Of a DNA stretch of 64,000 nucleotides, positions 1 through 64,000 are shown piece by piece. The DNA comes from Candidatus Parcubacteria bacterium. GTDB lineage: Bacteria; Patescibacteriota; Minisyncoccia; Phycocordibacterales; UBA918. The DNA lies in contig JAKFXN010000005.1 of assembly GCA_021731405.1 (NCBI GenBank), forward strand, positions 105,892-169,891, read 5' to 3'. The notes beneath the pieces were generated by a model. It saw only the letters and a program-made list of their open reading frames with translations. It was not told the origin of the DNA and ran no database searches. How positions within the stretch are numbered: the first letter of the stretch is position 1; each line of letters begins with the position of its first letter. The position numbers and the translations under genes are program-made.

Positions 1-3000
1 AACTGGAGAGTTATTTGTGACATCATACAAACGGAAATAGTAGACCGCGTTTACGCGTGCTGCTGCATGTCTAATAGTAAATGAATACTCTTGCGTAGTT
101 TCTGCAAAGTGTACGTGCCCCGTGGCTGCGTTAGGGCCAGTGTTGTGGCGTCCGCACCCAATACCTACCCCCGCCACACAAACATCTCCTCCAGTAAGAA
201 CCTTAGTACTGACTATTTGATTATCAGTCACTACAGCATCTTCGTAACACCAGAGAGAAAGGTCTGTACAGGTGGTTGTTGCAGCAACGTCTATCGGATT
301 AGTGAACGCCACGTCTTCAGAAAACTGTAGTTTAAATTTAATGTCTTCACCCTGTACGTTTCTTCTCTCATTTACATTAATCCGCAATGCAATGGCGTTA
401 CCATTCACTATATTGATAGGGGCAACGTCCTCGTTTGCGAGAGCTGTCAAAGGTGTTTCATTTTCAGAGTCATTGTACCATCGCCAGTTTTGTGTAGCGG
501 GACTAAAGCCAGCCGTCCTGATTTGCGGATAGTTACTATAGGTATCAAGTGGCGAGCCGTCACTATAGACTGCTCTAAAACAATACGTACTTTGTGGCGT
601 TGCACCGTTGTGTTGCAGATACCAATCATATTCAACATCGTCCCCATCATTTACAGGATACGGGTTTACTGCTGAAGGGCTTTCATGAACAAGGACACCA
701 GCTCGATTAGCTATAGAGATAAGGAGTTCTCCTCCGGTTGGAGGGTCGTTTGAAAGCGCTGTCCCGTCAGCAGTTCCAGTTGCTGAAAACCCTCGCCAGA
801 CGGTTCCGCTTGAAGCGTCTCCAACATCAGACCAACTTCCCCCATCTACTGCAGAGCACGTTGAAACACGGGTGGCGTACTGAAGTTTATAATTGAGAAG
901 TCCTGCGGGCATTGTGGCGTTAGCGGTACGAAGAGTCATCCGAATTCTCACCACATCACTCGTCCCAAGGGGTTCATCAGCAATCGTAATAGAAGTATTT
1001 TCTCCTAGGTTTGATGGTCCAGGTGGCCATGGATCAGTTGGGGTAAGGGCATTATTATCTGCGTAGAATCGGTAATAATTTTGTCTAATTGAAAGATCTG
1101 CCACCGGCCACTCGACCAGCTCAACACGGTACTGGAGTGCTGTACCAGTGTTACTTCTCCAAATTTGGTAGGTAGTTGTACTGGTAATAGTAAAACCCGC
1201 CATCGGTCGCGGATAGGTTGTATTGGCTCCTGCACCACTTGAGTTTGCGGAGATAGAGGTATTATTAAGAGCTTCGATTGGCGTAGAGAGTACTACCGAA
1301 AGAGCGAGTGGCGCAGTACCGCCGGTAGTAAGTCCGTTTGAACGTTGTACGACCATCGCTCCCCCACCTGATTCGATGTTTTCTATTACCCACGCCACAG
1401 AAGTTTGCTCAACCGCTACCGTCGCTCCTGATTCAAGCTGGAACGAAACTGCACCAATACTTGAAAGCCACACCTGGTCTCCGAAGTTGACAACGTTAGT
1501 GGTAGCACCAACTCGTCTTTGCGCATGGATAAATGTACGCGCTAAACTATTTACTGCAGTAATAGGTTCTGTCTCTGTGACTCCTGAGGCACTGTAGGTA
1601 TGTGATACTCTTTGCACATTCCAGTTTGGTCCAACAAATTCTACGACCGCATAGCTCACATCAATGGCACTAGCACCGTTGGCAGCTCGCCGTATGATAG
1701 GTGCTTGAAGAGCGGTATTCCACTCAGAAGTAACCTGACTCGCGTAAAAATTTCTTGCTGTATTACGGTTGCTTGAGCCAGTTACAAACACCACCACGTT
1801 ACTGTTATCGCTCACATTTGAAAGTACTGTGCCCGTAGCCACGACCGCTGTCGTATTAAATGCAAGTGTCCCAACTCCACGAACAACCATTTCATTATCT
1901 GTACCAGCGTTTCCTATAAACTCAACAATCTCCCAATCTACCCGGGTGTTGGAAGTAGCAGCGGGGGGTCTGGTAATGGTAAAGCTTGTGCTGATGTTGC
2001 TTGGATTTGAGATGTAAGCCGTAACATCATCAGCGTTTTGCCCGGCGGTGGCTACGTTGTTTCCAGCTCCAGTCTGATGTGAATTTGTGATTCTGACAAA
2101 TGCCCGCGTGCTACTGGCTGGTGCCACATAATCAACTCCGGCAGTGACTGTCGCTGAAGTCCCACTCACCTGCACCGATCCGCGCTGCACTTTAAAATCA
2201 CGTTTTGCAGCAGTGGTAACTTCAGCGTACTGAGAATAAGTGTTAAATGCAGTGCCGTTTGAAGAGGCTCTAAAGCAGTACGTAGTACCAAATGAGGTAA
2301 AACTGGTTGAGGTTAAACTAAACTCGACATCAAGATAGTCTCCAATCGGTATTGTAGTAGTGGAAGTCAACGACTCAGTATCACGAACTCCGCCGTTGGC
2401 GGCAATAAAACTTCCACTACCATTACTTACACCACCATTTGCAATTGAAATGTTGGTGGTTGTCTCACCGTTTGTGAGGAAAGCTGAGTTGTACATGTCC
2501 CAGCCATCTAAAGATGCGTTCACGTCTGTCCATACTGTAGCCATATCACAGGTAGTAATCTTTGGTGCATACTCGACGCGAAAGCGTGTCGGTACACTAG
2601 AAACTGAGCCAGTGTTGGTAATTCCAAGTCGCAGTCTAATCTCTTCATTTTGGGCAAATTCAGTCAAAGGTGTATTTTCGGTTCCTGCTGTTGCGGAAGA
2701 AGCAGTCACTTCAGTGCCGTTGTCAGTGCGCCAGTGGTATCCCAATTGCGTTACTATCGGACCCTGTACCGTAGTCTCACCGCTTATAGTAACCGCGCTT
2801 GAAGGCCCCACACTTGCCCCGCCACTCACGAGCACATCGTCAGCCGGCGAGGTAATTTCCAGATCTATTGTCTCTCCATTTTGAGCAGCATTTGAAACAT
2901 CATATACAACATACAAACAAAGAGCTGAAATAGAGGAGATACTCACGGTGTCTGTAAACACCGCCGTCTCACCCACTCCATCAAAGCCATTTGTGCTTGT

Positions 3001-5601
3001 CGCTCCGTACTGTAGTTCAGTACCACCATATGACACACTGGAGCAATTATATGGAAGTGTAGTATCAAACTCATAGACTAGACGGACATTCTCTATATCA
3101 GTTGCACCGTCAACTGTCCCAAGTTCGCTTATTTCTACAGAGGTTACGTCACGTGTAGTTGCATTCTCAATCACCGCGAAGCCACCGCCGGCGTATACAT
3201 TTGCCTCCAGCACGTCGGCTGTAGCTGTCTGTGTGCCAAAACTTTGGACTGACACGTCAGCCGCAATGGTTGCTTCTGGGTAGTGACTATAGACACTAAG
3301 TGGAGTACCGCTTCGTGTCATTCTAAAACAATATGTTTGACCCTCAGTCGCACTGGTTGACGCCACAATAGAAAACTCTGCCTCTATAAAGGCGTCAATC
3401 GCTAGTGTTACCGAGCCAGTGGTGTTTGTTGTGTCACGTACACCGCCATTGGAGGCCAAAAAAGTGGTTCCGGGTAAATCAGTTATTCCGCCACTTGATG
3501 ATGCAATATTGGTAGTGTTGTTTCCATCAGTTAAATTGGCAGAGTTAGACAATACAAAGTCAGCATCAACTGCCCCTACCGCTTCCCATGATGAAGTATC
3601 TGTACAAGCAGGCGCAGCGAGGCCGTATTCTAGTTGGTAAGTTGATGCAAGAGTTGAGGTTGAGCCCTGATTTGCCACACCAACCCGAATACGCCTCGGT
3701 ACACCAATTGATAAACTATTCAAAGGGGTATTGGGAACTCCAAGCGTCGCGGAAGACGCGGTCACCTCAGTACCATTGTCTGTGCGCCAGTGATATCCAA
3801 ACTGTGTAAGGTTTGGATCCACGATAGTTGTAGTGCCGGCAAGAGCAACGTCAGTATCTGGATAGACAAGAAAGCCACCCGATACGGTTATATCTGTCTC
3901 TGGATCTGCTACTGAAATTTCAATCGTATCACCGTCTCCAGCCGTTACTTCGACATCAAACACAGGGTAAATACACATACTTTGAGTGGGCAAAATAGAG
4001 ACTGGCGCATTGGTAAAACCGGCTACGCCATTGGCGCCTGAGAAGCCGCCACTTACGGTCGAGCCAAACTGCGCCTCACCTCCTGTATAAGATTCACTTA
4101 CACAGTTATAAGGAGCTGAAGTGTCGAATTCGTAAAAAAGTTCAACATTTTTTATATTATTTTGAGCTTGGACGGTTCCACTCTCAGTTATTACGATATT
4201 GCTGACCGTTTGACTTGAAAGCGACTCAAGCATAAATGCGCCCCCGACATAAAATGCATTTGCATCAGTGCGGGTCTGAGCTGTTTGTGTTCCGAGTGTC
4301 GTGAGTCGTATCTCAGGACCTATATCAGCGTTTGTGTCTCCAAAAATATCTTGAGTGCCGACGTTGTTGTACCAACTAGTAAACAAACGGTCATAGGACA
4401 TGATGTTCATATCAACACCATAGAAGTCACCTGCGGCACTATTGAGCGGACCTTGTTCTGCACCCCAACTAGTCATACTGTCAGTAGAACTTCGGTAGTA
4501 TACGTTTGCTGTCGCTGCTGTTCCAATGGTTGTTCTTGCGGTATAGGCTACATAAATATTGCCATTGTTTTGGTCTCTCCCAATTGCCACCTGTAAGAGG
4601 CCTCTCGTGGGATGGTTAGTAATAATATCAGCCGTACTTGACCACGAGCCGCTTGAATAAAGTCTTGTGCGGATGTCGTGGTCAGCAACAGTGAAGGTGT
4701 CATTGTCAGCAGTGTACGCAATGTAGATATCTCCCGTATCAGTATCGATAGTCGCAGCCATTCCAACGTCGTAGGTTGTGTTACGAATAGCTGAAGCATC
4801 TACAATTGTGAATCCAGACCAAATAGAACCATTCCAAGTAGATGAGCGAACCTGACTACCAGTACTGCGGTTTATAAGAAGTATGTTTCCCGCCGAGAGC
4901 GGCATGAGAATGCTCCAGCTATCAGCGTTTCCTTGTGGTGGTGTTCCAACAGCCCCCCAGTTGACTGCTAAGTTACAAGACGAGATACAGGAACGAATAA
5001 CGGTGGCGTTACCATCATCAGCCACAATATATATACGGCCATCAGTTCCTTTGGTAATACTATTTTCGTTTGTCCCAGCCGCATACACAGCGGCTGAACC
5101 AGCTGAAACGTTCACCGCTGTAACCAGAAGAAGTGTGTCGCTCGTAGTATCAAGACGGTTGTAAAAAACGTCGTCATCACCAGTATCAATAGTAGAGATA
5201 TGAATATTGGTACCGGTATCACCTGGAGTCCATTTGTCGTACCACACCGTTATACCAATACAGTCAGTCTGTGTGTCTACGACCACAAAGCTCCCCCACG
5301 TACCGCCACCATTAGTTGTCTTTCGGTAACCACACATTCCGCTACTCGGGGCTGCTCCATAACGGTGAAATTTATACCCGACTTGGTCGTCAATAAAGAC
5401 AGTAGATGCTCCGGACTGAGTGTGCACAGCAGCGGTTGTGTTTGGAGTTGCTTCAATAGTTACTTGAGCCGCCTCTGCTTCATTGGGCCAGAGTAACAAA
5501 ACATTTAAGAGTGTTGTGTTTGACACCTCAGCCAGAAAAGACAGCACTAAAAAGAGTGCTACTATTTTATTACCAATATTAAACAAACCCCGGAAATTCA
5601 T
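1..5601 (-). CDS. Very large secreted repeat protein, partial. The start codon is at 5601-5599 and the 3' end runs off the left window edge. It has a signal peptide and Thr/Ser/Gly-rich propeller-like repeats resembling modules of the giant protein.
   Basis: Manual reverse-complement translation from the ATG at 5601 gives MNFRGLFNIGNKIVALFLVLSFLAEVSNTTLLNVLLLWPNEAEAAQVTIEATPNTTAAVHTQSGAS... with no stop in the first ~250 codons checked. No other minus-strand ORF over 83 aa is listed in 1-5600, which fits one open frame truncated by the window edge. All plus-strand ORFs here look like antisense shadows. Confidence 0.6.
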   Translation of the reverse strand, partial: MNFRGLFNIGNKIVALFLVLSFLAEVSNTTLLNVLLLWPNEAEAAQVTIEATPNTTAAVHTQSGASTVFIDDQVGYKFHRYGAAPSSGMCGYRKTTNGGGTWGSFVVVDTQTDCIGITVWYDKWTPGDTGTNIHISTIDTGDDDVFYNRLDTTSDTLLLVTAVNVSAGSAAVYAAGTNENSITKGTDGRIYIVADDGNATVIRSCISSCNLAVNWGAVGTPPQGNADSWSILMPLSAGNILLINRSTGSQVRSSTWNGSIWSGFTIVDASAIRNTTYDVGMAATIDTDTGDIYIAYTADNDTFTVADHDIRTRLYSSGSWSSTADIITNHPTRGLLQVAIGRDQNNGNIYVAYTARTTIGTAATANVYYRSSTDSMTSWGAEQGPLNSAAGDFYGVDMNIMSYDRLFTSWYNNVGTQDIFGDTNADIGPEIRLTTLGTQTAQTRTDANAFYVGGAFMLESLSSQTVSNIVITESGTVQAQNNIKNVELFYEFDTSAPYNCVSESYTGGEAQFGSTVSGGFSGANGVAGFTNAPVSILPTQSMCIYPVFDVEVTAGDGDTIEISVADPETDITVSGGFLVYPDTDVALAGTTTIVDPNLTQFGYHWRTDNGTEVTASSATLGVPNTPLNSLSIGVPRRIRVGVANQGSTSTLASTYQLEYGLAAPACTDTSSWEAVGAVDADFVLSNSANLTDGNNTTNIASSSGGITDLPGTTFLASNGGVRDTTNTTGSVTLAIDAFIEAEFSIVASTSATEGQTYCFRMTRSGTPLSVYSHYPEATIAADVSVQSFGTQTATADVLEANVYAGGGFAVIENATTRDVTSVEISELGTVDGATDIENVRLVYEFDTTLPYNCSSVSYGGTELQYGATSTNGFDGVGETAVFTDTVSISSISALCLYVVYDVSNAAQNGETIDLEITSPADDVLVSGGASVGPSSAVTISGETTVQGPIVTQLGYHWRTDNGTEVTASSATAGTENTPLTEFAQNEEIRLRLGITNTGSVSSVPTRFRVEYAPKITTCDMATVWTDVNASLDGWDMYNSAFLTNGETTTNISIANGGVSNGSGSFIAANGGVRDTESLTSTTTIPIGDYLDVEFSLTSTSFTSFGTTYCFRASSNGTAFNTYSQYAEVTTAAKRDFKVQRGSVQVSGTSATVTAGVDYVAPASSTRAFVRITNSHQTGAGNNVATAGQNADDVTAYISNPSNISTSFTITRPPAATSNTRVDWEIVEFIGNAGTDNEMVVRGVGTLAFNTTAVVATGTVLSNVSDNSNVVVFVTGSSNRNTARNFYASQVTSEWNTALQAPIIRRAANGASAIDVSYAVVEFVGPNWNVQRVSHTYSASGVTETEPITAVNSLARTFIHAQRRVGATTNVVNFGDQVWLSSIGAVSFQLESGATVAVEQTSVAWVIENIESGGGAMVVQRSNGLTTGGTAPLALSVVLSTPIEALNNTSISANSSGAGANTTYPRPMAGFTITSTTTYQIWRSNTGTALQYRVELVEWPVADLSIRQNYYRFYADNNALTPTDPWPPGPSNLGENTSITIADEPLGTSDVVRIRMTLRTANATMPAGLLNYKLQYATRVSTCSAVDGGSWSDVGDASSGTVWRGFSATGTADGTALSNDPPTGGELLISIANRAGVLVHESPSAVNPYPVNDGDDVEYDWYLQHNGATPQSTYCFRAVYSDGSPLDTYSNYPQIRTAGFSPATQNWRWYNDSENETPLTALANEDVAPINIVNGNAIALRINVNERRNVQGEDIKFKLQFSEDVAFTNPIDVAATTTCTDLSLWCYEDAVVTDNQIVSTKVLTGGDVCVAGVGIGCGRHNTGPNAATGHVHFAETTQEYSFTIRHAAARVNAVYYFRLYDVTNNSPV

Positions 5602-5643
5602 ACCCGATGGCTTTATTGTACACGAAGCTGTTCAAAAAATTGG

Positions 5644-7188
5644 TTATTCTTGCACAACCATTGACGATGAAGATGCTCTATAAGGCTCTATGATGAGGTC
5701 AAACTCGGTTGACGCACTCGTTTCTATATTTTCAAATACTGCTTCTGATTCGAGTAGTGAGGTTAAGTCTAAAGTAAGAGCTTCAGTTGTTGTGGCGGTT
5801 GCAGGTGGCACATTTGCGTTTGCGGTAGAGGTACCTACGCCATCCACTACTTCTTCAACCTCAGATTTGAGGCTTGGCTTACTCTGAATAAGCGCCCTTG
5901 TTTCGCCAGTAGAGTCACTGGCAGGAAGTTCATCGGGAAGGTTCCGAGGTAACGTGTCTAGGTCTATAAACTTACGAGCTAGTACGTCATATCCCTTAGT
6001 AACAATATCTCCATTTGGGTGAAGTGAGTCATAGACAAAAACCATGCGTGGGTTTGAGACAGACATACCATCTGGATCGTCAACAGAAACGTACGTGTCA
6101 TTCTCAATGTCATACATTTCTATAGTCTTTTCACTTGTACCAGTGTAGCGATTCCATACAACGAGTGAGCCGTGAATATACGGCGCGATATTATGGCTAG
6201 AGGTTTTTGTTATCTGAGATTCTGTCTCACCGTCAAATAAAATGATGTTCCACCCTCCATCAATCCAACGCTGCCAAACCGTGTACGAACCTTGCCTGGT
6301 TGGCTCCATGTTGTTTTCGCCTGTTCTGGTGAGTTGTGTCTCTTCTTCTTCCTCAATATCAAAAGATATAATCTGGTAGCGATCGTCAATCAAACGATGC
6401 CACACCAGCGTATTGGTGTTTTGGTCAAAGTATGGAGAAGCGTCGTCCATAGAGTTACTGGTAACCTGTGTCTGTACTCCATCTCGAACCAAAAATATCT
6501 CAAGGTCACCTTCCTCATCAGGAGCAGAAAAAAGGGCGTCATCAAGAACATTTTCTTGTGGCTGATGACAGTAAAAAGAACCGGTAGCGAGTTGTGTACA
6601 TTCGTCTTTATTAAAAGAAAACTCAGAATCACTCTCGGTAACAGACACCATTTCGTGTGTCACATTTGTCTCAAGAAGCACCTCCTCTGTTTCGGGTATT
6701 TCTTCAACTACCACGTCGCCATCTTCCAAAGATTCTTCAGTCTCAACTGGTTCCTCGGTATTTATTGGATCTGTATCATCTTCAGCTGAAGCATCTTCTT
6801 CTGACTCCGGTTCTTGGCTAGCCTCATCATCTTCCGATACAGAATCTCCTTCCTCAACATCAACAGCTTCTTCGGAGGACTCAACCGGAGCCTCTGTCAT
6901 CACATCTTCTTCGAGAGAAATGTTCTCTGGAATATTTTCTTCGAGTTGAATCTCGGAAATAGTCTCGATTTCCTCAATCGTTTCCTCTACGGATACTGTC
7001 TCGTTCGCATAGACTTTTTCAACTCCTTGCACAAAGAATGAGACTACCAGCAAGAAGGACATCAGGAGACTAAAGGTGCTTGAGTATACAAAACGGTACA
7101 AAAATAAATTGTTTTTACAATTAGCAAAATCACCTATCACAGGTGTACTGTAAACTTTTGTATTACTTTTTTGAATTTTTTTACTCAT
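5644..7188 (-). CDS. Secreted/membrane-anchored protein with a long acidic Glu/Asp/Ser stalk followed by propeller-like repeats (LVWHRL / TVWQRW / LVVWNRY). Function unknown.
   Basis: 525-aa ORF in the track. The likely true start is the internal Met (MSKKIQKS...) followed by a hydrophobic signal anchor. The W-containing strand motifs repeat at about 45-aa spacing. Confidence 0.6.
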   Translation of the reverse strand: MSKKIQKSNTKVYSTPVIGDFANCKNNLFLYRFVYSSTFSLLMSFLLVVSFFVQGVEKVYANETVSVEETIEEIETISEIQLEENIPENISLEEDVMTEAPVESSEEAVDVEEGDSVSEDDEASQEPESEEDASAEDDTDPINTEEPVETEESLEDGDVVVEEIPETEEVLLETNVTHEMVSVTESDSEFSFNKDECTQLATGSFYCHQPQENVLDDALFSAPDEEGDLEIFLVRDGVQTQVTSNSMDDASPYFDQNTNTLVWHRLIDDRYQIISFDIEEEEETQLTRTGENNMEPTRQGSYTVWQRWIDGGWNIILFDGETESQITKTSSHNIAPYIHGSLVVWNRYTGTSEKTIEMYDIENDTYVSVDDPDGMSVSNPRMVFVYDSLHPNGDIVTKGYDVLARKFIDLDTLPRNLPDELPASDSTGETRALIQSKPSLKSEVEEVVDGVGTSTANANVPPATATTTEALTLDLTSLLESEAVFENIETSASTEFDLIIEPYRASSSSMVVQE

Positions 7189-7296
7189 CAGTCGCAGCCA
7201 TACGTAGGATAGAGTAAGCAAATCCCATCACTATCTAATAATAGCAATATTTTTCAATCTTTTTTTAACTGTTATCAACAGTAGTTTGAGGAGAAA

Positions 7297-8052
7297 CTAA
7301 GCACCGAAGAACGATTTTGCCAGAATAATTGAGAAATCGACAAAGTTCATTTTTCCATCACTATTGAAATCATGGGTCAGGGTTTTACTATTCCAAGCAA
7401 CCATAAAAGCACTGATGTCTCTCAGGGTTACTTTACCGTCACCATCTATGTCTGCAGTAATATTGACTCCTAGGTTGGCAGAAATAGCGCTTGGGTCTTC
7501 ATCTTGGTCATATATGTAAAAACTTTGCTTTGAGGCGCTACCAGTACCAGAAACAGCAACCGGGGTTCCTCTTCCGTCACCAGCCAAGAGCTGGGCTTCG
7601 CGGACAAAAAATTCTGTGTTGCCACTCACTTTCGCTTGAGCTTTAATGGTGGCAATGAGATGTTCTCCCACAAAGCCTCGTCTAAATGTACCTCCGCCGA
7701 GAGTGATGGTTGATCCTTCAACAATGGGTTCTTGTGTCCAAACTGTTAGCACCGACTGTGCTTTGTCCACTGAAACAACCTCTACTTTATCTGGTGAAAA
7801 ATCAATCGTGATATCGATTGCGTTTACAGGAACATGTGCAGAGGCATAAATATCAATTGAAAAGCGCTCTCCTTCCATCACTGCAGTTTGGGACGGCTCT
7901 AATCGAATATAGGACTTGTCAGTAGAGACGACAGACGCACTCAGGACTGCAAATACACCTAGTACCAGTGGAAACATGTACTTCACTGTCAAACCATCCT
8001 GAACTGGTCTTTCAGGCCTAAATATCCTAAAAAGCGCTTTCAAATAGTTCAT
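7297..8052 (-). CDS. Small secreted protein with an N-terminal cohesin-like beta-sandwich and a C-terminal type-I dockerin (two DxDxDG Ca-binding loops).
   Basis: C-terminus DIDGDGKVTLRDISAFMVAWNS...DFNSDGKMNFVDFSIILAKSF matches the duplicated F-hand dockerin pattern. The N-terminal region is paralogous to the cohesin-like domains of 8762-10489, 10493-11569 and 42786-44360. Confidence 0.65.
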   Translation of the reverse strand: MNYLKALFRIFRPERPVQDGLTVKYMFPLVLGVFAVLSASVVSTDKSYIRLEPSQTAVMEGERFSIDIYASAHVPVNAIDITIDFSPDKVEVVSVDKAQSVLTVWTQEPIVEGSTITLGGGTFRRGFVGEHLIATIKAQAKVSGNTEFFVREAQLLAGDGRGTPVAVSGTGSASKQSFYIYDQDEDPSAISANLGVNITADIDGDGKVTLRDISAFMVAWNSKTLTHDFNSDGKMNFVDFSIILAKSFFGA

Positions 8053-8708
8053 GGCGTAACAAGAGCAGAGCGAAGTTGTGATGCTTCTGCGGTTGCTGCT
8101 GCGAGTTTTTGTTGAACTACTTGCACCTCAGTCTGAATTGTTGTAATTGTTTCACTTGATGCCGTTTCGCCGTTCATAAGGGCATTTATAATATTGCTTT
8201 GAAGCGCAACTAATGCATAAAATTGTGTACTAATTTCTTTTTCCTTAGCTACCAAACTTTTCCATGAGTCAAGTCGTGCATCTTCGTAGTTTTCTTTGCC
8301 AAGGAGACTTCTTTGTGAGACCCCTTCTTCAAGTAGTGTTACTTTTTGCTCGAGAAGCAAACTCATGACAGCCCTTCGTGTTGCGGGAATTGATCCACAT
8401 TGGTTGAAAAGCTCAGTTAAAGTACGGAGTTCTGCAGTAGTCAGTCCTTTATCTAGTGAGGCAAGGAGTTCGTCGTATTGAAGATTTTTATCACTTGGAC
8501 ATTCGTGGATGATTTCTTTTACATTTGCAAGGACACCGCCACGCCCGATCTCGCGAGCTACTTCCACAGCAGCTGCTTCAGTTTCAATTATCAAAGTATC
8601 GTACGCAGACCGAATATCATGGAGTCTTTTTTCAACCACCAAACTCGAACATATAAAGACTAAAAGAATTCCTACCGCAACTCCGTACACTGTTTGTTTG
8701 TTTTTCAT
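8049..8708 (-). CDS. Hypothetical membrane-anchored protein with an N-terminal TM and a helical ectodomain. Its stop overlaps the downstream gene start by 4 nt.
   Basis: 219-aa ORF with N-terminal hydrophobic segment GVAVGILLVFICSSLVV. The ATGA-type overlap with 7297-8052 suggests translational coupling. Confidence 0.55.
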   Translation of the reverse strand: MKNKQTVYGVAVGILLVFICSSLVVEKRLHDIRSAYDTLIIETEAAAVEVAREIGRGGVLANVKEIIHECPSDKNLQYDELLASLDKGLTTAELRTLTELFNQCGSIPATRRAVMSLLLEQKVTLLEEGVSQRSLLGKENYEDARLDSWKSLVAKEKEISTQFYALVALQSNIINALMNGETASSETITTIQTEVQVVQQKLAAATAEASQLRSALVTP

Positions 8709-8761
8709 ATGTGACTAACTGAATATTAACCGTTCTGACTATGTGTCTATAATAGCTCTTT

Positions 8762-10489
8762 TTATACCAACTGTTCAACGTCATCAACTTCCTTTTCAAC
8801 CCGTGTTTGCGCTCCTTTAAGAGCGCCGCTGAGTGAGACAAACATATCCTCTTCTGCTTTTGAGAGTTTTTTAGTCTTTTTTGCTTGAGTGAGACGCTCT
8901 TGTTCTTGACCCAAGACCTCATGTAGGTGAGCAAATTCACGCGCCAAAATAACAAGAGCTTCTTGTGATTCGGTAGAAACTCTACCTTTAAACCGGCGCA
9001 TGTATGCAACAAGGAACCACATAGATAAAACAAGTAGTACGAGCATTGCTAGAAGCGGAATTACCACTGACAGAATGTTTATGAGGAACGTTCCTATTTG
9101 GACATATCCAGGTTGCTGGACAGCAATTCGTATTGTCTCAGAAGTCTCTGATTGGGCACCAAACTCATCAATTGCTTTTGCCGTAAGTTCGTAGACACCT
9201 TGTGTGAAGGTGCCTTCAGGAATCAAAGTAAAGACTCCCGAGTCGTCAGCTGTGAGATTGTAGAGAGTCGGCTCAGCTCCAATCTTTTGGACACTCACTT
9301 CTACCTGCGCCCGTGGTCTTGTGAGTCCGCGCACTACTGGAATCACTTCTTCATTTATTTCATTTGGATATTCCGTGAATGTTGGCTTATCAAACGCTGA
9401 AAGTGTCAGTGAGAATGAACTTACGGTACTATTTCCAGCTCTATCGAAGGCCTCTACGATAACTGAATGTAGGCCTGGATCAAGTTCCTTCAGCTCAATT
9501 TTCTGCTCATTTTTTTCATCCAAAAATTCATAGGCTTCTTCATTATCAATTTTTATTGCATATCGGTTCACTCCAGAAGCACTGTCTTTCACTTGTACCA
9601 AAAGAGTCTGTTTTGGATTTGAAAGATCAGCTCCTTCTGGTAAGCTCAAGGCGAGTTCAGAGGGTGCTTCTGTATCTACCGCTAACCGATAGTGACTCAC
9701 TCTACCCCACCCGTCTTCATTTCGAAACTGAAGGTGAAAATATGACTCTCCTTCTGGTAAGTCGTTAAGTGTAATGGTAGAAATTGGTGTCTCGTACACG
9801 CGAGTCGGAACTGAACTTGGTGACTCATCAAGCAGCGTTCGTACTGAGGTTACTCCTGCAGGCAGCGTCCATGACAGTACAGCATTCTTTGTTTTATACC
9901 AACCTTCTCTATCGCTGTGTGTACTTGATTCAATTTGCGGAGCTCCTGGAGTATTTGCCGGAGCCACATATTCAACTACCTCGGGTGTTGGAGAGGTGGA
10001 AGGGGCTTGAATAGTGTACGTGCCACCGTTCATACTAGAGAGCACATTGGTACCCATTCCGTCATTTGCCAGCACTGCTCCTCCAGTCAAAGTAACTCTA
10101 GCAGTGCTGGCATTAGTAGTTCTGAAAGTAATATTAAAAACTGTTCCCGATGAACCGGTGTAGCCAGTTGGAAGCCCTCCACTGAAAGTTACCGTGCCAG
10201 CAGAATTTGAAAAACTAGGTTCTGTCACCCAAAGACTAAAAATGGAGTTAGATCTATCAACAGACACCACTGTGACTTCTTGTGGATTAAATTTTATGGT
10301 TCCTTCAGCAGCATTGATAGATTTTCCAGCAGAGTTTACTACTACTCTGGCAGTAAAGGTTGCCCCGGCAGAATACACACCAGTGGCCGGCGACATAGAC
10401 ATCGTGGCAGCAGACGATACTGCAGGCAGCAGCAAACTTAGAAGGGTGATTCCAAAAAATACGTAGGTGTTGCGGAGGGAAAGTGACAT
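8762..10489 (-). CDS. Anchoring-scaffoldin-like surface protein: signal peptide, cohesin-like domain, Ig-like/FN3-like domains, a C-terminal TM helix and a charged coiled-coil cytoplasmic tail.
   Basis: N-terminus MSLSLRNTYVFFGITLLSLLLPAVSSA then ATMSMSPATGVYSAGATFTARVVV...FSLWVTEPSFSNSAGTVTFSGGLP (cohesin-like). TM LINILSVVIPLLAMLVLLVLSMWFLVAY followed by the basic/acidic tail KKLSKAEED...VEKEVDDVEQLV. Confidence 0.65.
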   Translation of the reverse strand: MSLSLRNTYVFFGITLLSLLLPAVSSAATMSMSPATGVYSAGATFTARVVVNSAGKSINAAEGTIKFNPQEVTVVSVDRSNSIFSLWVTEPSFSNSAGTVTFSGGLPTGYTGSSGTVFNITFRTTNASTARVTLTGGAVLANDGMGTNVLSSMNGGTYTIQAPSTSPTPEVVEYVAPANTPGAPQIESSTHSDREGWYKTKNAVLSWTLPAGVTSVRTLLDESPSSVPTRVYETPISTITLNDLPEGESYFHLQFRNEDGWGRVSHYRLAVDTEAPSELALSLPEGADLSNPKQTLLVQVKDSASGVNRYAIKIDNEEAYEFLDEKNEQKIELKELDPGLHSVIVEAFDRAGNSTVSSFSLTLSAFDKPTFTEYPNEINEEVIPVVRGLTRPRAQVEVSVQKIGAEPTLYNLTADDSGVFTLIPEGTFTQGVYELTAKAIDEFGAQSETSETIRIAVQQPGYVQIGTFLINILSVVIPLLAMLVLLVLSMWFLVAYMRRFKGRVSTESQEALVILAREFAHLHEVLGQEQERLTQAKKTKKLSKAEEDMFVSLSGALKGAQTRVEKEVDDVEQLV

Positions 10490-10492
10490 AGG

Positions 10493-11527
10493 TTATACAA
10501 TATCTTCAGACATGTCTTCTTTCGTCTTTGTTGTAGCAGAGAGTTTTCTTCTTCGTCGCACAATGAAATACGTTCCCAAGAGAAGAAGGATGAAAAGCAC
10601 GCTGAGAGAACCGAGGGCAATGTATGAGTAGAGTTCGTTTCGCGATAGTGTCTGTTGTGATTCATCTGGAATATAGGTAGCAATATATTCATTACCAGCC
10701 TTATCAATAGCTTTTACGCGGATAACACTATTGAGACTTTGATCATTGAGTACATATGGGCTTTCACCTCGGAGCCAAGCGCTTCCGACACCTCCCCAAG
10801 TGAAGTTACTAAACTCTAAAACCGGCTCCTCCATTACCTCATAATGGCTGATACCTGTCTGTTTGTCAGTAGTACTAAAGACAATAAAATACTTTCCATT
10901 GAAGTAAACTCCTTCTGAGTCTTTCTCTAAAGTGATACTAAACTCCTCTGGTGCTACATCATCCGCTCGCACCGCTTCACGCCAATCATCAACGATTCCT
11001 GAACCAGCGTTTTTATCAAGCGTAAAAGTCCCTCCAAGTGCAGTCAAAGGTGCTCGAGTGCCTTGACCATCGTTTAGAAGAACTTGGGTCTCTGGAGCAA
11101 AATCAATCCTGGCGGTAGTATCGTCAGAACCTCCAATCTGCATACCAGGCGAACGGAATATAATTTCAGCAATAACATTAGTGAGGCGAGGATCCCCTTC
11201 AACTCGGCCGCAGTATCCATTTGGAATACCGCCAGCAAAAGTAATGGTCTTTTCCTCTTTGTTTATAACAGGTGGCTCTATCCAGACATTAAGAATCGAC
11301 TTTCCAATTGAAATATCTACTGGTTGGATATTATCTGTATACGTGAGTACTACATCAAGGGCGTTTATACATTCCCCAGCCTGACTGTCGGGCATAAGTC
11401 GTACCGCCGCTGTCAAAGCGTCGCCTCGATACAGCGTCCCAACGCCAGGATCAATATAGATGGTAGCTGCTTCCGAAACAGGAGCATACAACAAGAAAAG
11501 GAACGCAGCGAAACGCACAATGTGAAT
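10493..11527 (-). CDS. Cohesin-like surface protein with a C-terminal TM anchor and a short basic tail.
   Basis: Probable start at internal Met MIHIVRFAAFLFLLYAPVSEA (track start 11569). Cohesin-like ATIYIDPGVGTLYRGDALTAAVRL...ILNVWIEPP...ITFAGGIPNGYCG. C-terminal TM LGSLSVLFILLLLGTYFIV then RRRRK. Confidence 0.6.
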   Translation of the reverse strand: MHIVRFAAFLFLLYAPVSEAATIYIDPGVGTLYRGDALTAAVRLMPDSQAGECINALDVVLTYTDNIQPVDISIGKSILNVWIEPPVINKEEKTITFAGGIPNGYCGRVEGDPRLTNVIAEIIFRSPGMQIGGSDDTTARIDFAPETQVLLNDGQGTRAPLTALGGTFTLDKNAGSGIVDDWREAVRADDVAPEEFSITLEKDSEGVYFNGKYFIVFSTTDKQTGISHYEVMEEPVLEFSNFTWGGVGSAWLRGESPYVLNDQSLNSVIRVKAIDKAGNEYIATYIPDESQQTLSRNELYSYIALGSLSVLFILLLLGTYFIVRRRRKLSATTKTKEDMSEDIV

Positions 11528-11582
11528 CATGTTGTAAGTATAGCAAAACAAGCATTCTCTAATCTTCACTGTACACAGACAA

Positions 11583-11625
11583 ACAAAAAACCCGTCTCGT
11601 GGTGGGAGATAGGGTTTTTTGTTTT
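11583..11625 (-). terminator. Terminator-like hairpin with flanking A/T runs, downstream of 11651-12799.
   Basis: AAAAAACCCGTCTC-GTGGTGG-GAGATAGGGTTTTTTGTTTT. Confidence 0.6.
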
Positions 11626-11650
11626 AGCTCCAAGCTTGGAACCAATATTC

Positions 11651-12799
11651 CTAGAATACTGGCGTTGCTACGTATGTCAGCGTAGCTGTGTAATCGCTGC
11701 CCGCTTCTTGTAGCGGACCTACTTCAACGGTATATCCTACACGTGTGATACCGACTCCTTGCGTTGTCGAATCAGCTGGTCCATCGTGTCGGAAGATTTC
11801 TACTGGTGTAGTAGAAGCAGATACATACATTCGTCCGCCGCCCCCTACATCAAAGTAGTTATCGAGGTCAGGATAAATGGTATCGTCGTTTGTTGTGATT
11901 CCCCAGTGTCCATAGGTATCTTCGTCACCTAGGGCAGATGTTGGACTCTCATAAAACAACGGTGTGTCTGTATATGCTCCATTACTATAACCATCGATAT
12001 CAGCACCTGTGGCTGATGTGAGTTGTTGGTCAGCATGTACTGTAACGACAAAGCCGTTAGCTGCGTTGGTACTTACTTCTAAGTCCTGCGCAGCGGTGAC
12101 TGCTGTATCAGCTTCTAGAACTCCAAAAGGAATTTCAGTAGAAGTTGTTGTACCGCTCGTTGTGTCTCCGTTGATTGCAGCTCCCGCATTTACACCTGTA
12201 ACAGTGAAATCGAAAATTGTTTCAACAGAGGCAGTAACTGTAACAACGTCAACAATTGCTACTCGCGTCGCACCAGTATCACTACTTCCAACAGTAAGCG
12301 TAATTTCGTACGAGTTTACAGCAGGGTTAGTGATTTGGTTTGAACCAGCTCCACCAGTAGTGGCGTTGGTACCAATTTCAATGGTGACAGTAGCATTTGC
12401 TCCGATAGTACTTGTGCCACTTTCAATGTCAATGACATCTCCAGCGGCAGTAACGTTCCAGTCCGCCCCACTGGCAACACCGTCGATAAGACTTTGCTCA
12501 ACGCCGTTGACGTTTAGGTCAACATCGGCAGCAACGATGGTTCCAACATCTGTAAAGACGCCAGTACCGAAGTTGATTGAGATTGTCTCACCAGCAGCGA
12601 GGCCAGTTGGTGTAACGAAGGATAGTGTGTGGTTGGATACTACCCCAGGTGCAGAATCTGAGAGTGTGTTACTAAATGAGATGACATTTGCAGCTTCCGC
12701 TCGGAATAAAGGTACACCTACGAACCATAAAATGATTGCGAGGGTAACAACTGCGGTGATTGCTTGGAGCAACGTGAACGTTGTATTCGTTCTAATCAT
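11651..12799 (-). CDS. Secreted Thr/Gly-rich beta-sandwich surface protein with a possible distant WxL-like C-terminus. Paralog of 53041-54132.
   Basis: Signal anchor then AEA|ANVISFSNTLSDSAPGVVSNHTLSF. The C-terminal region contains YGHWGITTND and ends TLTYVATPVF, alongside WGHWGLTSDD...TLMYIATPTF in the paralog. Confidence 0.55.
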   Translation of the reverse strand: MIRTNTTFTLLQAITAVVTLAIILWFVGVPLFRAEAANVISFSNTLSDSAPGVVSNHTLSFVTPTGLAAGETISINFGTGVFTDVGTIVAADVDLNVNGVEQSLIDGVASGADWNVTAAGDVIDIESGTSTIGANATVTIEIGTNATTGGAGSNQITNPAVNSYEITLTVGSSDTGATRVAIVDVVTVTASVETIFDFTVTGVNAGAAINGDTTSGTTTSTEIPFGVLEADTAVTAAQDLEVSTNAANGFVVTVHADQQLTSATGADIDGYSNGAYTDTPLFYESPTSALGDEDTYGHWGITTNDDTIYPDLDNYFDVGGGGRMYVSASTTPVEIFRHDGPADSTTQGVGITRVGYTVEVGPLQEAGSDYTATLTYVATPVF

Positions 12800-13091
12800 G
12801 TTGCTCTACGTTGTATTAGTTTTTCAGCTTAGATTGACGTCGCGACCGAAAAAACTAAATGAGCAGATACTCATGCGGGCGTCGGGTCTCCACTCCTTTC
12901 GCCTATATGTGCGCTGCAAAACATACCTACTTTGAAACACTCGGCTGAAGTGTCCAGATACAGCTACGCTGCACCTGCAGTAAGACTAATTTCTTACCTC
13001 CTAAGTAAGTACTCTTTCATTGTAACGTGTTGAATTTTTTTATAGGCTGCGTTATACACAAACGAACAGAGGAACGTAGTGACTATTGTGA

Positions 13092-13150
13092 GTTTGTGCA
13101 GCCGCTTAGCTGAGCTGCGACCCCGAAGGGAGCAGTCAGCTGCAGCGGTC
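13092..13150. ncRNA. Repeated intergenic element X, copy 1: hairpin with a GACC-CCGAAGG-G core, then CTGCAGCGGTCTGCCAAAT.
   Basis: CCGCTTAGCTGAGCTGCGACCCCGAAGGGAGCAGTCAGCTGCAGCGGTCTGCCAAATAT. A related sequence occurs at 13194-13258 and 44938-44988. Confidence 0.45.
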
Positions 13151-13193
13151 TGCCAAATATTTGCGTTTAAATATTTAAAGGGTAGTGAGATAC

Positions 13194-13258
13194 TGCAGCC
13201 ACTTAATTGAATTCGACCTTCGGGAGAGAATTCAATTGCAGTGGTCTGTCAAACGGTC
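13194..13258. ncRNA. Repeated intergenic element X, copy 2, with a perfect 10-bp stem around a UUCG-type loop.
   Basis: AATTGAATTC-GACCTTCGGGAGA-GAATTCAATT-GCAGTGGTCTGTCAAA-CGGTCTGACAAATAAT. A partial third repeat GCAGTCTGCCAAAG lies at 13280-13296. Confidence 0.45.
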
Positions 13259-13366
13259 TGACAAATAATAGATAAAGCCGGACAAATATAGCAGTCTGCC
13301 AAAGAAATAATAAAACCTCACCACATGCTGGCAAGGTTTTATAACCCTTAGTAAAATCAATATTAA

Positions 13367-14497
13367 TTATCCGCTCCAATTAAACAGCAAAATAGAAAAG
13401 TCCTCAATACTCACCCTCCCGTTACCATTTATATCCGCAGGAGGATTAGAGTTTCCTCCGTCTGTCTGCCACCAGAAAATCAAAATAGAAAAGTCGATTA
13501 GGTTTACTCGTCCGTCACGATTGAGATCTGAAGGAGTAGTTACCTGTCCATCAACGCCAACAAAAAGTTGTAGGGTGGAACTAAAACTACTTTGTGTAGT
13601 CAATTGTCCGGTCCCCGTAACCGAACGAGCCCGAAGGGTATGCGGAGCAACTGAGAGTGAGGCGGTGTTTAAAGTAAGACTCCAATTTCCCTCCGCGTTT
13701 GCCGTGGTGCGTTCTATAGTTGAGCCTGTATCTATATGTACTTCTATTCCTGCGCTAGGAATAGATTGTCCACTTACAGTCACTATGTCTCCCGGGTTTA
13801 CGTTTTGGTTTGGAACACGAATAGTCGGCGGCAAAATAACACCAGCAATATTTGTAACCGCACCCTGCGTCACATCAAAGGTAGTGTTGAGAGTAATTGA
13901 GCGAGTCCCTGCAACGTCTGTGGCCCAAAAGCCAAGTGAGGCGGTGCCTGGTGAAGCGTCGGTAGTAAAATCAAATCTTCCTGCCCCATTGGCGCGTACA
14001 CTACCGACTGTTTCTGAGTCAAGAATTATATTGATAGTACGGCCAGGGTAGGCGAGGCCCGTGACACTTATGATAGTATCTCCCAGTTCAGTGGTACTTC
14101 CTCCGCTACCACCACTTCCTCCTCCCGAGCTTCCTCCTCCTCCCGAACCAGCTGGTTCAACCTGACAAATTGCTGAACAAAAGTCTCCATTGTCATTATT
14201 ACCATCATCACATTCTTCAGAGAATTGTGTCTGTAAAATTCCGTCCCCGCAATACGGACCAAAATTACAAATAGTGCTGCACTGTCGTCCAACTATAGTT
14301 GTACTATACACACCAGTCTCACCTGGAGCATCACACTGCTCACCATCGTCTACAAGTGCATTACCGCAGATACTTAAACTAAGGGTGGTTGATGCTGTAC
14401 CTGCAAAAAAAGTTTGTGCGAAAGCGACCTCCCCTTGGAGTAGTAGGAGTACAAGGCAAGAAAGTAAATAGAAAGTAAATCTCATAAGTCTATCCAA
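13367..14497 (-). CDS. Secreted dockerin-bearing protein: N-terminal Cys-rich repeats of the Myxococcus-type CGDG...CDDGN...C pattern, a Gly-rich linker, two Ig-like domains and a C-terminal type-I dockerin.
   Basis: YCGDGILQTQFSEECDDGNNDNGDFCSAIC repeat. C-terminus DLNRDGRVNLIDFSILIFWW...DINGNGRVSIEDFSILLFNWSG (two dockerin segments). The C-terminal half is paralogous to that of 45148-47058. It overlaps the upstream gene by 8 nt. Confidence 0.7.
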   Translation of the reverse strand: MDRLMRFTFYLLSCLVLLLLQGEVAFAQTFFAGTASTTLSLSICGNALVDDGEQCDAPGETGVYSTTIVGRQCSTICNFGPYCGDGILQTQFSEECDDGNNDNGDFCSAICQVEPAGSGGGGSSGGGSGGSGGSTTELGDTIISVTGLAYPGRTINIILDSETVGSVRANGAGRFDFTTDASPGTASLGFWATDVAGTRSITLNTTFDVTQGAVTNIAGVILPPTIRVPNQNVNPGDIVTVSGQSIPSAGIEVHIDTGSTIERTTANAEGNWSLTLNTASLSVAPHTLRARSVTGTGQLTTQSSFSSTLQLFVGVDGQVTTPSDLNRDGRVNLIDFSILIFWWQTDGGNSNPPADINGNGRVSIEDFSILLFNWSG

Positions 14498-15455
14498 CCT
14501 GTCGGCGAGAAAGACGTCTGTTGTAAATGAAATACAGAACGAGGATCAAAAGTGCAAAGATTGGCAGCAAGATTGAGATCTTATGCGGGACCGAGAGTCC
14601 ACTAAAGCCAAAGCCTGCTTGTTGTAGTGTGCCGTACGGAAGAATACTGAGACTAACTTCCCCTTCTTGCTTAACTTCATCGCCATTATAAATACTGTAC
14701 CGCGCAATATAGTTTCCGGCTGGAAGACGAGTTGGAATCTCAGCCAGTACTTCTTCAGTTGCGTAAGGAGCAATCTCAGTTATACGTCCCTTATGATCTG
14801 TTTCTTCAAGGAGAACATTTCCAGCGAAGTCAAAGATTCTAAATGCAACACGTGAAGGTGAAATATCTACGTTACCAGTGTTTTCGATTAACATAGTGAA
14901 ATTAATCTTTCCAGGGAAATACAACCAACCAAGTTTCTTTCCTTCATTCAAATCAGAAAGTCCAATTTTACGTACTCGAAAATCTTTTATTTCTCTATCA
15001 ATAACAGTGAGACCTATATCAACCTGCGCACCAAGTGAAATACTCACCGCACCAGCAGCTACTTGATCATCATCAGGTACAGTCTTGATTCTAATGACAC
15101 CTTTATAGTCTTTGAATTCAGCGTCATCAGGAACCGTTACTCGGACAGTCATTGGTACTTTCTGTACGCCTCGTGGCAATGGCACAGACTCTCCTTCTAC
15201 AATCTGGATCCAGTCCATGATTTCGGGAGCGTCCACGCTAATTTGGGCCTTCTGGGGCACATCAGGATTACCGCGCACCAACAAAATCTGTTGTTCGTAA
15301 GTGGAGTTTCGAGTCAGGCTCGTATTGCGTACATATGGTGGCGTAATACCAAAACCCGCTCGCACTATCTCAGTTGAGAGCACAAAAAAAAGCAGGCAGA
15401 TGGAAATAACCTTCTTCATATAAACAATATCGAGTACATCTCTTGCACTCTCCAA
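14490..15455 (-). CDS. DUF916-like cell-surface protein with an N-terminal signal, Ig-like ectodomain and a C-terminal TM plus basic tail (ends ...LVLYFIYNRRLSRRQVG).
   Basis: N-terminal GFGITPPYVRN...ILLVRGNPDVPQKAQISVD resembles the start of DUF916 proteins from lactobacillus/enterococcus WxL loci, recalled from memory. The C-terminus has LPYGTL then a hydrophobic stretch and an RR tail. Paralog of 51829-52974. Confidence 0.5.
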   Translation of the reverse strand: MESARDVLDIVYMKKVISICLLFFVLSTEIVRAGFGITPPYVRNTSLTRNSTYEQQILLVRGNPDVPQKAQISVDAPEIMDWIQIVEGESVPLPRGVQKVPMTVRVTVPDDAEFKDYKGVIRIKTVPDDDQVAAGAVSISLGAQVDIGLTVIDREIKDFRVRKIGLSDLNEGKKLGWLYFPGKINFTMLIENTGNVDISPSRVAFRIFDFAGNVLLEETDHKGRITEIAPYATEEVLAEIPTRLPAGNYIARYSIYNGDEVKQEGEVSLSILPYGTLQQAGFGFSGLSVPHKISILLPIFALLILVLYFIYNRRLSRRQVG

Positions 15456-15464
15456 TTATCGAAA

Positions 15465-15515
15465 ATAAATCAATAAAAAGCAACAGCCACTGTATGGATA
15501 ACAATGGCTGTTGCG
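15465..15515 (-). terminator. Hairpin plus U-run downstream of 15543-17405.
   Basis: CAACAGCCA...TGGCTGTTG 9-bp stem. On the minus strand it is followed by CTTTTTATTGATTTATTTT. Confidence 0.55.
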
Positions 15516-15542
15516 TCGATATTCTGTGTTGTGGTATGTAGT

Positions 15543-17405
15543 CTACCAGTCTGTACTACTTGAGGTCACGGCGTAGAAGGTGTTTAGCCCTGTGTAGGCA
15601 CCAGCTACAGTAATCGCGATCGGTACTTCAATTCCCCAGTACGTTACACCTGAGTTAGGTGATGAGGTGGCTGTGGTCTTTGGTACTTTGAGCTCGAGGA
15701 GCTGTTGTGTTGTAGAAGAAAGATTGTATCCACTTCCGTACGCAACAGAACTTGTTCCGAACTCTTGTTGGTAATCTGGAATAGTTGAAGAAGCACTGTT
15801 TGCACATGGACTTCCCACCGCAAATCCTGGACACATCGCCTCACCTTCAAGTTCTTGGTTGAGCCCGGTGTTACCTACCGAGAGAACAGTTGTCGTTGCG
15901 TCGAGCGTTCCGGTGTTGTCTCCTGGTTCGAGTGATCCATATGGAATTTCTCCTGTAATCAAGTCAATGGCTGGGAAACTAAGGAGAGTCACTGGACTTG
16001 AGCCAACTGTTCTTGTTCCAGTAGCGTTGTTGTCATCGATACCAGCAATTGCTGCTACCCAATCATCGGCAGCAAATGGAGAGATAACGTCTGTTGGTTC
16101 AGCAACGAACCAGAGTGGGAATGTGCAAGACCAAAGTTGAGTTGGGTCTGATGGTCCACCACAACTAGTGGTAGATGCTGTACATGAGAGGTTCCAGACG
16201 TTGCTTGGGGCTCCACTTGGATAACAGTTGTTTGGATTGTATGAGCCGGCAAGACCAGAACAAGTTGATGTTCCAATACTACTTCGGTAAAGAGAGACTA
16301 CATATCCGACCATCTCGTCACCTCCAAGAGCATTTTCGCAACTGTTGGCATCGGAAGTTTCAAAGGCGAGTGGGAAGTTTAGAGTTTCTCCCGCTTCTAC
16401 CGTGAGTGAGATGTTTAATCCTCCGTTGACTGAGATACTTCCCGCAGCCACTGTTGGCGCTACGTTGCTTACCACAAAGCCATCATTTTCACCTTGAGAT
16501 CCACCTACTGCTGTGTGTCCATGGTTGTCTACAATGAAGCCGTAAGCATCAAAAGTATCATCTTGGATAACGCTTGGAAGAGTGAATGCCGCTGTAGCGT
16601 TTGCAGTTACTGGAACAGTAGTGGTAGCGATAGTTCCGCCGATACCACAACTTGCTGTTGTTGTACTGTAGTCGTTTGCATTACAGACATGCAGTGTAAG
16701 CACGTCTTCTCCACCAACAACGTCAGGGTCAGTTGAAGTTGAGAAGAAGGTTACAACGGCTCCAGGGTTAGCTGGTGAGTTGTTGTAGAAAGATGTAAAG
16801 CTTGGTCTGAAGTTTACATGGAAAGGAGAAGAGTTAGTTGCATTAGTACCTTGAGAACTTACGTCATTACAACGTGGGTTCACAGGATCGTCGTCACATA
16901 CCCAACCATACCAGTTGTTGCTTTCAGCAAACGGTGCGACTTCTGATGTTGTGGTTGCGACCCGGGCTTGCGCAAGAGCAGCTGTGGCGGTAGAGACTCC
17001 CCACTGCACTCCACCCACACACTCTGGCGGCTCAGTACCGAGCGTACCGAGACTGGCTGCAGCGTTTGGCGTCGGTGTAGCACTGCCACTACAGATAATC
17101 AAGAAATACGGCGCATTTCCAGAGTTGTCAGCCCGAGCTGTCCACGAGACTTGTCTTCCTGAGTTAGTCGGTGTGCTGGTTGAAGATTCAAACTCTTCTA
17201 CAGCAAAATCAATCCAAATCGGAGGAGTGTTGAGTACGGTCAGTGTCGTAGTTGCGGTCTGTGCTTCTACTTTTAGGAGCTCTGTTTTTCCTGCGTTAAA
17301 GAGGAACACGAAGGCAAAAATGAGCACTCCAGAAACAGCAGCCGCAATGGTGATTTTGCCTGCAGTTTCTAGGTAATTAAATTTCTCTACTTTGTTGTAC
17401 AACAT
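15543..17405 (-). CDS. Secreted 620-aa protein with an N-terminal signal anchor. It is a paralog of the C-terminal ~500 aa of the giant protein, including the shared YWGI(E/A)VP C-terminal domain.
   Basis: C-terminus SGVTYWGIEVPIAITVAGAYTGLNTFYAVTSSSTDW against the giant protein's TDVYWGIAVPFTASNAAHTGTNIFTAIGID. The upstream 100 aa also align (IPYGSLEPGDNTGTLDATTTVLSVGNTGLNQELEG against INYGALSGDSDTGSFNPTTTITNLGNTPINVDVEG). Confidence 0.65.
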   Translation of the reverse strand: MLYNKVEKFNYLETAGKITIAAAVSGVLIFAFVFLFNAGKTELLKVEAQTATTTLTVLNTPPIWIDFAVEEFESSTSTPTNSGRQVSWTARADNSGNAPYFLIICSGSATPTPNAAASLGTLGTEPPECVGGVQWGVSTATAALAQARVATTTSEVAPFAESNNWYGWVCDDDPVNPRCNDVSSQGTNATNSSPFHVNFRPSFTSFYNNSPANPGAVVTFFSTSTDPDVVGGEDVLTLHVCNANDYSTTTASCGIGGTIATTTVPVTANATAAFTLPSVIQDDTFDAYGFIVDNHGHTAVGGSQGENDGFVVSNVAPTVAAGSISVNGGLNISLTVEAGETLNFPLAFETSDANSCENALGGDEMVGYVVSLYRSSIGTSTCSGLAGSYNPNNCYPSGAPSNVWNLSCTASTTSCGGPSDPTQLWSCTFPLWFVAEPTDVISPFAADDWVAAIAGIDDNNATGTRTVGSSPVTLLSFPAIDLITGEIPYGSLEPGDNTGTLDATTTVLSVGNTGLNQELEGEAMCPGFAVGSPCANSASSTIPDYQQEFGTSSVAYGSGYNLSSTTQQLLELKVPKTTATSSPNSGVTYWGIEVPIAITVAGAYTGLNTFYAVTSSSTDW

Positions 17406-17510
17406 ACTAATGAACTATTTATAAATACTTTACTTCATATACTATTGTAACCAATGTAAAGCAACACTTCTCTTTAGTTATACACATTTTATCTACAGGT
17501 TATGTACCTG

Positions 17511-18719
17511 TTATTCATATCTAATCGCATCAAGTGGATTGAGGGTTGAAGCACGTCTGGCTGGGAAAACTCCTGTTAAGTACCCCACTCCAGCTGAGAA
17601 AAGAGCAATGAAGACCAAAAATACAATTGGGAAAGAGAAAAGTGAGACAGATTGTCCACCAAATTGACCCGCCACGATATTCAAAAATAGATTGACAGTA
17701 AGACCTAAGGCAACGCCCATCACAATTCCACTCACCCCACCCATAAAGCCCACCACAATAGACTCAGAAATAAAGAGGTTTTTTACGTCTTTTGGTGAAG
17801 CGCCAATTGTACGCATAATTCCAATTTCTTTTGTTCGTTCAAGGAGTGTAACTGTCATGGTATTAAACATACCAATAGCAGATACAATAAGTGCAATTCC
17901 GCCAAAGGTAGCCAGTACCGCTTGTACGCCTTGGAAAATCTTTGACGCCTGCTCCACAGTCTTTGAAAGTGCGGTTACTCGATAGCCAGCTTCAATAAGG
18001 CGAGCTTCAACAATCGGTAGATTTTCGTTTGAGTTCACACGAACTTGAATACGCTCATATTCTTCAATACCCACGTGATTGCGAAGCTCTGGAAGCATCA
18101 TCATGGCATTAAGAACACCTTCTTCTTTTGTAATACCACGTACGGTGTACTCTTTATCAATTGGAACCTCAACCACTGCGTCAGTCCCATCCTCAGCTGG
18201 TACAAGCAGTCTGAAAGATACTTTTTCGCCAACAAAAGACTCCGCTTCATCAATTCCGAAAAGCTTCAAAACAGCAGGGGAAAGCATTATGCTGTTTGTA
18301 TCACCAGCATCTTCATCAGTAAAAACAGTTCCTTCGGTTGCTGTTACTCCTGCATACCGTAGGTATGGAGGCTCAACACCTTGAATAAAGACGTTTCCGG
18401 TTAAACCTTTATAGGTAACGAGCGCAGGAAAGCGAGCCAATGGTGCAGCATCAAGAACCTCTTCATACTTTTTAAAAGTATCAACTGTTTCAACTGTGAG
18501 TTTGAGGTTTTGTGCACCTGTGGCAGAAACACCAAGTGAGAGAAGTGTCTCTCCAAACACAATCTGCTCAAGAATGATTTTTTGTAGACCAAAGCCGAGT
18601 CCAACCAGCACCACCACCGCTCCAGTTCCCACACCCATACCTAAAATCGTAAGCCACGTACGAAGTGGGTTAGTTTTAAACATTCGAGTTGAGAGTTGGG
18701 CTAGATCTTGAATTCGCAT
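17511..18719 (-). CDS. ABC transporter permease, FtsX/MacB-like, with an N-terminal TM, a large extracytoplasmic domain and a C-terminal 3-TM FtsX domain.
   Basis: 402 aa. N-terminal TM LRTWLTILGMGVGTGAVVVLVGLG, ~230-aa ectodomain, then C-terminal FtsX-like helices (ATFGGIALIVSAIGMFNTMTVTLLERTKEIGIMRTIGAS...). Immediately downstream of the ABC ATPase. Confidence 0.8.
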   Translation of the reverse strand: MRIQDLAQLSTRMFKTNPLRTWLTILGMGVGTGAVVVLVGLGFGLQKIILEQIVFGETLLSLGVSATGAQNLKLTVETVDTFKKYEEVLDAAPLARFPALVTYKGLTGNVFIQGVEPPYLRYAGVTATEGTVFTDEDAGDTNSIMLSPAVLKLFGIDEAESFVGEKVSFRLLVPAEDGTDAVVEVPIDKEYTVRGITKEEGVLNAMMMLPELRNHVGIEEYERIQVRVNSNENLPIVEARLIEAGYRVTALSKTVEQASKIFQGVQAVLATFGGIALIVSAIGMFNTMTVTLLERTKEIGIMRTIGASPKDVKNLFISESIVVGFMGGVSGIVMGVALGLTVNLFLNIVAGQFGGQSVSLFSFPIVFLVFIALFSAGVGYLTGVFPARRASTLNPLDAIRYE

Positions 18720-18797
18720 TAAATGAAATAATGAGCGTAGCGATTATATTGAATTTAGTTCCTAATTTTCTCCATTACTAGAGAAAATTACTGGAAC
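18719..18797. ncRNA. Conserved structured intergenic element, copy A (hairpin-motif family), lying between the ABC ATPase stop and the FtsX start codon.
   Basis: TTAAATGAAATAATGAGCGTAGCGATTATATTGAATTTAGTTCC-TAATTTTCTC-cattacta-GAGAAAATTA-CTGGAAC. The outer stem GTTCC/GGAAC and the 10-bp inner stem are shared with copy B, and the inner stem shows compensatory changes between copies. Confidence 0.5.
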
Positions 18798-18865
18798 GAC
18801 CCAACGCCCCTATTAAATGTAATTGTAACACTTCAAACTCTCAAAGAAACAAGTTTCCCCCGTAA

Positions 18866-20188
18866 CTAACTCTTGTAACTCACATCCACTCCTTGGGCGA
18901 TGATTTTTTCGAAGTAACGTGTAAGATCATCCGCTTCTTTTGGATCTAGTGCGAGTCCACCACCTTTTATACCAAGCATGAGACGTTCATTAAACTGCGC
19001 TTCCTCCACTACGCCAGTCACACGGTCGGCAATCATTTCAACCATGTTGTCATTTTGTTCTTTACTCAATTTCATATGGTAAGAACCCATTAGGTGGTCA
19101 CGTAACCGCTCAGCTAGTTTATGTTGGCTAAAAAAGATATCGTCGTTATCTTTTTTTGCTCTAAAACGCCTAATATCATCTGCTTGATGCATAAGTTTTT
19201 CGGCCACGTGTGCCATCCGCTTGGCTTCTTTTTCTTCAATCTCTACTCCACCTTGCTCAAGCTTGAGTACAAGCGCACGGATAAATGTGTCTTTGTCTAT
19301 TTTGCCTTTGATAAATAGGGCAATAGCATGCTCTAGGCGAATAATTTGGTCATAGGTGTACTCTTGGGTCAGGAAGTTAACCATACTCTTCACGCGAAGC
19401 GTATCAACTGAGTCGTAGGGATACAGACGAGCAAGTTGTTCAAGCTCAGTCACAATAGTCTCACCTTCGCGGACTGGTTTAATTTGTTTTCGCTGTGGGT
19501 TTACCACTTCTCGCACCACAAAGCCGTCTTTGAGATAATACACGCGGTGCGCATAGCTCAAGTGCGCAGCGTTATGAGACACCATAATAATGGTTCGTCT
19601 ATCAAACGTGTTAATTTCGTCAATCTTGTCCATTACCTGCTGCGTAGAAACCGAGTCGAGGTTTCCGGTTGGTTCATCTGCCAAGAGAATTTTTGGGTCG
19701 TTCACCATCGAACGAGCCACCGACACACGCTGCTGCTGTCCTCCAGAAAGCATGGCTGGGATTTTGTGAGATACATGCCCTACCCCAAAGCGATCAAGCA
19801 GTGACTGCGCACGACGTTCGCGTGTCACTCTATCAGCATCACAAAAAATCATTGGGAGCGCGACGTTGTCGAGTACTGAAAGGGAGCCAATCAGGTTGAA
19901 AGACTGAAAAATAATACCCATCACGTACCGTTGAAAATAAACACGTTCACTCGGTGGATATGAATAGATATCGTCTCCACGAATAAGGAGAGTGCCGTCT
20001 CCTGGGGGAAGCGAGCCCTGAATTGAATACATCAAAGTAGACTTTCCTGAACCTGAAGCACCGAAAAGAATGATGTACTCCCCTTCATAGATATCAGTAT
20101 TTACACCCTGAAGGGCTCTAAATTCATTAGATTTGCCTTTGTTGTAGATGATTGAAAGATCACGACAAACAATGAGTGGTTTCGCCAT
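18866..20188 (-). CDS. ABC transporter ATP-binding protein (MacB/LolD/FtsE-like NBD) with an unusual ~200-aa charged helical C-terminal extension.
   Basis: Walker [11 protein letters not shown]-loop, ABC signature LSGGQQQRV, Walker [14 protein letters not shown]-loop VSHN. The C-terminal part beyond the NBD is charged and helical (...[11 protein letters not shown]...[30 protein letters not shown]...) and has no match I recognise. Confidence 0.85.
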
Positions 20189-20248
20189 GTGTACATTATG
20201 CCATTAGTCTTACAATCTTTAGGCTTCTTCTATCCCCACTGCAGACAT

Positions 20249-21748
20249 CTATACTCCAATGTTCTTAACCCAACCGAAGGTACTCTGGAAGTTTTCAAGA
20301 ATGAGGTCAATAATGTTTTTTTCTTGAATCGGTGTAAAGAGCACAAAGTTTTCCGACTGTGTCTTATTCCCTGCTTCGTCTTCACAGTTGAGCCAGAACT
20401 GATACACCGTTGCTGGCGCAAAGTCGACCACCACTTCTACATGCTTAGTATTGTACTCCACTCGCTCTTTTTCACGCACTGTTGGTTCACTTCCCCCGGC
20501 CACACCTTCGCGATACGTCATCAAACAGTAGGCTGGTTCATCAGAGACCCATTCAATAATAGTTTGAATTCTTGATTCTCCTCCTGGGAATAGCGTTGAT
20601 TCATTAGTTACGTTTGAAATAATTGGCGGAGCAATATCCCGTACAGTAATAAACTGAATTGGCTGACTGCGTACGCGGTCTCCGCCCGAGTTTTCTGAAA
20701 TTACAAAGGCCACGTACCTAGTACCAAGCGTCAAGTCAGCTAAACGCATCTGGTGTGAAGTAGCAAGCGTTGGACGTCCAACTGAGTTTTGCGCACCGGT
20801 TGTTTGGTCTTGGAATTCAATCAAGGCCTTAGCTGGTACCGTAGTGTCCCAAGCAAGCGTAGCAGCATTTTCTTCCACCTTGAGCACCCGTAGATTTCGG
20901 ATTTCTGGTAAAGAGGCTTTGGTGAGGAAAGTGAAGTTTCTACTTTCACCAGTAATATTTAACCCATCAGTTGAAAGGACTTTGAAGCTATACTCAGTAT
21001 AGGGTTCAAGTCCAATGATACGAATTTCGTGATCTGTTGTTGGTCCACCGGTTGAAGCCTGTGAATAGGCATAATTTGTACCATCAAAACTGGCTGAGGG
21101 TGAAAATTGTACCTCTGAGGAAGCTTCGCGGTCAGTCGTCCAACGCACAAGCGCTGTGGTTGTCTCTGGTATAACGGTTGGTGGACCAATAATTGTCAAA
21201 TCGGTAGTAATACCTTGAATCGCTTCCACAACTTCAGTTAAGATTTCCTGCAGTTGCTGGGGGCTGGTGATTTGATTTATTTGTTCAATAATTTCTTCTA
21301 CGGTTGGCGTCGGCGTAGCCGATTGAGAAGTAGTTGAGTCAGATGATGATTGTCCTTGCCCAGGACCATCGCCAGTTTGTGGAGTACCACTCATTTGCAC
21401 CTTATAGTCTGCAGAAATACCTTGGTTGCCATCTTCATCAGCAGAAATCACCCGAAAGTAATAGACCCGTCCAGCTTCGAGATTCTCGAGAGTGATCGAG
21501 TGCACAGTTTTGTCAGGGACAGGAATACGAACAATGCCTAAGTCAGGCTGTAGACCATAGTTTACAACTGAGTCTGAATCTTTATCAGTTTCCCATGTCA
21601 CCGTAAGTGAATCTTCAGTCACGTTTTCAATCTGTACATTACTAATTTCAGGGGGGTCTGTTGATTGAGCAAAAGCTATCTGGGCAGCAATAACTACTCC
21701 GACAGTAAAGAGTAGCGAGAGTATTTTATAGGTAAGAACATTCCTCAT
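20249..21748 (-). CDS. Secreted protein with multiple fibronectin type III-like domains and a Pro/Thr/Gly/Ser linker. Lies immediately downstream of the giant gene.
   Basis: Signal peptide MRNVLTYKILSLLFTVGVVIAAQIAFAQS. FN3-like SNVQIENVTEDSLTVTWETDKD...RVYYFRVISADEDGNQG, repeated after the linker (LRVLKVEENAATLAWDT...). Confidence 0.65.
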   Translation of the reverse strand: MRNVLTYKILSLLFTVGVVIAAQIAFAQSTDPPEISNVQIENVTEDSLTVTWETDKDSDSVVNYGLQPDLGIVRIPVPDKTVHSITLENLEAGRVYYFRVISADEDGNQGISADYKVQMSGTPQTGDGPGQGQSSSDSTTSQSATPTPTVEEIIEQINQITSPQQLQEILTEVVEAIQGITTDLTIIGPPTVIPETTTALVRWTTDREASSEVQFSPSASFDGTNYAYSQASTGGPTTDHEIRIIGLEPYTEYSFKVLSTDGLNITGESRNFTFLTKASLPEIRNLRVLKVEENAATLAWDTTVPAKALIEFQDQTTGAQNSVGRPTLATSHQMRLADLTLGTRYVAFVISENSGGDRVRSQPIQFITVRDIAPPIISNVTNESTLFPGGESRIQTIIEWVSDEPAYCLMTYREGVAGGSEPTVREKERVEYNTKHVEVVVDFAPATVYQFWLNCEDEAGNKTQSENFVLFTPIQEKNIIDLILENFQSTFGWVKNIGV

Positions 21749-21768
21749 AGTATTTCTATCATAACACT

Positions 21769-24700
21769 CTAATCAATACCGATAGCAGTAAAGATGTTGG
21801 TACCCGTGTGTGCGGCGTTACTAGCTGTAAACGGAACCGCGATACCCCAATACACATCAGTCTCTACTGGAGGAGTCACAACACTTGGCTTGCTGAGGTT
21901 AAGTCCAAGTACAACGGCACTACTTGATGAGAGCTGCTGGCAAGTAACACAGGCGTTGTAGGTGAAAGTTGAGGTAGCAACTTTCTGTTGATCAGCTGGA
22001 ATAGCTGAAGATTCACCGTCAGTTAGATCAGTTCCTTCAACATCAACGTTGATTGGTGTGTTGCCGAGGTTTGTGATGGTGGTAGTTGGGTTAAACGAAC
22101 CAGTGTCAGAGTCTCCTGAGAGAGCGCCGTAATTTATGACAGAATCCACTGCCATCGCTCTTAGAGTAATGAGTTCTACTCCAATAGCGGAGGCAAAATC
22201 ATAGCCTTCACTAGAATCTTCTGCCTCAGCGTAAGCTTCCCAAGTTTGTCCTAAATATGGCTCCTCGTCTGTTGCATCCGCATGGAAGAAGATATCAACT
22301 TCACAAGACAGATCACAACTGTTTCCAACACAGTTAGTGAGCGTACATTGACCATTTTCAGTTGTAGCTACGTAACAGTTGTTGTTATCTGGTGTACAAG
22401 TAGGACCAGCCCCACTGCGGTAAATAGTAGCTGTCGCATGAATGATGTCAGAAGCACCATTGAAGTCAGTGACAATACCCGAAACAGTAACTGGCGTAGT
22501 TGTACCTGGAGTAAGATTTATATCTCCTCCACCATTAAGTGTAACTGCACCAAAGGTTGGGTCAAATTGAAGTCCTAGTTCAGCAATTTTAGCGTAAAAG
22601 TCCAGTGGAGTTCCATCGTTTGTGACTCTGAAGCAGTAGTCATCTGAAGCATTACTTGTTGGGGTCAGTACATACTCGAGTTCAGTGTAGAAGTCTTGAT
22701 CTAAGTCAGTCGCAGCTGTTTGACTCGAAGGACTCTCAACAATTGAACCCTCACTAAATGTTCCTTCTGTACCAGTGAGTAAATCAGTAGCAGGGTCGCC
22801 ATTTGTGACAAAAGTAGAGGCTTGCATACAAACAGGAGAACTGCCACAAGATGCTTGGTTTGGCACAGTAGCATATGAAGCACTGTTGACAGACTCACAA
22901 GTAGGGGCTGCTCCCTTAGCAGCAAACTCAAGTCGGTACTGTTGAGCAGTCACATCGAGACCTGAGTTTTCAACCGCCAACCTTAGACGAACAATGTCAC
23001 CTGGGATAGCTGTTGTAATTCCATCTAAACTAGAGGCCCAACTTGCACCACCATCGGTCTGCTTTGCACCAAGGAAAACAGTTGGAGTAGTAGCTATTCG
23101 GGCCCGTGAGGTAAAGCTGTCCCAAGCTCCGTTCTGGAACCAGAAGGCATATCCAAATCCGCCAGAAGTGTAGTTGGCGTCAGTGGCAGAAGTAGTCGCA
23201 ATGAGGGTGCCGGCACTATTAAAGAGTGATACTTCCATTAAGTCACTTGTCTGCCAGTCAATTTCTACTTCATACCAACCAGTTGTGTATGTGACTGTAG
23301 TGGTGGCAAGTACAACTCCCGAAGTATCATTATTGTCTACATCTCGAGCGAGAGAAATTCTATCTACCCCGAACTGCTCAAGACAAACGCCGTAATTTTG
23401 GTTTGTTGTTCCTGGCGACTGCACTCCAAAAAGTGTACAAGGTTCATCTCCACTACCACCCGAAGTGTTTACATATTGCATGTAGCGAATTATTTCACCT
23501 TGAGTCACCGGATCATCAAAGCGGAAAATACCGTCCGTCGTCTTTCCGCTTGGATTTGAAGGTGCAAGCGACCGCGCTCCGCCATAGACTGGAGTTGTAA
23601 CAGTGGTAAAGAGACTGGTGTCTCCTGAATACTCAGAGATAGAAGCGTCTTCATAATCATCAAATGCATTCATGGTACTTGTTCCACTACTTTGTGACAC
23701 AGCTGTAGAGCTTCCATAATACATAAACACCGTTGCATAATCGCTTGCTGGCAATGTTGGGACTCGCACCCAAATCTGTGCGTCGGTACTGGCAGTGTAC
23801 CTTTCTATCCAGAACGGAATTTGTGTTTGCCCGTTATCGCTCGTGAAGCGAATATCTTCAAAGTCTGATTGCATTGAACTATCGTACGGAACAATCACCT
23901 TAACGGCGGTTGAAGCATATGCTTGGTTGTCGTTATTAAGTACTCGCACTCGTGTCCGATAATCAAAGCTGCTATTAAACCACTCTGTAGATGGTGCACC
24001 TTCTCCACCATCATCATTTCGCCAGCGAACGTGTGTTTGTTCGGTGAGGAGACAAGAGCTGTTATCAAATCGGATTGAGCCACAAGCATCAATGCCATCA
24101 ATGTCGAATCCTTCTCCGCCAATATTTCCATAGTTGTTGGTAAAGCGCCACGCGTTTGCAGTCTCGCCAGTGAGATTTATGTTATAGCCCGTAAGTGGCC
24201 CTGTGGCATTAAAACCTACGGCGTCAAATGTTTTTGAAGGATTGGCGTTGAGGGTGGTTGAAGAAAGTGTGACCGCAGAACCAGAAGCCACGGCGATATC
24301 GAAGTATCCGTTCGATAGTTCATCAATAGTAGACAGACCACTTAACTGAAGACCAAACACATTCATATCACCAAACTCATAATAATTGGCATTGAGAGTT
24401 CCTCCGGTCACGGCAAAGTTATATGTTCCACTACCTTGATTTTGCATGATAGTTGAACTTCCAGATGTTCCTACAATCTGAAGCGAGCCAGTAGTGACCG
24501 TCGTAGTTGCATTTGGCGCAAACGAGACCGTTACTTTTCGTTGATTACTGCCACTGAGTACCGTTCCGTCAAAGTCGTTACTGTAATTCCAGTACTCAGT
24601 AGTGGTGGCGATTTGTAGATCTCCGTACACATATAGCGCCCCGTTAGTGTTTGCGTGGTCTTGTGAGTACAACGAACCAGAAAGCGCAACGGTTGTAGTA

Positions 24701-27700
24701 GCAGCACTACTGTACCAACTTCGAATGTCAGTGTTGGCATCGATACTGATAGTACCGTACACGTCTCCACTGTTTGAGCGGGTATTAATACTGTAACCAG
24801 ACTGACTGATTAGTCTGAGAGTTGTGTTTGTCCAAGTAGTACCCGCTCCACCAACTGAGTTTGTGAACACACCTCCGACCGTGATGACCGCTGTAGGATT
24901 TACGGTAAGAATATTCGCACTGGCAATAGTGAGGTTGTTTGTCGTAGTGGCACTAAAGAGTGTATACCCACCACTTGGTGCACCAAACTGAAGGTTATAG
25001 AACGGGCTAGTGCCAGGATTTACTGTAAGACCGGCTGAAGCAGAATTGAGGAGGACTGTTCCACTTGCACTGGCAAATGTACCGCCTGTTGCTACAAATG
25101 AACCTCCGACTGCAGTTGTACTTGCTCCAAGGGCGACACTGCCACTGGCAATAGTAAATGAATCCAAGAACGTAATGTTTGCGTCAGTAATGGTGAAAGC
25201 TGCTGGTCCAACAAATCGAACTGCGTACAAATCTGAAGAACTAGCGGTCAAAACAGCGGTACTGGTTGCTGTCATGATAAGGTCGGAAGTATTGTGCGTC
25301 ACGGTACCGGAACGTTTCTCGAAGCTGCCTCCAATAGCAAAGTTTCCGCTTGGAAGCGTCACGGTACTACCAGTAATCAAAACTGAACCAGTACTGGTGG
25401 CGTTTGTATCACTCATTGTGAACGAGCCACTGTTTGTGAATCGGAGGGAAGACACAACTGAATTGTTGAAACGAACAGTATTACCGCCAGAGGTACTTGT
25501 GAAGACAAATGGGCTACCGCCATTGGTAAATGAACCAGAGGTGACATTAAATGATGCGCCAATGGTTGTCGTACCTGACCCAAATGTAACTGCACCATTT
25601 GATTGTGTGTAAGAGCCACCAAGTGTGAGCGTAGCGTCAGTCACCACGTAACTGCCCGATCCAGAAACAGTAAGGTTGTGTAATGCTGCACTATTTACAT
25701 CAAAGGTTCTACTGGCACCAGTTGTAGTGAGGGTTAGAGTTGAACTGGCACCTACAAACTCCGCTCCTGTACCAAAGATGACACTACCGCCGATGCTATG
25801 AGCTTCAGTTGTTTTTGCTCTAAATCGAGCGTTTGTCTGAGCTTCAAGTGTTCCATCATACGCCGCTCCAGCACCAGCACCAGCAAGGGTTACGTTTCCG
25901 TTTGGTTCAAATGTTTTTCCTGTCCAAATGAGAAGCTTCGTGTCAGCTGGTAGTGTGAGGGTGTCGGTACCTGTTGTTGTGGCAGTGAAATTAATATCTG
26001 AATCAAAACTAGAGTCCCACACAGCCATATTTGCAATGGTAATCGGATCAGTGTTTTCATGACGCACCACCACTCGATTGTGATACAGATGCATGTTACT
26101 GATTGAAGAAATTGGCGCCACACTCACTGTTGTTGCTTTTGGTGTCTCACCATTAATGAAGAGTGTCAGTGTATCAAGTGGACTAAAAGCAACTCCACTA
26201 ATACTGTAGGCACCTGTACCTGCGTTACAACTTGTGTTGTATGTCGTAAGACCGGCCACCACCAGACGAATATTATTGGTAGAACCGTCACAAACGGTTG
26301 ATACCGTAACTCCTTCATCACTGTATACGTTTCCTGCCACGGTAATAAGCGCAGCTGAGTCGTCCCATACCACATAGCCAGGGTCGCCTGCTGGATCATC
26401 ATCAAAGGCTTCTCCACTTATGTTTCCAAGGTGGTTTGTAAAGCGCCATGAACTTATTGTTGTACCAGTTGCAGTTACGTTTTTAGCACCCGTTACTCCG
26501 CCACCAGCTTCAAACTTGTTGTTAGTGAAGTTCTTTGCTTCGTTTGCATTTATAACAGTGCCCCCTACCGTAATTGCGCTACCACTGTTGATACCAACCA
26601 AATGATCAGTTCGAGAAAAATCAGTGACTGTTGGCGCACCAGCAAACACAACTCCGTTACTATTAGTATCGCGAACTTGAACCGTGTCAAACTGAACTGT
26701 CGACCCTGTACCGAAAGTGATTCCATAGGTACCACTTCCTTGATTTTGAATCGTTGTGGTAGCTGAAGGTGTCCCCACAGCTACAATTGAACCGCCTGCC
26801 CACAAAGCACTAGCACCGCTGGCGAAGTATATTTCCGCCTGACGTTCACTACCGCCAGTGAGGTTAGTACCATCGAAGTCTGTGGAGTAACTCCAGTAAT
26901 CATTTCCGGTGGTTCGTACCAGCTGACCCCAGATATACGCGTCACCATTTACTCCTGCATGGTCTTGAGAGTAGAGCGAACCTGTTGCGTTTACCGCATA
27001 AGAAGAAGCGCTAGAATTCCACATTCGAATTTGTGTGCCGGCCGCAATAGCGAGGTTGTTATAGACATCGTTTGTAGTTGAAGCATTAATTGAGTATGTT
27101 CCCGAACCAGTGAGGAGAAGAGTTGAAGTTCCCCAGTTTGTTGCGGCTCCACCAAGTGTGTTGGTGAATTGTCCACCAACAGAAAGCGTTTGTCCATTGT
27201 TTACGTTAAACGCACTATGATTTGTGAGTGTAAAGGCGTTGGTCGCAGTTGCATGTGAGTTGAGAGAAAACGTTCCTGTTCCATCTATAACTACATTACT
27301 AAAGCTTGAAGAACCGGCATTTATGAGCGAAGTGGTTGAGCCGGTAAAACGAACTGTTCCACTATTGCCAACAAAAGTACCGAGATTGGTGTAATCTCCG
27401 AGAATAGTTAGATTGGCACTATTGCTTGCTTGTAGTGTGCCATTATTCTGAATAACTACGTCGCCACGCACTTCTACCACGGGATCGCTTGTATTGGCGG
27501 TAAAAGTTGATGTGGCACTACCACCAATGATAAGGTCGTTGTACACAAGAATTCCAGAGCCTGTACCAGTGTATGTTGCGGAGCCAGCGCCAGCATTGAG
27601 TACAAGGTTGTAGTAGTTGATGGACGGCACATTAGCTGTAGCGCCACTAAACCGCAGAGTACTGGTGTCCTCAAGGAACGTTCCAGTTCGCACAAGCACG

Positions 27701-30700
27701 TTACCAGTACCTGACAAATCAAAGACAGCATTCCCTGCATCGAGGAAGTGAGCGTTTGCAATGGTGAGGGTTCCTGAGACAGTAGTAGTTGCAGCAGAAG
27801 CTGGGGTCGTTGTCCCGACCACAGAACCATTTCCTAAGATAAGGTTACTAAACGTCCAAGCAGAGGTACCGCCAAGAGTATTGGTACGATTAATGGTTGT
27901 GGTACCAGAACCAAGAGAAAGTATACCGTTACCATACAGAGATCCGTTTTGAATGGTTATGTTATTGGTACCAGTGACCGTTCCTGAAGCGATGTTCATA
28001 TCAGCCACAACAGAGATTGGGGCAGTGATATTCCAGCCGCCTCCAGTTCCTGCAAACTGCAGTTGATTGAAGGTTACGAGATTTGGACTAGTAATGCTCT
28101 TTCCCGTTGTTGTGGCGTTAAAGATAAAGGTTGATGAAGCAGATGTGAAAGTTGACGTAGTTGCCATTACAAACCGTCCTGCAAGTGTATGGGTCTGTGT
28201 ACCTGACGCAGTGAAGGTAGCGTTCGCACCAATCTGCAGCGTCCCTTCGTAACTATTAGCATTTCCGTTTCCTGTAAGCGTAACATTTCCGCCTGGAGCG
28301 AACGTAGAACTAGCAAATACAAAGAGTTCAGTGTTTGCAAGAACTGTAAGCGTGCCAGTAGCTGCCACAAAACGCAGATCAGTATCATTATCAAAGTCAT
28401 ATGACTGCAAATCAGCAATTGTTAGCGGGGAGACGTCTTGGTGTCTTGTAATTACCCGGTTTGCATAAATGTGCATGTTGGTAATATTCCCTGTTGGAGT
28501 CTTGGTAATAACGCTTCCTTGGACACCACCATTAGTATCAAGGTAGACGACTACTTTTGGATCACCTGTATATGCAACAGCCGGGAAAGAGTAGGCACCT
28601 GTCGTACCATTACAACTTGTCGAAGAAGCGTAAGTTCCACCATCTACAACCACTCGCACATTTTGTGTCGATCCATCACAGGTTGGTCCGCCAAGCGTAG
28701 TTAGTCCGGCATCAGCATACACAACACCCGAAATAGTAACGGTGTTCGAACTATCGTCGAAACGGATCGAACCTGGGTTACTGTCATTATTATCAAATGC
28801 TTCGCCATAAAGACCACCAGTTCCTTCACGAAACCAAATGAATGAACTTGGCGATCCTTGGAGAGTAATGTTTGAGGCAGCCCCTGGACTAGTAGTAGCA
28901 AAACCAACCCGATAATACTGAACGGTTGGATTCGTATCTATGGTTGATGCATCTACAGTAATACCAGTTCGTGACGGAGCAACAGTGAATAGTCCATCCC
29001 TGAAGACTGAAAGTGTTGAGGACGCTTTGAGGCCAAAACCCTCAGCATTTGTACCCGCAACTCTAAAGTGTTCGGCGGTAACGGTGGTATTTGTCGCATT
29101 GAGACTAAATGTTCCCGACAGTGCGTCGATGGTCGTTGATGCACTCGCTATACCTACGAGATTCAAAGAAGCATTTGTAAGACCAATCTGACTACTAGTG
29201 GCAATGCGAACATCTACTTGACGGCTGGTACTAGCAATCAAGGCCGTGCCATCGAAGTCAGTGCCATAACTCCAATACTCAGTTCCTGTTGAACGAATAT
29301 AGTTACCAAAAATGTATAGGTCTCCATCTACAGCTGCGTGGTCCTGAGAATATATTGCTCCTGCCGCTCCGCTCGTGACGTAACTTGTGGCACTTGAGTT
29401 CCACATTTTTGCAAGTGTGCTACTGGCTGCTTCAAGTGTTCCGTACACATCTCCACCATGTGTCTTAGCATTCATGTTTGTGGTGGTAGCACTCAAGAGT
29501 CTCAAGGTTGATCCAGTCCAAGTGGTGTTGGTACCACTCACTGCATTAGTGAAAGTTCCTTGTGTCGCCAGAACTCGTCCGCTTGAGAGCGTAAACTGCG
29601 AAACGTTAGTTAGATTAACAGCCACCGTCGCCGTAGCATTTTCAGTGATAGTAAAGTCCCCTGTTACGCTATCAAATGTCACCGTTGCAAACGAAGAATC
29701 CCCAGCATCAATAGTCTCAGAACCAGCAGTTGAGTTGAAACGAACGGTTCCATTATTAGCATTAAACTGAGCGTTGTTTGTAAACGAGCCTCCTACTGAC
29801 AAAGTACCAGTATTAAATGTACTATCGCCACCAGTATCAAGAATAAGATTTCCTAACACCGTCGCATTTGTGTCGGCAAAGGTGCGAGTGAACTGGGCTT
29901 CGCTTGCACTGACTGCATAAAACTGAGTCGTGCTAGCCATGTTATTAAACGAAGTAGTCAACCAACCTTGGGTTCGTGCTGTATTTGAAATCCGCACCTC
30001 GTCTAAAAGGCCGTTATAGAAGCGACCGCCAGCACTATCTTGACCGAAGTTGAGGGCGTTAATGAGTGAATTACCATGAGTAGTGACGTTCACTCCTGAA
30101 GTAATACCACTTGTTGCATGTACGTACGCAGTGGCTTGGTTAGGAAGCACAACCAACGACGCCATAAACCATGTATTGCGAGGATAGACTGGTCCACCGT
30201 TCCAGTTGTAGGTAGCGGCCGCGTCGTTCCAATGATATCCGATACGATTGGCCGTATTATCGATATTAATACCTGAAGTTTGCCCGCCTCGAGAGAAGAG
30301 AACTCCGTCATACGCCCCCTGATTGCCGTCTGTCCTCATCCAGAGCGACCAAGTTGAGGTAGCAAGTGTACGATTCATATTTGTACCGATGTACTCATTA
30401 GTACCATCGAGATCAGCACCACGACCTACTTGCGCAGCTTGTTGGTCTCCAGTCTCCATGTTAAAGGCAGTACCGGTAGTTGAACCTGTGCTGTCGATAT
30501 ATTGTGGAGCACCGAGAGATGGATCTTGATCCATGTGATAAACCGCTACGTATCCATTTGACCACACATTGTTTCGACCATAGGTAGCTGTGGTAGCGTA
30601 CGCTGTAGCACTCGGATTTCCATGATACACATAAAAAGTTGTATCGGTAGTTGAGTCAAGAGCGGCACGGAAATGGATTTCACCAGTCTTTGCAACGGTA

Positions 30701-33700
30701 TCAATAGTCACAAGCTCAAATGGTACTTCGGTAAAACCATCTCCGGTAGTGACACGGATATCGTCTCCGTCTGCTTGTAAAGCAGCAAAGAAAGCGTCTG
30801 GAAGATCATCTAGATTTACATACACAGGGAAATCAGTGAGGTTCTCTTCTACCGAGTCCGCATCTATTGTCACAGGCACGCGACCAGACCAACTATTGTC
30901 ATACCAAGAACCAGCCGCCCCCATTACTCTGAGGTTATTAAATGAAGAACCATTTGTTCGCACCTCATCAGCATCACTTACGAGTAGTATCACCTCACCG
31001 TTGTTGTGAGCAAAAGCACCAGAACCGGTTGTCAAGAAGTCTCCGCCTATTGTCAGCTGACCGGCTGGGAAAGTAACCGTACCTGATTGAATACGGAAAT
31101 TGCGTGTGGTACTGGCATTTGCTTCACTAAAGCTCCAAGCACCAGAGCCCGAAAAGACCAAGTCATAAAAGGCATTGAGGAAGGCCGTTCCACTTTGTGT
31201 AATGGTGCGCCCACCAGCAGTACTTGTCATTCTCACCTCTCCATTATTGTGCAGGAAAGTACCACCAGTGTTACTAAATGAACCTGCAATGGTAGTGGTT
31301 CCAGTCGGAAGTGTGACTGTACCTGTCGCAATAGACAAGTTTCCGGTTAAAGCGAGAGTTGAAGTAGAGAACGACCAATTACCGCCAGCTCCGGTAAATG
31401 ATAGGTTATTGAATGAGGAAGATCCTCTATTGATTGAGCCGGTAGTAGTTCCAACAAAAGTGACCGTTCCAGATTGTGGAATAAAGGCATTGTTGTTGAC
31501 CCAGCTTCGATACACGTTAATGTTGTAGCCTGAACCAGACGCATTAAGGGTATCGTCTGTCCCGATAGTAACGGACTCTGCCCCAACATTGCCAGCTAAA
31601 GTAATTGTTTTGGTTGTCCCATCAATTACTACGTAACCGATATTACTACTGGAAGTGGTTGCTTTTGCGTCACTCCATGTATTACTTCCCGAACCATCAA
31701 AAGTAGTTGTTCCAAGACCAGACATACTACCGCCTGCCGCTAATGAGAGGTTCCCCGCTACAGCTATTGAAGTTGTACTGCGAGCTAAAGTTCCAAAATT
31801 GACAGCAAGCGCTCCATCGATATCCAGATTTTTGCTTGAATTCCAGGTTGCAGTACCACTCGTTTCTCCAAAAGTTAGATTGTAGAAGCCAAGTGAACTT
31901 GAAGCACTCAGTGTTGAGCTTGAGGTTGTGGCTGTAAAAATGACCGTTGATTGACCGATATTAAACGTGCCGTTTTGTGTCCAAGAACCACGAACCCTAA
32001 CTGTACTTGTGGCAGGAGAGAACGTGCCGTAGTTTTCAAAATTAATCAGTGACGTATTTGCACTTGGGGTATATGTTGTACCTGCAAGTACTCGCAACTT
32101 TGCATCTGTACAGCCTGACTCAACACAGAGTGTCAATACAGAACTACCATCAATACTAAAGAAAATATCTTCGTCGTCAGTATTATCAAACTGACCCAAA
32201 AACGCGTTGGTGAGAGTTGGACTATCAGATGAGCCGAGCGATAAATGTCTTCGTGCCAGCTGCATGTTTGTCACGTCACCGATACCATTATATATAGTGA
32301 CCGCAACTGATTCCTCTGCATCCACTGCCCCATCCATAAATGTAGTCACAACATCGTCTTCAAAAGCAGTGACATTGTTGATTGCCCATGTCCCATCCCC
32401 AAGCACTGTTGCTGTCTTACCTGCCTGAACAACACCATTTACAGCTACACCCACCGTACCACTTGAAAGAGTTGTTGAGGCATTGTAATCATACGCGGTA
32501 CCTGAGACAGTAATACCTTCAGACCATTCCACTGTCCAATCATTGAGAGTTGGACACGAACCAGACACACACACAAACTCTGCATCAAGTGACAGAATTT
32601 CATAAATAGTTCTATCAACAGCTGAAATATCGATAGGGCTCGCTGTAAAGCCAGCACTGTTCCCTGGTAAAGCACTATCTGGAATAAGCTCATACCCTGA
32701 AGATGTTGCGTAGTATATATGATATTCAATATAACTAGCTCCTGGTGTTACGTCGGTGAACGTCACCTCTTCCCAACGAGGTCCGGCACCGTCATTAAAA
32801 TCAATTGTTGTAGAACGGATCGAGCCGGCAGTGAAGTTAGGGTACGTTCTAGCAGCCATTGTGTATGATCCGTCAAACGGTGTTCCTGTGATTGACGGAG
32901 TCGTGCTAATTGTTTGGAGCACTGTCCAAGTACTACCATCCCACTGACTTACATCATAGCGATCATTTGTATCATCAAAGAATACCGTATGGATAAGACC
33001 GTCGCCAGCTCTAAGAGATGACACCCGCCAAGAGTCCTGCATGGTAGTAAGTGAGAGTTCACCATTAAAAGACGAGGTGGCATAAAACTGGTACCGACCA
33101 GCTGTTGCATCGGAGTATGGCACTATCAAATAACCATCTCTCCCTGCCGTGGTTTCGTACGTACAGTCTACAGGTTGTCCGGCTTTTCCATTTGCTATCT
33201 GTTCAATTTCTGTAAAGGCGCCCCAAGCACTTCCGCTCCACTGAATCACTCCAACGTTTGTGTCGTTATCGACATAACATAATGAGACAGCATCTGAGCC
33301 TTCGTCACGCTTTAGAGAAGCCCATTCAATATGGTCACCAAGTGGAGTAGTAGAAGTTGACCATGCCGAACCATTCCAAAGCGCATAAAGAAGAGTGGTG
33401 GCAGCATTGTTAGTCAAGGCGACAATTGCCTGATTACCCGACTCTTCGTATACAACTGCCGCTCCCGCATTAGCATTTTCCGCCATATCACCAAGTGCTA
33501 GTGAATTCCCCCAAGCCGAACCACTCCATACCAAAATTTGGTAATCGACAGCACTAGTATTGGTATGCTTAAACACAGCCACAATCTCGTCTGATATTGG
33601 GTCTGAAGCGAGTTCAATATATAAACAATTATTTGCATTAGCTAGGTTAATTGTTGTTGTAGCAGACCAGGTTGTACCATTCCAGATTGCGTAGGTGGCA

Positions 33701-36700
33701 TCTACCCCATTACACGACACCGCCAACAAATCCCCTGAGGTGGTTTCGTAACTTAAATCAAAGCCACGTTGTAATGTGTCTGGTATAGCATCTTCAAGCT
33801 CATACACATCTCCCCACGAATCGCTATTAGCATCGTATATTTGCACATTCATGTCGTTGTCCGTACCAACGGTACCTAATGCATACTCAGCTCGAGTTGG
33901 TGAAGCCTTGAGCTCTGTCCAACGTATCTGTGCACCAACACTAGCTGCAGTTCCAGCGGCGCTCCAAGACGTTCCGTTCCACAAACGATATCGCGGAGCT
34001 TGTCCGGTTCCTTCTCCATAGGCCATCAACACTTCATTCACGATTGAAGTAATTTGGGCACTACCAGCATCTGTCTCGATACTATCAAGGACACCAGTCT
34101 CAAACTGTTCTCCAGTTGTTTGATGCCACATAGACACCGTAATAGCAGTGTCTACCGTAAAGCTATACGGGTCGGAATACTCGGACCAATTATTTGCACC
34201 ACCCGGATCGCGTGCTCGCACTCTCCACCAGTAGGTATTGCCGTTTGTAAGTGCTGATTGTAGTGTATAGCGAATTGTTTCACCTGAATTAAATGGTGTC
34301 GTATCTCCACCAGTTATGGTGTTTGAAAAACCAGCATCAGCACCTGAGTTAAAAGTTGAAGACGAGGTAAAAGCGTAGCTACTAGATAGCTGAACCTCAT
34401 ACTCAATTGAATCATTTTCTGGGTCAGTTGAAAAAAATGTTAGAGCTGGTGTAGTGGTAGCAACTTTAGCATTATCAAACGGCTGAACTTGTGAAGGAAT
34501 TTCAATTGTTTCAGACCACTCCACCGTCCAATCGAGCAGTCGTGGCAAAGTCGCGTTGCCAGTAAAACCAGCTACAATGCGAAGTTCATTGTATGTAGTA
34601 GTATTTAAATCAGCTAAAGACACAGGTGAGCTTGTAAAGCCACTACTGTTTCCCGCCAAGGCTACATCTGGAACAAGCGCATAGGTATCTCCTGCCACTA
34701 AGTACTCAATGTAGTAGCGAATTGCTCCCGAGCTCACATTATGGGTAAAAGAGAAATCTCCCCAAGCATTACCACTTGTTCTATCATCGTAATCAATCAC
34801 TGACGACGTAGTTGTACCTGCAGTAAAGCCTGATTCAATTCCAACATCGTTACTGCTAGTTGAAGTGACCAGATCAACAAAATTATTAGTAGCAAATTGA
34901 CTACCAGTGGTCTGGAACCAAGTTGTAATCGTATTTGAGGTGTTAATGGTTACGCTATAAGGAGTAGACCAATCACCGTACTCGCCTGAACCCGACACAT
35001 CTTGTCCACGCACTCTCCACCAGTAGGTATTGCCGTTTGACAGAGCGGTGGCTGACTCAAAGCGGATTCTTTGTCCGCTTGTGAATTCACTTTTTTGAGT
35101 CGGTTGGAGCAGGTTGGTAAATGCAGCAAAATTACTGACTGAATCAGTACTAATATCTGGTGTGCCAAAATTGACATCAGTATCTACTTGAATCTGGTAC
35201 GCAATTAAGTCCCCTACTTCATCGGTGGCTGCAAATTCAAACCACGGTGTTGTAGATGCAAGGCGCTCATTATCAAACGGAGCGTATAGCTCAGGCGCTA
35301 CAGGCGGTGCATTTGTAATAAGGCGGGGATAATTTGAGTATGTATTAAACAGAGACCCGTCTTCATACACCATACGGAAACAGTAATTGGTGTTTGACTC
35401 GGCATTATTATCTTGGATGACAAAATCCCACTCTGATTCTTCACCTACCGGTAGATCATTTTGATTCTCGCGAGTTGGGTTTTCAGTTTCGTATGTTTCA
35501 GGGTTGTCCGATGAAGACAAAAGAGTTGTGGGGAGCAATCTTCCGTCACTTATGAGCTCTTCACTAGACACTCCATAAAAACCCGTTGGATTTGATTTAT
35601 TATTGTAGGTAGTTGCGAGCCAAGTTGCACTTCGTGCAACGTTAGAAAGAGTAATTTCATCAACCAAACCATTAAAAGAGCGAGCGGCACCAAATGGATC
35701 TCGACCAATAGTGAGTGCGTCGATAGTTGCAGTTGCGTGCGTTACCGCATTTGTTCCACTAGCCACACCGCTTCCAGTATGAGCATACATAGTTGCTGTT
35801 GTGGGTTGAACCACCAAAGAGGCCATAAACCACTGATTGGTTGGATAAAGTGGACCCCCAACCCAGCTGTAGGTATTAACGGCATCTCGCCAGTGATAGC
35901 CAAGCCTTGTTCCAGCACTATCCACATTCATACCATTAGTGAGGGTTCCTCGTGACATCAAGAGTCCATCATATGCTCCTTGGGCACCATCCGCGTTCAA
36001 CCAAATAGACCAAGTGGAGGTAAGCATGTTCTGATTCATGTTGGTAGTGATATGTTCATCAACACCATCGTGATCAATTGCCCGCCCCACCACTCCAGCG
36101 AGCCTATCTCCTACTTCGAGGTTAACAGCTGTACCAGCGTTGTTTCCGGTACTATCAATAAACTGTGGAGCACTGGCAGTTGGGCTTTGATCAAGGTGAA
36201 ATACCGCCAAAAAACCATTGGTCCACACATTATTTCGACCATAGGTAGCTGAGACTGAATACCCCGACGCGCCTGAATTACCATAGTAGACAAAAAACTC
36301 TGAATCAGTTGTTGAGGATACATTAGCCTTAAAATGTAACTCTCCGGTTTTTGCAGAGGTATCTATTGCCACGAGCTCATAAGGAAGTTCTGTTTCTCCA
36401 TCACTTTCAGTGATTCGAATATCATCACCGTCGACCTGCACATTACTGAAAAAAGCATCGGGAAAATCGTCTAGGTTTAGATAGACTGGGAAATTTGTTT
36501 GGTCACCGGTGACAAGACCACTATCTATTGTCACTTTTACACGCCTATCCCAACTGCCACTATACCAACCGTCTCCGACTGCGGGATTTTCAAATCCCCG
36601 CCATAGCGCAGTAGTGGAAGACGTGTCGCCCACATCAGACCAAACTAAGGAGTTACTGCAGGTCAGACCTTCAGCATACTGCAGCTTAAAGGCTTCTGAA

Positions 36701-39700
36701 AAAGCCGGCAACTCGACATTTTCACCCATAAGTGACATACGTAGACGAATCACATCATCTGCATTAATTGCCATCACAGAAGTAAGTGGTGCATTTTCTG
36801 CAAGATCAGTCGCTCCGACTGGCCAGACATCTGTTGGGGTCAAGAAGCTTCCATTTACATACCAACGATAATTGTTCTGCGAAAGTTTTGGCTCGCGAAC
36901 CCACGCCAAGGTCCACTCTTCAAGTGAAGCAGACTCACTTCCGAGTGTAGTAAGTGTCGCCTCAAGACATATTTGGTCATAGGTTGTGGTTGAAAGCCCA
37001 GTAAGGTCGATTGGTGAGTTAGTCACATCAAATCCTGCACCATTACCAGAGAGTGCACCATCAGAAATATACGCATCACAGGTTCCAACATTAGAGTATT
37101 TGATACGTACTTTTACATCAGTACCAAACGGTTCAGTAGTTGAAAACGAGACATCACCCCAAGTTGGCTGATTTGGTACCGCTGTAAAATCAATCGGTGG
37201 AGTTTCAACTACCCCCTCAGAAAATTCAAATTTCTTAGAAACAATGTCATACATTTCATACGGAGTAGCAATAACAGATGAAGGGCTTGTTTCTAGTAAC
37301 TCTTCTGTAGACCATGACGAACCATTCCAAGCTGAGGCATTGAGGTCATCAGTCACATCATCAAGCGCTGCTATTATGATGGTTCCATCGCCTGCTCGTG
37401 CGGTCTGTACCCAAAACGAATCCTGCATGGTGCCAATTGTAGCTTCTGTACTGTATGCACTTGAGGTAGCTGAACGATAGCGTACATTTCCAGTATCACT
37501 ATATGGTGCCATCAAATAGTCACTGCGACCTGGAGCAATTTCAAATGCACACTCGATAGGTCTTGCGGTGTCTATATTGCCATCTATGTCTAACTCCACA
37601 AACGTACTCCATACACCCCCATCCCAGCGTAAGACCCCAACATCGTTGTCGGTATCAATATAACAAAGGGCAATTTTGTCTGAACTCGGATCTGCGGTCA
37701 GTCGACCAAATTCGAAGTCGTCACCAATGGCTTGCGTGGCATTAGCACTAAACTCAGTCCCATTCCAAGTAGTATAAAAGATAGCTGGATTTGCGTTGTC
37801 ACTCACAGTGATAATCGCCTGATCTCCTGAAGATTCATACACTACAGACATACCCTCTCTAGCTACAAGTGCAGATGAGCCGATAACTCGACTTTCTATC
37901 CACGCACTTCCATCCCAGACCAAAGCTTCGTACTGAGTACCAGTGTCACGGACCACCAAAATCAATTCATCTGAAGCAGGGTCAGAAGCAATTTCAAGGA
38001 AGTTACAGTTATTAGCTGAACTAACAGTAATTGAACTCGTTGCAGACCAAGTTGTACCGTTCCATACTCGATATACTGGATTTGGACCATTACTACAAGA
38101 AACAGCAATTGCGTCACCCGAAAGACTTTCATATCCAACTGCGACACCTCGATAAGCGGCGCTCGTGACAACCGAAGAAAGGAGGGTCAGATTTCCCCAT
38201 GAGCTCGTAGAAGCACTGTATATCTGAGCGTAGGCATCGTTTGCGGAATCAAGCGTGACCATTGCATACTCATCACGACTGACTGCCGCTGATGTACGTA
38301 CCCAATTGATAGTACCGCTTACTGCCTGCGCACTACCTTCAAGTCCCCAGTTTGCACCGTTCCACAATCTGTATCGTGGAGTTGTCACCGAGCCTTCGCC
38401 ATATGCAATGAGGACTTCAGAGCTTTCAGTGGCATCAACTTGTACACGATCAGCGCCACTGGAAACAGTTCCGACAAGCGAGTCTCCTTCAAATTGCCCA
38501 CTGTACGACTGGAACCAGCTAGGTGCCGACGCAGCCATGTCAACAGTAAGACTTTGGGTAGTAGACCAATCTCCGTATTCTCCTGAACCCGTCACATCCC
38601 GCGCCCGAGTTCTCCAGTAATAGGTAGTGAGATCAGTAAGAGCGTCTCCAGAGCTAAGTTGTAGACGAATTATATTATTTTCAACAAATGGTGATAGGTC
38701 TGTTGAGGATGAAGTATTAAAGAACTCAGAATCGACTGATGAATTAAATGTTGTCGATGCTGCAAAGCCAGTACTGGTAGAGATAGAAAATTCGTATTCT
38801 ATATTTGATGTACCGTCAGGATCGTTAGCTTGAAAATCAAAAAATGGTGTCGTTGACGCAAAGCGAATATTATCAAACGGAAGATTATAAGTTGTTGGAG
38901 CATCGGGTCTAAAGTCGATTTCTGCTTTCTTCCACATTAGAAGTTGTCCATCTGTAGAATCATTAAGCGTTCCTGCAGCTCCCTCCTGCTGAACAGTTAC
39001 CGTAATCACGTCTCCTATCAAGAGGTCTTCAACCACCATTACTAACGCGGAAGAAGACTCGGAATGCGCATTTTGGTTTCTTATGAAATGAGATTTGGTT
39101 TGCGCACCACTAATTCCAGTACCATTTTTTAGTACTGTTACTCTACTGTTTGCTCGTGTCACTCCGCCAGTGAGTGCATCATTATATGAAAGTAGGTAAT
39201 CCCCATCTGAACCGATTGTAATTTGGTGACTATTACTTGAAGTCGAGTGGGTGAAGAGAGAAGAATCGTACGCATCTCTGCTCGTCCATTGAATTGCTGC
39301 GGCTGCAGCAGGGTTCCAGTTTGTCCCTCCAACAACTGCGGTTCCGCGCAATGCAATAAACTCTGTCGAAGGCATTTCACGCACCAAAACGGAACCAAAG
39401 AACCCGGAGGTAACTGTTACTGTTCCGGCGTTTCCTTCCCGCAGTGCAGTTAGGGTAAGGACTTGGTTTGTAGTGGTTGCTACGACAATACCCGACCAGT
39501 GTATGGAACCTTCACTATCTGATTCAGTTCCAGGCGCCTGAGTGTATCCTTGCTTAAATTGACCTCCAGAGACTAAGGCCCCATCTAACCTGACTTGACC
39601 TGTGATGTTGGTATTGTTTGCACTACTTGTTATCGGAATATTTACTTGTACAAAGTAAGTACCTGGATTTGAAATAATAATCTGTTCAGGATTCACTGAA

Positions 39701-42672
39701 TCAGAATGAACAAAACCGCTATCTTGACGACTTTCTACCCAACTAAACGGGTATTCAGTAGTTTGGTTGAGGTTAGTTGAATTGGTAGTCTGTGTTGTGG
39801 TGGCGGCGAATACACCTGCCCCAACACCAATATACTCAAGGTACATAGAAGCTTTGCCAGTAACATTTATAATGTCTGCCACGTTGATGGTGGTAAGTCC
39901 TTCCACATACACTTCAAGCACATCATCAGCAACAATATCTGAGAGTAGAAAATGTGCATTGGTGGAGGATTCAGCATGTCCGTTTTGGTTTGAAATATAA
40001 CCACTTCTACCAAGACTCTCTGGTACAGAAACACCGTTTACACGAACCTCAACACCAACACGTGTACCACGTGCGTTTCCATCTGTCCGTTGATGTGGAA
40101 CAGAGATCGCCAAGAAATAATCTCCTGTTTGTCGCAAAGTTACTTCATGTGAGTCTGTGGTAGTTGAGTGTGTGTAGTAGAAAGTATCAACAGAAGAAGT
40201 ACTCCACTGCATCGGGCTGGCTGTCTGATTAAGGTTAGTGCCAGCTATAGTTCGTGTTCCAGAAAAAGAACCAATTGAAGTTAATGCATCCGAAGCAATT
40301 TGCCACTGCCGAAGCTCTGTAAAGCCATCCATATTGAGCGGCCCAAGCAAAAACATGTACGGGCTTATGTCTGGCGCATCAAACTGATATGACAAAAGTA
40401 GATCATCTCCTTCTTCGAGGACAACATTTCTCCAGATAAGCTCTGTGTACTCTGGCATAGTCAAGACTTCTGCCCCTTCTGAGTTTTCTGTCAGGACAAA
40501 GCCACGCGGAATACGCTCAATAATATCTCCCTCGTAGCTCCGGTTGGCTTTAATTTTTAATGAAACATCATAAGGAGCAGGCGGGTAAATACGAGTTGGC
40601 GCTGTTCGTTCAATATCGTACGGAATAAAGTCACGAACTTCAAAACTATCTTCAATACTATGCACCACTTCCCCTTCACGGTTCAGATGTTTTAGCTGAA
40701 TGGTGTACTCTCCTATTTCGTGGGCATCTTTAAAGTACGCAAGGTAGTCAGGGATATCTGTCACGTTATTTTTGCCGCAAGAACCTGACTGTTCTACGGG
40801 TACTTCGTAGATAGTGTTTGCAGGATCAATAATCTTGAGCTCCAGTCGAGCATCACAAATGGTATCTCCCTTTTCGGTCAATGCTGCAAGATTGAGTGTC
40901 ACATCTTCGTCAGCAAAATACATACTCTTGGTGGTGTTTACGGCCAAGACGCCCCAGTAGAATTCAAACGTATCAGTGTAGAGGGTATCGTTTTCGTTAA
41001 TTACCAGCTCCATCTGGTATCTGCCTGGCACCAGCTTTTGTGGTTGCTTAAGGAACTGCACTGTCCAAGTCATATCTTCATGATAAATAACATCAACAGG
41101 CACGGTCATTACCGTCCCGGCACTATCTGTGATTTTCACACTATCAACAAGATACTGATTTTCACTAAAGATATCGTTGAATGTTCTTCTGAAAAAACCT
41201 TGCTGAGGTGAATAGCTCAACGTGAATGAAGGCAACTCACTCATTGAAGGATCAAGGTCGGGATTGTTTAACTCATGAAACTTTGGCTCCTCAAGTGTCC
41301 GCCCATATTCAATAGCTCCACTCAGATATTCAGGATCTGTTTCTTCATAAAATGTAGCTGAAGTCACTTCAAGCCAGACACTTTCTATATAGGCACGTTC
41401 AAGCTGGCTAATATCTCCTTGATAAGAAACACGTACTTGAAGGTTTGAGAGTTGACTTTGTGCTTGCGGACGCTCAAGCGAGACGAGGAAGTAGCCGCCA
41501 TTAATACTGTTTGATGTTTCGTCTTCAATATCAATAATTGTGGCAGTACGCCAAGGAGTACCTACTTCGTACGTATACTCAACTACAAATCGCTGCAACT
41601 TCTCTCTATCTTCTGTCTTAGTGCGAGCGCCAAGTGAAAGACGGAGCTGTGCGCCAGAAAGAAATGTTCCACTTTCAAACTCTGGCATTGAGAAACCAGA
41701 AAAAATCGAGCTGTAGAGTTTACACTCAGTATCTCCAATACAATCGTCTTCAATGTTTGGAATTATTTCTTCCTCCTCAACTACTTCTTCCTCTGAAATA
41801 TTTTCATCAGCTGCATCAACCTCTTCAGAATTTTCTTCTGCAGCGCCTGAATTTTCTTGTCCAGATTCATCAATCACCTCTTCCTCATTTACCATTACCT
41901 CTTCAGAATTTTCCTCAACCTCCGTTTCGACTGGAGCTATCTCTTCAGGCACAACAGGTTCTTCTTCTACAATAACTTCTGGTTCAGTTTCTGACTCTGG
42001 TTCTGGTTGCACCTCTTCTTCTATAACCTCTTCGGGCACAACTGGCACTGGCTCATCATTAGTATTATTTACATCAGTAGTTATAACTTCCTGTGCAAAA
42101 GGAAATAGTTTTACAGTTGAAGCTTCTTCTGCTGGTTCTGGTTCTTGTTCTACCTCAGGTTCCGGTTGTGTTTCAGGTTTTTCTGTCGCAGACTCTGGTT
42201 CTGGCTCCTCTACAACTTCAGGCTCTGTTTCAACTGGTGACTCTGAAGGTTCCTCCGTTTCATCAGATACAGCCTCTTCTGGATTTGTTTCCGCATTTTC
42301 GCCTGAAGGTTCCTCTGAACCTTCAGTACCTGGAGTGTCGGTTTGCTCTGCCTCTGATTCAGTTACATCAACTGGAGAAGCTTCTGGCTCAGCTAACTCA
42401 ATTTCAGGAACAGTCACTATGCTCACAGCGTCTATGTAGGCTGAGTTCTGCTGATTAAAATCTTGGTACAAAGATTCTTCGGGCACATCATTAATAAGTG
42501 CATTTTCGAGATTACTCCAAACACTTGAAGTGACCGTGTCTGGAATGACAATAAGCTGCTCAGTTGTATAGACGGTTTTATCGATTGTTGCGTACACAAA
42601 AACACCTATAAGCAGGCCAAAAACAGCTATCATTAATAATGATGTCTTTTGGAAAAAAACCTTAATTTGCAT
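21769..42672 (-). CDS. Giant 6967-aa multidomain surface protein. Order along the protein: signal anchor; acidic Glu/Pro stalk; Ig-like domains; FN3-like domains; two ~440-aa beta-propeller-like modules; three DUF2341-like units, two of them followed by LamG/concanavalin-like domains; long parallel beta-helix-like tandem repeats; a C-terminal conserved domain shared with 15543-17405.
   Basis: Single uninterrupted 20.9-kb ORF. N-terminus MQIKVFFQKTSLLMIAVFGLLIGVFVYA. Acidic region about nt 42400-41750. FN3 signature YYWR(T/V)RARD at about 38600, 35020 and 34230. DUF2341-like WYSGSWDRRVKVTIDSGL...NFPVYLNLDD at about 36570 and WYDNSWSGRVPVTIDADS...DFPVYVNLDD at about 30915, each followed by a LamG-like ...GLVDEITLSNVARSATWL. 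Third DUF2341-like at about 24040. Approximately 780-aa tandem units at about 29900-22900. Ends VYWGIAVPFTASNAAHTGTNIFTAIGID. Confidence 0.8.
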   Translation of the reverse strand: MQIKVFFQKTSLLMIAVFGLLIGVFVYATIDKTVYTTEQLIVIPDTVTSSVWSNLENALINDVPEESLYQDFNQQNSAYIDAVSIVTVPEIELAEPEASPVDVTESEAEQTDTPGTEGSEEPSGENAETNPEEAVSDETEEPSESPVETEPEVVEEPEPESATEKPETQPEPEVEQEPEPAEEASTVKLFPFAQEVITTDVNNTNDEPVPVVPEEVIEEEVQPEPESETEPEVIVEEEPVVPEEIAPVETEVEENSEEVMVNEEEVIDESGQENSGAAEENSEEVDAADENISEEEVVEEEEIIPNIEDDCIGDTECKLYSSIFSGFSMPEFESGTFLSGAQLRLSLGARTKTEDREKLQRFVVEYTYEVGTPWRTATIIDIEDETSNSINGGYFLVSLERPQAQSQLSNLQVRVSYQGDISQLERAYIESVWLEVTSATFYEETDPEYLSGAIEYGRTLEEPKFHELNNPDLDPSMSELPSFTLSYSPQQGFFRRTFNDIFSENQYLVDSVKITDSAGTVMTVPVDVIYHEDMTWTVQFLKQPQKLVPGRYQMELVINENDTLYTDTFEFYWGVLAVNTTKSMYFADEDVTLNLAALTEKGDTICDARLELKIIDPANTIYEVPVEQSGSCGKNNVTDIPDYLAYFKDAHEIGEYTIQLKHLNREGEVVHSIEDSFEVRDFIPYDIERTAPTRIYPPAPYDVSLKIKANRSYEGDIIERIPRGFVLTENSEGAEVLTMPEYTELIWRNVVLEEGDDLLLSYQFDAPDISPYMFLLGPLNMDGFTELRQWQIASDALTSIGSFSGTRTIAGTNLNQTASPMQWSTSSVDTFYYTHSTTTDSHEVTLRQTGDYFLAISVPHQRTDGNARGTRVGVEVRVNGVSVPESLGRSGYISNQNGHAESSTNAHFLLSDIVADDVLEVYVEGLTTINVADIINVTGKASMYLEYIGVGAGVFAATTTQTTNSTNLNQTTEYPFSWVESRQDSGFVHSDSVNPEQIIISNPGTYFVQVNIPITSSANNTNITGQVRLDGALVSGGQFKQGYTQAPGTESDSEGSIHWSGIVVATTTNQVLTLTALREGNAGTVTVTSGFFGSVLVREMPSTEFIALRGTAVVGGTNWNPAAAAAIQWTSRDAYDSSLFTHSTSSNSHQITIGSDGDYLLSYNDALTGGVTRANSRVTVLKNGTGISGAQTKSHFIRNQNAHSESSSALVMVVEDLLIGDVITVTVQQEGAAGTLNDSTDGQLLMWKKAEIDFRPDAPTTYNLPFDNIRFASTTPFFDFQANDPDGTSNIEYEFSISTSTGFAASTTFNSSVDSEFFNTSSSTDLSPFVENNIIRLQLSSGDALTDLTTYYWRTRARDVTGSGEYGDWSTTQSLTVDMAASAPSWFQSYSGQFEGDSLVGTVSSGADRVQVDATESSEVLIAYGEGSVTTPRYRLWNGANWGLEGSAQAVSGTINWVRTSAAVSRDEYAMVTLDSANDAYAQIYSASTSSWGNLTLLSSVVTSAAYRGVAVGYESLSGDAIAVSCSNGPNPVYRVWNGTTWSATSSITVSSANNCNFLEIASDPASDELILVVRDTGTQYEALVWDGSAWIESRVIGSSALVAREGMSVVYESSGDQAIITVSDNANPAIFYTTWNGTEFSANATQAIGDDFEFGRLTADPSSDKIALCYIDTDNDVGVLRWDGGVWSTFVELDIDGNIDTARPIECAFEIAPGRSDYLMAPYSDTGNVRYRSATSSAYSTEATIGTMQDSFWVQTARAGDGTIIIAALDDVTDDLNASAWNGSSWSTEELLETSPSSVIATPYEMYDIVSKKFEFSEGVVETPPIDFTAVPNQPTWGDVSFSTTEPFGTDVKVRIKYSNVGTCDAYISDGALSGNGAGFDVTNSPIDLTGLSTTTYDQICLEATLTTLGSESASLEEWTLAWVREPKLSQNNYRWYVNGSFLTPTDVWPVGATDLAENAPLTSVMAINADDVIRLRMSLMGENVELPAFSEAFKLQYAEGLTCSNSLVWSDVGDTSSTTALWRGFENPAVGDGWYSGSWDRRVKVTIDSGLVTGDQTNFPVYLNLDDFPDAFFSNVQVDGDDIRITESDGETELPYELVAIDTSAKTGELHFKANVSSTTDSEFFVYYGNSGASGYSVSATYGRNNVWTNGFLAVFHLDQSPTASAPQFIDSTGNNAGTAVNLEVGDRLAGVVGRAIDHDGVDEHITTNMNQNMLTSTWSIWLNADGAQGAYDGLLMSRGTLTNGMNVDSAGTRLGYHWRDAVNTYSWVGGPLYPTNQWFMASLVVQPTTATMYAHTGSGVASGTNAVTHATATIDALTIGRDPFGAARSFNGLVDEITLSNVARSATWLATTYNNKSNPTGFYGVSSEELISDGRLLPTTLLSSSDNPETYETENPTRENQNDLPVGEESEWDFVIQDNNAESNTNYCFRMVYEDGSLFNTYSNYPRLITNAPPVAPELYAPFDNERLASTTPWFEFAATDEVGDLIAYQIQVDTDVNFGTPDISTDSVSNFAAFTNLLQPTQKSEFTSGQRIRFESATALSNGNTYWWRVRGQDVSGSGEYGDWSTPYSVTINTSNTITTWFQTTGSQFATNNFVDLVTSTSSNDVGIESGFTAGTTTSSVIDYDDRTSGNAWGDFSFTHNVSSGAIRYYIEYLVAGDTYALVPDVALAGNSSGFTSSPVSLADLNTTTYNELRIVAGFTGNATLPRLLDWTVEWSETIEIPSQVQPFDNAKVATTTPALTFFSTDPENDSIEYEVQLSSSYAFTSSSTFNSGADAGFSNTITGGDTTPFNSGETIRYTLQSALTNGNTYWWRVRARDPGGANNWSEYSDPYSFTVDTAITVSMWHQTTGEQFETGVLDSIETDAGSAQITSIVNEVLMAYGEGTGQAPRYRLWNGTSWSAAGTAASVGAQIRWTELKASPTRAEYALGTVGTDNDMNVQIYDANSDSWGDVYELEDAIPDTLQRGFDLSYETTSGDLLAVSCNGVDATYAIWNGTTWSATTTINLANANNCLYIELASDPISDEIVAVFKHTNTSAVDYQILVWSGSAWGNSLALGDMAENANAGAAVVYEESGNQAIVALTNNAATTLLYALWNGSAWSTSTTPLGDHIEWASLKRDEGSDAVSLCYVDNDTNVGVIQWSGSAWGAFTEIEQIANGKAGQPVDCTYETTAGRDGYLIVPYSDATAGRYQFYATSSFNGELSLTTMQDSWRVSSLRAGDGLIHTVFFDDTNDRYDVSQWDGSTWTVLQTISTTPSITGTPFDGSYTMAARTYPNFTAGSIRSTTIDFNDGAGPRWEEVTFTDVTPGASYIEYHIYYATSSGYELIPDSALPGNSAGFTASPIDISAVDRTIYEILSLDAEFVCVSGSCPTLNDWTVEWSEGITVSGTAYDYNASTTLSSGTVGVAVNGVVQAGKTATVLGDGTWAINNVTAFEDDVVTTFMDGAVDAEESVAVTIYNGIGDVTNMQLARRHLSLGSSDSPTLTNAFLGQFDNTDDEDIFFSIDGSSVLTLCVESGCTDAKLRVLAGTTYTPSANTSLINFENYGTFSPATSTVRVRGSWTQNGTFNIGQSTVIFTATTSSSTLSASSSLGFYNLTFGETSGTATWNSSKNLDIDGALAVNFGTLARSTTSIAVAGNLSLAAGGSMSGLGTTTFDGSGSNTWSDAKATTSSSNIGYVVIDGTTKTITLAGNVGAESVTIGTDDTLNASGSGYNINVYRSWVNNNAFIPQSGTVTFVGTTTGSINRGSSSFNNLSFTGAGGNWSFSTSTLALTGNLSIATGTVTLPTGTTTIAGSFSNTGGTFLHNNGEVRMTSTAGGRTITQSGTAFLNAFYDLVFSGSGAWSFSEANASTTRNFRIQSGTVTFPAGQLTIGGDFLTTGSGAFAHNNGEVILLVSDADEVRTNGSSFNNLRVMGAAGSWYDNSWSGRVPVTIDADSVEENLTDFPVYVNLDDLPDAFFAALQADGDDIRVTTGDGFTEVPFELVTIDTVAKTGEIHFRAALDSTTDTTFYVYHGNPSATAYATTATYGRNNVWSNGYVAVYHMDQDPSLGAPQYIDSTGSTTGTAFNMETGDQQAAQVGRGADLDGTNEYIGTNMNRTLATSTWSLWMRTDGNQGAYDGVLFSRGGQTSGINIDNTANRIGYHWNDAAATYNWNGGPVYPRNTWFMASLVVLPNQATAYVHATSGITSGVNVTTHGNSLINALNFGQDSAGGRFYNGLLDEVRISNTARTQGWLTTSFNNMASTTQFYAVSASEAQFTRTFADTNATVLGNLILDTGGDSTFNTGTLSVGGSFTNNAQFNANNGTVRFNSTAGSETIDAGDSSFATVTFDSVTGDFTITENATATVAVNLTNVSQFTLSSGRVLATQGTFTNAVSGTNTTWTGSTLRLLSATTTNMNAKTHGGDVYGTLEAASSTLAKMWNSSATSYVTSGAAGAIYSQDHAAVDGDLYIFGNYIRSTGTEYWSYGTDFDGTALIASTSRQVDVRIATSSQIGLTNASLNLVGIASASTTIDALSGTFSLNATNTTVTAEHFRVAGTNAEGFGLKASSTLSVFRDGLFTVAPSRTGITVDASTIDTNPTVQYYRVGFATTSPGAASNITLQGSPSSFIWFREGTGGLYGEAFDNNDSNPGSIRFDDSSNTVTISGVVYADAGLTTLGGPTCDGSTQNVRVVVDGGTYASSTSCNGTTGAYSFPAVAYTGDPKVVVYLDTNGGVQGSVITKTPTGNITNMHIYANRVITRHQDVSPLTIADLQSYDFDNDTDLRFVAATGTLTVLANTELFVFASSTFAPGGNVTLTGNGNANSYEGTLQIGANATFTASGTQTHTLAGRFVMATTSTFTSASSTFIFNATTTGKSITSPNLVTFNQLQFAGTGGGWNITAPISVVADMNIASGTVTGTNNITIQNGSLYGNGILSLGSGTTTINRTNTLGGTSAWTFSNLILGNGSVVGTTTPASAATTTVSGTLTIANAHFLDAGNAVFDLSGTGNVLVRTGTFLEDTSTLRFSGATANVPSINYYNLVLNAGAGSATYTGTGSGILVYNDLIIGGSATSTFTANTSDPVVEVRGDVVIQNNGTLQASNSANLTILGDYTNLGTFVGNSGTVRFTGSTTSLINAGSSSFSNVVIDGTGTFSLNSHATATNAFTLTNHSAFNVNNGQTLSVGGQFTNTLGGAATNWGTSTLLLTGSGTYSINASTTNDVYNNLAIAAGTQIRMWNSSASSYAVNATGSLYSQDHAGVNGDAYIWGQLVRTTGNDYWSYSTDFDGTNLTGGSERQAEIYFASGASALWAGGSIVAVGTPSATTTIQNQGSGTYGITFGTGSTVQFDTVQVRDTNSNGVVFAGAPTVTDFSRTDHLVGINSGSAITVGGTVINANEAKNFTNNKFEAGGGVTGAKNVTATGTTISSWRFTNHLGNISGEAFDDDPAGDPGYVVWDDSAALITVAGNVYSDEGVTVSTVCDGSTNNIRLVVAGLTTYNTSCNAGTGAYSISGVAFSPLDTLTLFINGETPKATTVSVAPISSISNMHLYHNRVVVRHENTDPITIANMAVWDSSFDSDINFTATTTGTDTLTLPADTKLLIWTGKTFEPNGNVTLAGAGAGAAYDGTLEAQTNARFRAKTTEAHSIGGSVIFGTGAEFVGASSTLTLTTTGASRTFDVNSAALHNLTVSGSGSYVVTDATLTLGGSYTQSNGAVTFGSGTTTIGASFNVTSGSFTNGGSPFVFTSTSGGNTVRFNNSVVSSLRFTNSGSFTMSDTNATSTGSVLITGSTVTLPSGNFAIGGSFEKRSGTVTHNTSDLIMTATSTAVLTASSSDLYAVRFVGPAAFTITDANITFLDSFTIASGSVALGASTTAVGGSFVATGGTFASASGTVLLNSASAGLTVNPGTSPFYNLQFGAPSGGYTLFSATTTNNLTIASANILTVNPTAVITVGGVFTNSVGGAGTTWTNTTLRLISQSGYSINTRSNSGDVYGTISIDANTDIRSWYSSAATTTVALSGSLYSQDHANTNGALYVYGDLQIATTTEYWNYSNDFDGTVLSGSNQRKVTVSFAPNATTTVTTGSLQIVGTSGSSTIMQNQGSGTYNFAVTGGTLNANYYEFGDMNVFGLQLSGLSTIDELSNGYFDIAVASGSAVTLSSTTLNANPSKTFDAVGFNATGPLTGYNINLTGETANAWRFTNNYGNIGGEGFDIDGIDACGSIRFDNSSCLLTEQTHVRWRNDDGGEGAPSTEWFNSSFDYRTRVRVLNNDNQAYASTAVKVIVPYDSSMQSDFEDIRFTSDNGQTQIPFWIERYTASTDAQIWVRVPTLPASDYATVFMYYGSSTAVSQSSGTSTMNAFDDYEDASISEYSGDTSLFTTVTTPVYGGARSLAPSNPSGKTTDGIFRFDDPVTQGEIIRYMQYVNTSGGSGDEPCTLFGVQSPGTTNQNYGVCLEQFGVDRISLARDVDNNDTSGVVLATTTVTYTTGWYEVEIDWQTSDLMEVSLFNSAGTLIATTSATDANYTSGGFGYAFWFQNGAWDSFTSRARIATTPTVFLGAKQTDGGASWASSLDGITTAIPGDIVRLRLAVENSGLDVTAQQYRLEFAAKGAAPTCESVNSASYATVPNQASCGSSPVCMQASTFVTNGDPATDLLTGTEGTFSEGSIVESPSSQTAATDLDQDFYTELEYVLTPTSNASDDYCFRVTNDGTPLDFYAKIAELGLQFDPTFGAVTLNGGGDINLTPGTTTPVTVSGIVTDFNGASDIIHATATIYRSGAGPTCTPDNNNCYVATTENGQCTLTNCVGNSCDLSCEVDIFFHADATDEEPYLGQTWEAYAEAEDSSEGYDFASAIGVELITLRAMAVDSVINYGALSGDSDTGSFNPTTTITNLGNTPINVDVEGTDLTDGESSAIPADQQKVATSTFTYNACVTCQQLSSSSAVVLGLNLSKPSVVTPPVETDVYWGIAVPFTASNAAHTGTNIFTAIGID

Positions 42673-42720
42673 TACATAACAACCGCCGTGTCCTTGGGAG
42701 ACACAAAGAGGTTCTTTTAA

Positions 42721-42755
42721 TTATACCGCGTACCCACTCAAGGGTACGCGGTATA
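42721..42755. promoter_or_regulatory. Perfect 15-bp inverted repeat (hairpin) in the 113-nt spacer between the scaffoldin-like gene end and the giant gene start.
   Basis: TTATACCGCGTACCC-ACTCAA-GGGTACGCGGTATAA. No strong U-run, so it may be a terminator, an attenuator or a protein-binding palindrome. Confidence 0.5.
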
Positions 42756-42785
42756 ACGTCTGTATGTGGGGATTGAAGTAGTATT

Positions 42786-44360
42786 TTACTTCAGAATTGC
42801 CTTTACATCATTGATTTCCTTTTCAATCAAGGTCTCTGAAACTTCGAGTGCTTGATTGAGTCCTTCCACTGCTTCTCGCTCACTTTTTGACAATCGCTTT
42901 CGTTTAGTAATCATGTTTACTTGGTCATAGATTTCATCTCGCAGTGCTGAGAAAATTTTCTCCATTTGATCTTGAACCTCACGTGTTTCTCGACGCAACT
43001 TCTCTTCTTTTATCTTAAGTTGTTTTCTTTCATACCAGATAAATATTGCCATCAAAAGGATAATAACAAAGAGGAAGAAGATGAGTAGGTTGCCGGGAGT
43101 CAAGAACGACCAGAAAGATTCTTCTTCAAGCACCTCAGCTGGTTTTATCCAGCCAGCCGTGATGAGTACCGCCTTGTTACTCTCTCGAATATTTCCAGCC
43201 TTGTCATGTGCAACTACTTTTACCGTGTAGGTGCCATCTTCAAGTTCACCAAGCAAATATCCGAGCAGTGCTTCATCTGGAGTTACTCTAAATGGCTCCT
43301 TGTCTGCAATCGTAAGCTCATAGAAGTCTATGCCTGAAATTTTATCTATCGCTTCAAATACAAGGAGTGGGAATGACGACGGTGTACTGCCAGTTCGTAC
43401 GCCAATTTCAAATGGTTCTGGAGGAATGGTATCAATCTGAAGTTTTCGATTGAGCGTTACTCCCCAACCAACTTGGTTCTTAAATCTAATACTAAGATAC
43501 TGTACTCCATCGACAATGATGTCTTTTGTGATTCTGAATTCATCTACTGGCGGTTCGAGTACTGAATCGGGATTGAGACTCGGATCGTTTTCACTTGAAG
43601 TTGCCATTTCTATTGCAACTGCATTTACGTCAAATGGTAGTGTCCAAGTAAATAGTCCTTCAGTAGTGTTGTACCACACTTCAGGGTCAAGGAAGGCTGG
43701 TGAGCCAACTTCTGGAGCACGTGGCGGATCTCCGAAAATAAGCGCTTCTTCACTATCATCTTCTTCATCGGGCTCTGGCGTATTTGGGGTAGGTGTTGGT
43801 GTCGGAGTTGGGGTAGGTGTTGGTGTCGGAGTCACAGCAGCTCCAATGGTAAAGTTGCTTGGGGAGGAAGTCTGATATACGTCGGTGCCGCGACCGTCTG
43901 CCGCTAGTACTGAAGCAGCACTAAAGCTAACAGCGGCTGTTCCTGCTTTTAATGTTCGAAACGTTACATTGATAAGGTTCGAGGTTGCAGAAAATGGGGC
44001 TGGGCTACCACCTCCGAAGCTTACGGTACCGGCTGTATTAGAAAAGGTTGGCTCTACAGTCCAAAGTGAGAAGGCGGAACCATCTTTTGTGATACTCACA
44101 ACTGAGAGAAGTGTTGGGTCAAACTTGAGAGTAGCCTCAACTGCATTAATGTTTTGACCGGCAGGTAGCACGCGTACCGCAGCGGTAAATGTCTGCCCTC
44201 CAGTATAAGAGCCCGTGCTTGGGTTCAATTGCAAAGTGGCAGCACTCGCAGTAAGTGCGCTCAAGAAAAATAGTACACTTACCGCAAGCAGACACAGAAG
44301 CTTTACAGCCACTTGTTCAACTTTATTATGTAAATGAATGTGTAACATACGTGATTTCAA
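42786..44360 (-). CDS. Anchoring-scaffoldin-like protein: signal, cohesin-like domain, (TP)n linker, Ig-like domains, a C-terminal TM and a coiled-coil cytoplasmic tail. Paralog of 8762-10489.
   Basis: ATLQLNPSTGSYTGGQTFTAAVRVLPAGQNINAVEATLKFDPTLLSVVSITKDGSAFSLWTVEPTFSNTAGTVSFGGGSP then TPTPTPTPTPTPTPNTPEP. TM LIFFLFVIILLMAIFIWY. Tail ...KRKRLSKSEREAVEGLNQALEVSETLIEKEINDVKAILK is conserved with the tail of 8762-10489. Confidence 0.65.
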   Translation of the reverse strand: MKSRMLHIHLHNKVEQVAVKLLCLLAVSVLFFLSALTASAATLQLNPSTGSYTGGQTFTAAVRVLPAGQNINAVEATLKFDPTLLSVVSITKDGSAFSLWTVEPTFSNTAGTVSFGGGSPAPFSATSNLINVTFRTLKAGTAAVSFSAASVLAADGRGTDVYQTSSPSNFTIGAAVTPTPTPTPTPTPTPTPNTPEPDEEDDSEEALIFGDPPRAPEVGSPAFLDPEVWYNTTEGLFTWTLPFDVNAVAIEMATSSENDPSLNPDSVLEPPVDEFRITKDIIVDGVQYLSIRFKNQVGWGVTLNRKLQIDTIPPEPFEIGVRTGSTPSSFPLLVFEAIDKISGIDFYELTIADKEPFRVTPDEALLGYLLGELEDGTYTVKVVAHDKAGNIRESNKAVLITAGWIKPAEVLEEESFWSFLTPGNLLIFFLFVIILLMAIFIWYERKQLKIKEEKLRRETREVQDQMEKIFSALRDEIYDQVNMITKRKRLSKSEREAVEGLNQALEVSETLIEKEINDVKAILK

Positions 44361-44373
44361 GGTACTAATTAAC

Positions 44374-44838
44374 TTATGCTTGGGTCTTACGTTCTTGTTT
44401 TACTCGTAAGCGCACTCGTTCTTTTTCTGAGGATTTCAGAAGAGGCAAAATGAGTATCAAAACTCCGTTTTTAATTTTCGCTTCTGCTTTTTCTATCTCA
44501 ACACTCTCGGGCAAAATAATGCGACGATAAAAATCTCCCCAAACACACTCCGAAGCGAAGTACGCTCCCTGCTCAGTGCGTTTAGGAAACACGATGTACT
44601 CAGGTCTAATTCTTCTTCCTTCAATGAGCACAATGTCAGCATCACCCTCGATAGAAACGTTGACGTCATTCATATCCGCTCCAGCTGACTGTGCGTAGAT
44701 GACAATTTTATTTTCAGTTTGAAAAACATCAACGTCAAGTTGAGCTACTTTGTCTACCGCGGTTTCTTCGGACTCAGACTGCAAAGAAGACTGCCCAGAA
44801 CGAACACCTCTATTTTTTAGTCTCTGTAGAAAGGACAT
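44374..44838 (-). CDS. Small heat-shock protein of the Hsp20/alpha-crystallin family.
   Basis: 154 aa with an alpha-crystallin-domain-like core (...VNVSIEGDADIVLIEGRR...) and a C-terminal IKNGVLILILP. A TATAAT-like box sits just upstream of the ATG on the minus strand. Confidence 0.8.
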   Translation of the reverse strand: MSFLQRLKNRGVRSGQSSLQSESEETAVDKVAQLDVDVFQTENKIVIYAQSAGADMNDVNVSIEGDADIVLIEGRRIRPEYIVFPKRTEQGAYFASECVWGDFYRRIILPESVEIEKAEAKIKNGVLILILPLLKSSEKERVRLRVKQERKTQA

Positions 44839-44937
44839 ACACTAGTATTATAGTATTTTTTATTATCTATTTGTGATGTTACCCACACAAGTAGAAATAA
44901 GAAGAAGCAAAGCTTCTACTATATTTTACTTGTGCAG

Positions 44938-44988
44938 GCGCTTAGCCATGATTCGACCCCGCAGGGAGAATCTGGCTGCAGCGAGCTG
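44938..44988. ncRNA. Repeated intergenic element X, copy 3.
   Basis: GCGCTTAGCCATGATTCGACCCCGCAGGGAGAATCTGGCTGCAGCGAGCTGCCAAATGAG. It shares GCTTAGC, the CGACC-hairpin-AG core and CTGCAGCGxxCTGCCAAAT with copy 1. Confidence 0.45.
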
Positions 44989-45162
44989 CCAAATGAGTAA
45001 AGAAGCATAGTGAAGTCTATATCTTTATCCAGTCCAGTTTAAATGAGTAGACGAGCGTAGCGACTACTACGAATTTAGTTCCCGATTTGTCCTCCTAAGG
45101 CAAATCGCTGGAACTCGAAGTAAAGAAGCATAGTGAAGTCTATATCTTTATCCTGTCCAGTT
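44987..45162. repeat. Two direct repeats of about 44 bp flanking element B: R1 at 44987-45039 and R2 at 45120-45162. R2 includes the last four codons and the stop of the dockerin gene 45148-47058.
   Basis: GTAAAGAAGCATAGTGAAGTCTATATCTTTATCC(A/T)GTCCAGTT occurs twice, about 133 bp apart, with the hairpin element in between. Confidence 0.6.
45043..45118. ncRNA. Conserved structured intergenic element, copy B (same family as 18719-18797).
   Basis: TTAAATGAGTAGACGAGCGTAGCGACTACTACGAATTTAGTTCC-CGATTTGTCC-tcctaa-GGCAAATCG-CTGGAAC. The inner stem sequence differs from copy A but complementarity is preserved. Confidence 0.5.
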
Positions 45163-47058
45163 AAACAGCAATATAGAGAAGTCAGTTAAGTTAACCTTGC
45201 TGTCACTATTAATGTCAGCTGACGGATCAGAATTACCGCCATCGGAATTCCACCAGAAAAGTAGAATTGAGAAGTCAGTTAAGTTAACCTTGCTGTCACG
45301 GTTCAAGTCGGCATTAATAGGGCGCGCAGCTGATTGTCCCACACCGTAAAACGTAAAGTTTGAAAAGTTTGTTGAGGCACCAGAGGCCTGTACTGCCCGT
45401 GCGCGCGTTTTATAAGTACCAACAGAGAAGCCGCTGGTGTTTATTGTTGTTGACCATTGCCCGTTTCCGTCAGAAGTAACGGTTAGACTTTGCTTTGAAG
45501 CGGCTGACCCTTCCTTTTCATTTTCTATAGTTATTGTTGCGTCTGGTAGTGCATACCCGCTTAGAGTGAGTGTACTTCCTGGAGTAACAGGGTCAGGAGA
45601 AACTTTAATAGTTGGGGCAAGGTTGATGTTTGAAAGCGCTGAAGTTCGAGCACCAATAACCGTAAATGAGGTACTAAAGGTAGATGAGCGCACTTGCGCA
45701 GTATCGACCGCATACACACCAAAGGTATACGCACCGCGCGCTATCTCATCAACAGTAATTGAATACACTCCCTGATTATCTGCACGTTCACTTGTTACCG
45801 CCTTCCCATCAACAAGTGCAAAGACCTCACTTCGCGGAAAAGCGTAACCAGAAATAATTACCCGAGCATCTCCACTTCGATACGGTCCATCGGTACTTTC
45901 AAATCCTCCGCCAGCGGTGTTACCTGAACCTCCACCCGAACCACCACCGCCGCCGCCACCCGAGCCACCCGAACCAGAGGATCCACCTTGAGCAGGTGCA
46001 ACTCCGTCAGAGCTTCCTGTCTCCCCTCCGGAACCTCCTCCGTCTCCGGTACCATTATTACCCGTACCGGTACCATCACCATCTACTTCTCCTTCGGTAT
46101 TGGATTCACCGGTTGGAACAGCACTAACGGCAAATTCGATTAAGTAATCATCGATGTTAAAGTTTCCTTCATCGTCAATACAGCGGACATAAAATTGTTG
46201 AATCGTATCTGGAAGAACTGAGACTACAACCGTGTGAAAAATAAGGCCCGTACCTGTAAAGGTGTTCGGCATTGAGGCATAACTTTGTCCTGGTGTAAGA
46301 CTATACTTGCAAACTGCCAACTCATCAGTCTGAAGGAAAAGTTCGACACTCAAAGTAACACCGGTTACCGTACTACTCGGCGCACCATTAAAGCGATCAG
46401 GCGGAATCTCTTCTGTCGTATCGATTGGTCCAACACCAACACGGTTTACCAGCGAGATAGAAAAACTTGCATCTGCTACCAGTCCGCCATCATACACTTC
46501 GAGGCGTACTTTTTTAGTACCCGTAGTTGAGGCGTTTATTACTGGTTCTTCATCGCCAATTATTGTAGTAGTACCAGTTGTGGTGGCAAACGTTTCACTA
46601 AACTCAAGAGATTTTGAAGTATGGTTTCCAATCTTCAATACCAACTCAGAACCAGAAGTGATTCCGGTCACGGGGTTAAGTGTGTACTTAATTGAACCAG
46701 GTGAACCGGGAAATATTTCAACCATATCCACCCCTGGAGCAAGAGTGCTGTCAGAGCTTCTTAAAGATCCATCTACCAACAATTCAACATTTCGCTCAGC
46801 TGCAAACGTACTAGTACTTAGGACTTCAAAACCAGCAGGAAGCGTGACTTCAAAGTACCCTCCCGGAGAAACATTAGTGCCAATCTTAAACGAAAGGGTG
46901 TGATTAGAAGCTCGTAGTGGCGCCGAATCAGAGATAGTGTCTTTATATTCATTGATATTGCGAGCGAACAAGATATCTGGAAAAAACAGAAACAACGTCA
47001 GCATCAGAATACCAACCGCTGCCAGTAAAAACGCCCAGGCTTTAACCACTAAAGTCAT
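45148..47058 (-). CDS. Secreted dockerin-bearing protein: signal peptide, an N-terminal beta-sandwich shared with the WxL-like proteins, a Gly-rich linker, Ig-like domains and a C-terminal type-I dockerin.
   Basis: The track start at 47211 would overlap the upstream ABC gene by 86 nt. The internal Met MTLVVKAWAFLLAAVGILMLTLFLFFPDILFA (about 47058) is a better signal peptide. N-terminal motif SDSAPLRASNHTLSF. C-terminus DLNRDSKVNLTDFSILLFWW...DINSDSKVNLTDFSILLFNWTG. Confidence 0.7.
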   Translation of the reverse strand: MTLVVKAWAFLLAAVGILMLTLFLFFPDILFARNINEYKDTISDSAPLRASNHTLSFKIGTNVSPGGYFEVTLPAGFEVLSTSTFAAERNVELLVDGSLRSSDSTLAPGVDMVEIFPGSPGSIKYTLNPVTGITSGSELVLKIGNHTSKSLEFSETFATTTGTTTIIGDEEPVINASTTGTKKVRLEVYDGGLVADASFSISLVNRVGVGPIDTTEEIPPDRFNGAPSSTVTGVTLSVELFLQTDELAVCKYSLTPGQSYASMPNTFTGTGLIFHTVVVSVLPDTIQQFYVRCIDDEGNFNIDDYLIEFAVSAVPTGESNTEGEVDGDGTGTGNNGTGDGGGSGGETGSSDGVAPAQGGSSGSGGSGGGGGGGSGGGSGNTAGGGFESTDGPYRSGDARVIISGYAFPRSEVFALVDGKAVTSERADNQGVYSITVDEIARGAYTFGVYAVDTAQVRSSTFSTSFTVIGARTSALSNINLAPTIKVSPDPVTPGSTLTLSGYALPDATITIENEKEGSAASKQSLTVTSDGNGQWSTTINTSGFSVGTYKTRARAVQASGASTNFSNFTFYGVGQSAARPINADLNRDSKVNLTDFSILLFWWNSDGGNSDPSADINSDSKVNLTDFSILLFNWTG

Positions 47059-47125
47059 CTTATCTATAAGTATACCCCGCACAAATACAAACAATATGTC
47101 TGGTCGTGAACAACTTGTAACTCTT

Positions 47126-48892
47126 TTATTCAACCAAAAATCCACCAGCTTGGTGTTGCCACAACTGAGCGTAGTGACCTTGTTTCTGAAGCAGTGTCTC
47201 GTGAGTACCATCTTCAGTTATTGTTCCTTCTTCAAGAACGATAATCCTATCCATTTCTCGGAGCGTCGATAGTCTATGAGCAATAGCAATAACCGTCTTA
47301 CCTTCCATCAAAACATGGAGTGCTTTTTGTATTTCTCGTTCGCTGGTGCTATCGAGGGCAGAAGTAGCCTCGTCTAGGATAAGAATAGGAGCGTTTTTGA
47401 GCATTGCCCGAGCAATAGCTACGCGCTGCTTTTGTCCACCCGAGAGCTTTACTCCCCGTTCTCCCACAAGGGTGTCATACTTTTGTGGCAGTCGCATGAT
47501 AAAGTCATGTGCCTCGGCCTTCTTGGCGACTGCTATAATTTCGTCCGAGGATGCGTCAGGTCTCCCGTAGGCAATATTTTCTCTAATAGTCCGATGAAAT
47601 AATGACGGTTCTTGCGGTACCAGTGCAATTAACTCGCGAAGTGAGTCTTGTGTGACACTAGAAATATCTTGGCCATCAATACATATTCGCCCCTTTAAAA
47701 TAGCGTGTTGTCGCAAAAGGAGTGACACAAATGTACTCTTTCCTGCTCCAGAAGAACCAACCAGTCCAATTTTTTGGTGTGGCAAAATTGTCAGGTTAAA
47801 ATTTTCAAACACAGCCAAATCATCAAATTTAAAAGTGACGTCTTTCCAATCAATACCACCGCCTTCTACTTTTAAGGGTGAGGCTGGGATCATATCAACT
47901 ATCTCGTACGGTAGCAGGATGTCATCAAGTCCTTCGCGTAATTCTCCGGCAGTCCTTGCGGTGGCGTTAAAGGCTCTTCCGATAAAGAGTAGTGAGCCAG
48001 TAATATTTGAGATTAGAGCTAATACAAGCACAAACTCACCGGTAGTGAGCATACCTTCGCCCCACTGCGTTACAAGCCGCCAAAACATGAGTGAAGCAAA
48101 TACAAATAAGAGCAGGCTGTTTATCGTCAAAAGTTTCTCGGTGTACAGCCAGTTCCGTACCCCTTTTTCAAACTTGTTTTGCGTCAATTTTTGTACTTCA
48201 GTGAGCTCATAGTCTTTCCGCACGTATTGGCGTGTAGTATGCACGTTTGAAAGCACATCCACCAAATACCCTTGTAGCAAGGAACCAGCTTCAGCATTTT
48301 CTTTCGCCACAATAGCTTTTGTCTTAGCGAAGCGTTTATTAACTACAAAGAGTACCGTAAGGAGTCCAATAAAAATAATCCCCGACTGAGAATCTACAGT
48401 TAAGATGAGGGCAAATGTCACTAAAAAGGTAACGAGGACACTCAAATGTGCCCACAAAATATCTGGAATCATCTCATCAAACGCTGAGGTGACGTTTTTT
48501 ATTTTATTGGTAATTGAACCGGCGAATCGATCAATGAAGTAACTATGACTATGCCTCATAATGTACGTCATTAGGGTATTAGTAGCCGTCTGATTACTAC
48601 CAACAGTGAGGTGCGCACCTGCATATCCACTCACTCGATATATAAGCTGAACTAGTAGTATAAAAAATGGATATAAAAGTCCCCACATTAAAGCCGCGTT
48701 AAGGTCGTCCGCTTCGACAGCATCAATGATGAGCTTAAAGAAGTAGCTGGTTGATGCTCCTGCGGCTGACGCAATCACTACCGCGATTACTGCCAAAGCT
48801 GCCCAGCCCTTGTGCTTACCTATAATGTATATGAAAAAACGATACGGAGTATTTGGAATTGTTGTTTCTCTGGCGGAGGTGAGTGATTTCAT
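47126..48892 (-). CDS. ABC exporter with fused N-terminal 6-TM domain and C-terminal NBD (MsbA/type-I exporter family).
   Basis: 588 aa. Walker A GSSGAGKST, signature LSGGQKQRVAIARAML, Walker B ILILDEATSALD. N-terminal half hydrophobic. Confidence 0.85.
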   Translation of the reverse strand: MKSLTSARETTIPNTPYRFFIYIIGKHKGWAALAVIAVVIASAAGASTSYFFKLIIDAVEADDLNAALMWGLLYPFFILLVQLIYRVSGYAGAHLTVGSNQTATNTLMTYIMRHSHSYFIDRFAGSITNKIKNVTSAFDEMIPDILWAHLSVLVTFLVTFALILTVDSQSGIIFIGLLTVLFVVNKRFAKTKAIVAKENAEAGSLLQGYLVDVLSNVHTTRQYVRKDYELTEVQKLTQNKFEKGVRNWLYTEKLLTINSLLLFVFASLMFWRLVTQWGEGMLTTGEFVLVLALISNITGSLLFIGRAFNATARTAGELREGLDDILLPYEIVDMIPASPLKVEGGGIDWKDVTFKFDDLAVFENFNLTILPHQKIGLVGSSGAGKSTFVSLLLRQHAILKGRICIDGQDISSVTQDSLRELIALVPQEPSLFHRTIRENIAYGRPDASSDEIIAVAKKAEAHDFIMRLPQKYDTLVGERGVKLSGGQKQRVAIARAMLKNAPILILDEATSALDSTSEREIQKALHVLMEGKTVIAIAHRLSTLREMDRIIVLEEGTITEDGTHETLLQKQGHYAQLWQHQAGGFLVE

Positions 48893-48918
48893 AGTCTGAC
48901 ACTATACCAGAAGCAGTA

Positions 48919-49722
48919 CTATTTCACACAGCGAAAACCAACCGCTGCTCCACTAAAGTTTGGGGGTGTTTGCGCATGTACCGTATAGGTACCAGCATCA
49001 TCTTTACTGCCATAAAATCCACCACGAATAATTCCAAAAGCACCTGTTCCACTTGTCCAAAAATAATCCCCTTTTATTTCAGTGCTTGTCTCTTCTTGTG
49101 TGATGGTCGCCATTCCCGAACTATCAACTTGGCTCACATATCCAGTCCCTGGTAACTCTCTTCCCTGATACACCCCCTCAATGACATCATCGCTCACCCA
49201 CTCCCACACATTACCAACCGTATCTTTTACGCGAGCGGCGGAAATACATGTTTCATACTCACCAGCTGCGCTAATGTCGCCACTTGCAATATTACAACTA
49301 TCTTTTGTCGTTCCGAGGGAAAATTGATACCACTCACTCGCTGAGGGAAGTCGTTTGCCTGCTCTCGTACAAAGTATGGCTGCTTGCTCTCTGTCAACAA
49401 ACCGCCATGGTTCATTACCCACCTCACTAGTAGGTACACAATCACTTTTTGAGAGATTTATTTCTGTATCATACTGACTTGAAGGATTGACGACGGTACA
49501 ATCTTCTTGAACTGATGCTTCAAACTCATCTACGCACGTAAATGTCAGAGCCCCGGATACCGGTATCATCCCCGCAGGACAAATTTCTGTCTGTGTTCCA
49601 ATGAGCGAGGCTAGCATAGTACCCCCTTTTCCAGTCAATGTGTCAGTAGCATCAATACTAAAAGTCGTAAGAATAAGGGCTACAAGAACCCCGCCACCAA
49701 TTGTGAAGACCTTCTTATACAT
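48919..49722 (-). CDS. Secreted formylglycine-generating-enzyme (FGE)/SUMF1-family domain protein, paralog 1 of 3.
   Basis: N-terminal TM/signal. C-terminal ...DYFWTSGTGAFGIIRGGFYGS...GFRCVK is characteristic of the FGE-sulfatase (SUMF1/EgtB/PvdO) fold. Multiple conserved Cys. Confidence 0.7.
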   Translation of the reverse strand: MYKKVFTIGGGVLVALILTTFSIDATDTLTGKGGTMLASLIGTQTEICPAGMIPVSGALTFTCVDEFEASVQEDCTVVNPSSQYDTEINLSKSDCVPTSEVGNEPWRFVDREQAAILCTRAGKRLPSASEWYQFSLGTTKDSCNIASGDISAAGEYETCISAARVKDTVGNVWEWVSDDVIEGVYQGRELPGTGYVSQVDSSGMATITQEETSTEIKGDYFWTSGTGAFGIIRGGFYGSKDDAGTYTVHAQTPPNFSGAAVGFRCVK

Positions 49723-49760
49723 ATATATGTATATTGTACCGCAAAGCTGCAGCGAAACCT

Positions 49761-50579
49761 TTATTTAACACACCGAAATCCAATGGCGGCACTAGCAAAA
49801 TTCTGATCAGTTTGAGCATGTGCAGCATATATTCCGCCATCCGCACGACTACCATAAAATCCTCCGCGAATAAGCGTGAAGTACCCTGTTTCTTGTGACC
49901 AAAAATAGTCATCATGATAAATAGTATTTGGTTCTGAGGTAGTCAAAAGTGCAACTCCAGAAGAATCGGCGAGAGCAACATATCCTTCAGCTGGTAAAGT
50001 CCGGTTTTGATACTGCCCATCTTTGATGGTTTCACTGGTGTGCTCCCAAACGTTACCCACCATATCAAACACACCAACGCCTGAAGTACAGTCTTTAAAC
50101 TGGCCTGTTTTTGCCAACTGACCATCTGTATTACAAACAGCACCATCTGTACTACCAATTGCTGCCAAGAACCATTCTTCTGCCGAAGGTAGTCTCTTCC
50201 CCGTCTTTGCGCATAGTTCTACTGCTTGCGGTCGAGCCACTGAAGTCCATGGAAGAACCCCTTCTTCAGACACTGGTACACAATTTTTTTGCGAAATATT
50301 ATGTGCGGTATCTACCGTACTGGCTGGTGCTTCAATAATACAATCCTGACTTGGACTCGCTTCATACACATCGATACAAAAACTACCGCGTTCACTTTCT
50401 ACCAGCTGCATCCCAGCATCGCACTCTTCATTATTAATATTTGTAGCAAATATACTTAAAGCAGTTTGCGAGCCACGTAGGGTATCAGTGGCGTCAATAG
50501 TAAACGAGGTCAACAAAATAATCCCGAGCGTAACGAGTGAAAACCTGAGGCTCTGTGTGAGTATTTTTTTCATGCTCAT
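49761..50579 (-). CDS. Secreted FGE/SUMF1-family domain protein, paralog 2 of 3.
   Basis: Same architecture: signal, Cys-rich N-terminal half, ...YFWSQETGYFTLIRGGFYGS...GFRCVK. Confidence 0.7.
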   Translation of the reverse strand: MSMKKILTQSLRFSLVTLGIILLTSFTIDATDTLRGSQTALSIFATNINNEECDAGMQLVESERGSFCIDVYEASPSQDCIIEAPASTVDTAHNISQKNCVPVSEEGVLPWTSVARPQAVELCAKTGKRLPSAEEWFLAAIGSTDGAVCNTDGQLAKTGQFKDCTSGVGVFDMVGNVWEHTSETIKDGQYQNRTLPAEGYVALADSSGVALLTTSEPNTIYHDDYFWSQETGYFTLIRGGFYGSRADGGIYAAHAQTDQNFASAAIGFRCVK

Positions 50580-50594
50580 ACCAATAAGTATACG

Positions 50595-51410
50595 TTAGAG
50601 AATATCCCGTACGCAGCGAAAGCCCACACCAACCGCAGAGAAGTTGAGCGGTACTGCTATATTTTGTGAAAAGATTCCGCCATCTTCCCCACTCCCGTAG
50701 AACCCGCCACGAATAATTCCCTGTACTCCCGTGCTGTTTACCCAGGCATAATCTTCCCCAAAACGAGCGTCTGGCTCAGTATGAGTAGTCAGTACTACTC
50801 CATCGCTATCAACGAGCGTTATATACCCAGACTCTGGGAGACTTCTGTCTTTGTACGTACCGTCTGTTACCGTGTCGTCCATCCACTCCCAGACATTACC
50901 AACCACATCATGGACACCAGTATTGGTTACACAATTTGCAGTTCCGGTAAGTTCTAATGTTTGACTCAAAAAACAAGCGTCTAGTTCAGTCTGCCCTAAG
51001 GCGACTTTGTACCATTCTTCGTTGGTCGGCAAGCGCTTACCCGCCCGAGCACACAACTGTTGAGCTTCGGTATAGGTCACATATTTCCAAGGATCAAGGC
51101 TTGGAGCAGAATGTGCACGGCAAGCCTCAGCCCCAATATTTACTTGTGTATCTACTTCACTTTTGATTTGTTCATACGGACACGAAGTATGTGGACTCGC
51201 TTCATAGACATCCATGCAGACACTGTGAGAGCCAAACAATATAGGTACTTCGTGTAGGCCACATACGCCCTGTGACTCCAAGACGAGCCCCGAAAGCCGA
51301 CCACTAACTCCAGCCAGTTCGTCACTCGCTTGTATCCCTAATGTAGAAATAATAAGAGCCCCGACTCCAACCAAAATCGACTTAGGCAGCGCTTTCATTT
51401 CTCTGAACAT
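50595..51410 (-). CDS. Secreted FGE/SUMF1-family domain protein, paralog 3 of 3.
   Basis: ...DYAWVNSTGVQGIIRGGFYGS...GFRCVRDIL. Tandem with the other two copies. Confidence 0.7.
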   Translation of the reverse strand: MFREMKALPKSILVGVGALIISTLGIQASDELAGVSGRLSGLVLESQGVCGLHEVPILFGSHSVCMDVYEASPHTSCPYEQIKSEVDTQVNIGAEACRAHSAPSLDPWKYVTYTEAQQLCARAGKRLPTNEEWYKVALGQTELDACFLSQTLELTGTANCVTNTGVHDVVGNVWEWMDDTVTDGTYKDRSLPESGYITLVDSDGVVLTTHTEPDARFGEDYAWVNSTGVQGIIRGGFYGSGEDGGIFSQNIAVPLNFSAVGVGFRCVRDIL

Positions 51411-51810
51411 ATATTTCTTTTACCTCTTTTCTCCGTGCACGCATAAAATCTAGAATATAGTTGAGTACAATGAGTGTTAGTAAAATAAAAAGAATGACGC
51501 TCAATATAAAAGTTGAGGTATCAAACGGTGCGGTCGATTGAGTATTCCCGACCGAGACAGCGATGAGTCTTTCTTTTGCCTCAAGCTCTGTCTCGAGTTC
51601 AGTAATGCGACCTGTCAGTTGATTGAGTTCATTTGGCGCCACTCCGACAGTCACCCCAACTACGTTTGCAAGATGTTGCTCAGTTGTATTTGAAAGTAGC
51701 ACGGTCTCTTCAAACAAAAGTCCACTATCAAACACCAGGGCAATCGCCAAAACACTCACCGTTACACGCAGAAAGCTATGGTAGAGGCTATGTTCAAGCG
51801 AATTTCTCAT
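51382..51810 (-). CDS. Small bitopic membrane protein with an N-terminal TM, a coiled coil, a C-terminal TM and a basic stretch.
   Basis: 142 aa. TM segments VTVSVLAIALVF and FILSVILFILLTLIVLNYIL followed by RARRKE. It overlaps the upstream FGE gene by 29 nt. It occupies the position of the small cell-surface protein in Csc-type clusters. Confidence 0.45.
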   Translation of the reverse strand: MRNSLEHSLYHSFLRVTVSVLAIALVFDSGLLFEETVLLSNTTEQHLANVVGVTVGVAPNELNQLTGRITELETELEAKERLIAVSVGNTQSTAPFDTSTFILSVILFILLTLIVLNYILDFMRARRKEVKEIYVQRNESAA

Positions 51811-51828
51811 ATACCTTATAGTATATCA

Positions 51829-52935
51829 CTAAGCAAAAAGCAGGAGGAGTATGATAAAGAATAGAGCAGTTACCGCCAGCATTGAGATAAACACCAGCAA
51901 AACCGGAAATTGGTTTTGCTGTCTTGAGCGAACAAGCCTCCTAGTAACTCCAGAGCTCGCAACTGCCATACTACGTTTTACGTACACCTTGACGGTCACA
52001 TAAATAAGTAAGAAGAGAACGATAAGACCAATCAATGCAGGAGTAACAATATTCATTGGCAAGATCCAGAACGTTACCGTACTTGAAATAGTATTGATAC
52101 TTCCTTGTTCTCCATACACAACGCTTAAGAGTGCTTCATACCGCCCAAAGCCTGGACTCTCATCTGTCCAGTTGATGTCAAACTCACGAGTCCCTTCGGG
52201 GTTACTCGCTGTCTTCGGAAAAACACTGGCTTGGTTGTCATTAAACTTCAGCATTGCCACTTGCTTACCGAACATATTTTTTACTTCCAGTGGACCAATT
52301 GGCTTTATGAGTGTATTACCCTCATTTTCAATATGTACATTAAAATCAACATCAGTTGTTCCGTATATGTACTGTGACGTTGAAAATTGGCGGATACGGG
52401 CGGACTCATACGCATCACCAGCAATTCTAATACTAATGATATTTGCTACTTCATACCCAATACCTGCACCAGACGCACGGAGTTTTGGTGGTTCCGCCGA
52501 AATTATCAAGCTTCCGAAGTGACTTCCTGGACTGACTTCAAGCGGTACATTCATCACAAAGGTATATTCTTTTGTTTCCCCCGGTTGAAGCTGTATTTCC
52601 TCAGCTGAAAGGGTAAGCCAGTCACTAATTTCGTAGCCTGTTTTTTCTGAACTATCGGTTGAAAATATCGGGACTCCACCGTCTCGTACCCCAATAATGT
52701 CACGAATAGAAAGATAGAAAGTTTTCTCAACAGTATTGAGGTTAGATATCTCAACACTAAATTGAGCAGTAGCCCCAGGTTCAAATTGCTCTGCCGGCTC
52801 TATAATTGCGGGACTTATTCCAATACCGGCCGCGGCCTGGGCAAGCGCGAAAGAGCTTGACCCGGCGTAGAAAAATGAGAGTAAAAAGAGTGCTAATGCA
52901 AATAAAACTGGGCGTGAAAAAATGTGGGTATTCAT
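51829..52935 (-). CDS. DUF916-like cell-surface protein with a signal peptide, Ig-like ectodomain and C-terminal TM helices. Paralog of 14490-15455.
   Basis: After the signal: AAGIGISPAIIEPAEQFEPGATAQFSVEISNLNTVEKTFYLSIRD, which resembles the (F/I)xVxP...PGxxQxLxVxLxNxT opening of DUF916 proteins. C-terminus WILPMNIVTPALIGLIVLFLLIYVTVKVYVKRS. Start may be 52974 or 52935. Confidence 0.5.
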   Translation of the reverse strand: MNTHIFSRPVLFALALFLLSFFYAGSSSFALAQAAAGIGISPAIIEPAEQFEPGATAQFSVEISNLNTVEKTFYLSIRDIIGVRDGGVPIFSTDSSEKTGYEISDWLTLSAEEIQLQPGETKEYTFVMNVPLEVSPGSHFGSLIISAEPPKLRASGAGIGYEVANIISIRIAGDAYESARIRQFSTSQYIYGTTDVDFNVHIENEGNTLIKPIGPLEVKNMFGKQVAMLKFNDNQASVFPKTASNPEGTREFDINWTDESPGFGRYEALLSVVYGEQGSINTISSTVTFWILPMNIVTPALIGLIVLFLLIYVTVKVYVKRSMAVASSGVTRRLVRSRQQNQFPVLLVFISMLAVTALFFIILLLLFA

Positions 52936-52990
52936 ATATAAGTGTCGCCTTATAGTAACACTCCTAAAACGCAAGTTTGTAAATTTATAA

Positions 52991-53026
52991 ACACAAAAAG
53001 AACCGCCGAAGCGGTTCTTTTTGTGT
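52991..53026 (-). terminator. Rho-independent terminator downstream of 53041-54132.
   Basis: AAAAAGAACCGC-CGAA-GCGGTTCTTTTT hairpin with flanking A/T runs. Confidence 0.75.
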
Positions 53027-53040
53027 ACATACTTTTATAG

Positions 53041-54132
53041 TTAGAAAGTAGGTGTAGCGATGTACATGAGAGTTGTCGTGTAGTCATCTCCCGCTTCCTG
53101 AAGTGGTGAAATCTGAACTCGGTATCCGATTGTAGCAGAACCGACATCCTGTGTTACACCATCAGCTGGGTCGTTGTGAGAGAAAATAATACGTGGAGTA
53201 GTACTTGCCGCGACCCATTTATCCCCGCCACCTGAGGTGAATTCAGAACCGTTAAGGTTTGAGTCATCAGAGGTAAGACCCCAGTGCCCCCAAGTGTTTT
53301 CAAGCAAGAGAGAGTTTGTAGGTGCAGACCACGCAGTAGGGGTGTTGGTATAAGCACCATTGATGAAAGCATCAATATCGGCACCTGTACTGGATAGCAA
53401 GTTCTGATCCTGTTGTACTGTTACAACGAATCCGTTTGCAGCGTTTGTTTCTACCGTAAGCTCTTGAGCTAGGGTATACACATCACCAGCATCTAGAATT
53501 CCGAATGGAATTTCTGTAGCTGTTGAGGCGCCACTTGTTGTTGTGGCATTAACTGTTGTTGAAGTAGCTGTCCCTGCAACAACGAAGTCGAAGGTTGTTT
53601 CTACCACAGCAGTCACTGTTACATAATCAACGATAGCTACTCGTGTACGTCCTGTGTCTGTCGTAGCATTCGCAATTGAAATTGTGAATTCGTATGACAT
53701 CACTGGTGCAGGATTTCCTACAATGCCAGGTGCCAACACTACAGTCACAACATCTGTTGATGTTGCCGCAACGTTATCAAAGGTAAGTGTTTGTGCGCCT
53801 GCTGCGAAGTTACCGATTGTAATCGGAGCTCCACCGTTCAGTCGTACCGTCAGGTCACCTGAGACAACTGTGTTTACATCTGTGAACCCTGACGGGAAAG
53901 TAATTACGTAATCACTAGTTGAGGCTACAGATGAACCAAGCGGAATTTCAAAACTGAAATTGTGCCCTGAGAGCGCACTTGGACCTGAGTCTGTTAAAGT
54001 ATTGCTAATCTCAATAAGGTTAGCTGCTTGTGCGGTTGTGTAGACTCCGACTGACCAGAGAACTACTGCACACGCAACGAGCATCGCGACTACCCGGTGC
54101 GTAAAGCCAACGTGTGTTGGTATTACGAACAT
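53041..54132 (-). CDS. Secreted Thr/Gly-rich surface protein, possibly WxL-like. Paralog of 11651-12799.
   Basis: Signal anchor then AQA|ANLIEISNTLTDSGPSALSGHNFSF. C-terminal ...NTWGHWGLTSDDSNLNG...TTTLMYIATPTF. Adjacent to the DUF916-like and small membrane protein genes. Confidence 0.55.
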   Translation of the reverse strand: MFVIPTHVGFTHRVVAMLVACAVVLWSVGVYTTAQAANLIEISNTLTDSGPSALSGHNFSFEIPLGSSVASTSDYVITFPSGFTDVNTVVSGDLTVRLNGGAPITIGNFAAGAQTLTFDNVAATSTDVVTVVLAPGIVGNPAPVMSYEFTISIANATTDTGRTRVAIVDYVTVTAVVETTFDFVVAGTATSTTVNATTTSGASTATEIPFGILDAGDVYTLAQELTVETNAANGFVVTVQQDQNLLSSTGADIDAFINGAYTNTPTAWSAPTNSLLLENTWGHWGLTSDDSNLNGSEFTSGGGDKWVAASTTPRIIFSHNDPADGVTQDVGSATIGYRVQISPLQEAGDDYTTTLMYIATPTF

Positions 54133-54451
54133 GTTTATGTTGTATTAAATTTTATTAAATAACTATGCTCTGCCCTACTTTCGTAAAACAAAACTATCCG
54201 ACTGAAGTTTCTGTGGAGAAGATGCGTGTGAAATTTTTTGAAAAAGCTCAGCCAATTTCGCGTCATCACTTCTGTCGTCTTCCCATATTATACCGTTACA
54301 TGAGACAACCTGTCTGATACTTGATGTTGATAACTAATCAGTAAACAGACATTGTTCTAAGAGTAAACCTTATTTTAAACATCCTTACTTAGACATTGGA
54401 GACAATGGTCTTAAAGTCCATCAAGAACAAGTGTCTTTTCTGGCCATATAG

Positions 54452-55717
54452 TTACTTTGCCAGGACAGTCTTCACATCTGACCAACTCGTCGTATACGAA
54501 GGTGACTCAGAATCTTTTCTCACACCCCACGCTTGTGTTTTGCTACTAAGTCTACCTAGCTGTAATGCCCCTTTCCCATGCTTTGTGTTAATAGAAAAAA
54601 GGGCTTCGGTTAAGCTTTCTGTTTTCACACTTCTCTCTTTTGATCCAAAGAGATTGAGGGTTTCAGTCTCTGCCCCGACTAAGTCCGAGAGAATAACTCC
54701 GGCTCGTTTATAGGGTACCTCTGGCTTAAAACAAGCTTGTAAGAGCAGAAGGGCCACCTTCTCAAGTACAAACAAGTCTTTGGTCGGAGCAAAGGTGAGT
54801 TCTTTGCTTGCACCTTGTAATACATAGTCTCCATGGCGACTTGGCTGTATTAAGACCCGCATTTTTCGGGCTGAAAGGTTCATAGCATCAAGGTCTTTAG
54901 CCCCTTCATGGAGGTGATACAAGAGAGCATCTTCAAGCACAGAGAGGCTGGTGGTGGTCTTTGCAAATGAACGTGTATTCATAATACTTTGTTGTGCACT
55001 TACTACTCGCTTAACAGCACTCACAGAGACACCCTGTAGTTCAGAGTGTAATCTGCTTCCTTCTACACCAAATAATTTCCCGACCACTCTTTGTTCAAGC
55101 TTACAAAGATCAGCGACAGTTGTGAGTCCATGTTTTTTGAACTCGTCATTGCGCCCTCTCCCCACTCCCCAAATCTCAAAAAGTGAAATGTGCGGGGCGC
55201 GTTCCTGCCACTCTGCTTCGCTCCACACCGCAAGGCCATTTGTCTTTTTGGCTACTCCATTCACATACTTAGCTCGTGTCTTTGAAGAAGAAACACCGAT
55301 GGAGACCGGTATCCCAACCTGTCTTTCTACCTGCTCCTTCAGCACCTTAATAACCTCAAGCGGTGTATCAGATTCGAAGTTAATGAAGCATTCATCAATA
55401 GAATATTGTTCTACAGTATCAAAGTTTTCACGCACCACCTCAAAGACACGTTTTGAAATGTCACGGTAGAGCGCGAAGTGAGTAGAGAAAGTTACCGCCT
55501 TAATCTCCTGTAGTGTGTCCTTTATCTGAAAATAAGGGACACCCATGGGAATTCCTTTGTCCTTTATCTCTTTAGAGCGCGCTATGACACAGCCGTCATT
55601 ACTAGAAAGAACTACTACCGGCCTGTGCTTTAAGTCTGGCCGAAAAAGTCGTTCACAAGAAACGAAGAAATTATTGCAATCAAGTAAGGCTATATGCTGC
55701 ATATGTTTGTGATACAC
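54452..55717 (-). CDS. umuC: Y-family DNA polymerase, UmuC-like (error-prone translesion polymerase Pol V catalytic subunit).
   Basis: N-terminus ...LLDCNNFFVSCERLFRPDLKHRPVVVLSSNDGCVIARSKEIKDKGIPMGVPYFQIKD closely parallels E. coli UmuC (CDVNAFYASCETVFRPDLWGKPVVVLSNNDGCVIARNAEAKALGVKMGDPWFKQKD). Confidence 0.85.
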   Translation of the reverse strand: MYHKHMQHIALLDCNNFFVSCERLFRPDLKHRPVVVLSSNDGCVIARSKEIKDKGIPMGVPYFQIKDTLQEIKAVTFSTHFALYRDISKRVFEVVRENFDTVEQYSIDECFINFESDTPLEVIKVLKEQVERQVGIPVSIGVSSSKTRAKYVNGVAKKTNGLAVWSEAEWQERAPHISLFEIWGVGRGRNDEFKKHGLTTVADLCKLEQRVVGKLFGVEGSRLHSELQGVSVSAVKRVVSAQQSIMNTRSFAKTTTSLSVLEDALLYHLHEGAKDLDAMNLSARKMRVLIQPSRHGDYVLQGASKELTFAPTKDLFVLEKVALLLLQACFKPEVPYKRAGVILSDLVGAETETLNLFGSKERSVKTESLTEALFSINTKHGKGALQLGRLSSKTQAWGVRKDSESPSYTTSWSDVKTVLAK

Positions 55718-55726
55718 TATTTTATC

Positions 55727-56200
55727 ATGTCAGAAAATCAGTATTTTAGAGCAGGGACCGGAACCATCATCTACAATGACCAAAACGAAATCCTCCTTTT
55801 TCAAAGAGCAAACAAAGCTGAAGTCTGGCAACTTCAGCAGGGCGGAATGGACACCGGAGAAGCCGTGGAAGAAACCCTAGCTCGAGAACTCTTTGAAGAA
55901 ACATCTCTTACTCTTGAAGACATGGAGAAAGTTACTCTTTACCCTACTTGGCTCTACTACGAATACCCAGACAGCATAAAAGCGCATATGAAAGATCCAA
56001 ATAGCCTTGGACAAATCCACCGCTGGTATTTCTTAAAACTAAAACCTGGTACCGCTATCGATGTTTCAAAGGCGAAAGACAAAGAGTTTACAAACAGCAA
56101 GTGGTCAACCTTTGAGGATTTACTGGCTCGTGCCGACATCCTCAAACACGCTGTCTATACAGAGCTCTACCATTACTTCAAAACTAACATCCTTAAATAA
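55727..56200 (+). CDS. NUDIX hydrolase. It is the only plus-strand gene in the window.
   Basis: NUDIX box GGMDTGEAVEETLARELFEETSL. Track start 55694; the internal Met MSENQYF is more likely. Followed by a bidirectional terminator. Confidence 0.8.
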   Translation: MSENQYFRAGTGTIIYNDQNEILLFQRANKAEVWQLQQGGMDTGEAVEETLARELFEETSLTLEDMEKVTLYPTWLYYEYPDSIKAHMKDPNSLGQIHRWYFLKLKPGTAIDVSKAKDKEFTNSKWSTFEDLLARADILKHAVYTELYHYFKTNILK

Positions 56201-56235
56201 TAAAACCGCCCCTTGGGGCGGTTTTATTATTTTAG
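56200..56235. terminator. Bidirectional rho-independent terminator shared by the NUDIX (+) and GH18 (-) genes.
   Basis: AAAACCGCCCC-TTGG-GGCGGTTTT flanked by A-runs and T-runs on both sides. Confidence 0.8.
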
Positions 56236-57431
56236 AACAAATCCCAGATATCAGGGTCTTCTTCTCCGTCAATCTTAAAGAAGGCGACCCCCGCCAGACC
56301 GTATTTTTTTGCTAAAGCTACTTTATCTTTTGCTGCCTCTGCGTCTGAGTAAGTGGCGAAACGGACCGTTACCTCTTGTCCGGTCAGATTGGCAAACATC
56401 AATGCTCGGGCAGCATCTTCATATCCCTTCGGTGTTCCTGAAGGAACAGGAAGAGCGGTAAGACCTTTGTATACAGAGGTGGTCGGGAAGTAACTAAATA
56501 CTGCTTCACCACTCACCGCTCTACCGAGTGATACCTTGTACTCTTTCACAAGCTCTTTAAAACGAGGTACATTGAGGGTGCCCGCTAAGGTGTAGTCACG
56601 GTACCAATCTGGTGCCACAGCAACGTCCCAAGCCCGGCCATACGTCGCAATACCCACATACACCTTATCTGCTGGAAAATCTTCTACTGCCAAATCTATT
56701 ACCTTCTCAACCCATTCCTCATCAGCCACAGGCATGTACGGCAGCCCTGTTCGTTTTTCATTAAGCTTAAGATCAGCCCGCTGTTGGTCATAAGTCATAA
56801 TCTCAATCCGGTCACAGTGTTTGGCAATTTCCTCGTAGTCATTGGCATACTCCAGTGTAGCTGGCACATTTTTATACAGTGAGTCAGCGGGTGTGCGTGC
56901 TTCTATAGCACACGTCACGAGCTTCCGGCCGAGCTTCTTATTGAGCTCCTTTAGAAAAAGAGAAAAGTCGTCTTTAGTCTTTGCCTCCTTTTGTTCGTAA
57001 TCAATATTAATACCGTCGTACTTACCTCTCTCCACAATCTTAGCGATATCGTTAATGTGCCGCGTGCGCTTAGTTTTATTACTCAGGATTTCATCAATTT
57101 GTTCTCCATCAAACCAAGCGATGGTAGGGATGATTTCTACCCGTTCTTTGCGTGCCGCTTTAAAGAAATTCAGCCACAAGCGTGAGGAAAGTTCGGTCTT
57201 TTCAACAATCCGACCCTCTGCATTCACTTCAAAAACAAATGGGTAGACGGTATCTAGTGTTTTAATATTTTTAGTGGCACTTTTCACTCCTTCTGTTTCT
57301 TGCCACCACGGTATCCATCCAGCCACCTCTAAATCACTTGTCGCCGCAAATGTGAAACTTGGCAGCATTAGAGTGGCCAACAGCGACCCTAATACCAACT
57401 TTTGATTTATAGTTATTTTATTTTTGAACAT
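56232..57431 (-). CDS. Secreted glycoside hydrolase family 18-like protein (chitinase/peptidoglycan-hydrolase-like TIM barrel).
   Basis: Signal peptide [31 protein letters not shown]18 catalytic motif DGINIDYEQ (DxxDxDxE). Confidence 0.7.
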
Positions 57432-57566
57432 ATTTATTTATGACGCAAGAAGTCATTGTTTCTTACTAGTTCGTCGCGTATAGCGACATTATACATGTAC
57501 CGCCGGTGGGCGGGTCTTCTGCTAGCAAAACACCTAGGTTCCGGGGTCTGTCCGGATGTTTTTACA

Positions 57567-58046
57567 CTAAAAAACTCGTGCACTTCCTATTACCACTCCC
57601 CAGATATAACAATCGTCGTTGTCATTCACCAAAATTGGCTCGTACCCTTCCTGTTCTGAGATAAGCTGTGTTCCTTCTTTAGTAATACGCAGACGTTTTA
57701 CCACCATTTCACCATACACCGCAGCCACCACTATTTTACCTGAAGTTGGCGTCACTGATCTATCTACCACCAGAATATCGCCCGAAAATATCTTTGCCCC
57801 CTCCATCGAGTCCCCCTCCACCCGCACAAAAAAAGTAGCGGTGGGGTTTTCTATTAATAAATCATTGATATCGAGTGACTTCTCTAGCAAATCGTCCCCG
57901 GGCGCTGGAAACCCAGCAGCTGGGCGAGAAGCATATAGAGAGTGTAGGCTACTCTCGCCAGACACACTTTCTGAAATGGCTCTTACTTTCGTCTCATTTT
58001 TCCCAAGCATACTATAACTGTTGTGTTTCTGGTGTCTCAGCCGCAA
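57567..58046 (-). CDS. umuD: UmuD-like S24 peptidase (LexA-type self-cleaving serine protease fold without a DNA-binding domain).
   Basis: ...FFVRVEGDSMEGAKIFSGDILVVDRS...GKIVVAAVYGEMVVKRLRI aligns with E. coli UmuD ([26 protein letters not shown]...GDIVIAAVDGEFTVKKLQL). Catalytic Ser (GDSM) and Lys (VKRL) present. The start may be the internal Met at about 58010. Confidence 0.85.
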   Translation of the reverse strand: MRLRHQKHNSYSMLGKNETKVRAISESVSGESSLHSLYASRPAAGFPAPGDDLLEKSLDINDLLIENPTATFFVRVEGDSMEGAKIFSGDILVVDRSVTPTSGKIVVAAVYGEMVVKRLRITKEGTQLISEQEGYEPILVNDNDDCYIWGVVIGSARVF

Positions 58047-59136
58047 TCACTACTTCAGTTGTAAGCGCGGTGTGAACCTGAAAAAGTGCGCTCATAAGCA
58101 AGAGGAGACCGAGTCCATACACAATTTGTAGCGGGCGCTCGTACTTTATCCCAATCACAATTGAAGACATTAAAAGAGAAGCGACAAACAGACCTATGAG
58201 TAAGTACATAAACTGCAGTACAGCATTTGGCTTCGTCGCTACCGCACTCATGATTGAGGCTTCGGTGGCAGTGCTCCCACTTACATTTTCAAGCATCATT
58301 GGAGCAAGTCCTGAACTGGTTGCAAAATGAGTTGAAAAGACTGACGTATTTTTTTCATCGGTATACACCTCAGCCACTTCAACAGGAGTTTCATTTTCTA
58401 TTATTTCGTCTACCTGTTCATTTACAATCTCCGCTTCGGTTGTTTGTTCTCCAGCCACCACTTGAGAAGCTTCTGTCTCGGTAGTTTCAATTGAGAGTGT
58501 TCCTATTTCTGCAGGGGCTTCTACCGCTACTGTAGAAGGTACAGGAGTTGGAGGAATTACTGCTACTGGAGAAGGTTTTTCGGCTGGAGTACCAAAAAGC
58601 TGAACCACAAAGACTGTGTCATAGCCATCAAAAGTTCCTTTAGCGGTTCCGACACCTATTTCGGTGTATTTATCACTGACAATATTTGCCTTATGAAGCG
58701 GAGACTTCATCCATGCCGACACCACTGCGTTTGAGTCATTAAAATGAATAGCCAGATTTTCGCCCGCATGAGCATAGGTATAGTCTACTTCATCAAACCA
58801 AACCCAAGGTGAAACACCATCTGGACTATAGTGGGCAAAATAGCTATTTTCTGCCATGTGTTCAGCTTTGAGCCTCGCTGCTTCATCCAAAAGCGCATTG
58901 CGCACCAGAGGAACAGCCGCTACGTCTTTTCGTTCGCTATTGGTAAGGTCTACCACCACCGCTGGAAGTACCGTACCCACGAGCCAATCCGAAGACTGCC
59001 AAAACAAAGCCTGAATATTTACCGCGGTAAATGAAAGGAGAGTAAGGACGACCATCATCACCATTGCCGCTTTTTGCAAAAGATGTGGTGTATAGTCGTT
59101 TTCTTTGGTCGGTAGAAAGAGATCAGTGAATTTCAT
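58012..59136 (-). CDS. Membrane-anchored CAP/SCP (PR-1-like, YkwD-like) domain protein with C-terminal TM helices.
   Basis: CAP-domain motifs ...LKAEHMAENSYFAHYSPDG...YAHAGENLAI...GVGTAKGTFDGYDTVFVVQLFG. N-terminal TM and two C-terminal hydrophobic helices. Confidence 0.7.
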   Translation of the reverse strand: MKFTDLFLPTKENDYTPHLLQKAAMVMMVVLTLLSFTAVNIQALFWQSSDWLVGTVLPAVVVDLTNSERKDVAAVPLVRNALLDEAARLKAEHMAENSYFAHYSPDGVSPWVWFDEVDYTYAHAGENLAIHFNDSNAVVSAWMKSPLHKANIVSDKYTEIGVGTAKGTFDGYDTVFVVQLFGTPAEKPSPVAVIPPTPVPSTVAVEAPAEIGTLSIETTETEASQVVAGEQTTEAEIVNEQVDEIIENETPVEVAEVYTDEKNTSVFSTHFATSSGLAPMMLENVSGSTATEASIMSAVATKPNAVLQFMYLLIGLFVASLLMSSIVIGIKYERPLQIVYGLGLLLLMSALFQVHTALTTEVVIAAETPETQQL

Positions 59137-59156
59137 ATTGTAAGTATACCAAGTTC

Positions 59157-59825
59157 TTACTCAACGAGCCGCGCGTAGACGATTAAGTTGTGCGTGTAGC
59201 GTTGTGTGCCACGTACGTATATTCCCGTACAAGTAATAAGTCTGAGTCCCGCATGGTCAATGTCTCCATACACACGTGCGGTCGGAAACTCAGACTGTGC
59301 TGGACGTTCCATAGACTCCACTTTAAAATGCGCTGTAGTTCCATCAGCTCTTTCGATATAGATATCATCGTCTGGTTTGAGTTGTCCCAGCGAAAAGAAC
59401 ACTGCTGGACCGGTGTATGAGTCGACATGCCCAAAGATAACTGCTGGACCAACTGATCCCGGGGTTGGGCTGTATTTGTACCAACCTACCTCGCCATACG
59501 AATCAGGTACTGCCGCTTCCCCATTTTCGAGCAATCCGAGCGGCTCCACAAACGTTGTGTTGAGCTTTAGAGCTGGAATACGCAGACGAGTTGGTTCTGA
59601 GCTCGGAAATGCCAAGACAGCTTGTGGAGACTCTTCTACCGGCAAAGGTACTCCTACCTGATCTTTTTGCCCACTTAGTATAGAGATAGTAAAAAACAAG
59701 ACTACGCCAAACACCAAACCGACCCCAGCCACTAAGCCGTGTTTCATAGAGAGCTTTGGTAGCTTGTTTTTAATAGCTTTTACATCCATGAAGATAATAC
59801 TAGGCGCTTTGATAGAAATACGCAA
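59157..59825 (-). CDS. Sortase-family transpeptidase.
   Basis: N-terminal TM. Catalytic His (VIFGHVDS) and the TLxTC-type Cys motif LRLITCTG with a downstream Arg, the arrangement of the sortase triad. Confidence 0.75.
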   Translation of the reverse strand: MRISIKAPSIIFMDVKAIKNKLPKLSMKHGLVAGVGLVFGVVLFFTISILSGQKDQVGVPLPVEESPQAVLAFPSSEPTRLRIPALKLNTTFVEPLGLLENGEAAVPDSYGEVGWYKYSPTPGSVGPAVIFGHVDSYTGPAVFFSLGQLKPDDDIYIERADGTTAHFKVESMERPAQSEFPTARVYGDIDHAGLRLITCTGIYVRGTQRYTHNLIVYARLVE

Positions 59826-59830
59826 GGCAA

Positions 59831-59864
59831 CAAAAAACCGCGCCGAAGCGCGGTTTTTTGTTGA
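59831..59864. terminator. Rho-independent terminator downstream of the 59879-64000 gene, with bidirectional geometry.
   Basis: AAAAAACCGCGC-CGAA-GCGCGGTTTTTT. Confidence 0.8.
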
Positions 59865-59878
59865 GCGGAGTCTTATGG

Positions 59879-62800
59879 TTACGCTACATCACGCCGTCGT
59901 TGGACAAAGAGAAGTTGTAGTAGTGTCAGACCTGAGGTTGCTGCACTTCCTCCGTGACCAGTTCCTGGAGCACCATATGGCACTGCAGTTACTTGCTCAC
60001 CGAGTACAAGTGGCATCAAGCCTGGAGCTGAGATACTGTCTCCAGCTACTGATGGCTTAGGCTTCTTTACGAGAGTTCCGCCACCACCTCCTGAACGACC
60101 GTTTGGTGTTGGGTCTGGGTCAGTTACAACTACCTCACTTTCGTCGTTACCGAAGTTAAGGTCATCTACTATACCTATAACTGCAGCATGTGCTACTGGC
60201 ACAAGGAGTGCAAATACTTTTTCTACTAGAGTTTGAGTGAATAGGTCGTCTGGTACAGTCACAACGTAAGATTCTGGCTCTGTTGTCTGCTCCCATCCGT
60301 CTGGAAGAACCTGTGTGATTTCCCATGTACCTTCAGTCACCACAAAACTATAGTACCCATTTTCATCTGTAGTTGCGGTATGTGTAGTGGCACCTTTTGT
60401 TGCTTTTACTGTCCATCCAGCTAGTGGGTTTTCTACATACTCATCGAGAAGTTGGATTTCTTCTAGATATTCCTCGTATCCCTGCTCCCACTCTGTGTTT
60501 TTATTGTCATCATGCCATACATATCCTTCAAGACGGTAGACATCATCGTTTTCACCATCATCACCATCTTCTGGTTCACGACAATTAAGTGACACATCAT
60601 CAAGGAAGGTTCCTTCTGAGTTGCCGAGTCCAGCGTCTTGGAACGTTACGGTCACGAGAGCACCCGTACCAGTAAAGACATAGTTGTCAGCTGTCCATGA
60701 AGTGTTTGATCCCCCAGTTCCTGTGTTAGTCTTCTTCACTACACCATCCACCAACACTTCAAGTACGTTTTGGTATTCACTGGTGTTTGGTCGTGGTGAG
60801 AACTTCCATGAAAGTGAGTATTCCTTGCCAGCGATGGTTTGTACGGTTTGTGAGATTGCTACTGAAGCATTTTCACCACTCGTACCCGCTGGTCCTTGCC
60901 AATCACTATCAAGCTCAGCATGTTGGTCTCCTCCAGCTGGTGTCCAACCGTTTACACCTTCATGGAGTTCAAGAGATGCTACTTCTGGAGCATCTGCGCC
61001 GTTCATCCACTCTACAACCCAAGCAAGTGCTGGTGAGGTAGAAAAGATATCCCAAAGAGCTCCATTTGTTACTTCTGGGGATTCAAACCCTCCGTTAGCA
61101 AGTAGGTTTACTTGTGGCTGACAGATTGGAGCTGGCTCTTCGATATGATTCCACGCTACACAGTTGTACGTGTTGTTTACTGCAATACCATCTACACGGT
61201 CGTAGTTGTCGTAGTTGAATACGTCAGTATGACAATACATTTCTGCAGTAAAGCTGTCGGTATTAGTTGCATTTGTTGGTCCGTAGGTAAATGGAATATA
61301 TCCATCTTTTAACACTTCTCGCATCCAGATGTTACTCATTCCCGCGATTTGTGCAGCAGTAAGTTGTACTTGTGTCTTTCCATCTACCCCAGTTGCTGGA
61401 AGAAGAGTCCAGTCCCCACCAGCTGCACCGTAAAATGCTGTTGTTGGTAGGTTATTGTCTGGATTTGAAGCACTCTGTCCTGCCCATTCGAATTGCCAAC
61501 CTGACTCAAACTCACATGATTTGTGATCTAGTACCCACTGCGCAGCAGTAGTAGAAGAGATTACATTTCCGTTCACTGCGCCCCAGTTTGGAAGCTCTGC
61601 TTCATCAGTACACACAATCTTGTGAGCAATAACAGTTGCTACTGGCTCTGTCGGGATAGTTATTGGTCGGTTTACAACTGTGAAGGTTTCAGTCTCTGAA
61701 TCAACAGTTACTTCGCCAAGACCAGATACGTTTTGCCATCCATCTTTCATGATCTCGTCTACATCGTATGTTCCAAACGGTACGTTTGTGAAAGTTACAC
61801 AACCGTTTTGATTGGTAGTAGAAGCGTATCCTTCAAATACAGTCACATCTAGTGAACCAGTGTTGTCACCGTAGAATGTGTCGTAAATAGCAAATGTAGC
61901 TGAGCCGGTAGCCGTTTGGTTAAAACCGCGAGCATATTCATGTCCGCTGTTGTAAGTACCCCAATTTGAATTTGGATCAGTTACTCCATTGAGTTGAAGC
62001 TCAAGAATATCTGTGCCGTAACCAGTAAATCCGTCCATCTGTGTAGCCCAGTTATCTTCGGTTGAGTACTCAGCATCAACGATATTGAGTGGACCACGGT
62101 TATTGTCCCAAGTACCTGAAGCTACGGCTACGTATGATCCGGTATTAAGAGCTACAGTCGCTCCAGTACCATTAGTAGCTGAAACGTCTACTGTATCTAC
62201 TTCGTCCCCAAGAAGCATAAGATTCCAGCCTGAAAGGGCATTTTGATTTCCATCAATCTTACACATTGTCACGGTAGAAAACTTTGGTTCTTCGTATGGA
62301 ATATCACACTCTGCATCAGTTCCAGTAATCACAAGCTCATACTTAAGACCAGCTGGGTTACTTTGTGTTGTACCGTTAGCTTGAGCCCAGTTTTTCACTG
62401 AAACTTCAAGGTCGTTGTTTCCTTGATCAATAAATGTAGTGAGGTCGTGTGTATTTGCAGCCGCGTAATTGAATTCAGTTGCATCTACACCAGCCACATC
62501 ACCATTTACAGCTACTTCGTAACTGTTGTCAGCAGCAATTGTGAGAATAGCGCTTGTTACAGGGCCGTTCCAACCAAACTTCTTCAAGAAGGTTTGATTT
62601 GTTTCGTTTACTGGGTCTGCTACTGGATTATCTCCCCAAATCCACTTACTTGGTGCATTTACTACCGCATCCCAAGCATCATGAATAAATGTAACGAGTT
62701 TTGCAGCAGCACCATCCACAGTATCAGTCGTATCACTTACGATAGTTACACTACAAATCTTTGGTTCTTCTGGTGCCTCACAGACAGACTTTGTTGCAGC

Positions 62801-64000
62801 AATCGCATCAACGTCAAAACCGTCAGCGTCATTTGCGTGGAGAGCTGGATTACTGGTGTCTGTTACTCGAACAAACTTAATCCAAGCATATCCAGTTCCA
62901 TCAAAATCAAAGTAGGAGATTTTGCCAGCATTGGTGTTACTTGCAATACCAACTGACTTCCACTCGATTCCGTCCTGACTTACTTCTACAGTAGCTGTTT
63001 CTGCTGGATATGTCCCGTTAGTAGCTTCATGTACCGCGATATCGTTGCCAGCTACATTTGGTACATAGGTGTCAAATTCTACAGTCACAAACCCACCAAA
63101 TCCAAGGGCGAAGAAGCCTGTTGAACCATTATTAACCCAATCAGAAGCGCCGAGCACAGCTTCATCATCTGTACGATTTGGGTCAGTTATAGCTGAACCA
63201 TTCTTTTTTAGCTTTTGATCACTTTCCACGACACTTCCTGCCCAGTCACCATTTGGCATATCTTCACAAGGTGGAACATATTCGTTTGTGAATACACAAC
63301 GCTTGTCATCTGTGTCAGGAACCTGCACAAAAGTAATAATGGAGTCCACAACTTCACGACCAAAGAAGACACATTGTTCAGTTACTTCATCCTCAGAGTT
63401 AACGTAACCATTTTCTACACTTACATCAACTTGCTCCCAATCTTTCTGTATTTCTTCATTTACCGTCCATGGGCCATCATTTGGATTTACCATTTGTGAC
63501 ACACAACCGTCTTTTTCTGTTTCAAGTGTGTATGAAATATCTCCATTTGAAAGTGTCATTTCCCAACCTTCTATTGATGCTTTTAGTGCGTCATACTTAC
63601 ATATTTCAATTTCCTCAAGTACGGGTACATTCCAAGCTACACAGTGATAGGTCTTGTCTACTTGTACCTTTGAAATCCATTCGAGATTATCGTAACCAGC
63701 CGCATCATCGGCACAATAAATTTCAGCAGAAACATTTCCACCTTCACTACCTACAAATGGAATATAGTCATCGCTCCAAACTTCTCGCACTGAAATAGTT
63801 GGCTTATTGCCTACGATATTCTCAGAGAGAGTAATAACTACATTTCCATTCTCGTCAGTATAGTCTGACGTTAACCACGGCGAATTGAGCTCCCCAGCGT
63901 TATCTGGAGACGAACCATTTGACTGGCCATTCTTAGCCCATTGAAACTTAAAATCCTCTACTGGTGAACAATCTCCTTGGTGTTGCGCAAGGAAACTTGC
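59879..64000 (-). CDS. Large (over 1370 aa) surface protein, partial, with the 5' end beyond the right window edge. It has a Cna-B/SdrD-B-like domain and a C-terminal hydrophobic segment plus RRRD tail, so it is a putative sortase substrate.
   Basis: The frame remains open upstream of the track start (63790 is a GTG). Manual translation of 63794-63850 shows no stop. Cna-B-like LEGYVWHDDNKNTEWEQG...LAGWTVKATKGATTHTATTDENGYYSFVVTEGTWEI...PDGW. C-terminus ...AVPYGAPGTGHGGSAATSGLTLLQLLFVQRRRDVA. Confidence 0.65.
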   Translation of the reverse strand, partial: ASFLAQHQGDCSPVEDFKFQWAKNGQSNGSSPDNAGELNSPWLTSDYTDENGNVVITLSENIVGNKPTISVREVWSDDYIPFVGSEGGNVSAEIYCADDAAGYDNLEWISKVQVDKTYHCVAWNVPVLEEIEICKYDALKASIEGWEMTLSNGDISYTLETEKDGCVSQMVNPNDGPWTVNEEIQKDWEQVDVSVENGYVNSEDEVTEQCVFFGREVVDSIITFVQVPDTDDKRCVFTNEYVPPCEDMPNGDWAGSVVESDQKLKKNGSAITDPNRTDDEAVLGASDWVNNGSTGFFALGFGGFVTVEFDTYVPNVAGNDIAVHEATNGTYPAETATVEVSQDGIEWKSVGIASNTNAGKISYFDFDGTGYAWIKFVRVTDTSNPALHANDADGFDVDAIAATKSVCEAPEEPKICSVTIVSDTTDTVDGAAAKLVTFIHDAWDAVVNAPSKWIWGDNPVADPVNETNQTFLKKFGWNGPVTSAILTIAADNSYEVAVNGDVAGVDATEFNYAAANTHDLTTFIDQGNNDLEVSVKNWAQANGTTQSNPAGLKYELVITGTDAECDIPYEEPKFSTVTMCKIDGNQNALSGWNLMLLGDEVDTVDVSATNGTGATVALNTGSYVAVASGTWDNNRGPLNIVDAEYSTEDNWATQMDGFTGYGTDILELQLNGVTDPNSNWGTYNSGHEYARGFNQTATGSATFAIYDTFYGDNTGSLDVTVFEGYASTTNQNGCVTFTNVPFGTYDVDEIMKDGWQNVSGLGEVTVDSETETFTVVNRPITIPTEPVATVIAHKIVCTDEAELPNWGAVNGNVISSTTAAQWVLDHKSCEFESGWQFEWAGQSASNPDNNLPTTAFYGAAGGDWTLLPATGVDGKTQVQLTAAQIAGMSNIWMREVLKDGYIPFTYGPTNATNTDSFTAEMYCHTDVFNYDNYDRVDGIAVNNTYNCVAWNHIEEPAPICQPQVNLLANGGFESPEVTNGALWDIFSTSPALAWVVEWMNGADAPEVASLELHEGVNGWTPAGGDQHAELDSDWQGPAGTSGENASVAISQTVQTIAGKEYSLSWKFSPRPNTSEYQNVLEVLVDGVVKKTNTGTGGSNTSWTADNYVFTGTGALVTVTFQDAGLGNSEGTFLDDVSLNCREPEDGDDGENDDVYRLEGYVWHDDNKNTEWEQGYEEYLEEIQLLDEYVENPLAGWTVKATKGATTHTATTDENGYYSFVVTEGTWEITQVLPDGWEQTTEPESYVVTVPDDLFTQTLVEKVFALLVPVAHAAVIGIVDDLNFGNDESEVVVTDPDPTPNGRSGGGGGTLVKKPKPSVAGDSISAPGLMPLVLGEQVTAVPYGAPGTGHGGSAATSGLTLLQLLFVQRRRDVA

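Follow-up and report, generated by a model that had tools for sequence, protein, structure and literature searches.

The analyses described herein favored, at somewhat better than even confidence, the view that an ATPase-permease gene pair in Candidatus Parcubacteria encodes a CPR-specific type VII ABC mechanotransmitter that acts on surface proteins ending in an FN3-type tail, and that the long C-terminal extension of its ATPase is a module tethered in the cytoplasm that serves in regulation or docking. As summarized in Table 1, the pair lies within the window (the whole stretch of 64,000 nucleotides that was analyzed) on the 3′ side of the genes for the 6,967-aa giant protein and the 499-aa FN3 protein, and the coordinates given for the two open reading frames in the initial annotation proved to be exact.

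Table 1. Features of the locus encoding the ATPase-permease pair and its neighbors (window positions).
Feature	Position	Strand	Product or residues	Basis
Giant surface protein gene	21769..42672	(-)	6,967 aa	ORF; Pfam DUF2341 + Ig_Rha78A_N
FN3 protein gene	20249..21748	(-)	499 aa	Pfam fn3 / Pur_ac_phosph_N
FN3 protein C-terminal tail	20252..20341	(-)	aa 470-499, FVLFTPIQEKNIIDLILENFQSTFGWVKNIGV	near-invariant in 76 loci
ABC ATPase gene	18866..20188	(-)	440 aa + stop	ORF; full-length AF2 model
NBD, MacB/LolD/FtsE clade	19505..20188	(-)	aa 1-228	Pfam, NCBIfam, Foldseek
Linker	19448..19504	(-)	aa 229-247	conservation; low pLDDT
Helical repeat 1	19154..19447	(-)	aa 248-345	AF2 secondary structure; hhalign
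Helical repeat 2	18869..19153	(-)	aa 346-440	AF2; alignment; hhalign
Type VII ABC permease gene	17511..18719	(-)	402 aa	Pfam MacB_PCD + FtsX; hydropathy
Extracytoplasmic domain (MacB periplasmic core domain), TM1-TM2	17940..18581	(-)	aa ~47-260	Pfam + hydropathy
Three lineage-specific genes 3′ of permease	13367..17405	(-)		ORFs + Pfam
620-aa protein	15543-17405	(-)	620 aa	paralogue of giant protein's C-terminus
321-aa protein	14490-15455	(-)	321 aa	TM segments at both ends
376-aa protein	13367-14497	(-)	376 aa	DUF4215/Big_6/dockerin

The canonical ABC motifs that had been claimed for the ATPase could all be read from its sequence, namely the Walker A (G43-T51, GASGSGKST), Q-loop (Q95), signature (L147-Q151, LSGGQ), Walker B (I167-E172), D-loop (L177-D178), and H-loop (H205) motifs, and Pfam ABC_tran matched residues 26-174 (E 5e-31). 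The top NCBIfam matches were DarD, LolD, FtsE, and MacB, each under its curated cut-off, and the NCBIfam NBD models stopped near residues 217-242. Furthermore, Foldseek searches with the AF2 model of the full-length ATPase (pLDDT 87.9) retrieved the NBDs of MacB, LolD, BceA, FtsE, Spr0694, YbbA, and HrtA, each match covering just ~225-230 residues (TMq ~0.5), and the top match was the NBD of Escherichia coli MacB (5lj9; 38% identity, TM 0.95, rmsd 1.4 Å).

The permease matched MacB_PCD at residues 21-242 (E 1.7e-18, profile positions 1-205 of 207) and FtsX at residues 271-395 (E 1.1e-16) in Pfam, and its hydropathy profile contained four hydrophobic segments (aa ~21-55, 261-293, 315-351, and 353-387). 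Its sequence identity was 69-95% over 80 genomes and 35-42% in distant lineages. Type VII permeases are defined by four TM segments, the first two of which are separated by a large extracytoplasmic domain consisting of Porter with or without Sabre (PMC5985334); the permease agrees with this definition at the level of its MacB_PCD domain, FtsX domain, and four TM segments. Both the NBD clade and the permease topology thus bore out the MacB/FtsX-type system with a large extracytoplasmic domain that the initial annotation had proposed, in the form of a split type VII ABC. As type VII ABCs have been described without a transmembrane substrate path and with mechanotransmission as the family mechanism (PMC5985334), we infer mechanotransmission for the ATPase-permease complex from its family membership. 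A separate gene for a classical ABC exporter is found elsewhere in the window (47126-48892).

Comparison with known systems placed the pair among the type VII ABCs but apart from each of the characterized members. It resembles MacB of MacAB-TolC and the Gram-positive relatives of MacB, Spr0694-0695/YknYZ, in the NBD fold match (5lj9), the full MacB core domain, the FtsX C-terminal domain, and the four TM segments, and mechanotransmission is presumably common to both (PMC5985334). In contrast to MacB, the NBD is unfused, the MacA/HlyD adaptor gene and an outer-membrane duct are absent, and the partner would be an FN3-tail surface protein. A MacAB-TolC pump was rejected in view of the separate NBD and permease genes, the absence of an adaptor (no HlyD/MFP domain was found among the neighbors by the Pfam search of the neighborhood), and NF007826 scores of 165.6 and 89 bits, the cut-off being 966. 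FtsEX acting with EnvC, PcsB, or RipC is likewise a split type VII ABC that moves an extracytoplasmic partner without transport and has its cytoplasmic ATPase as the control point. However, FtsX carries a small extracytoplasmic domain, whereas the external domain here is MacB_PCD and the FN3-based partner lacks a hydrolase or LytM domain; the same Pfam search of the neighbors detected no hydrolase, LytM, or CHAP domain. The FtsEX scores also fell short, with 165.7 bits against 264.85 for TIGR02673 and 27-39 bits against 225-255 for the FtsX models, which aligned to the C-terminal TM part only. LolCDE and YbbAP-TesA, the NBD and permease of which were among the top sequence and fold matches, both act on a protein that is held on the outer side of the membrane, as is proposed here for the FN3 tail. 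Unlike this pair with its one permease, LolCDE comprises LolC and LolE, works in a lipoprotein/outer-membrane context that is missing here, and has no such extension; LolCDE was rejected by its scores (TIGR02211, 171.2 against 307.75; TIGR02212, 90.9 against 362.45) and by the single permease gene.

A feature that sets the ATPase apart from the solved type VII NBDs, none of which bears such an appendage, is its duplicated helical extension of 212 residues (aa 229-440). In this extension, a linker is followed by two tandem copies of a four-helix module of ~90 aa. Repeat 1 (helices ~248-255, 261-273, 279-293, 299-307, and 319-344) has the motif GKI....F...L......GGVEI...EA, and repeat 2 (helices ~351-370, 376-391, 396-404, and 416-433) has the motif G.V....F...L......GGLAL...EA and a conserved 16-residue end. 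An hhalign comparison of the two repeats based on the diverse alignment gave a probability of 99.4 and an E of 7e-22 over 80 columns, the E in another hhalign comparison being 1.2e-6. The linker was near-invariant within the lineage of the window and was replaced by a charged low-complexity sequence in distant relatives; its pLDDT was 36-42 in the model of the extension alone and 57-75 in the full-length model. The extension modeled alone was all-alpha (pLDDT 84.2, pTM 0.79). The description of this region as charged and helical was hence right (nine helices, pI ~6), but the region is a compact, confidently modeled domain (pLDDT 84-88) with no coiled coil. Of 77 related genomes, 69 encode the ATPase in one unbroken 440-aa frame, and the 212-aa alignment was gapless over 40 species, and therefore the extension is neither a chance product nor an annotation artifact.

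The initial annotation had further placed the extension outside any ABC fold familiar to it and had named an ABC_tran_Xtn-type domain as a finding that would overturn this view. The searches agreed that the extension belongs to no described ABC-associated domain: residues 229-440 matched nothing in Pfam, NCBIfam, or the PDB sequences, and PF12848 (ABC_tran_Xtn) gave no match at E<=0.01 on the whole ATPase, which has one NBD only, and none at E<=10 on 40 extensions. Nor did the model of the extension match any fold in PDB or BFVD by Foldseek (best E 0.88, TM 0.21), the cyclin and TFIIB fold matches (TM ~0.2) being noise. The extension thus has no detectable relative outside its own ATPase subfamily. 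In MalK and ModC (TOBE), MetN (NIL/C2), and OpuAA (CBS), domains located after the NBD dimerize under the NBDs and gate ATPase activity. These extra domains are the closest precedent for the possible role of the extension; however, they are beta-rich or CBS folds that have Pfam models and occur in importers, whereas the extension is all-alpha, duplicated, flexibly linked, and unmatched. Its identification as a TOBE, NIL, or CBS domain was rejected, since no such Pfam match was obtained with the whole ATPase or the 40 extensions and the model is all-alpha, and the Foldseek matches to MetN and PH0203 ran through the NBD only. By analogy, the extension most likely has a regulatory, dimerizing, or docking role.

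We also considered whether the extension is a diverged form of a known helical domain, either TAFH/NHR1-like and peptide-binding or bL20-like and ribosome/RNA-binding, that would couple the transporter to a cytoplasmic peptide motif or to the ribosome. The resemblance to TAFH recurred, as the repeat profile matched PDB 2p6v (E 0.024), PF07531 matched 5 of the 40 extension members (best E 0.013), and the fragment P0263 reached an E of 8.4e-5; the last score, 22.9 bits, was under the gathering score of 27, and all the TAFH and bL20 matches likewise stayed under the curated thresholds. Moreover, the TAFH similarity comprised a single motif of 27-38 residues, and it is regarded as a lead only. For bL20, the repeat 2 profile aligned to the Staphylococcus aureus protein over 95 residues (E 0.044) and one fragment carries the JGI label ElaB/YqjD ribosome-binding, but the S. 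aureus protein was the sole bL20 of the PDB to be matched, Pfam Ribosomal_L20 was unmatched, and neither the TAFH nor the bL20 fold was recovered by Foldseek. Homology to bL20 was thus rejected as a lone weak PDB match without Pfam or fold backing, and a derivation of the extension from either known domain appeared quite improbable.

The extended ATPase family was seen in Patescibacteria alone, where it was found in 102 species-level genomes and in 208 cluster representatives (counted at E<=1e-3), most of which were 425-460 aa in length with the extension domain at residues ~250-435 and ABC_tran as the only Pfam domain. By comparison, none of the 112 relatives of the extension in protein databases was full length; the full-length members are evidently missing from these collections, so that broken or truncated calls alone surfaced there. 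The ATPase gene is frameshifted at loci L001, L002, and L005 and interrupted at Q57 by a CAG->TAG stop at L004. Nevertheless, in the genome scan the 440-aa frame was unbroken in almost every genome, and a pseudogene, programmed frameshifting, and recoding were thereby rejected. No description of the ATPase-permease-FN3-tail module was found in the literature on CPR.

The genomic context pointed to a specific candidate partner. The order giant-FN3-ATPase-permease was retained in essentially all of 80 related genomes, so the upstream link between the transporter and surface-protein genes that had been claimed at the outset held, but the conserved neighbor turned out to be the last FN3 domain with its tail and not the giant gene. 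The giant protein, in which Pfam detected nothing beyond DUF2341 and Ig_Rha78A_N, belongs to the upstream part of the locus in a lineage-specific manner and is syntenic within the close family; the 620-, 321-, and 376-aa genes are likewise strictly syntenic within that family alone and are absent from distant loci. Distant lineages encode the large protein and the FN3 tail as one polypeptide. As these lineages lack a separate giant DUF2341 gene and yet keep the FN3 tail adjacent, the conserved neighbor is the FN3 protein rather than the giant. This FN3 protein consists of a signal peptide and four FN3-like domains, the first of which is followed by a helical insert that occurs in some lineages only; its near-invariant tail carries …IIDLILENFQSTFGW… and has a conserved amphipathic pattern (…IIxNFxxxFGW… / …IIENFxxxFGW).

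Among 100 evaluable loci, ~98 have the last FN3 domain and the tail beside the ATPase-permease pair, 76 of them being close and 22 distant, and this adjacency persisted at 33-40% ATPase identity. Among the distant loci, including L086-L091, the module forms the C-terminus of proteins of 1,100-3,000 aa or a minimal protein of 222 aa downstream; the FN3 protein aligned over its whole length with the last ~480 aa of upstream proteins of 1,152-2,658 aa (E 1e-33 to 1e-54). At L092 and L093, the gene order is altered and the 222-aa protein, composed of TM, FN3, and tail, is encoded directly 3′ of the permease; the partner proteins of distant lineages, including this minimal one at L092, end in the same tail motif. 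Of 18 evaluable metagenome loci, which were collected with a narrower, less diverse extension alignment, 17 had the FN3 tail next to the pair. Residues 470-499 of the FN3 protein are hence a candidate for the handle recognized by the permease. The spacing of the genes in relatives is operon-like, the ATPase-to-permease gap having a median of 29 nt and often being 1-5 nt. In the window, by contrast, the FN3-ATPase and ATPase-permease gaps are 60 and 146 nt and a 10-bp hairpin lies in the latter, and co-transcription is thus not assured; a promoter and terminator scan of the locus was uninformative, with counts close to the shuffle expectation.

In the mechanism that we propose, the ABC complex would carry no substrate across the membrane, and ATP binding and hydrolysis in the cytoplasm would instead be converted to motion of the external domain of the permease. 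The FN3-tail module would be the object worked on, so that large surface proteins exported by Sec could be held, released, or repositioned at their C-terminal end. The extension on its flexible linker most likely serves for dimerization, regulation, or the docking of a partner and would thereby gate the ATPase cycle from the cytoplasm. That the FN3 tail is the object of the complex is inferred from gene adjacency, which is the sole link between them.

This adjacency could alternatively reflect operon hitch-hiking by a housekeeping type VII ABC of CPR that functions in division, envelope lipids, or peptide resistance, with the extension linking it to a core cytoplasmic process. Two distant lineages indeed have the pair with no adjacent FN3 tail: at L094 and L095 it is flanked by secY and map where the ribosomal-protein operon ends, and the FN3-tail neighbor is likewise missing at L115. 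Moreover, hrcA-grpE-dnaK-dnaJ follow the pair at L087 and L090. The extreme conservation of the NBD (mean top-residue frequency per column of 0.94 over 77 genomes), which together with the permease is the most conserved part of the locus, also fits such a function. On the other hand, nearly every evaluable locus keeps the FN3 tail adjacent, even where ATPase identity drops to 33%, the adjacency outlasts changes in gene order and the shrinkage of the partner to 222 aa, and the equivalog cut-offs of FtsE, FtsX, LolD, and LolCE were missed widely. We thus judged a housekeeping function to be unlikely.

The giant adhesins of Gram-negative bacteria use an ABC-driven type I secretion system, and the position of the pair right after the giant gene might accordingly suggest a comparable machine for moving the giant protein or the FN3 protein across the membrane. 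Against such a machine, the permease has the four-TM MacB fold and not the six-TM ABC_membrane exporter fold, an adaptor protein gene is absent, and a distinct classical ABC exporter gene is available in the window. The giant, FN3, and 620-aa proteins each begin with a hydrophobic signal or anchor, as would be expected of Sec substrates, and type VII ABCs have been described as lacking a transmembrane substrate pathway (PMC5985334). A secretion machine was therefore considered very improbable, and the role in extruding the giant protein that the initial annotation had raised is unlikely for the latter two reasons. The mechanotransmitter remained our preferred reading; since the pair is nearly always beside the FN3-type end-piece of surface proteins of very large size, its probable role is to anchor or actuate these proteins.

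CPR bacteria, or Patescibacteria, are mostly uncultured and tiny and are thought to live attached to other cells. In other bacteria, the surface retention of the giant adhesin LapA is controlled inside-out from the cytoplasm by the c-di-GMP receptor LapD and the protease LapG. A functional analogy to LapD-LapG, hypothetical and without homology as an ABC ATPase and permease operate here, can be drawn for a bolder version of the mechanotransmitter, which we regard as possible but doubtful: the complex might be an ATP-driven inside-out anchor or actuator for the giant adhesins of episymbiotic CPR cells, in which the external domain or stalk helices of the permease grip the FN3 tail, ATP binding and hydrolysis make them clamp, pull, or release it, and the duplicated module reads an intracellular signal or partner to hold, reposition, or shed the adhesin. 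The foremost candidates for host recognition in CPR are their very large surface proteins (e.g., PMC13059738), and such an actuator, if true, would represent a new mode of controlling host-cell attachment. The extension itself defines a new, confidently foldable domain family fit for addition to domain databases. For the ABC field, the system would add a type VII subfamily with an FN3 plus C-terminal-tail partner class and an NBD appendage unseen in solved structures, and for the CPR, the FN3 tail, MacB-type permease, and extended ATPase may together constitute a tightly linked, lineage-wide, and testable machine for the handling of giant surface proteins at the membrane.

As summarized in the table below, the ABC ATPase and permease genes lie on the minus strand in one run with the genes of the giant 6,967-aa surface protein and the FN3 protein. 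The ATPase retained all of the expected motifs (Walker A 43-51, Q95, LSGGQ 147-151, Walker B 167-172 and H205), with a Pfam ABC_tran match at residues 26-174. The NCBIfam nucleotide-binding domain (NBD) models DarD, LolD, FtsE and MacB spanned approximately residues 1-225/240, every score being below the curated cut-off, and residues 229-440, hereafter the extension, had no match in Pfam, NCBIfam or PDB sequences. The permease showed MacB_PCD (residues 21-242) and FtsX (271-395) domains and four hydrophobic segments. The initial annotation of a canonical NBD with an extra C-terminal region, paired with a MacB/FtsX-type permease, was thus borne out. The feature is real and well delimited, and the two proteins are type VII ABC superfamily members that fall outside the MacB, FtsEX and LolCDE equivalog definitions of NCBIfam.

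Coordinates of the features in the window and in the loci (L) of relatives with an extended ATPase
Feature	Position	Strand	Basis or remark
Giant gene, 6,967 aa	21769-42672	-	ORF
FN3 protein, 499 aa	20249-21748	-	ORF
ABC ATPase, 440 aa	18866-20188	-	ORF; Pfam ABC_tran
Permease, 402 aa	17511-18719	-	ORF; MacB_PCD + FtsX
Further genes, 620, 321 and 376 aa		-	same strand run
620-aa protein	15543-17405	-	downstream of permease
Giant protein, C-terminal part	21769-24768	-	paralogue of 620-aa protein
Perfect 10-bp hairpin	18763-18790	-	TAATTTTCTC, loop TAGTAATG, GAGAAAATTA
Cohesin-domain proteins	8762-10489; 42786-44360
Dockerin-domain proteins	7297-8052; 13367-14497; 45148-47211
Six-TM ABC exporter	47126-48892		ABC_membrane + ABC_tran
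HSP20 gene	44374-44838
Disrupted ATPase genes	L001 9520-10843; L002 9191-10519		single-base insertions, outside homopolymers
Disrupted ATPase genes	L005 9457-10768; L012 9324-10642		frameshifts
Disrupted ATPase gene	L004 2087-3409		CAG->TAG nonsense at Q57
Opposite-strand cassette	L080 7451-11694		4.2 kb, one species
Distant ATPases	L087 6667-8778 (P0174); L090 8001-10328 (P0215); L088 8001-9767 (P0210)		low-complexity additions
ATPase and permease between secY and map	L094 7607-12714		end of ribosomal-protein operon
936-aa protein	L086 10813-13623		Hint / PT-HINT / intein-splicing domains

An AlphaFold2 model of the extension, built from a 70-sequence alignment (pLDDT 84.2, pTM 0.79), comprised nine helices, the first 18 residues forming a disordered linker. 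The same helices were obtained in a full-length ATPase model from a more diverse alignment (pLDDT 87.9, falling to 57-75 at residues 231-260). The two halves of the extension were homologous to each other, with an hhalign E of 1.2e-6 for close sequences and, in a diverse alignment, Prob 99.4 and E 7e-22 over 80 columns; each repeat has about four helices and the consensus L..Q..RLE..I..R..G.I....F...LD.P...GGVGL...TA......E. Weak, sub-threshold resemblances to the TAFH/NHR1 domain and bL20 are kept as leads only, because a fold search with the extension confirmed neither.

With a profile of the extension alone, a search of 1.84 billion representatives yielded 208 proteins with E<=1e-3, 85 of them with E<=1e-10. 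Named members were all Patescibacteria (Spechtbacteria, Uhrbacteria or "Patescibacteria group"), and ABC_tran was the only Pfam domain in the matched proteins. Complete members were mostly 425-460 aa, with the domain at approximately residues 250-435; others were extended at the N-terminus or had a long tail of low complexity. Certain distant ATPases (table) continue beyond the duplicated domain for 270-340 Lys/Pro/Ser/Thr-rich low-complexity residues, or have a Lys/Glu-rich N-terminal stretch of ~135 residues. Since the linker of distant members is a charged low-complexity stretch, the extension appears to be tethered rather than packed rigidly on the NBD.

Across close Patescibacteria genomes, no genes at the locus were better conserved than those of the ATPase (74-95% identity to the window's protein) and permease (69-95%). 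The mean column top-residue frequency was 0.94 in the NBD and 0.77 in the extension, in which residues 229-280 and the last 18 residues were near-invariant, and 40 extensions aligned over 212 columns with zero gaps.

Used as a query against a large protein collection, the extension found 112 relatives, Kaiserbacteria wherever labelled, none of them full length; neither large collection gave a close-family member of ~440 aa, only fragments beginning at internal Met codons. The contigs fetched first carried frameshifts (L001, L002, L005) or a premature stop (L004) in the ATPase gene. A genome scan with one genome per species then gave 102 relatives. Of the 80 loci retained, all but the frameshifted L012 had the gene as a single frame, which ruled out a disrupted gene as the family norm. 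The length was 440 aa in 69 of 77 gene-spanning loci, always with a MAKPLI start. The absence of full-length proteins, misleading at face value, thus stems from the protein collections and not from biology, and the few disrupted genes may represent either pseudogenes at the strain level or errors in assembly. In L005 the permease was also missing.

In the close family, the order giant-FN3-ATPase-permease-620-321-376 was held in essentially all loci. Distant lineages (ATPase 33-40% and permease 35-42% identical) had no separate giant DUF2341 gene at the locus; there an FN3-containing protein of 1,152-3,058 aa was encoded directly upstream of the ATPase, often overlapping or 2-4 nt apart, followed by the permease. 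The window's entire 499-aa FN3 protein aligned with the last ~480 residues of these proteins, C-terminus included (E 1e-33 to 1e-54), and all of them terminated in a shared amphipathic tail, …(V/I)(L/I)x(L/I)I(I/L)xNFxx(A/T)FG(W/F)xK, near-invariant in 76 close loci. A metagenome scan for a distant subfamily added 21 loci, in 17 of which this FN3-tail module ended just before the ATPase; three were cut by the contig end and not evaluable, and L115 had no such module. L092 and L093 had housekeeping genes upstream and, directly 3' of the permease, a 222-aa protein built from a TM anchor, a single FN3 domain and that tail. The exceptions to adjacency were L115 and L094/L095, the latter two having the pair between secY and map; in L094 the pair was followed by a 233-aa basic protein without a TM segment or FN3 domain. 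This makes FN3-tail, extended ATPase and MacB-type permease the invariant unit, with the giant gene as a lineage-specific elaboration or split of the partner. Across the family, the proposed tie to surface-protein genes therefore lies with the FN3-tail rather than with the giant gene. In one distant locus, L086, the 936-aa protein was encoded directly 3' of the permease.

Gaps in the window were 60 nt (FN3-ATPase) and 146 nt (ATPase-permease), and in relatives the medians were 190 and 29 nt, the latter gap often being 1-5 nt; in distant lineages the three genes almost abutted. The 146-nt spacer, almost absent in many relatives, contained the hairpin, with no T-run after it, and consensus promoter and terminator scans were uninformative. 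Large insertions separated ATPase and permease in L080, whose cassette carries genes for a PAS histidine kinase and for three proteins with receiver domains, and in L082 (~2.1 kb), and FN3 and ATPase in L067 (~5.3 kb) and L057 (~2.0 kb).

The giant protein's last 1,000 aa matched the 620-aa gene position in many loci by tblastn (~30% identity), and in the window the two proteins have similar end motifs, …YWGI.VP…TG.N.F.A. Two cohesin- and three dockerin-domain proteins flank the giant-gene locus, likewise in relatives, pointing to a surface complex assembled by cohesin-dockerin pairing in a CPR bacterium without obvious glycoside hydrolases. The classical exporter and HSP20 genes lie upstream of the giant-gene block.

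The C-terminal domains of MalK or MetN regulate their ATPases; a similar regulatory role may be proposed for the CPR extension, although its fold is unrelated. No description of an ATPase-extension/permease/FN3-tail system was found in the searchable literature; the internally duplicated NBD appendage is previously undescribed, and its conserved FN3-tail partner is distinctive. Extrusion of the giant protein by the ABC pair was one of the roles initially proposed. An N-terminal hydrophobic signal or anchor is present, however, on the giant, the FN3 and the 620-aa protein alike, and no adaptor protein is encoded near the pair, so that secretion through it is unlikely. In type VII ABCs, ATP-driven NBD closure moves stalk helices and external domains, and these systems act on targets beyond the membrane instead of carrying them through it (PMC5985334). 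On the most parsimonious interpretation, the permease external domain would engage the FN3-tail end-piece of a large surface protein and hold, release or reposition that protein, and the cytoplasmic duplicated module may regulate the ATPase or dock partners to it.

Follow-up and report, generated by a model that had tools for sequence, protein, structure and literature searches.

Repetitive extragenic palindromes (REP/BIME) of Enterobacteria and Pseudomonas are mobilised by RAYT/TnpA-REP. Correia/NEMIS in Neisseria and RUP/BOX in Streptococcus are bacterial MITEs that are co-transcribed and processed, and that may change gene expression or serve as RNase III substrates. The integron attC site is a single long bulged hairpin with an R''/R' core, RYYYAAC … GTTRRRY, in which AAC lies on the inner side of the stem. 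The Patescibacteria (candidate phyla radiation) make up a large share of bacterial diversity with hardly any cultured members, and their non-coding DNA and gene-expression organisation are next to unknown. Here, two copies (A and B) of a structured element were analyzed in the window, defined as the whole 64-kb stretch of DNA examined, and the element family they represent was named E. The family comprises non-coding, non-autonomous structured elements of approximately 80-110 bp in Paceibacteria-type Patescibacteria and is previously undescribed. A full-text literature search found no description of such an element, and the paper 10.64898/2026.09.15.751765 contains no mention of Patescibacteria.

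Copies A (18720-18797) and B (45040-45118) share an identical orientation, and each contains two covarying hairpins, H2 and H1. An earlier note on this DNA had reported two copies at these places, and both are real; a 30-nt core had two matches in the window compared to 0.00 expected in 100 shuffles. Alignment of A with B yielded a common block together with inner stems that are unlike in sequence with complementarity kept, in agreement with that note. The long hairpin closed by GTTCC/GGAAC folded as claimed, with free energies of -23.6 and -23.8 kcal/mol (z = -4.4 and -2.1) for A and B, respectively. The 5' part, described as sequence shared by both copies, is indeed present in each but is not mere shared sequence, being itself a hairpin (H1) with four covarying pairs. 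A covariance model (R1) was built, as the note had proposed, and scored whole copy A at 94 bits (E-value 1.3e-18) and whole copy B at 92.4 bits (E-value 2.8e-18). The features of the window, all on the minus strand, are as follows.

13057-13138 (-): third, degenerate copy, with an H1-like hairpin AAAC-TC-ACAA-TAGTCACTACGTTCCT-CTGT-TC-GTTT
17511-18719 (-): MacB/FtsX-type permease gene (ftsX); its ATG, 18717-18719 (CAT on the plus strand), directly abuts H1
18720-18757 (-): copy A hairpin H1; outer stem TAAAT/ATTTA, inner stem AATA/TATT, 16-nt apical block TAATCGCTACGCTCAT, conserved tandem mismatch TC/TC (GA/GA on the plus strand)
18758-18797 (-): copy A hairpin H2; outer stem GTTCC/GGAAC, bulged AG, 10-bp inner stem TAATTTTCTC/GAGAAAATTA, loop TAGTAATG
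18816-18844 (-): promoter-like region, a predicted promoter; TTGAGA-17-TACATT and an overlapping TGtTACAAT, with TACAAT at 18822-18827
44920-44996 (-): module 2, between the repeat of copy B and a terminator-like hairpin (44903-44917)
44996-45042 (-): direct repeat of copy B, copy 2, directly after copy B; duplicated gene 3' end (AAC TGG ACT GGA TAA…)
45040-45077 (-): copy B hairpin H1; inner stem GTAG/CTAC, apical block TAGTCGCTACGCTCGT
45078-45118 (-): copy B hairpin H2, counting a subfamily-specific TCGA ahead of it; inner stem CGATTTGCC/GGACAAATCG, loop TTAGGA
45119-45165 (-): direct repeat of copy B, copy 1; true dockerin gene 3' end (…AAC TGG ACA GGA TAA) and 29 nt of 3' UTR

Since all flanking genes lie on the minus strand, the plus-strand text read for the earlier note is antisense to them. 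Copy B was correctly placed 3' of a dockerin-domain gene. It lies in the 3' UTR, 201 nt from the next gene, with the terminator-like hairpin in between. The 47-nt direct repeat flanking it is 96% identical between its two copies and includes the last codons and stop of the dockerin gene; its score of 41 was reached in 0 of 200 shuffles, and an equivalent arrangement is found at locus L033. Module 2 represents a second family of long covarying hairpins, with apex CTCCCTGCGGGGTCGAA, that often adjoins E. In the third copy a module 2 hairpin precedes the H1-like hairpin, in the place of H2, and this copy scored 31.9-32.6 bits (E-value 5.8e-5, whole window). In total, the window contains two canonical copies and one degenerate copy.

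Pattern scans yielded 62 distinct copies, every one from Patescibacteria MAGs or metagenomes, and all 38 true matches in genome contigs belonged to Patescibacteria (38/38). The core is common to Kaiserbacteria, Nomurabacteria, Paceibacteria, and others, with one to three exact-core matches per representative genome and three in one 528-kb contig. In the alignment of the 62 copies (A2), H2 occupies columns 16-59 and H1 columns 60-97, the latter gapless in 62/62 copies. Pairing was present in 93.1% of cells compared to 25-56% in slid controls, and changes on both sides were observed in 19 of 24 pairs, a level reached by 0 of 500 shuffles. Compensated pairs were also present inside orthologous loci, i.e. 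two in H1 (L032/L176), one in H2 (L019/L021), and two in H2 (L005/L024); the covariation noted between A and B holds over the 62 copies and within orthologous loci. Given compensatory change beyond chance and conservation above the flanks, E is a structured nucleic-acid element under selection.

These data refute the readings that the similarity arose by chance, that E is an ordinary intrinsic terminator, or that it is a simple REP-like palindrome lacking any conserved structure; to these we assign virtually no probability. Intergenic hairpins are common and H2 alone resembles a plain palindrome, as such a reading would have it, but the expectation for the core is 0, covariation is present in 62 copies, a T-run is lacking, and the apex is invariant and non-palindromic. 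The earlier note had named two outcomes that would undo its proposal, a lack of further copies and of covariation support, or a REP-like palindrome without conserved structure. Further copies were found (62), and covariation exceeded both shuffled and slid controls around an invariant apex.

The H2 consensus is GTTCC-AG-stem-YTAGGRR-stem-GGAAC, with a loop that is frequently AGGA or AGGAGG. The H1 consensus is TAAAT-TC-N4-TARTCGCTACGCTCRT-N4'-TC-ATTTA, consisting of four covarying pairs and an invariant, non-palindromic apical block; in the H1b variant a perfect mini-hairpin takes the place of the 16-nt block with the register unchanged. The H2 and H1 modules were also found apart or joined to other modules. 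Wobbles were few overall, with 1362 Watson-Crick pairs, 23 G-U pairs (gene-sense orientation), and 37 A-C pairs. In H1, 14 cells were wobbles only on the plus (other) strand compared to three only on the gene-sense strand; columns 61/96 hold 11 of these 14, mostly at loci where the plus strand is not the mRNA strand. Folding of H1 was stronger on the plus strand in 51/62 copies using RNA parameters and 55/62 using DNA parameters, and gene-sense H1 was weak (mean -2.8 kcal/mol). Viewed on the plus strand, the invariant TC/TC is a tandem G.A in a Y-GA-R context, the apex reads GA-GCGTAGC-GA, and pair 67/90 is purine:pyrimidine in 60/62 copies. The structural signal of H1 favours the strand antisense to ftsX.

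Searches against Rfam 15 gave no match in the window at gathering thresholds, in line with the earlier note, which recognised no known RNA family in the element. Around copy A, the sole match at an E-value <= 10 was a plant miRNA model with 14.8 bits against a gathering score of 122. No Rfam match was obtained for the first 18 loci, nearly all of them E-bearing, and the second set of 16 E-bearing loci yielded only five tRNA genes (L001, L003), none overlapping E. A tRNA or tRNA-like fold was rejected, as ARAGORN detected none in the window or in 24 loci. A phage or plasmid origin was likewise rejected; 40/40 IMG/VR pattern matches were chance matches inside coding sequence, and no plasmid or phage sequence was matched by blastn. 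An open frame spans H1 in 60/62 copies, but a small ORF was rejected given no conserved start, a frame that shifts through H2, and variable ends. Pairing of the 5' flank with the H1 apex in a pseudoknot was not supported (mean longest complementarity 4.94 vs 4.80 shuffled), with complementarity of 6-8 nt in the ftsX subfamily only. A sigma-70 -10 box in the 3' part of H1, from which the abutting gene would be transcribed leaderless, was rejected by alignment inspection, as its positions were variable N4' bases or lacked A at position 2. An ECF-like reading (GGAAC-N15-CGCTA) would leave the covarying N4/N4' pairs unexplained. Candidate trans-RNAs complementary to the apex (8-11-mers with <=2 mismatches) numbered 20 compared to 9.8 expected, all apparently incidental. 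Pfam scans detected no transposase or recombinase among the 27 window proteins and no RAYT in the window, and tblastn with an IS200 TnpA query found no IS200-like gene in the E-bearing 8-kb loci. An intrinsic terminator was rejected since H2 is followed by TAAATTC, H1 is followed by the neighbouring ORF, there is no T-run, and a terminator scan gave only incidental sites. Canonical terminators are present elsewhere in the window.

Relative to neighbouring genes, the orientation of E was distributed as +/+ 18, -/- 13, -/+ 12, and +/- 10. GC skew was positive on the E strand at 37/62 loci, and a link to replication direction was rejected on this sign. The orientation of E is independent of transcription and of GC skew. 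Independent small-RNA genes ('sibling' sRNAs) with their own promoter on the H2 side, for which the invariant H1 apex would serve as seed or protein-binding site, would be expected to show such freedom from their neighbours. Non-coding DNA to spare is always available beyond H2 (median 192 nt), with no such requirement beyond H1, and the low copy number, wide conservation, tandem copies, and compensatory evolution are also consistent with genes of this type. Nevertheless, a -10 box at a set distance from H2 was not found, TAnnnT boxes being scattered, and no terminator follows H1. The better-folding H1 strand is moreover the opposite one, and its promoter would sit inside the neighbouring ORF, making sRNA genes a highly improbable explanation.

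The gene on the H1 side was co-oriented with E at 33/59 loci and on the opposite strand at 26/59, and the constant orientation of a cis-regulatory leader was not observed. Downstream genes have no common function (topA, recR, rpsN, rpsS, efp, truB, clpP, pilB, and ftsX). Both results count against the proposal of the earlier note that E is a cis-acting 5'-UTR or intercistronic RNA, which would mask the start region or act via the Shine-Dalgarno-like YTAGGRR loop of H2. E does stand directly before the ATG in copy A and in nine other independent gene contexts, a -10 box is conserved upstream of copy A, the H2 loop is often AGGA or AGGAGG, and the covariation and conservation resemble riboswitch-type leaders. 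Against this, copy B is in a 3' UTR with 201 nt and a terminator-like hairpin before the next gene, and E also occurs in tandem arrays. The data do not bear out intercistronic translational control as a general reading, given mixed orientations, 15 loci at convergent stops, and an H1 signal antisense to ftsX, and we regard it as quite unlikely.

At ftsX itself, copy A ends at the permease start codon, as the earlier note had stated. It also lies between the ATPase and permease genes, but relatives have equally long ATPase-permease spacers without E, and copy A is not simply 'the spacer' that it had been said to fill. The -10 box is 24 nt upstream of copy A and is conserved in four orthologous or related loci, including L018 and L041 (orthologous) and L198. 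Judged from this predicted promoter, transcription almost certainly includes copy A as the 5' leader of ftsX. With a conserved -10 box upstream and copy A in the putative leader, some effect on ftsX expression remains likely.

The H1 end lies <=20 nt from an ORF boundary at 29/59 loci (14 starts and 15 stops) compared to 1/56 for the H2 end. At the 15 stops the H1 end meets a convergent gene at its stop codon, not at a start, and several stop codons fall within TCATTTA. About half of the copies are not beside an ORF boundary. At ftsX, rpsS, recR, rpsN, efp, pilB, the ABC ATPase gene, and an unnamed gene of L015, E is separated from the ATG by 0-6 nt. Because such spacing leaves no room for a promoter, E must belong to the mRNA, and translation must tolerate it, in at least eight independent gene contexts. 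Overall, the spacing varies from 0 to 21 nt, and genes downstream of E in L019/L021, L001, L011, and L012 retain a -10 box of their own, situated after E and before the ATG. Genes of the window have a -10 box 6-10 nt before the ATG and no Shine-Dalgarno sequence, giving them a leaderless look.

The proximity of the H1 end to ORF boundaries could reflect an RNA punctuation or processing mark, at which an endoribonuclease would cut at the ORF-facing foot of H1, with E transcribed either way. The resulting mRNAs would start at or a few nt from the AUG (leaderless) or, in the other orientation, end at the stop codon. The 0-6 nt spacing in eight genes, from ftsX through the unnamed L015 gene, and window genes that look leaderless without Shine-Dalgarno sequences agree with such a mark. 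So do strong in-situ sequence conservation and the placement of E ahead of internal cistrons within operons (ATPase-ftsX) and immediately ahead of the ribosomal-protein genes rpsS and rpsN. Since it would be removed at the RNA level, a punctuation element could invade ORF boundaries while leaving the gene functional, similar to an intron. However, the distance to the ATG is not fixed, some genes have their own -10 box after E, and about half of the copies are away from ORF boundaries. Gene-sense H1 is weak, and judged by its wobbles and mismatches the other strand is favoured, including at loci where it is not the mRNA. The nuclease and the cleavage are both hypothetical. We consider a punctuation or processing mark, the main rival of our preferred reading, possible, if rather doubtful. 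Somewhat less probable still is its specific form, in which E would be a bacterial mRNA punctuation signal in mostly leaderless, Shine-Dalgarno-less Patescibacteria that frees internal or promoter-distal cistrons (ftsX, rpsS, rpsN, recR, efp, and others) as 5'-AUG mRNAs.

Comparison of orthologous loci revealed that E has been gained and lost over time. E is present ahead of ftsX in the window, L018, L041, and L123 and missing at ftsX in L020, L203/L204, and L205, where FtsX is 86-87% identical and a -10 box is found 7-9 nt before the ATG. In L020, E stands ahead of the ATPase gene; the same site in the window reads CATAAT-6 nt-ATG without E. Occupied and empty orthologous sites, which are characteristic of mobile elements, were thus observed at both the ftsX and ATPase starts. 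Tandem arrays are present in L012, L033, L002, L022, and L034, with an inverted variant in L018, and H1 joined to module 2 instead of H2 forms mosaics. Long duplications flank window copy B and the copies in L033, L011, and L012; significant flanking repeats were limited to a few loci and irregular, at 8-47 nt. Terminal inverted repeats were absent in 62/62 copies (GTTCCAG… and …TCATTTA are not complementary). No short target duplication of fixed length was found, and an upstream TTTA occurred in 24/62 copies compared to 18 in shuffles. Identity of E between orthologous loci was 0.76-1.00 in 12 of 13 pairs and 0.69 in the most diverged pair (L031/L103), compared to flank identities of 0.47-0.80 upstream and 0.53-0.83 downstream. 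L018 and L041 have E at 100% identity, compared to 81% for the adjoining coding DNA. Because orthologous copies are conserved above their flanks, more than selfish DNA would show, these values point to a host function. Copies within one genome are as unlike as copies across genomes, and there is therefore no sign of recent bursts.

Of the two alternatives offered in the earlier note, the structured mobile mini-element fits best, based on the occupied and empty sites, shifted operon position, tandem arrays, flanking duplications, and mosaics. Our preferred reading, which we hold tentatively, is that E is a DNA-level structured boundary element of the REP/MITE kind, co-transcribed as UTR. For this reading we infer recognition at the DNA level, a partner protein, and a mode of spread as follows. 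E would be rarely mobile, recombination-prone, and active at the DNA level. Its hairpins, chiefly H1 on the window plus strand, would be bound as folded DNA (an extruded hairpin or single strand) by a putative trans-acting protein. E would land at ORF edges with the H1 end toward the ORF and then be retained by purifying selection. Copy A may have entered an originally leaderless ftsX gene between its -10 box and its ATG, and would consequently now be carried as the ftsX 5' leader. Copy B lies in the dockerin gene 3' UTR beside the duplicated gene 3' end. Counting against mobility at the DNA level are the failure to find a transposase, the lack of terminal inverted repeats and regular target duplication, low copy number, and the absence of recent bursts. 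In-situ conservation above the flanks and at least eight contexts where E must sit in mRNA also count against it.

E offers something concrete to test, namely an 80-nt element of precise structure and deep conservation that marks ORF starts and stops with one of its ends, in hosts that are apparently leaderless. Action on DNA would be a lead to a new structure-specific recombinase or nuclease of these minimal genomes; action on RNA would reveal the way in which internal cistrons are expressed where Shine-Dalgarno sequences are missing. In addition, E is a useful marker and a candidate for a new Rfam or repeat family, and alignment A2 and model R1 can seed wider searches.

Compared to the systems described above, E resembles REP/BIME in being a short non-coding imperfect palindrome, intergenic at gene ends, co-transcribed, and single, clustered, or mosaic, and REP is recognised as a folded single strand. 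E differs from REP/BIME in its two different hairpins, the invariant non-palindromic 16-nt apex, and one defined end facing ORF boundaries. It also occurs in few copies per genome rather than tens to hundreds and in many Patescibacteria genera rather than being species-specific, and there was no RAYT in the window and no IS200-like gene in the E-bearing 8-kb loci. Similar to Correia/NEMIS and RUP/BOX, E is non-autonomous, located near gene starts and ends, and forms hairpins in mRNA; those MITEs are about 100-150 bp. Unlike MITEs, E lacks terminal inverted repeats and a regular short target duplication, and its flanking duplications are irregular (8-47 nt). With the IS200/IS605-derived palindrome-associated elements (PATEs), E shares the lack of terminal inverted repeats, subterminal hairpins, and strand-specific structure, but it has two dissimilar hairpins, no TnpA/TnpB nearby, and an orientation unlinked to GC skew. 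As a functional analogy only, mitochondrial tRNA punctuation and the RNase III sites of phage T7 early genes also combine structured RNA abutting start and stop codons with leaderless translation, whereas E has no tRNA-like fold, a hypothetical cleavage, and inconstant ATG spacing. Relative to integron attC, the core motif is not matched, with GTT…AAC at the base of H2 in reversed polarity and CCA occupying the position of RRR. The second hairpin of E and its invariant apex also set it apart from attC, and the neighbours of E are housekeeping genes, not cassettes. With attC, however, E shares structure kept above sequence, bulged bases, strand-specific folding of one DNA strand, and a site ahead of the next ORF that directly follows, and often overlaps, a stop codon.

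As the earlier note had reported, the window contains two copies of the element under study, here termed E. Both have the same orientation, and a 30-nt core occurs twice, compared to 0.00 times expected from shuffles. The coordinates also uphold the earlier placement of copy A between the ABC ATPase and permease genes, with the permease ATG directly after its last base. All genes neighboring both copies lie on the minus strand, and E is written throughout in this gene-sense orientation.

17511-18719, minus strand, MacB/FtsX-type permease gene (ftsX), neighbor of copy A
18720-18797, gene-sense on the minus strand, E copy A
18866-20188, minus strand, ABC ATPase gene, other neighbor of copy A
44374-44838, minus strand, Hsp20 gene, neighbor of copy B
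45040-45118, gene-sense on the minus strand, E copy B
45148-47211, minus strand, dockerin-domain gene, other neighbor of copy B

The earlier note described one covarying hairpin per copy; covariation was confirmed, but the hairpins number two. The first, H2, opens with GTTCC and a bulged AG, continues into a variable stem of ~10 bp that carries the loop YTAGGRR, and closes with the return stem and GGAAC. The second, H1, follows directly and comprises TAAAT, an invariant TC, four variable nucleotides (N4), a 16-nt block (TARTCGCTACGCTCRT), the complement of N4 (N4'), TC, and ATTTA. No indels were found across the 38 nt of H1 in any of 62 distinct aligned copies, and the two R positions of the 16-nt block co-vary (A/A in 20 copies, G/G in 28). 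On the window plus strand, the apparent 16-nt loop can also be taken as an extension of the helix (A:T, Y.Y, G.A, A.G, G:C, C:G, cap GCGTAGC), the register in which variant H1b, with a perfect mini-hairpin in place of the canonical block, is fully Watson-Crick. H1 variants of the same architecture were observed in other genomes or metagenomes at L034 2054-2143, L018 1067-1157 (inverted), L033 3335-3425, and L029 ~2950-3048, where the block is a perfect mini-hairpin (TATGCCCTTTGGGCAT), another hairpin, or split by a 26-nt hairpin insertion. Searching the window with a covariance model recovered a third, degenerate H1 (13057-13138) preceded by a different long hairpin.

Standard pairs filled 93.1% of cells in the 62-copy alignment versus 74.6% in shuffles, and 19 of 24 pairs changed on both sides (260 cells). 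None of 500 shuffles reached any pairing or covariation measure, and pairing fell to 25-56% when the partner strand was shifted by 1-3 columns. The covariation first seen in two copies thus holds across the family, in both hairpins.

A pattern scan of representative genomes (GAGCGTAGCGA-N7-GAATTTAG) yielded 42 loci, 38 with the full element, all 38 from Patescibacteria MAGs (labeled Kaiserbacteria, Paceibacteria/Paceibacterota, Nomurabacteria, 'Saccharibacteria', Elulimicrobium, and similar). The 'Saccharibacteria' label is doubtful, because FtsX from L018, which carries it, is 91% identical to that of the window, and FtsX from a Kaiserbacteria locus (L041) 95%. A looser pattern recovered more diverged copies from metagenomes and, in IMG/VR, only chance matches in coding sequence. 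E had no match among plasmids and phages or in Rfam, in agreement with the earlier note, which did not recognize it as any known RNA family, and a full-text literature search found no description of it.

E was always intergenic. Configurations relative to the nearest ORFs were mixed (+/+ 18, -/- 13, -/+ 12, +/- 10) and GC skew was positive on the E strand at 37 of 62 loci, so the orientation of E is tied to neither transcription nor replication. Intercistronic translational control, proposed earlier from the position of copy A, is thus less likely as a general role. Position is polar: an ORF boundary lies no more than 20 nt from the H1 end at 29 of 59 loci (14 co-oriented gene starts and 15 convergent gene stops), while the H2 end is equally close at 1 of 56 (median distance 192 nt). 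At the convergent stops, the stop codon is often the TCA or TTA within TCATTTA, read on the other strand. Genes starting beside H1 are housekeeping genes with no relation to one another (ftsX, rpsS, rpsN, recR, efp, truB, clpP, pilB, ABC ATPase, and topA). Upstream of E before rpsS (~60-230 nt), loci L032 and L176 share a conserved ~150-nt stretch, located after a TTGACT-type promoter, with complementary segments (GGTTCCAACCTC… GAAGTTGGGAACCTCT…AGAGGTTC) and no Rfam match.

Comparison of ftsX loci indicated gain and loss. The window, L018, L041, and L123 have E ahead of ftsX; it is absent in three lineages (L020, L203/L204, and L205) in which FtsX is still 86-87% identical. The E-less genes carry a -10 box 7-9 nt ahead of the ATG (TCATAAT-9-ATG, TGCAATAAT-7-ATG, and TGTCATACT-8-ATG), and occupied loci have a conserved TACAAT box 24 nt upstream of H2, so E sits between the ATG and what seems to be a former leaderless promoter; an ATG is still present after the TACAAT box in L018 and L041. 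Copy A, common to close relatives and missing in slightly more distant ones, is by this comparison an apparent insertion between the ftsX -10 box and ATG, and now almost certainly forms the ftsX leader. In L020, conversely, E stands immediately ahead of the ATPase gene in this operon; the window carries CATAAT-6 nt-ATG at that site.

Copy B follows the dockerin stop codon by 33 nt and is succeeded by a duplicate of the dockerin gene's last 47 nt, a module 2 hairpin, a terminator-like hairpin (44903-44917), and the Hsp20 promoter region; it is therefore 3'-UTR material and not a leader. Module 2 denotes another family of long hairpins that covary and often adjoin E, with a conserved apex (CTCCCTKCGGGGTCGAA), a conserved base (TGGCAG…CTGCAYAAGTAAAATATAGT), and no Rfam match. 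Further features of the window are as follows.

44920-44996, 13091-13160, and 13186-13270, minus strand, module 2 hairpins (also in L022, L023, L041, and L164)
7297-8052, 8762-10489, 13367-14497, 42786-44360, and 45148-47211, dockerin-/cohesin-domain protein cluster
21769-42672, minus strand, single ORF of 6967 aa with internal repeats of ~800-4400 nt (repeat families D4-D17)
54452-55717, Y-family polymerase (IMS) gene
57567-58046, S24 peptidase (UmuD-like) gene
48919-51410, three tandem FGE-sulfatase-domain paralogues
59157-59825, sortase gene
59136, 49722, 48892, 44838, 21748, 20188, and 50579, example gene starts with a -10 box close to the ATG

The 6967-aa product is a giant surface-type protein, and a chitinase-family (GH18) gene lies between the polymerase and peptidase genes, which are ~1.8 kb apart. 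For the two dockerin genes with 3' ends that were read, 13367-14497 and 45148-47211, the encoded proteins terminate in LFNW[ST]G*, and E or module 2 follows at once. After the former, a 567-nt gene-free stretch (12800-13366) holds two module 2 hairpins, the degenerate H1, a TACAAT box (~13018), and a hairpin with a T-run (~12850), and may represent an unannotated RNA gene. In most window genes a TAnAAT-type -10 box precedes the ATG by 6-10 nt and there is no Shine-Dalgarno sequence; leaderless mRNAs appear to predominate in this organism.

Tandem arrays of E occur at L012, L033, L002, L022, and L034. The L012 array (6260-6980) contains at least three copies with periods of 148 and 83 nt, and the L033 array (3208-3580) contains three, the first two each followed by an additional repeat of the codons that end the upstream gene (AAYTGGACNGGNTAR). 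Long flanking duplications are present at window copy B (44-47 nt), L033, L011, and L012. Furthermore, H1 can be joined to other modules, with module 2 replacing H2 in L022 and at 13057-13160 in the window. E behaves as a modular, recombination-prone repeat. In both the L012 and L033 arrays the upstream gene's 3' end was observed repeated after each E copy, and the five differences among such end copies in L033 and the window (encoding NWTG*) are all synonymous or stop-to-stop.

Across 13 orthologous pairs, identity was 0.69-1.00 within E, 0.47-0.80 in the 100 nt upstream, and 0.53-0.83 in the 150 nt downstream (mostly coding); between L018 and L041, E is identical and the adjoining coding DNA 81% identical. 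Compensated pairs separate orthologous copies in H1 (two, L032/L176) and H2 (one, L019/L021; two, L005/L024). These alignments point clearly to purifying selection in place. Copies diverge as much within as between genomes, and thus give no sign of recent bursts.

Wobble pairs were scarce (1362 Watson-Crick cells, 23 gene-sense G-U, and 37 A-C, equivalent to G-U on the other strand). By this measure H2 showed no strand preference and H1 did, with 14 one-strand-only wobble cells for the window plus strand versus 3 for the gene-sense strand; 11 of the 14 were TCATTCA variants, mostly at loci where the plus strand is not the mRNA strand. Under RNA parameters 51 of 62 copies, and under DNA parameters 55 of 62, had the more stable H1 on the plus strand. 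Read on this strand, the invariant TC/TC is a tandem G.A mismatch in Y-GA-R context, and at pair 67/90 the order is purine:pyrimidine in 60 of 62 copies. Tandem sheared G.A pairs are exceptionally stable motifs, as are GNA-capped mini-hairpins, particularly in DNA.

No single model accounts for all of these observations. The reading tentatively favored, itself short of probable, is that E acts at the DNA level as a boundary element, modular and seldom mobile, with a folded plus strand that a putative protein would recognize. Such an element would explain orientation independent of transcription, the H1 strand bias even where that strand is untranscribed, the near absence of wobble pairs, and the arrays, duplications, mosaics, gain, and loss. 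This reading gives a poor account of why E is so strongly conserved at its sites and so often lies 0-6 nt ahead of an ATG, where it must be in the mRNA of genes otherwise leaderless. Conservation and the ORF-boundary preference are both accommodated by its main rival, a rather unlikely one, in which E would mark transcripts for processing, with a cut at the ORF-facing foot of H1 that leaves mRNAs beginning with 5'-AUG or ending at the stop codon; variable spacing, copies away from ORFs, and the strand bias are left unexplained. The two may be combined, with E spreading as DNA and being tolerated, then kept, through RNA-level handling. An independent sRNA gene, a promoter, a terminator, a small ORF, and chance similarity are each less likely than these two readings.

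E is an undescribed family, alike in kind to REP/BIME elements and co-transcribed MITEs. It differs from their defining features in lacking terminal inverted repeats and regular target duplication, in its low copy number, and in that no RAYT was found in the window and no IS200-like gene in the E-bearing loci. Beside these elements, E stands out for its two unlike hairpins, an apex that is irregular yet invariant, its conservation in many genera, and the preference of one end for ORF boundaries.

What the first reader, a model, noticed from the sequence alone, without database searches (positions are those of the whole stretch)
21769..22150. Shared C-terminal YWGI(A/E)VP domain on the giant protein and the 620-aa protein 15543-17405 (second copy at 15543-15900), a candidate sorting or anchoring module
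Both proteins end with a ~120-aa homologous region terminating in (V/T)YWGI(A/E)VPxxx(S/T)xAxxTG(T/L)NxFxA and then stop. They have no C-terminal TM and no LPXTG. A conserved extreme C-terminal domain on otherwise different-sized secreted proteins is how C-terminal sorting domains such as T9SS CTDs and PEP-CTERM first show up, so this may be a new cell-surface retention or secretion signal.
Basis: seen in the sequence. Interest (0 to 1): 0.6.

Follow-up and report, generated by a model that had tools for sequence, protein, structure and literature searches.

The report
Shared C-terminal docking module, CPR surface proteins
The giant protein and the 620-aa protein really do end in the same domain, a roughly 260-residue, previously unannotated two-part beta-sandwich module. 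It caps thousands of Patescibacteria (CPR) surface proteins and is encoded next to a membrane-anchored partner resembling the one that holds WxL proteins on Gram-positive cells, so it most likely docks proteins on the cell surface rather than acting as a secretion signal.

Summary
It spans about 260 aa (30% identity, E 1e-17) and forms two beta-sandwich domains. The YWGI(A/E)VP...GxNxF motif makes up the last two strands.

The module has no Pfam, NCBIfam or PDB-sequence match. A profile search finds up to about 2,700 clusters at 50% identity, from proteins labelled Patescibacteria wherever a source names them. The host proteins range from 263 to 7,696 aa. In 142 of the 150 best hits the module ends within 15 aa of the C-terminus. 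Stand-alone proteins made of a signal peptide plus the module also exist. A few proteins carry the module internally or with an insertion.

Gene order is conserved: large module protein, sometimes FN3 protein + ABC ATPase + MacB permease, then a small or A-like module protein, then a p321 homolog (window 14490..15455). p321 has a signal peptide, two beta-sandwiches and a C-terminal TM helix. It is homologous to a window protein that passes Pfam WxLIP_PGBD, and its model's best PDB matches are E. faecium WxLIP structures.

This mirrors Firmicutes WxL clusters (small WxL + large WxL + WxLIP) and resembles CPR Pam pili. I read the module as a surface docking or assembly domain held by p321. It does not look like a cleaved sorting signal. 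The mechanism is inferred, not shown.

The parts
21769..42672 (-). Giant surface protein, 6967 aa. It has an N-terminal TM or signal segment, a conserved juxtamembrane segment, a Pro/Glu-rich acidic spacer, DUF2341, Laminin_G_3 and Ig domains, and the C-terminal module.
21772..22566 (-). C-terminal module of the giant, about 265 aa. D1 is a beta-sandwich with four conserved Cys. D2 is a beta-sandwich (about 21772..22188) whose last two strands are VYWGIAVP and NIFTAI.
   Evidence: AF2 model with pLDDT 90.5 and residues 45-310 >=92 in every 10-residue block; conservation
15543..17405 (-). Protein A, 620 aa. It has an N-terminal hydrophobic segment with a conserved V-x-A|Q site, two N-terminal Ig-like regions and the C-terminal module. 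The family has a constant length of about 610-630 aa and 843 homologs.
15546..16475 (-). C-terminal module of protein A, with D2 at about 15546..15998.
14490..15419 (-). p321, the WxLIP-like partner. It has a signal peptide, two beta-sandwich domains, a C-terminal TM helix and a basic tail. Its homologs directly follow the small or A-like module gene in 37 of 114 genome loci.
17511..18719 (-). MacB/FtsX-type ABC permease (MacB_PCD + FtsX domains). It is present in type-1 clusters between the large and the small module genes.
18866..20188 (-). ABC ATPase of 440 aa (LolD/FtsE/MacB/DarD-like) with a C-terminal extension.
20249..21748 (-). Secreted protein of 499 aa with FN3 / purple-acid-phosphatase-N domains. 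A homolog follows the large module gene within 700 nt in 42 of 78 loci that have enough downstream sequence.
13367..14497 (-). Dockerin-bearing protein of 376 aa (DUF4215, Big_6, Dockerin_1). It is conserved downstream of p321.
11651..12799 (-). Pam-pilin-like protein of 382 aa, with a sub-threshold hit to NCBIfam CPR_Pam_pilin_C. It is a paralog of 53041..54132.
8762..11569 (-). Two conserved downstream genes. One encodes a 358-aa protein with a signal peptide and a C-terminal TM. The other encodes a 575-aa cohesin/Big_13 protein.
51829..52974 (-). p381, a paralog of p321 that passes the Pfam WxLIP_PGBD gathering score. Its C-terminus is hydrophobic. It links p321 to the WxLIP family.

Best explanation
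The shared region is a self-folding extracellular module of about 260 aa, made of two beta-sandwich domains. I propose it works as a cell-surface docking and assembly domain. Proteins that carry it are exported by an N-terminal Sec-type signal. They include the 6967-aa putative adhesin, the 620-aa protein A and, in other genomes, small proteins consisting of signal peptide plus module. The C-terminal module is the last part to emerge from the membrane. There it would be captured by p321, a membrane-anchored tandem-Ig protein encoded immediately downstream. By analogy with WxLIP-WxL and PapD-type chaperone-pilin pairs, capture would involve a beta-strand from p321 pairing with the second domain of the module. 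This would hold the lectin-like and Ig-like passenger domains on the cell surface. What is shown: the homology, the predicted fold, the C-terminal position, the breadth of the family, the conserved gene order, and the homology and fold similarity of p321 to WxLIP. What is inferred: the physical module-p321 contact, strand complementation, and retention as the outcome.
For: 1) The module is confidently predicted as tandem beta-sandwiches (pLDDT 90.5). It has invariant Cys, Trp and Gly-Asn positions across giant-type, A-type and stand-alone members. 2) It sits at the extreme C-terminus in 142 of 150 representatives and in all but two of the module ORFs in 114 genome loci. Host proteins range from 263 to 7,696 aa, and 56 of 79 putatively complete ones have an N-terminal hydrophobic segment. 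3) The passengers are binding-type domains (DUF2341, Laminin_G_3, Ice_binding, Kelch, F5/8-C, BNR). None of the Pfam families detected in them is catalytic. So the variable part looks like the functional part and the constant part like the attachment. 4) Gene order is conserved: large module gene, optionally FN3 + ABC + MacB, small or A-like module gene, then p321. Of 33 complete small or A-like module genes with at least 1 kb of downstream sequence, 24 are followed by a p321 homolog within 700 nt. The same holds for stand-alone P0057. 5) The p321 model shows a signal helix, two beta-sandwiches and a C-terminal helix containing the TM segment. hhalign against the window's p381 gives 97.3% probability, E 2.5e-11, and hmmsearch gives E 1.4e-10. 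p381 passes Pfam WxLIP_PGBD (29.6 bits against a cut-off of 27.3). The best Foldseek PDB matches of the p321 model are 'WxLIP from E. faecium bound to long WxL' (9i25_C, E 1.9e-10) and 9i1y, followed by RbmA and chaperone-usher chaperones. 6) Published WxL clusters have the same layout: a small WxL protein that is only the domain, a large WxL protein with the domain always C-terminal, and a TM-anchored WxLIP. AF2 predicts a WxLIP strand completing the WxL sandwich (PMC9772566, PMC10599100). 7) A-family N-termini keep a (V/A)-x-A|Q site in 94 of 119 members. Stand-alone members have AxA-type sites. This fits cleaved signals that leave no N-terminal anchor.
Against: No direct evidence of a module-p321 contact exists. 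No multimer prediction or covariation analysis was possible. The module matches neither Pfam WxL nor NCBIfam CPR_Pam_pilin_C, even weakly. It has one W-x-I motif rather than two WxL motifs. Foldseek finds only generic tandem-Ig matches for it. The giant has its own N-terminal TM-like segment followed by a conserved juxtamembrane segment and a Pro/Glu-rich spacer. That looks like an N-terminal anchor with a wall-spanning linker and would place the module at the distal tip. The A-family cleavage site lies unusually far, about 12 residues, after the hydrophobic core. The Foldseek hits for p321 have low TM-scores (0.32-0.38) and the model is of moderate quality (pLDDT 75.8). p321 itself passes no Pfam threshold. 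Some module genes have no p321 nearby, for example P0060 in L006. Two representatives have domains after the module.
Confidence: 0.45

Rival explanations
1. The module is a pilin-like polymerisation unit, analogous to Pam or chaperone-usher pili. In this view p321 is a membrane-anchored chaperone or terminator like PamC, PamD or PamR. The small or A-like module proteins are fibre or adaptor subunits joined by donor-strand exchange. The giant protein is the tip adhesin, incorporated through its C-terminal module as FimH is through its pilin domain.
For: CPR Pam pili use two-domain Ig-like pilins with paired cysteines, Sec signals, TM-anchored PapD-like chaperones and an RbmA-like TM anchor (10.64898/2026.03.03.709456). 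The p321 model also matches RbmA (E 2e-9) and the chaperones DraB, CfaA, FimC, PapD and Caf1M (about 1e-7). The module has two domains, four conserved Cys and a conserved inter-domain linker, GVExxTLxAxxV. Large and small module genes lie in tandem. The cluster also contains a Pam-pilin-like gene, 11651..12799. A CfaB-CfaB pilin fusion is among the Foldseek hits for the module.
Against: The module gives no hit to CPR_Pam_pilin_C. hhalign against the window's Pam-like protein gives 0.6% probability. The 8-kb loci examined showed at most two module genes each, and often no small one, which suits a major pilin poorly. The AF2 monomer model gives no indication of a missing strand that I could assess. 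The TM-score to CfaB is only 0.34.
Confidence: 0.2
2. The module is the distal, ligand-binding tip of N-terminally anchored fibrillar adhesins. The giant and A are held in the membrane by their N-terminal helices, and the shared C-terminal module binds a common ligand on the host cell or substrate.
For: The giant has an N-terminal TM-like helix, a conserved juxtamembrane segment and a long acidic Pro/Glu spacer typical of a wall-spanning region. The hydrophobic core of A's N-terminus is about 19 residues long, which is TM-like. D1 carries conserved Asp/Asn motifs (TDxNG, ADxTD) that could bind Ca2+.
Against: A host-binding tip would be expected to vary more than the rest of the protein. Here the module is the constant element and the lectin-like passengers vary. 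Stand-alone modules follow directly after cleavable-looking signals. This model does not explain the tight linkage to a partner anchored in the cell's own membrane.
Confidence: 0.15
3. The module is a true export or sorting signal recognised by dedicated machinery, for example the adjacent MacB-type ABC transporter, and is removed or processed after transport.
For: The position is nearly always C-terminal on diverse cargo. A MacB-type ABC transporter and an FN3 protein lie between the two module genes in type-1 clusters.
Against: Type-2 clusters have no ABC genes, nor do the contexts of P0057 and P0060. The module is 260 aa, folded and probably disulfide-bonded. Stand-alone forms carry no cargo. 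Internal or insertion-bearing variants exist. No peptidase or sortase recurs in the clusters. There are no hits to T9SS, PEP-CTERM or other sorting-signal models.
Confidence: 0.07
4. The module has no dedicated role. It would be a common structural Ig-tandem spread by domain shuffling among CPR surface proteins, and its C-terminal position and synteny would reflect shared ancestry of one gene cluster.
For: Foldseek finds only generic tandem-Ig similarity. Many hits are orthologs of the same giant or A genes in the same conserved cluster.
Against: The N-terminal architectures are very diverse. The terminal position is kept in about 95% of representatives. Invariant residues are maintained at about 25-30% identity. 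The p321 adjacency recurs in both cluster types.
Confidence: 0.08

Closest known systems
WxL / WxLIP cell-surface clusters of Firmicutes (CscA-D; Lwp/Swp/Duf of Enterococcus; Pfam PF13731, PF06030, PF11797)
   Same: The cluster layout matches. A small protein is only signal plus domain, a large protein carries the domain at its extreme C-terminus behind adhesin-like beta-rich passengers, and a protein of about 320-380 aa has a signal, two Ig-like domains and a C-terminal TM (PMC9772566, PMC10599100). p321 is a remote homolog of a protein that matches WxLIP_PGBD, and its model's best PDB matches are WxLIP structures.
   Different: The module is not a WxL domain by any test run here. There is no PF13731 hit, even at E<=10, in 52 members. 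The 52-row alignment has two conserved Trp, W154 in D1 and W285 in D2. They lie in different domains and only W285 sits in a W-x-I context, so there is one such motif rather than two WxL motifs. The module has two domains and about 260 aa against one domain of about 180 aa or fewer. The lineage is Patescibacteria, whereas more than 91% of WxL sequences are in Firmicutes. p321 lacks the NQIDKxxxYFDLK motif. Many clusters also carry a MacB-type ABC transporter, an FN3 protein and cohesin/dockerin proteins.
Pam pili of CPR bacteria (PamA/B/E/T pilins, TM-anchored chaperones PamC/D, anchor PamR; bioRxiv 10.64898/2026.03.03.709456; NCBIfam NF058581)
   Same: Both are CPR-specific. Both involve Sec-exported two-domain Ig-like subunits with paired cysteines and two-Ig partners carrying a C-terminal TM. 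The p321 model also matches RbmA and PapD-type chaperones. The window holds two Pam-pilin-like genes, one inside this cluster.
   Different: The module does not match CPR_Pam_pilin_C or the window's Pam-like protein. It is appended to passengers of up to 7,400 aa. The organism names in the matching records are mostly Paceibacteria/Parcubacteria, though many loci are labelled 'uncultured Candidatus Saccharibacteria'. The Pam paper reports Pam pilins mainly in Saccharimonadia and Microgenomatia. No filament evidence exists for the module.
Two-domain chaperone-usher adhesins (FimH, PapG: N-terminal lectin domain + C-terminal pilin domain)
   Same: A variable N-terminal binding part is joined to a conserved C-terminal Ig-like domain that integrates the protein into a surface structure through a two-Ig chaperone-like partner.
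   Different: Patescibacteria are generally regarded as having no outer membrane (my own knowledge, not tested here), and no usher homolog turned up in the Pfam scans of the neighbouring genes. The partner is membrane-anchored. The similarity is only a generic fold resemblance.
T9SS C-terminal domain, PEP-CTERM and LPXTG sorting signals
   Same: A conserved element at the extreme C-terminus of otherwise unrelated secreted proteins.
   Different: There are no model hits. There is no TM or basic tail and no LPXTG. The module is about three times larger than a T9SS CTD. No processing enzyme co-occurs with it. The window's sortase (59157..59825) is next to a different protein.

Membership tests
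WxL domain (Pfam PF13731) | Match to the family model | tested here: not met
   No PF13731 hit for the two window modules at E<=5, for 50 diverse members at E<=1e-4 or for 52 members at E<=10. A module profile against PDB sequences, which include the 'long WxL' complex 9i25, finds nothing relevant at E<=10.
WxL domain (Pfam PF13731) | Two conserved Trp-x-Leu motifs on adjacent strands of one domain | tested here: not met
   The 52-row alignment has two conserved Trp, W154 in D1 and W285 in D2. Only W285 sits in a W-x-I context (YWGI).
WxL domain (Pfam PF13731) | Domain always at the extreme C-terminus of Sec-exported proteins, in small (domain-only) and large forms | tested here: met
   142 of 150 representatives and all but two of the module ORFs in 114 loci end with the module. 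Stand-alone forms of 300-370 aa and large forms up to 7,696 aa both exist.
WxL domain (Pfam PF13731) | [quoted passage not shown] | tested here: met
   The large gene, small or A-like gene and p321 are arranged this way in the window and in 37 of 114 loci. 24 of 33 small genes that could be assessed are followed by p321.
WxL domain (Pfam PF13731) | Non-covalent binding to peptidoglycan | not testable with these tools
   This needs binding assays.
WxLIP (DUF916/PF06030 + DUF3324/PF11797 + TM), asked of p321 | Signal peptide, two Ig-like domains of about 148 and 112 aa, and a C-terminal TM helix, in a protein of 320-380 aa | tested here: met
   The AF2 model shows a helix at 2-14, sandwiches at 19-135 and 143-256, and a helix at 260-304. 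Family members are 300-384 aa.
WxLIP (DUF916/PF06030 + DUF3324/PF11797 + TM), asked of p321 | Match to PF06030 / PF11797 above the gathering score | tested here: inconclusive
   p321 itself has no hit. One of 27 family members hits PF11797 at E 0.006. The paralog p381 passes PF06030 (29.6 against 27.3 bits) and aligns to the p321 family at 97.3% probability, E 2.5e-11. hmmsearch gives E 1.4e-10.
WxLIP (DUF916/PF06030 + DUF3324/PF11797 + TM), asked of p321 | Fold similarity to solved WxLIP | tested here: met
   The top three Foldseek PDB hits are 9i25_C and 9i1y_A/B (E 2-3e-10, probability 1.00). TM-scores are only 0.31-0.38.
WxLIP (DUF916/PF06030 + DUF3324/PF11797 + TM), asked of p321 | Conserved N-terminal NQIDKxxxYFDLK motif (PMC10599100) | tested here: not met
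   The p321 family consensus at that position is AGFGISPPxxxxxxLxPGSxYEQxIxLVR.
Pam pilus pilin (NCBIfam NF058581 CPR_Pam_pilin_C) | Match to the family model | tested here: not met
   No hit for the giant or A modules at E<=1 or for stand-alone P0058 and P0279 at E<=0.1. hhalign of the module against the window's Pam-like protein gives 0.6% probability.
Pam pilus pilin (NCBIfam NF058581 CPR_Pam_pilin_C) | N-terminal beta-sandwich + linker donor strand + truncated Ig-like C-terminal domain that accepts a strand | tested here: inconclusive
   Two beta-sandwich domains and a conserved linker are predicted. Whether D2 is incomplete cannot be judged from the secondary-structure string.
Pam pilus pilin (NCBIfam NF058581 CPR_Pam_pilin_C) | Assembles into filaments | not testable with these tools
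   This needs cryo-EM or cryo-ET.
T9SS C-terminal domain | Match to CTD models; single Ig-like domain of about 80-100 aa; organism with an outer membrane and PorU/PorV | tested here: not met
   No Pfam or NCBIfam hit. The module has two domains and about 260 aa. The organism names in the matching records are Patescibacteria, a group generally regarded as lacking an outer membrane (my own knowledge). Its envelope was not examined here.
LPXTG / PEP-CTERM type signals | Short motif followed by a hydrophobic helix and a basic tail at the C-terminus | tested here: not met
   The C-termini are ...NIFTAIGID* and ...FYAVTSSSTDW*.

The most novel reading that the evidence does not exclude
The cluster encodes a minimal three-link tether built by beta-strand complementation, specific to Patescibacteria. 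In this reading, membrane-anchored p321 donates a strand to the module of the small or A-type protein. That protein in turn donates a strand to the module of the giant adhesin. A 7,000-residue adhesin would then be hung on the cell through two copies of one previously undescribed domain. The MacB-type ABC transporter would supply mechanical work for assembly or release. This would be an evolutionary bridge between Firmicutes WxL/WxLIP complexes and chaperone-assisted Pam-type pili.
Probability: 0.2. Interest if true: 0.75.

Novelty: new variant of a known kind. Interest (0 to 1): 0.6.

Why it matters
Patescibacteria make up a large share of bacterial diversity and appear to live attached to host cells. 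How their giant surface proteins are held on the cell is unknown. The literature found here only says they may be adhesins (PMC11809585). This analysis defines an unannotated domain family, bounded above at about 2,700 clusters at 50% identity. It is the one constant element of many such proteins, and it is linked to a specific membrane-anchored partner that resembles WxLIP. That gives a concrete, testable attachment mechanism: module-p321 binding. It also gives a handle for cataloguing CPR surface proteins by their tail, and suggests that WxL-type complexes, or something convergent with them, exist far outside Firmicutes. It remains a bioinformatic inference about a familiar type of system, so it is interesting rather than startling.

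Tried and rejected
- Pfam and NCBIfam scans of the module found nothing relevant at permissive thresholds. The only entries were noise-level, such as DUF2604 at E 0.087-0.22 for the giant's tail and Tad at E 0.0027 in 7 of 52 members.
- Searching PDB sequences with module and p321 profiles found nothing relevant.
- Foldseek of the two-domain module model against PDB gave only generic tandem-Ig hits such as Fab and scFv fragments, integrin alpha and a CfaB fusion, with TM-scores <=0.35.
I replaced it with a degenerate DNA pattern for YWGxx[VIM]P-x9-GxNxF. Per-genome copy numbers were therefore not obtained.
- I checked whether p321 might be a third diverged copy of the module. It is not: it is a distinct family.
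- I checked whether the MacB ABC transporter is an obligatory partner. It is not: type-2 clusters and the loci of P0057 and P0060 lack it.
- Homology between the module and the window's Pam-like pilin was rejected.
It was redone with closer homologs and gave only moderate confidence.
- Literature searches found no paper linking WxL or this tail to Patescibacteria.
Full report
**The observation**

All genes discussed are on the minus strand. The giant ORF 21769..42672 (6967 aa) and ORF 15543..17405 (protein A, 620 aa) are real open reading frames. They end in ...DVYWGIAVPFTASNAAHTGTNIFTAIGID* and ...VTYWGIEVPIAITVAGAYTGLNTFYAVTSSSTDW*. Neither has a C-terminal hydrophobic helix or an LPXTG motif.

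BLASTP aligns A residues 361-613 with the giant's last 230 residues at 30% identity, E 1e-17. phmmer gives E 1.6e-15. The similarity continues upstream to a shared (V/F)xN/DxxPT start. The common unit is therefore about 260 aa, not about 120. An HMM built from the family finds exactly these two copies in the six-frame translation of the window.

**What the module looks like**

I made an AlphaFold2 model of the giant's last 310 aa from a 52-sequence alignment. It has mean pLDDT 90.5, and every 10-residue block from residue 45 to 310 averages 92 or more. It shows two beta-sandwich domains.
- D1 spans about residues 48-171. It carries four conserved Cys (C109 invariant; C119, C124 and C133 in at least 90% of rows) and conserved TDxNG and ADxTD motifs.
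- D2 spans about residues 175-310.

Pfam and NCBIfam give no credible hit at permissive thresholds. PDB sequences give none. Foldseek against the PDB returns only generic tandem-Ig matches with TM-scores <=0.35.

**How widespread the module is, and where it sits**

The giant's tail retrieves 60 proteins. Where a source names them, the name is Patescibacteria, Parcubacteria or Saccharibacteria. In 58 of them the match ends 0-8 residues from the C-terminus. The other two, P0017 and P0053, are truncated or frameshifted before the tail motif.

Most are contig-truncated giant fragments. P0054-P0060 are complete small proteins. In several of them a Sec-type signal peptide with an AxA site is followed directly by the module.

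Protein A belongs to a family of 843 detected homologs. The 120 listed are 556-634 aa long, most of them about 610-630 aa.

A profile search of 1.84 billion representatives gives 2,723 clusters at E<=1e-3 and 1,166 at E<=1e-30. This is an upper bound, because the profile also covers a giant-specific upstream region.
- Among the best 150, 142 have the module ending within 15 aa of the C-terminus. Host proteins range from 263 to 7,696 aa.
- 56 of 79 putatively complete proteins of 250-1,700 aa have a strong N-terminal hydrophobic segment, and their N-terminal regions are highly diverse.
- The Pfam domains found in 50 diverse passengers are DUF2341, Laminin_G_3, Ig_Rha78A_N, Ice_binding, Kelch/beta-propeller, F5/8-type-C and BNR. 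All are binding-type, and none of the families detected is catalytic.

There are exceptions.
- P0273 has the module right after the signal, followed by about 345 further residues. I take these for DUF2341/LamG-like from their sequence, without scanning P0273 on its own.
- In P0275 the module is followed by what looks by eye like a Kelch-type propeller.
- P0272 and P0323 carry an insertion of about 350 aa inside D2.
- P0298 and P0312 carry an insertion between D1 and D2.

So a free C-terminus right after the module is strongly preferred but not obligatory.

**Genomic context**

Loci around A orthologs keep the window's gene order. The order is: giant (DUF2341), FN3 protein of about 500 aa, ABC ATPase (440 aa), MacB/FtsX permease (402 aa), A, a protein of about 320 aa, a dockerin protein, a protein of about 382 aa, a protein of about 350 aa, and a cohesin/Big_13 protein (Pfam).

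I then scanned one genome per GTDB species with a DNA pattern encoding YWGxx[VIM]P-x9-GxNxF.
- 114 of them carry the module, and the module ORF stops 1-9 residues after it in all but two.
- Most of the displayed records carry Patescibacteria-lineage names, and a few carry other phylum labels.

Annotating the neighbours with the window's proteins shows two cluster types.
- Type 1: large module gene > FN3 > ABC > MacB > A-like module gene (about 560-640 aa) > p321 homolog > dockerin protein and further genes.
- Type 2: large module gene > small (310-370 aa, signal plus module only) or A-like module gene > p321 homolog > dockerin protein and further genes.

Three counts summarise this.
- p321 homologs directly follow the small or A-like module gene in 37 loci.
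- Of 33 complete small or A-like module genes with at least 1 kb of downstream sequence, 24 are followed by p321 within 700 nt.
- Of 78 large module genes that could be assessed, 42 are followed by the FN3 gene and 14 by another module gene.

The stand-alone P0057 also has a p321 homolog 700 nt downstream. The most divergent hit, P0060, does not.

**What p321 is**

p321 lies at 14490..15455, with a probable start at 15419. It is not a diverged copy of the module. It has a signal peptide (MKKVISICLLFFVLSTEIVRA|G), about 270 extracellular residues, a C-terminal TM helix and a basic tail. At least 1,500 homologs are detected, and the 120 best share 72-95% identity with it.

Its AF2 model is of moderate quality (pLDDT 75.8). 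It shows a signal helix, two beta-sandwiches (19-135 and 143-256) and a long C-terminal helix.

p321 itself passes no Pfam model. Three results link it to WxLIP all the same.
- Its family profile aligns to another window protein, p381 (51829..52974), at 97.3% probability, E 2.5e-11 over 216 columns. hmmsearch gives E 1.4e-10.
- p381 passes the gathering score of Pfam WxLIP_PGBD (PF06030), with 29.6 against 27.3 bits.
- The best Foldseek PDB matches of the p321 model are 'WxLIP from Enterococcus faecium locus A bound to long WxL' (9i25_C, E 1.9e-10) and free WxLIP (9i1y). V. cholerae RbmA and the chaperone-usher chaperones DraB, CfaA, FimC, PapD and Caf1M follow.

The TM-scores are low (about 0.3-0.4). 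This is ranking evidence, not a tight superposition.

**Comparison with known systems**

Two papers describe Firmicutes WxL clusters (Hassan & Williamson 2022, PMC9772566; Hassan et al. 2023, PMC10599100). According to them:
- The clusters always contain a small WxL protein whose mature form is only the domain.
- They also contain a large WxL protein with adhesin-like passengers and the WxL domain always C-terminal.
- The third component is a WxLIP of 320-380 aa, with DUF916, DUF3324 and a C-terminal TM helix.
- WxL is proposed to bind peptidoglycan.
- AF2 predicts that a WxLIP hairpin strand completes the WxL sandwich.

The Patescibacteria cluster described here has the same three-part layout and a homologous or at least structurally similar third component.

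A 2026 preprint describes CPR Pam pili (10.64898/2026.03.03.709456). These have Sec-exported two-domain Ig-like pilins with paired cysteines, assembled by donor-strand exchange. Their PapD-like chaperones PamC and PamD are TM-anchored, and an RbmA-like TM protein, PamR, acts as anchor. The window contains two paralogous proteins with sub-threshold hits to NCBIfam CPR_Pam_pilin_C. One is 11651..12799, inside this cluster. The other is 53041..54132, next to p381.

The module itself belongs to neither family by the tests available.
- It gives no WxL or Pam-pilin model hit.
- It has a single W-x-I motif rather than two WxL motifs.
- It has two domains rather than one.
- hhalign against the window's Pam-like protein gives 0.6% probability.

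**Most likely mechanism**

I commit to a docking and assembly role. The module is the constant C-terminal element. Through it, Sec-exported surface proteins would be captured by the membrane-anchored p321, probably by beta-strand pairing onto D2. The variable binding domains would then be displayed on the cell surface.

Further support comes from conserved signal-peptidase-like sites. The motif (V/A)-x-A|Q is present in 94 of 119 A orthologs, and stand-alone members have AxA sites. Cleavage there would leave the mature proteins without an N-terminal anchor.

The main counter-evidence concerns the giant. It has a TM-like N-terminus, a conserved juxtamembrane segment shared by giant orthologs, and a long Pro/Glu-rich spacer. 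That would suit N-terminal anchoring with the module at the distal tip.

I could not test the predicted contact. A pilus-like reading, with p321 as chaperone or terminator and the small proteins as subunits, is a close variant and is listed as the first rival. A cleaved secretion signal in the T9SS-CTD sense is unlikely for four reasons: the module's size and fold, the cargo-less stand-alone forms, the internal and insertion variants, and the lack of any recurrent processing enzyme. The ABC transporter is also absent from type-2 clusters.

**Verdict**

As far as Pfam (2025), NCBIfam (June 2026), the PDB and the searched literature show, the domain family is undescribed. The system it belongs to looks like a Patescibacteria variant of WxL/WxLIP-type or Pam-type surface complexes.

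Noticed in passing
window 53041..54132 (-) and 11651..12799 (-): These two paralogous secreted proteins (363 and 382 aa, 46% identity) give sub-threshold hits to NCBIfam CPR_Pam_pilin_C (27.4 and 24 bits against a cut-off of 55). They end in ...GYxVxxxPLQEAGxDYTxTLxYxATPxF. They may be distant Pam-type pilins. Relatives of the window's proteins are named Paceibacterota or Parcubacteria where named at all, whereas the Pam paper reports Pam pilins mainly in Saccharimonadia and Microgenomatia.
   Followed up: partly
window 51829..52974 (-): This 381-aa protein passes Pfam WxLIP_PGBD (PF06030) and has a hydrophobic C-terminus. It lies directly next to the Pam-pilin-like gene 53041..54132. It is a second 'secreted Ig protein + TM-anchored two-Ig partner' pair and is a paralog of p321.
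   Followed up: partly
window 17511..21748 (-): A MacB/FtsX-type ABC permease, a 440-aa ATPase with a C-terminal extension of about 200 aa, and a secreted FN3 protein sit between the two module genes. They do so here and in about half of the related loci, but are absent from type-2 clusters. Their role, whether assembly motor, extraction of signal anchors or something unrelated, is unexplained.
   Followed up: partly
window 41473..42672 (-), N-terminus of the giant; orthologs P0190, P0200, P0203, P0207-P0223: Giant orthologs share a conserved segment of about 50 aa right after the N-terminal TM-like helix (E-E/R-x-T-I-H-V-F-P...GW...L-x-Q-D-L-S...D-F...N-S-A). In the window's protein a Pro/Glu-rich acidic spacer of about 250 aa follows it.
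   Followed up: no
window 7297..8052, 8762..10489, 13367..14497, 42786..44360, 45148..47211 (-): Several cohesin-bearing and dockerin-bearing proteins flank the giant gene, and the downstream ones are syntenic in other genomes. This suggests a cohesin-dockerin-assembled surface complex in a Patescibacteria genome.
   Followed up: partly
window 59157..59825 and 59879..63790 (-): A sortase gene lies next to a 1303-aa protein with SpaA, SdrD_B and DUF642 domains. That protein ends in a hydrophobic stretch and an RRRDVA tail. The only LPxTG-like motifs (LPTTA, LPATG) lie about 500 aa upstream, so the sorting motif is not obvious.
   Followed up: no
window 48919..51410 (-): Three tandem paralogs of about 270 aa carry an FGE-sulfatase (SUMF1-like) domain. 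They lie downstream of an ABC exporter (47126..48892).
   Followed up: no
window 54452..55717 and 57567..58046 (-): A Y-family DNA polymerase (IMS/IMS_C/DUF4113) and an S24 LexA/UmuD-like peptidase lie near each other. Together they look like an SOS-type mutagenesis pair. A GH18 protein and a CAP-domain protein lie between or beside them.
   Followed up: no
window 1..5631 (-): A second very large ORF of at least 1877 aa runs off the start of the window. It gives only weak hits to the first about 45 positions of the module HMM, which represent a generic Ig-domain start.
   Followed up: no
P0272, P0323, P0298, P0312 (representative proteins): Whole domains, for example a repeat region of about 350 aa that looks by eye like a beta-propeller, are inserted inside D2 or between D1 and D2 of the module. 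The YWG...GxxxF strands stay at the very end. P0273 and P0275 instead carry extra domains after the module.
   Followed up: partly
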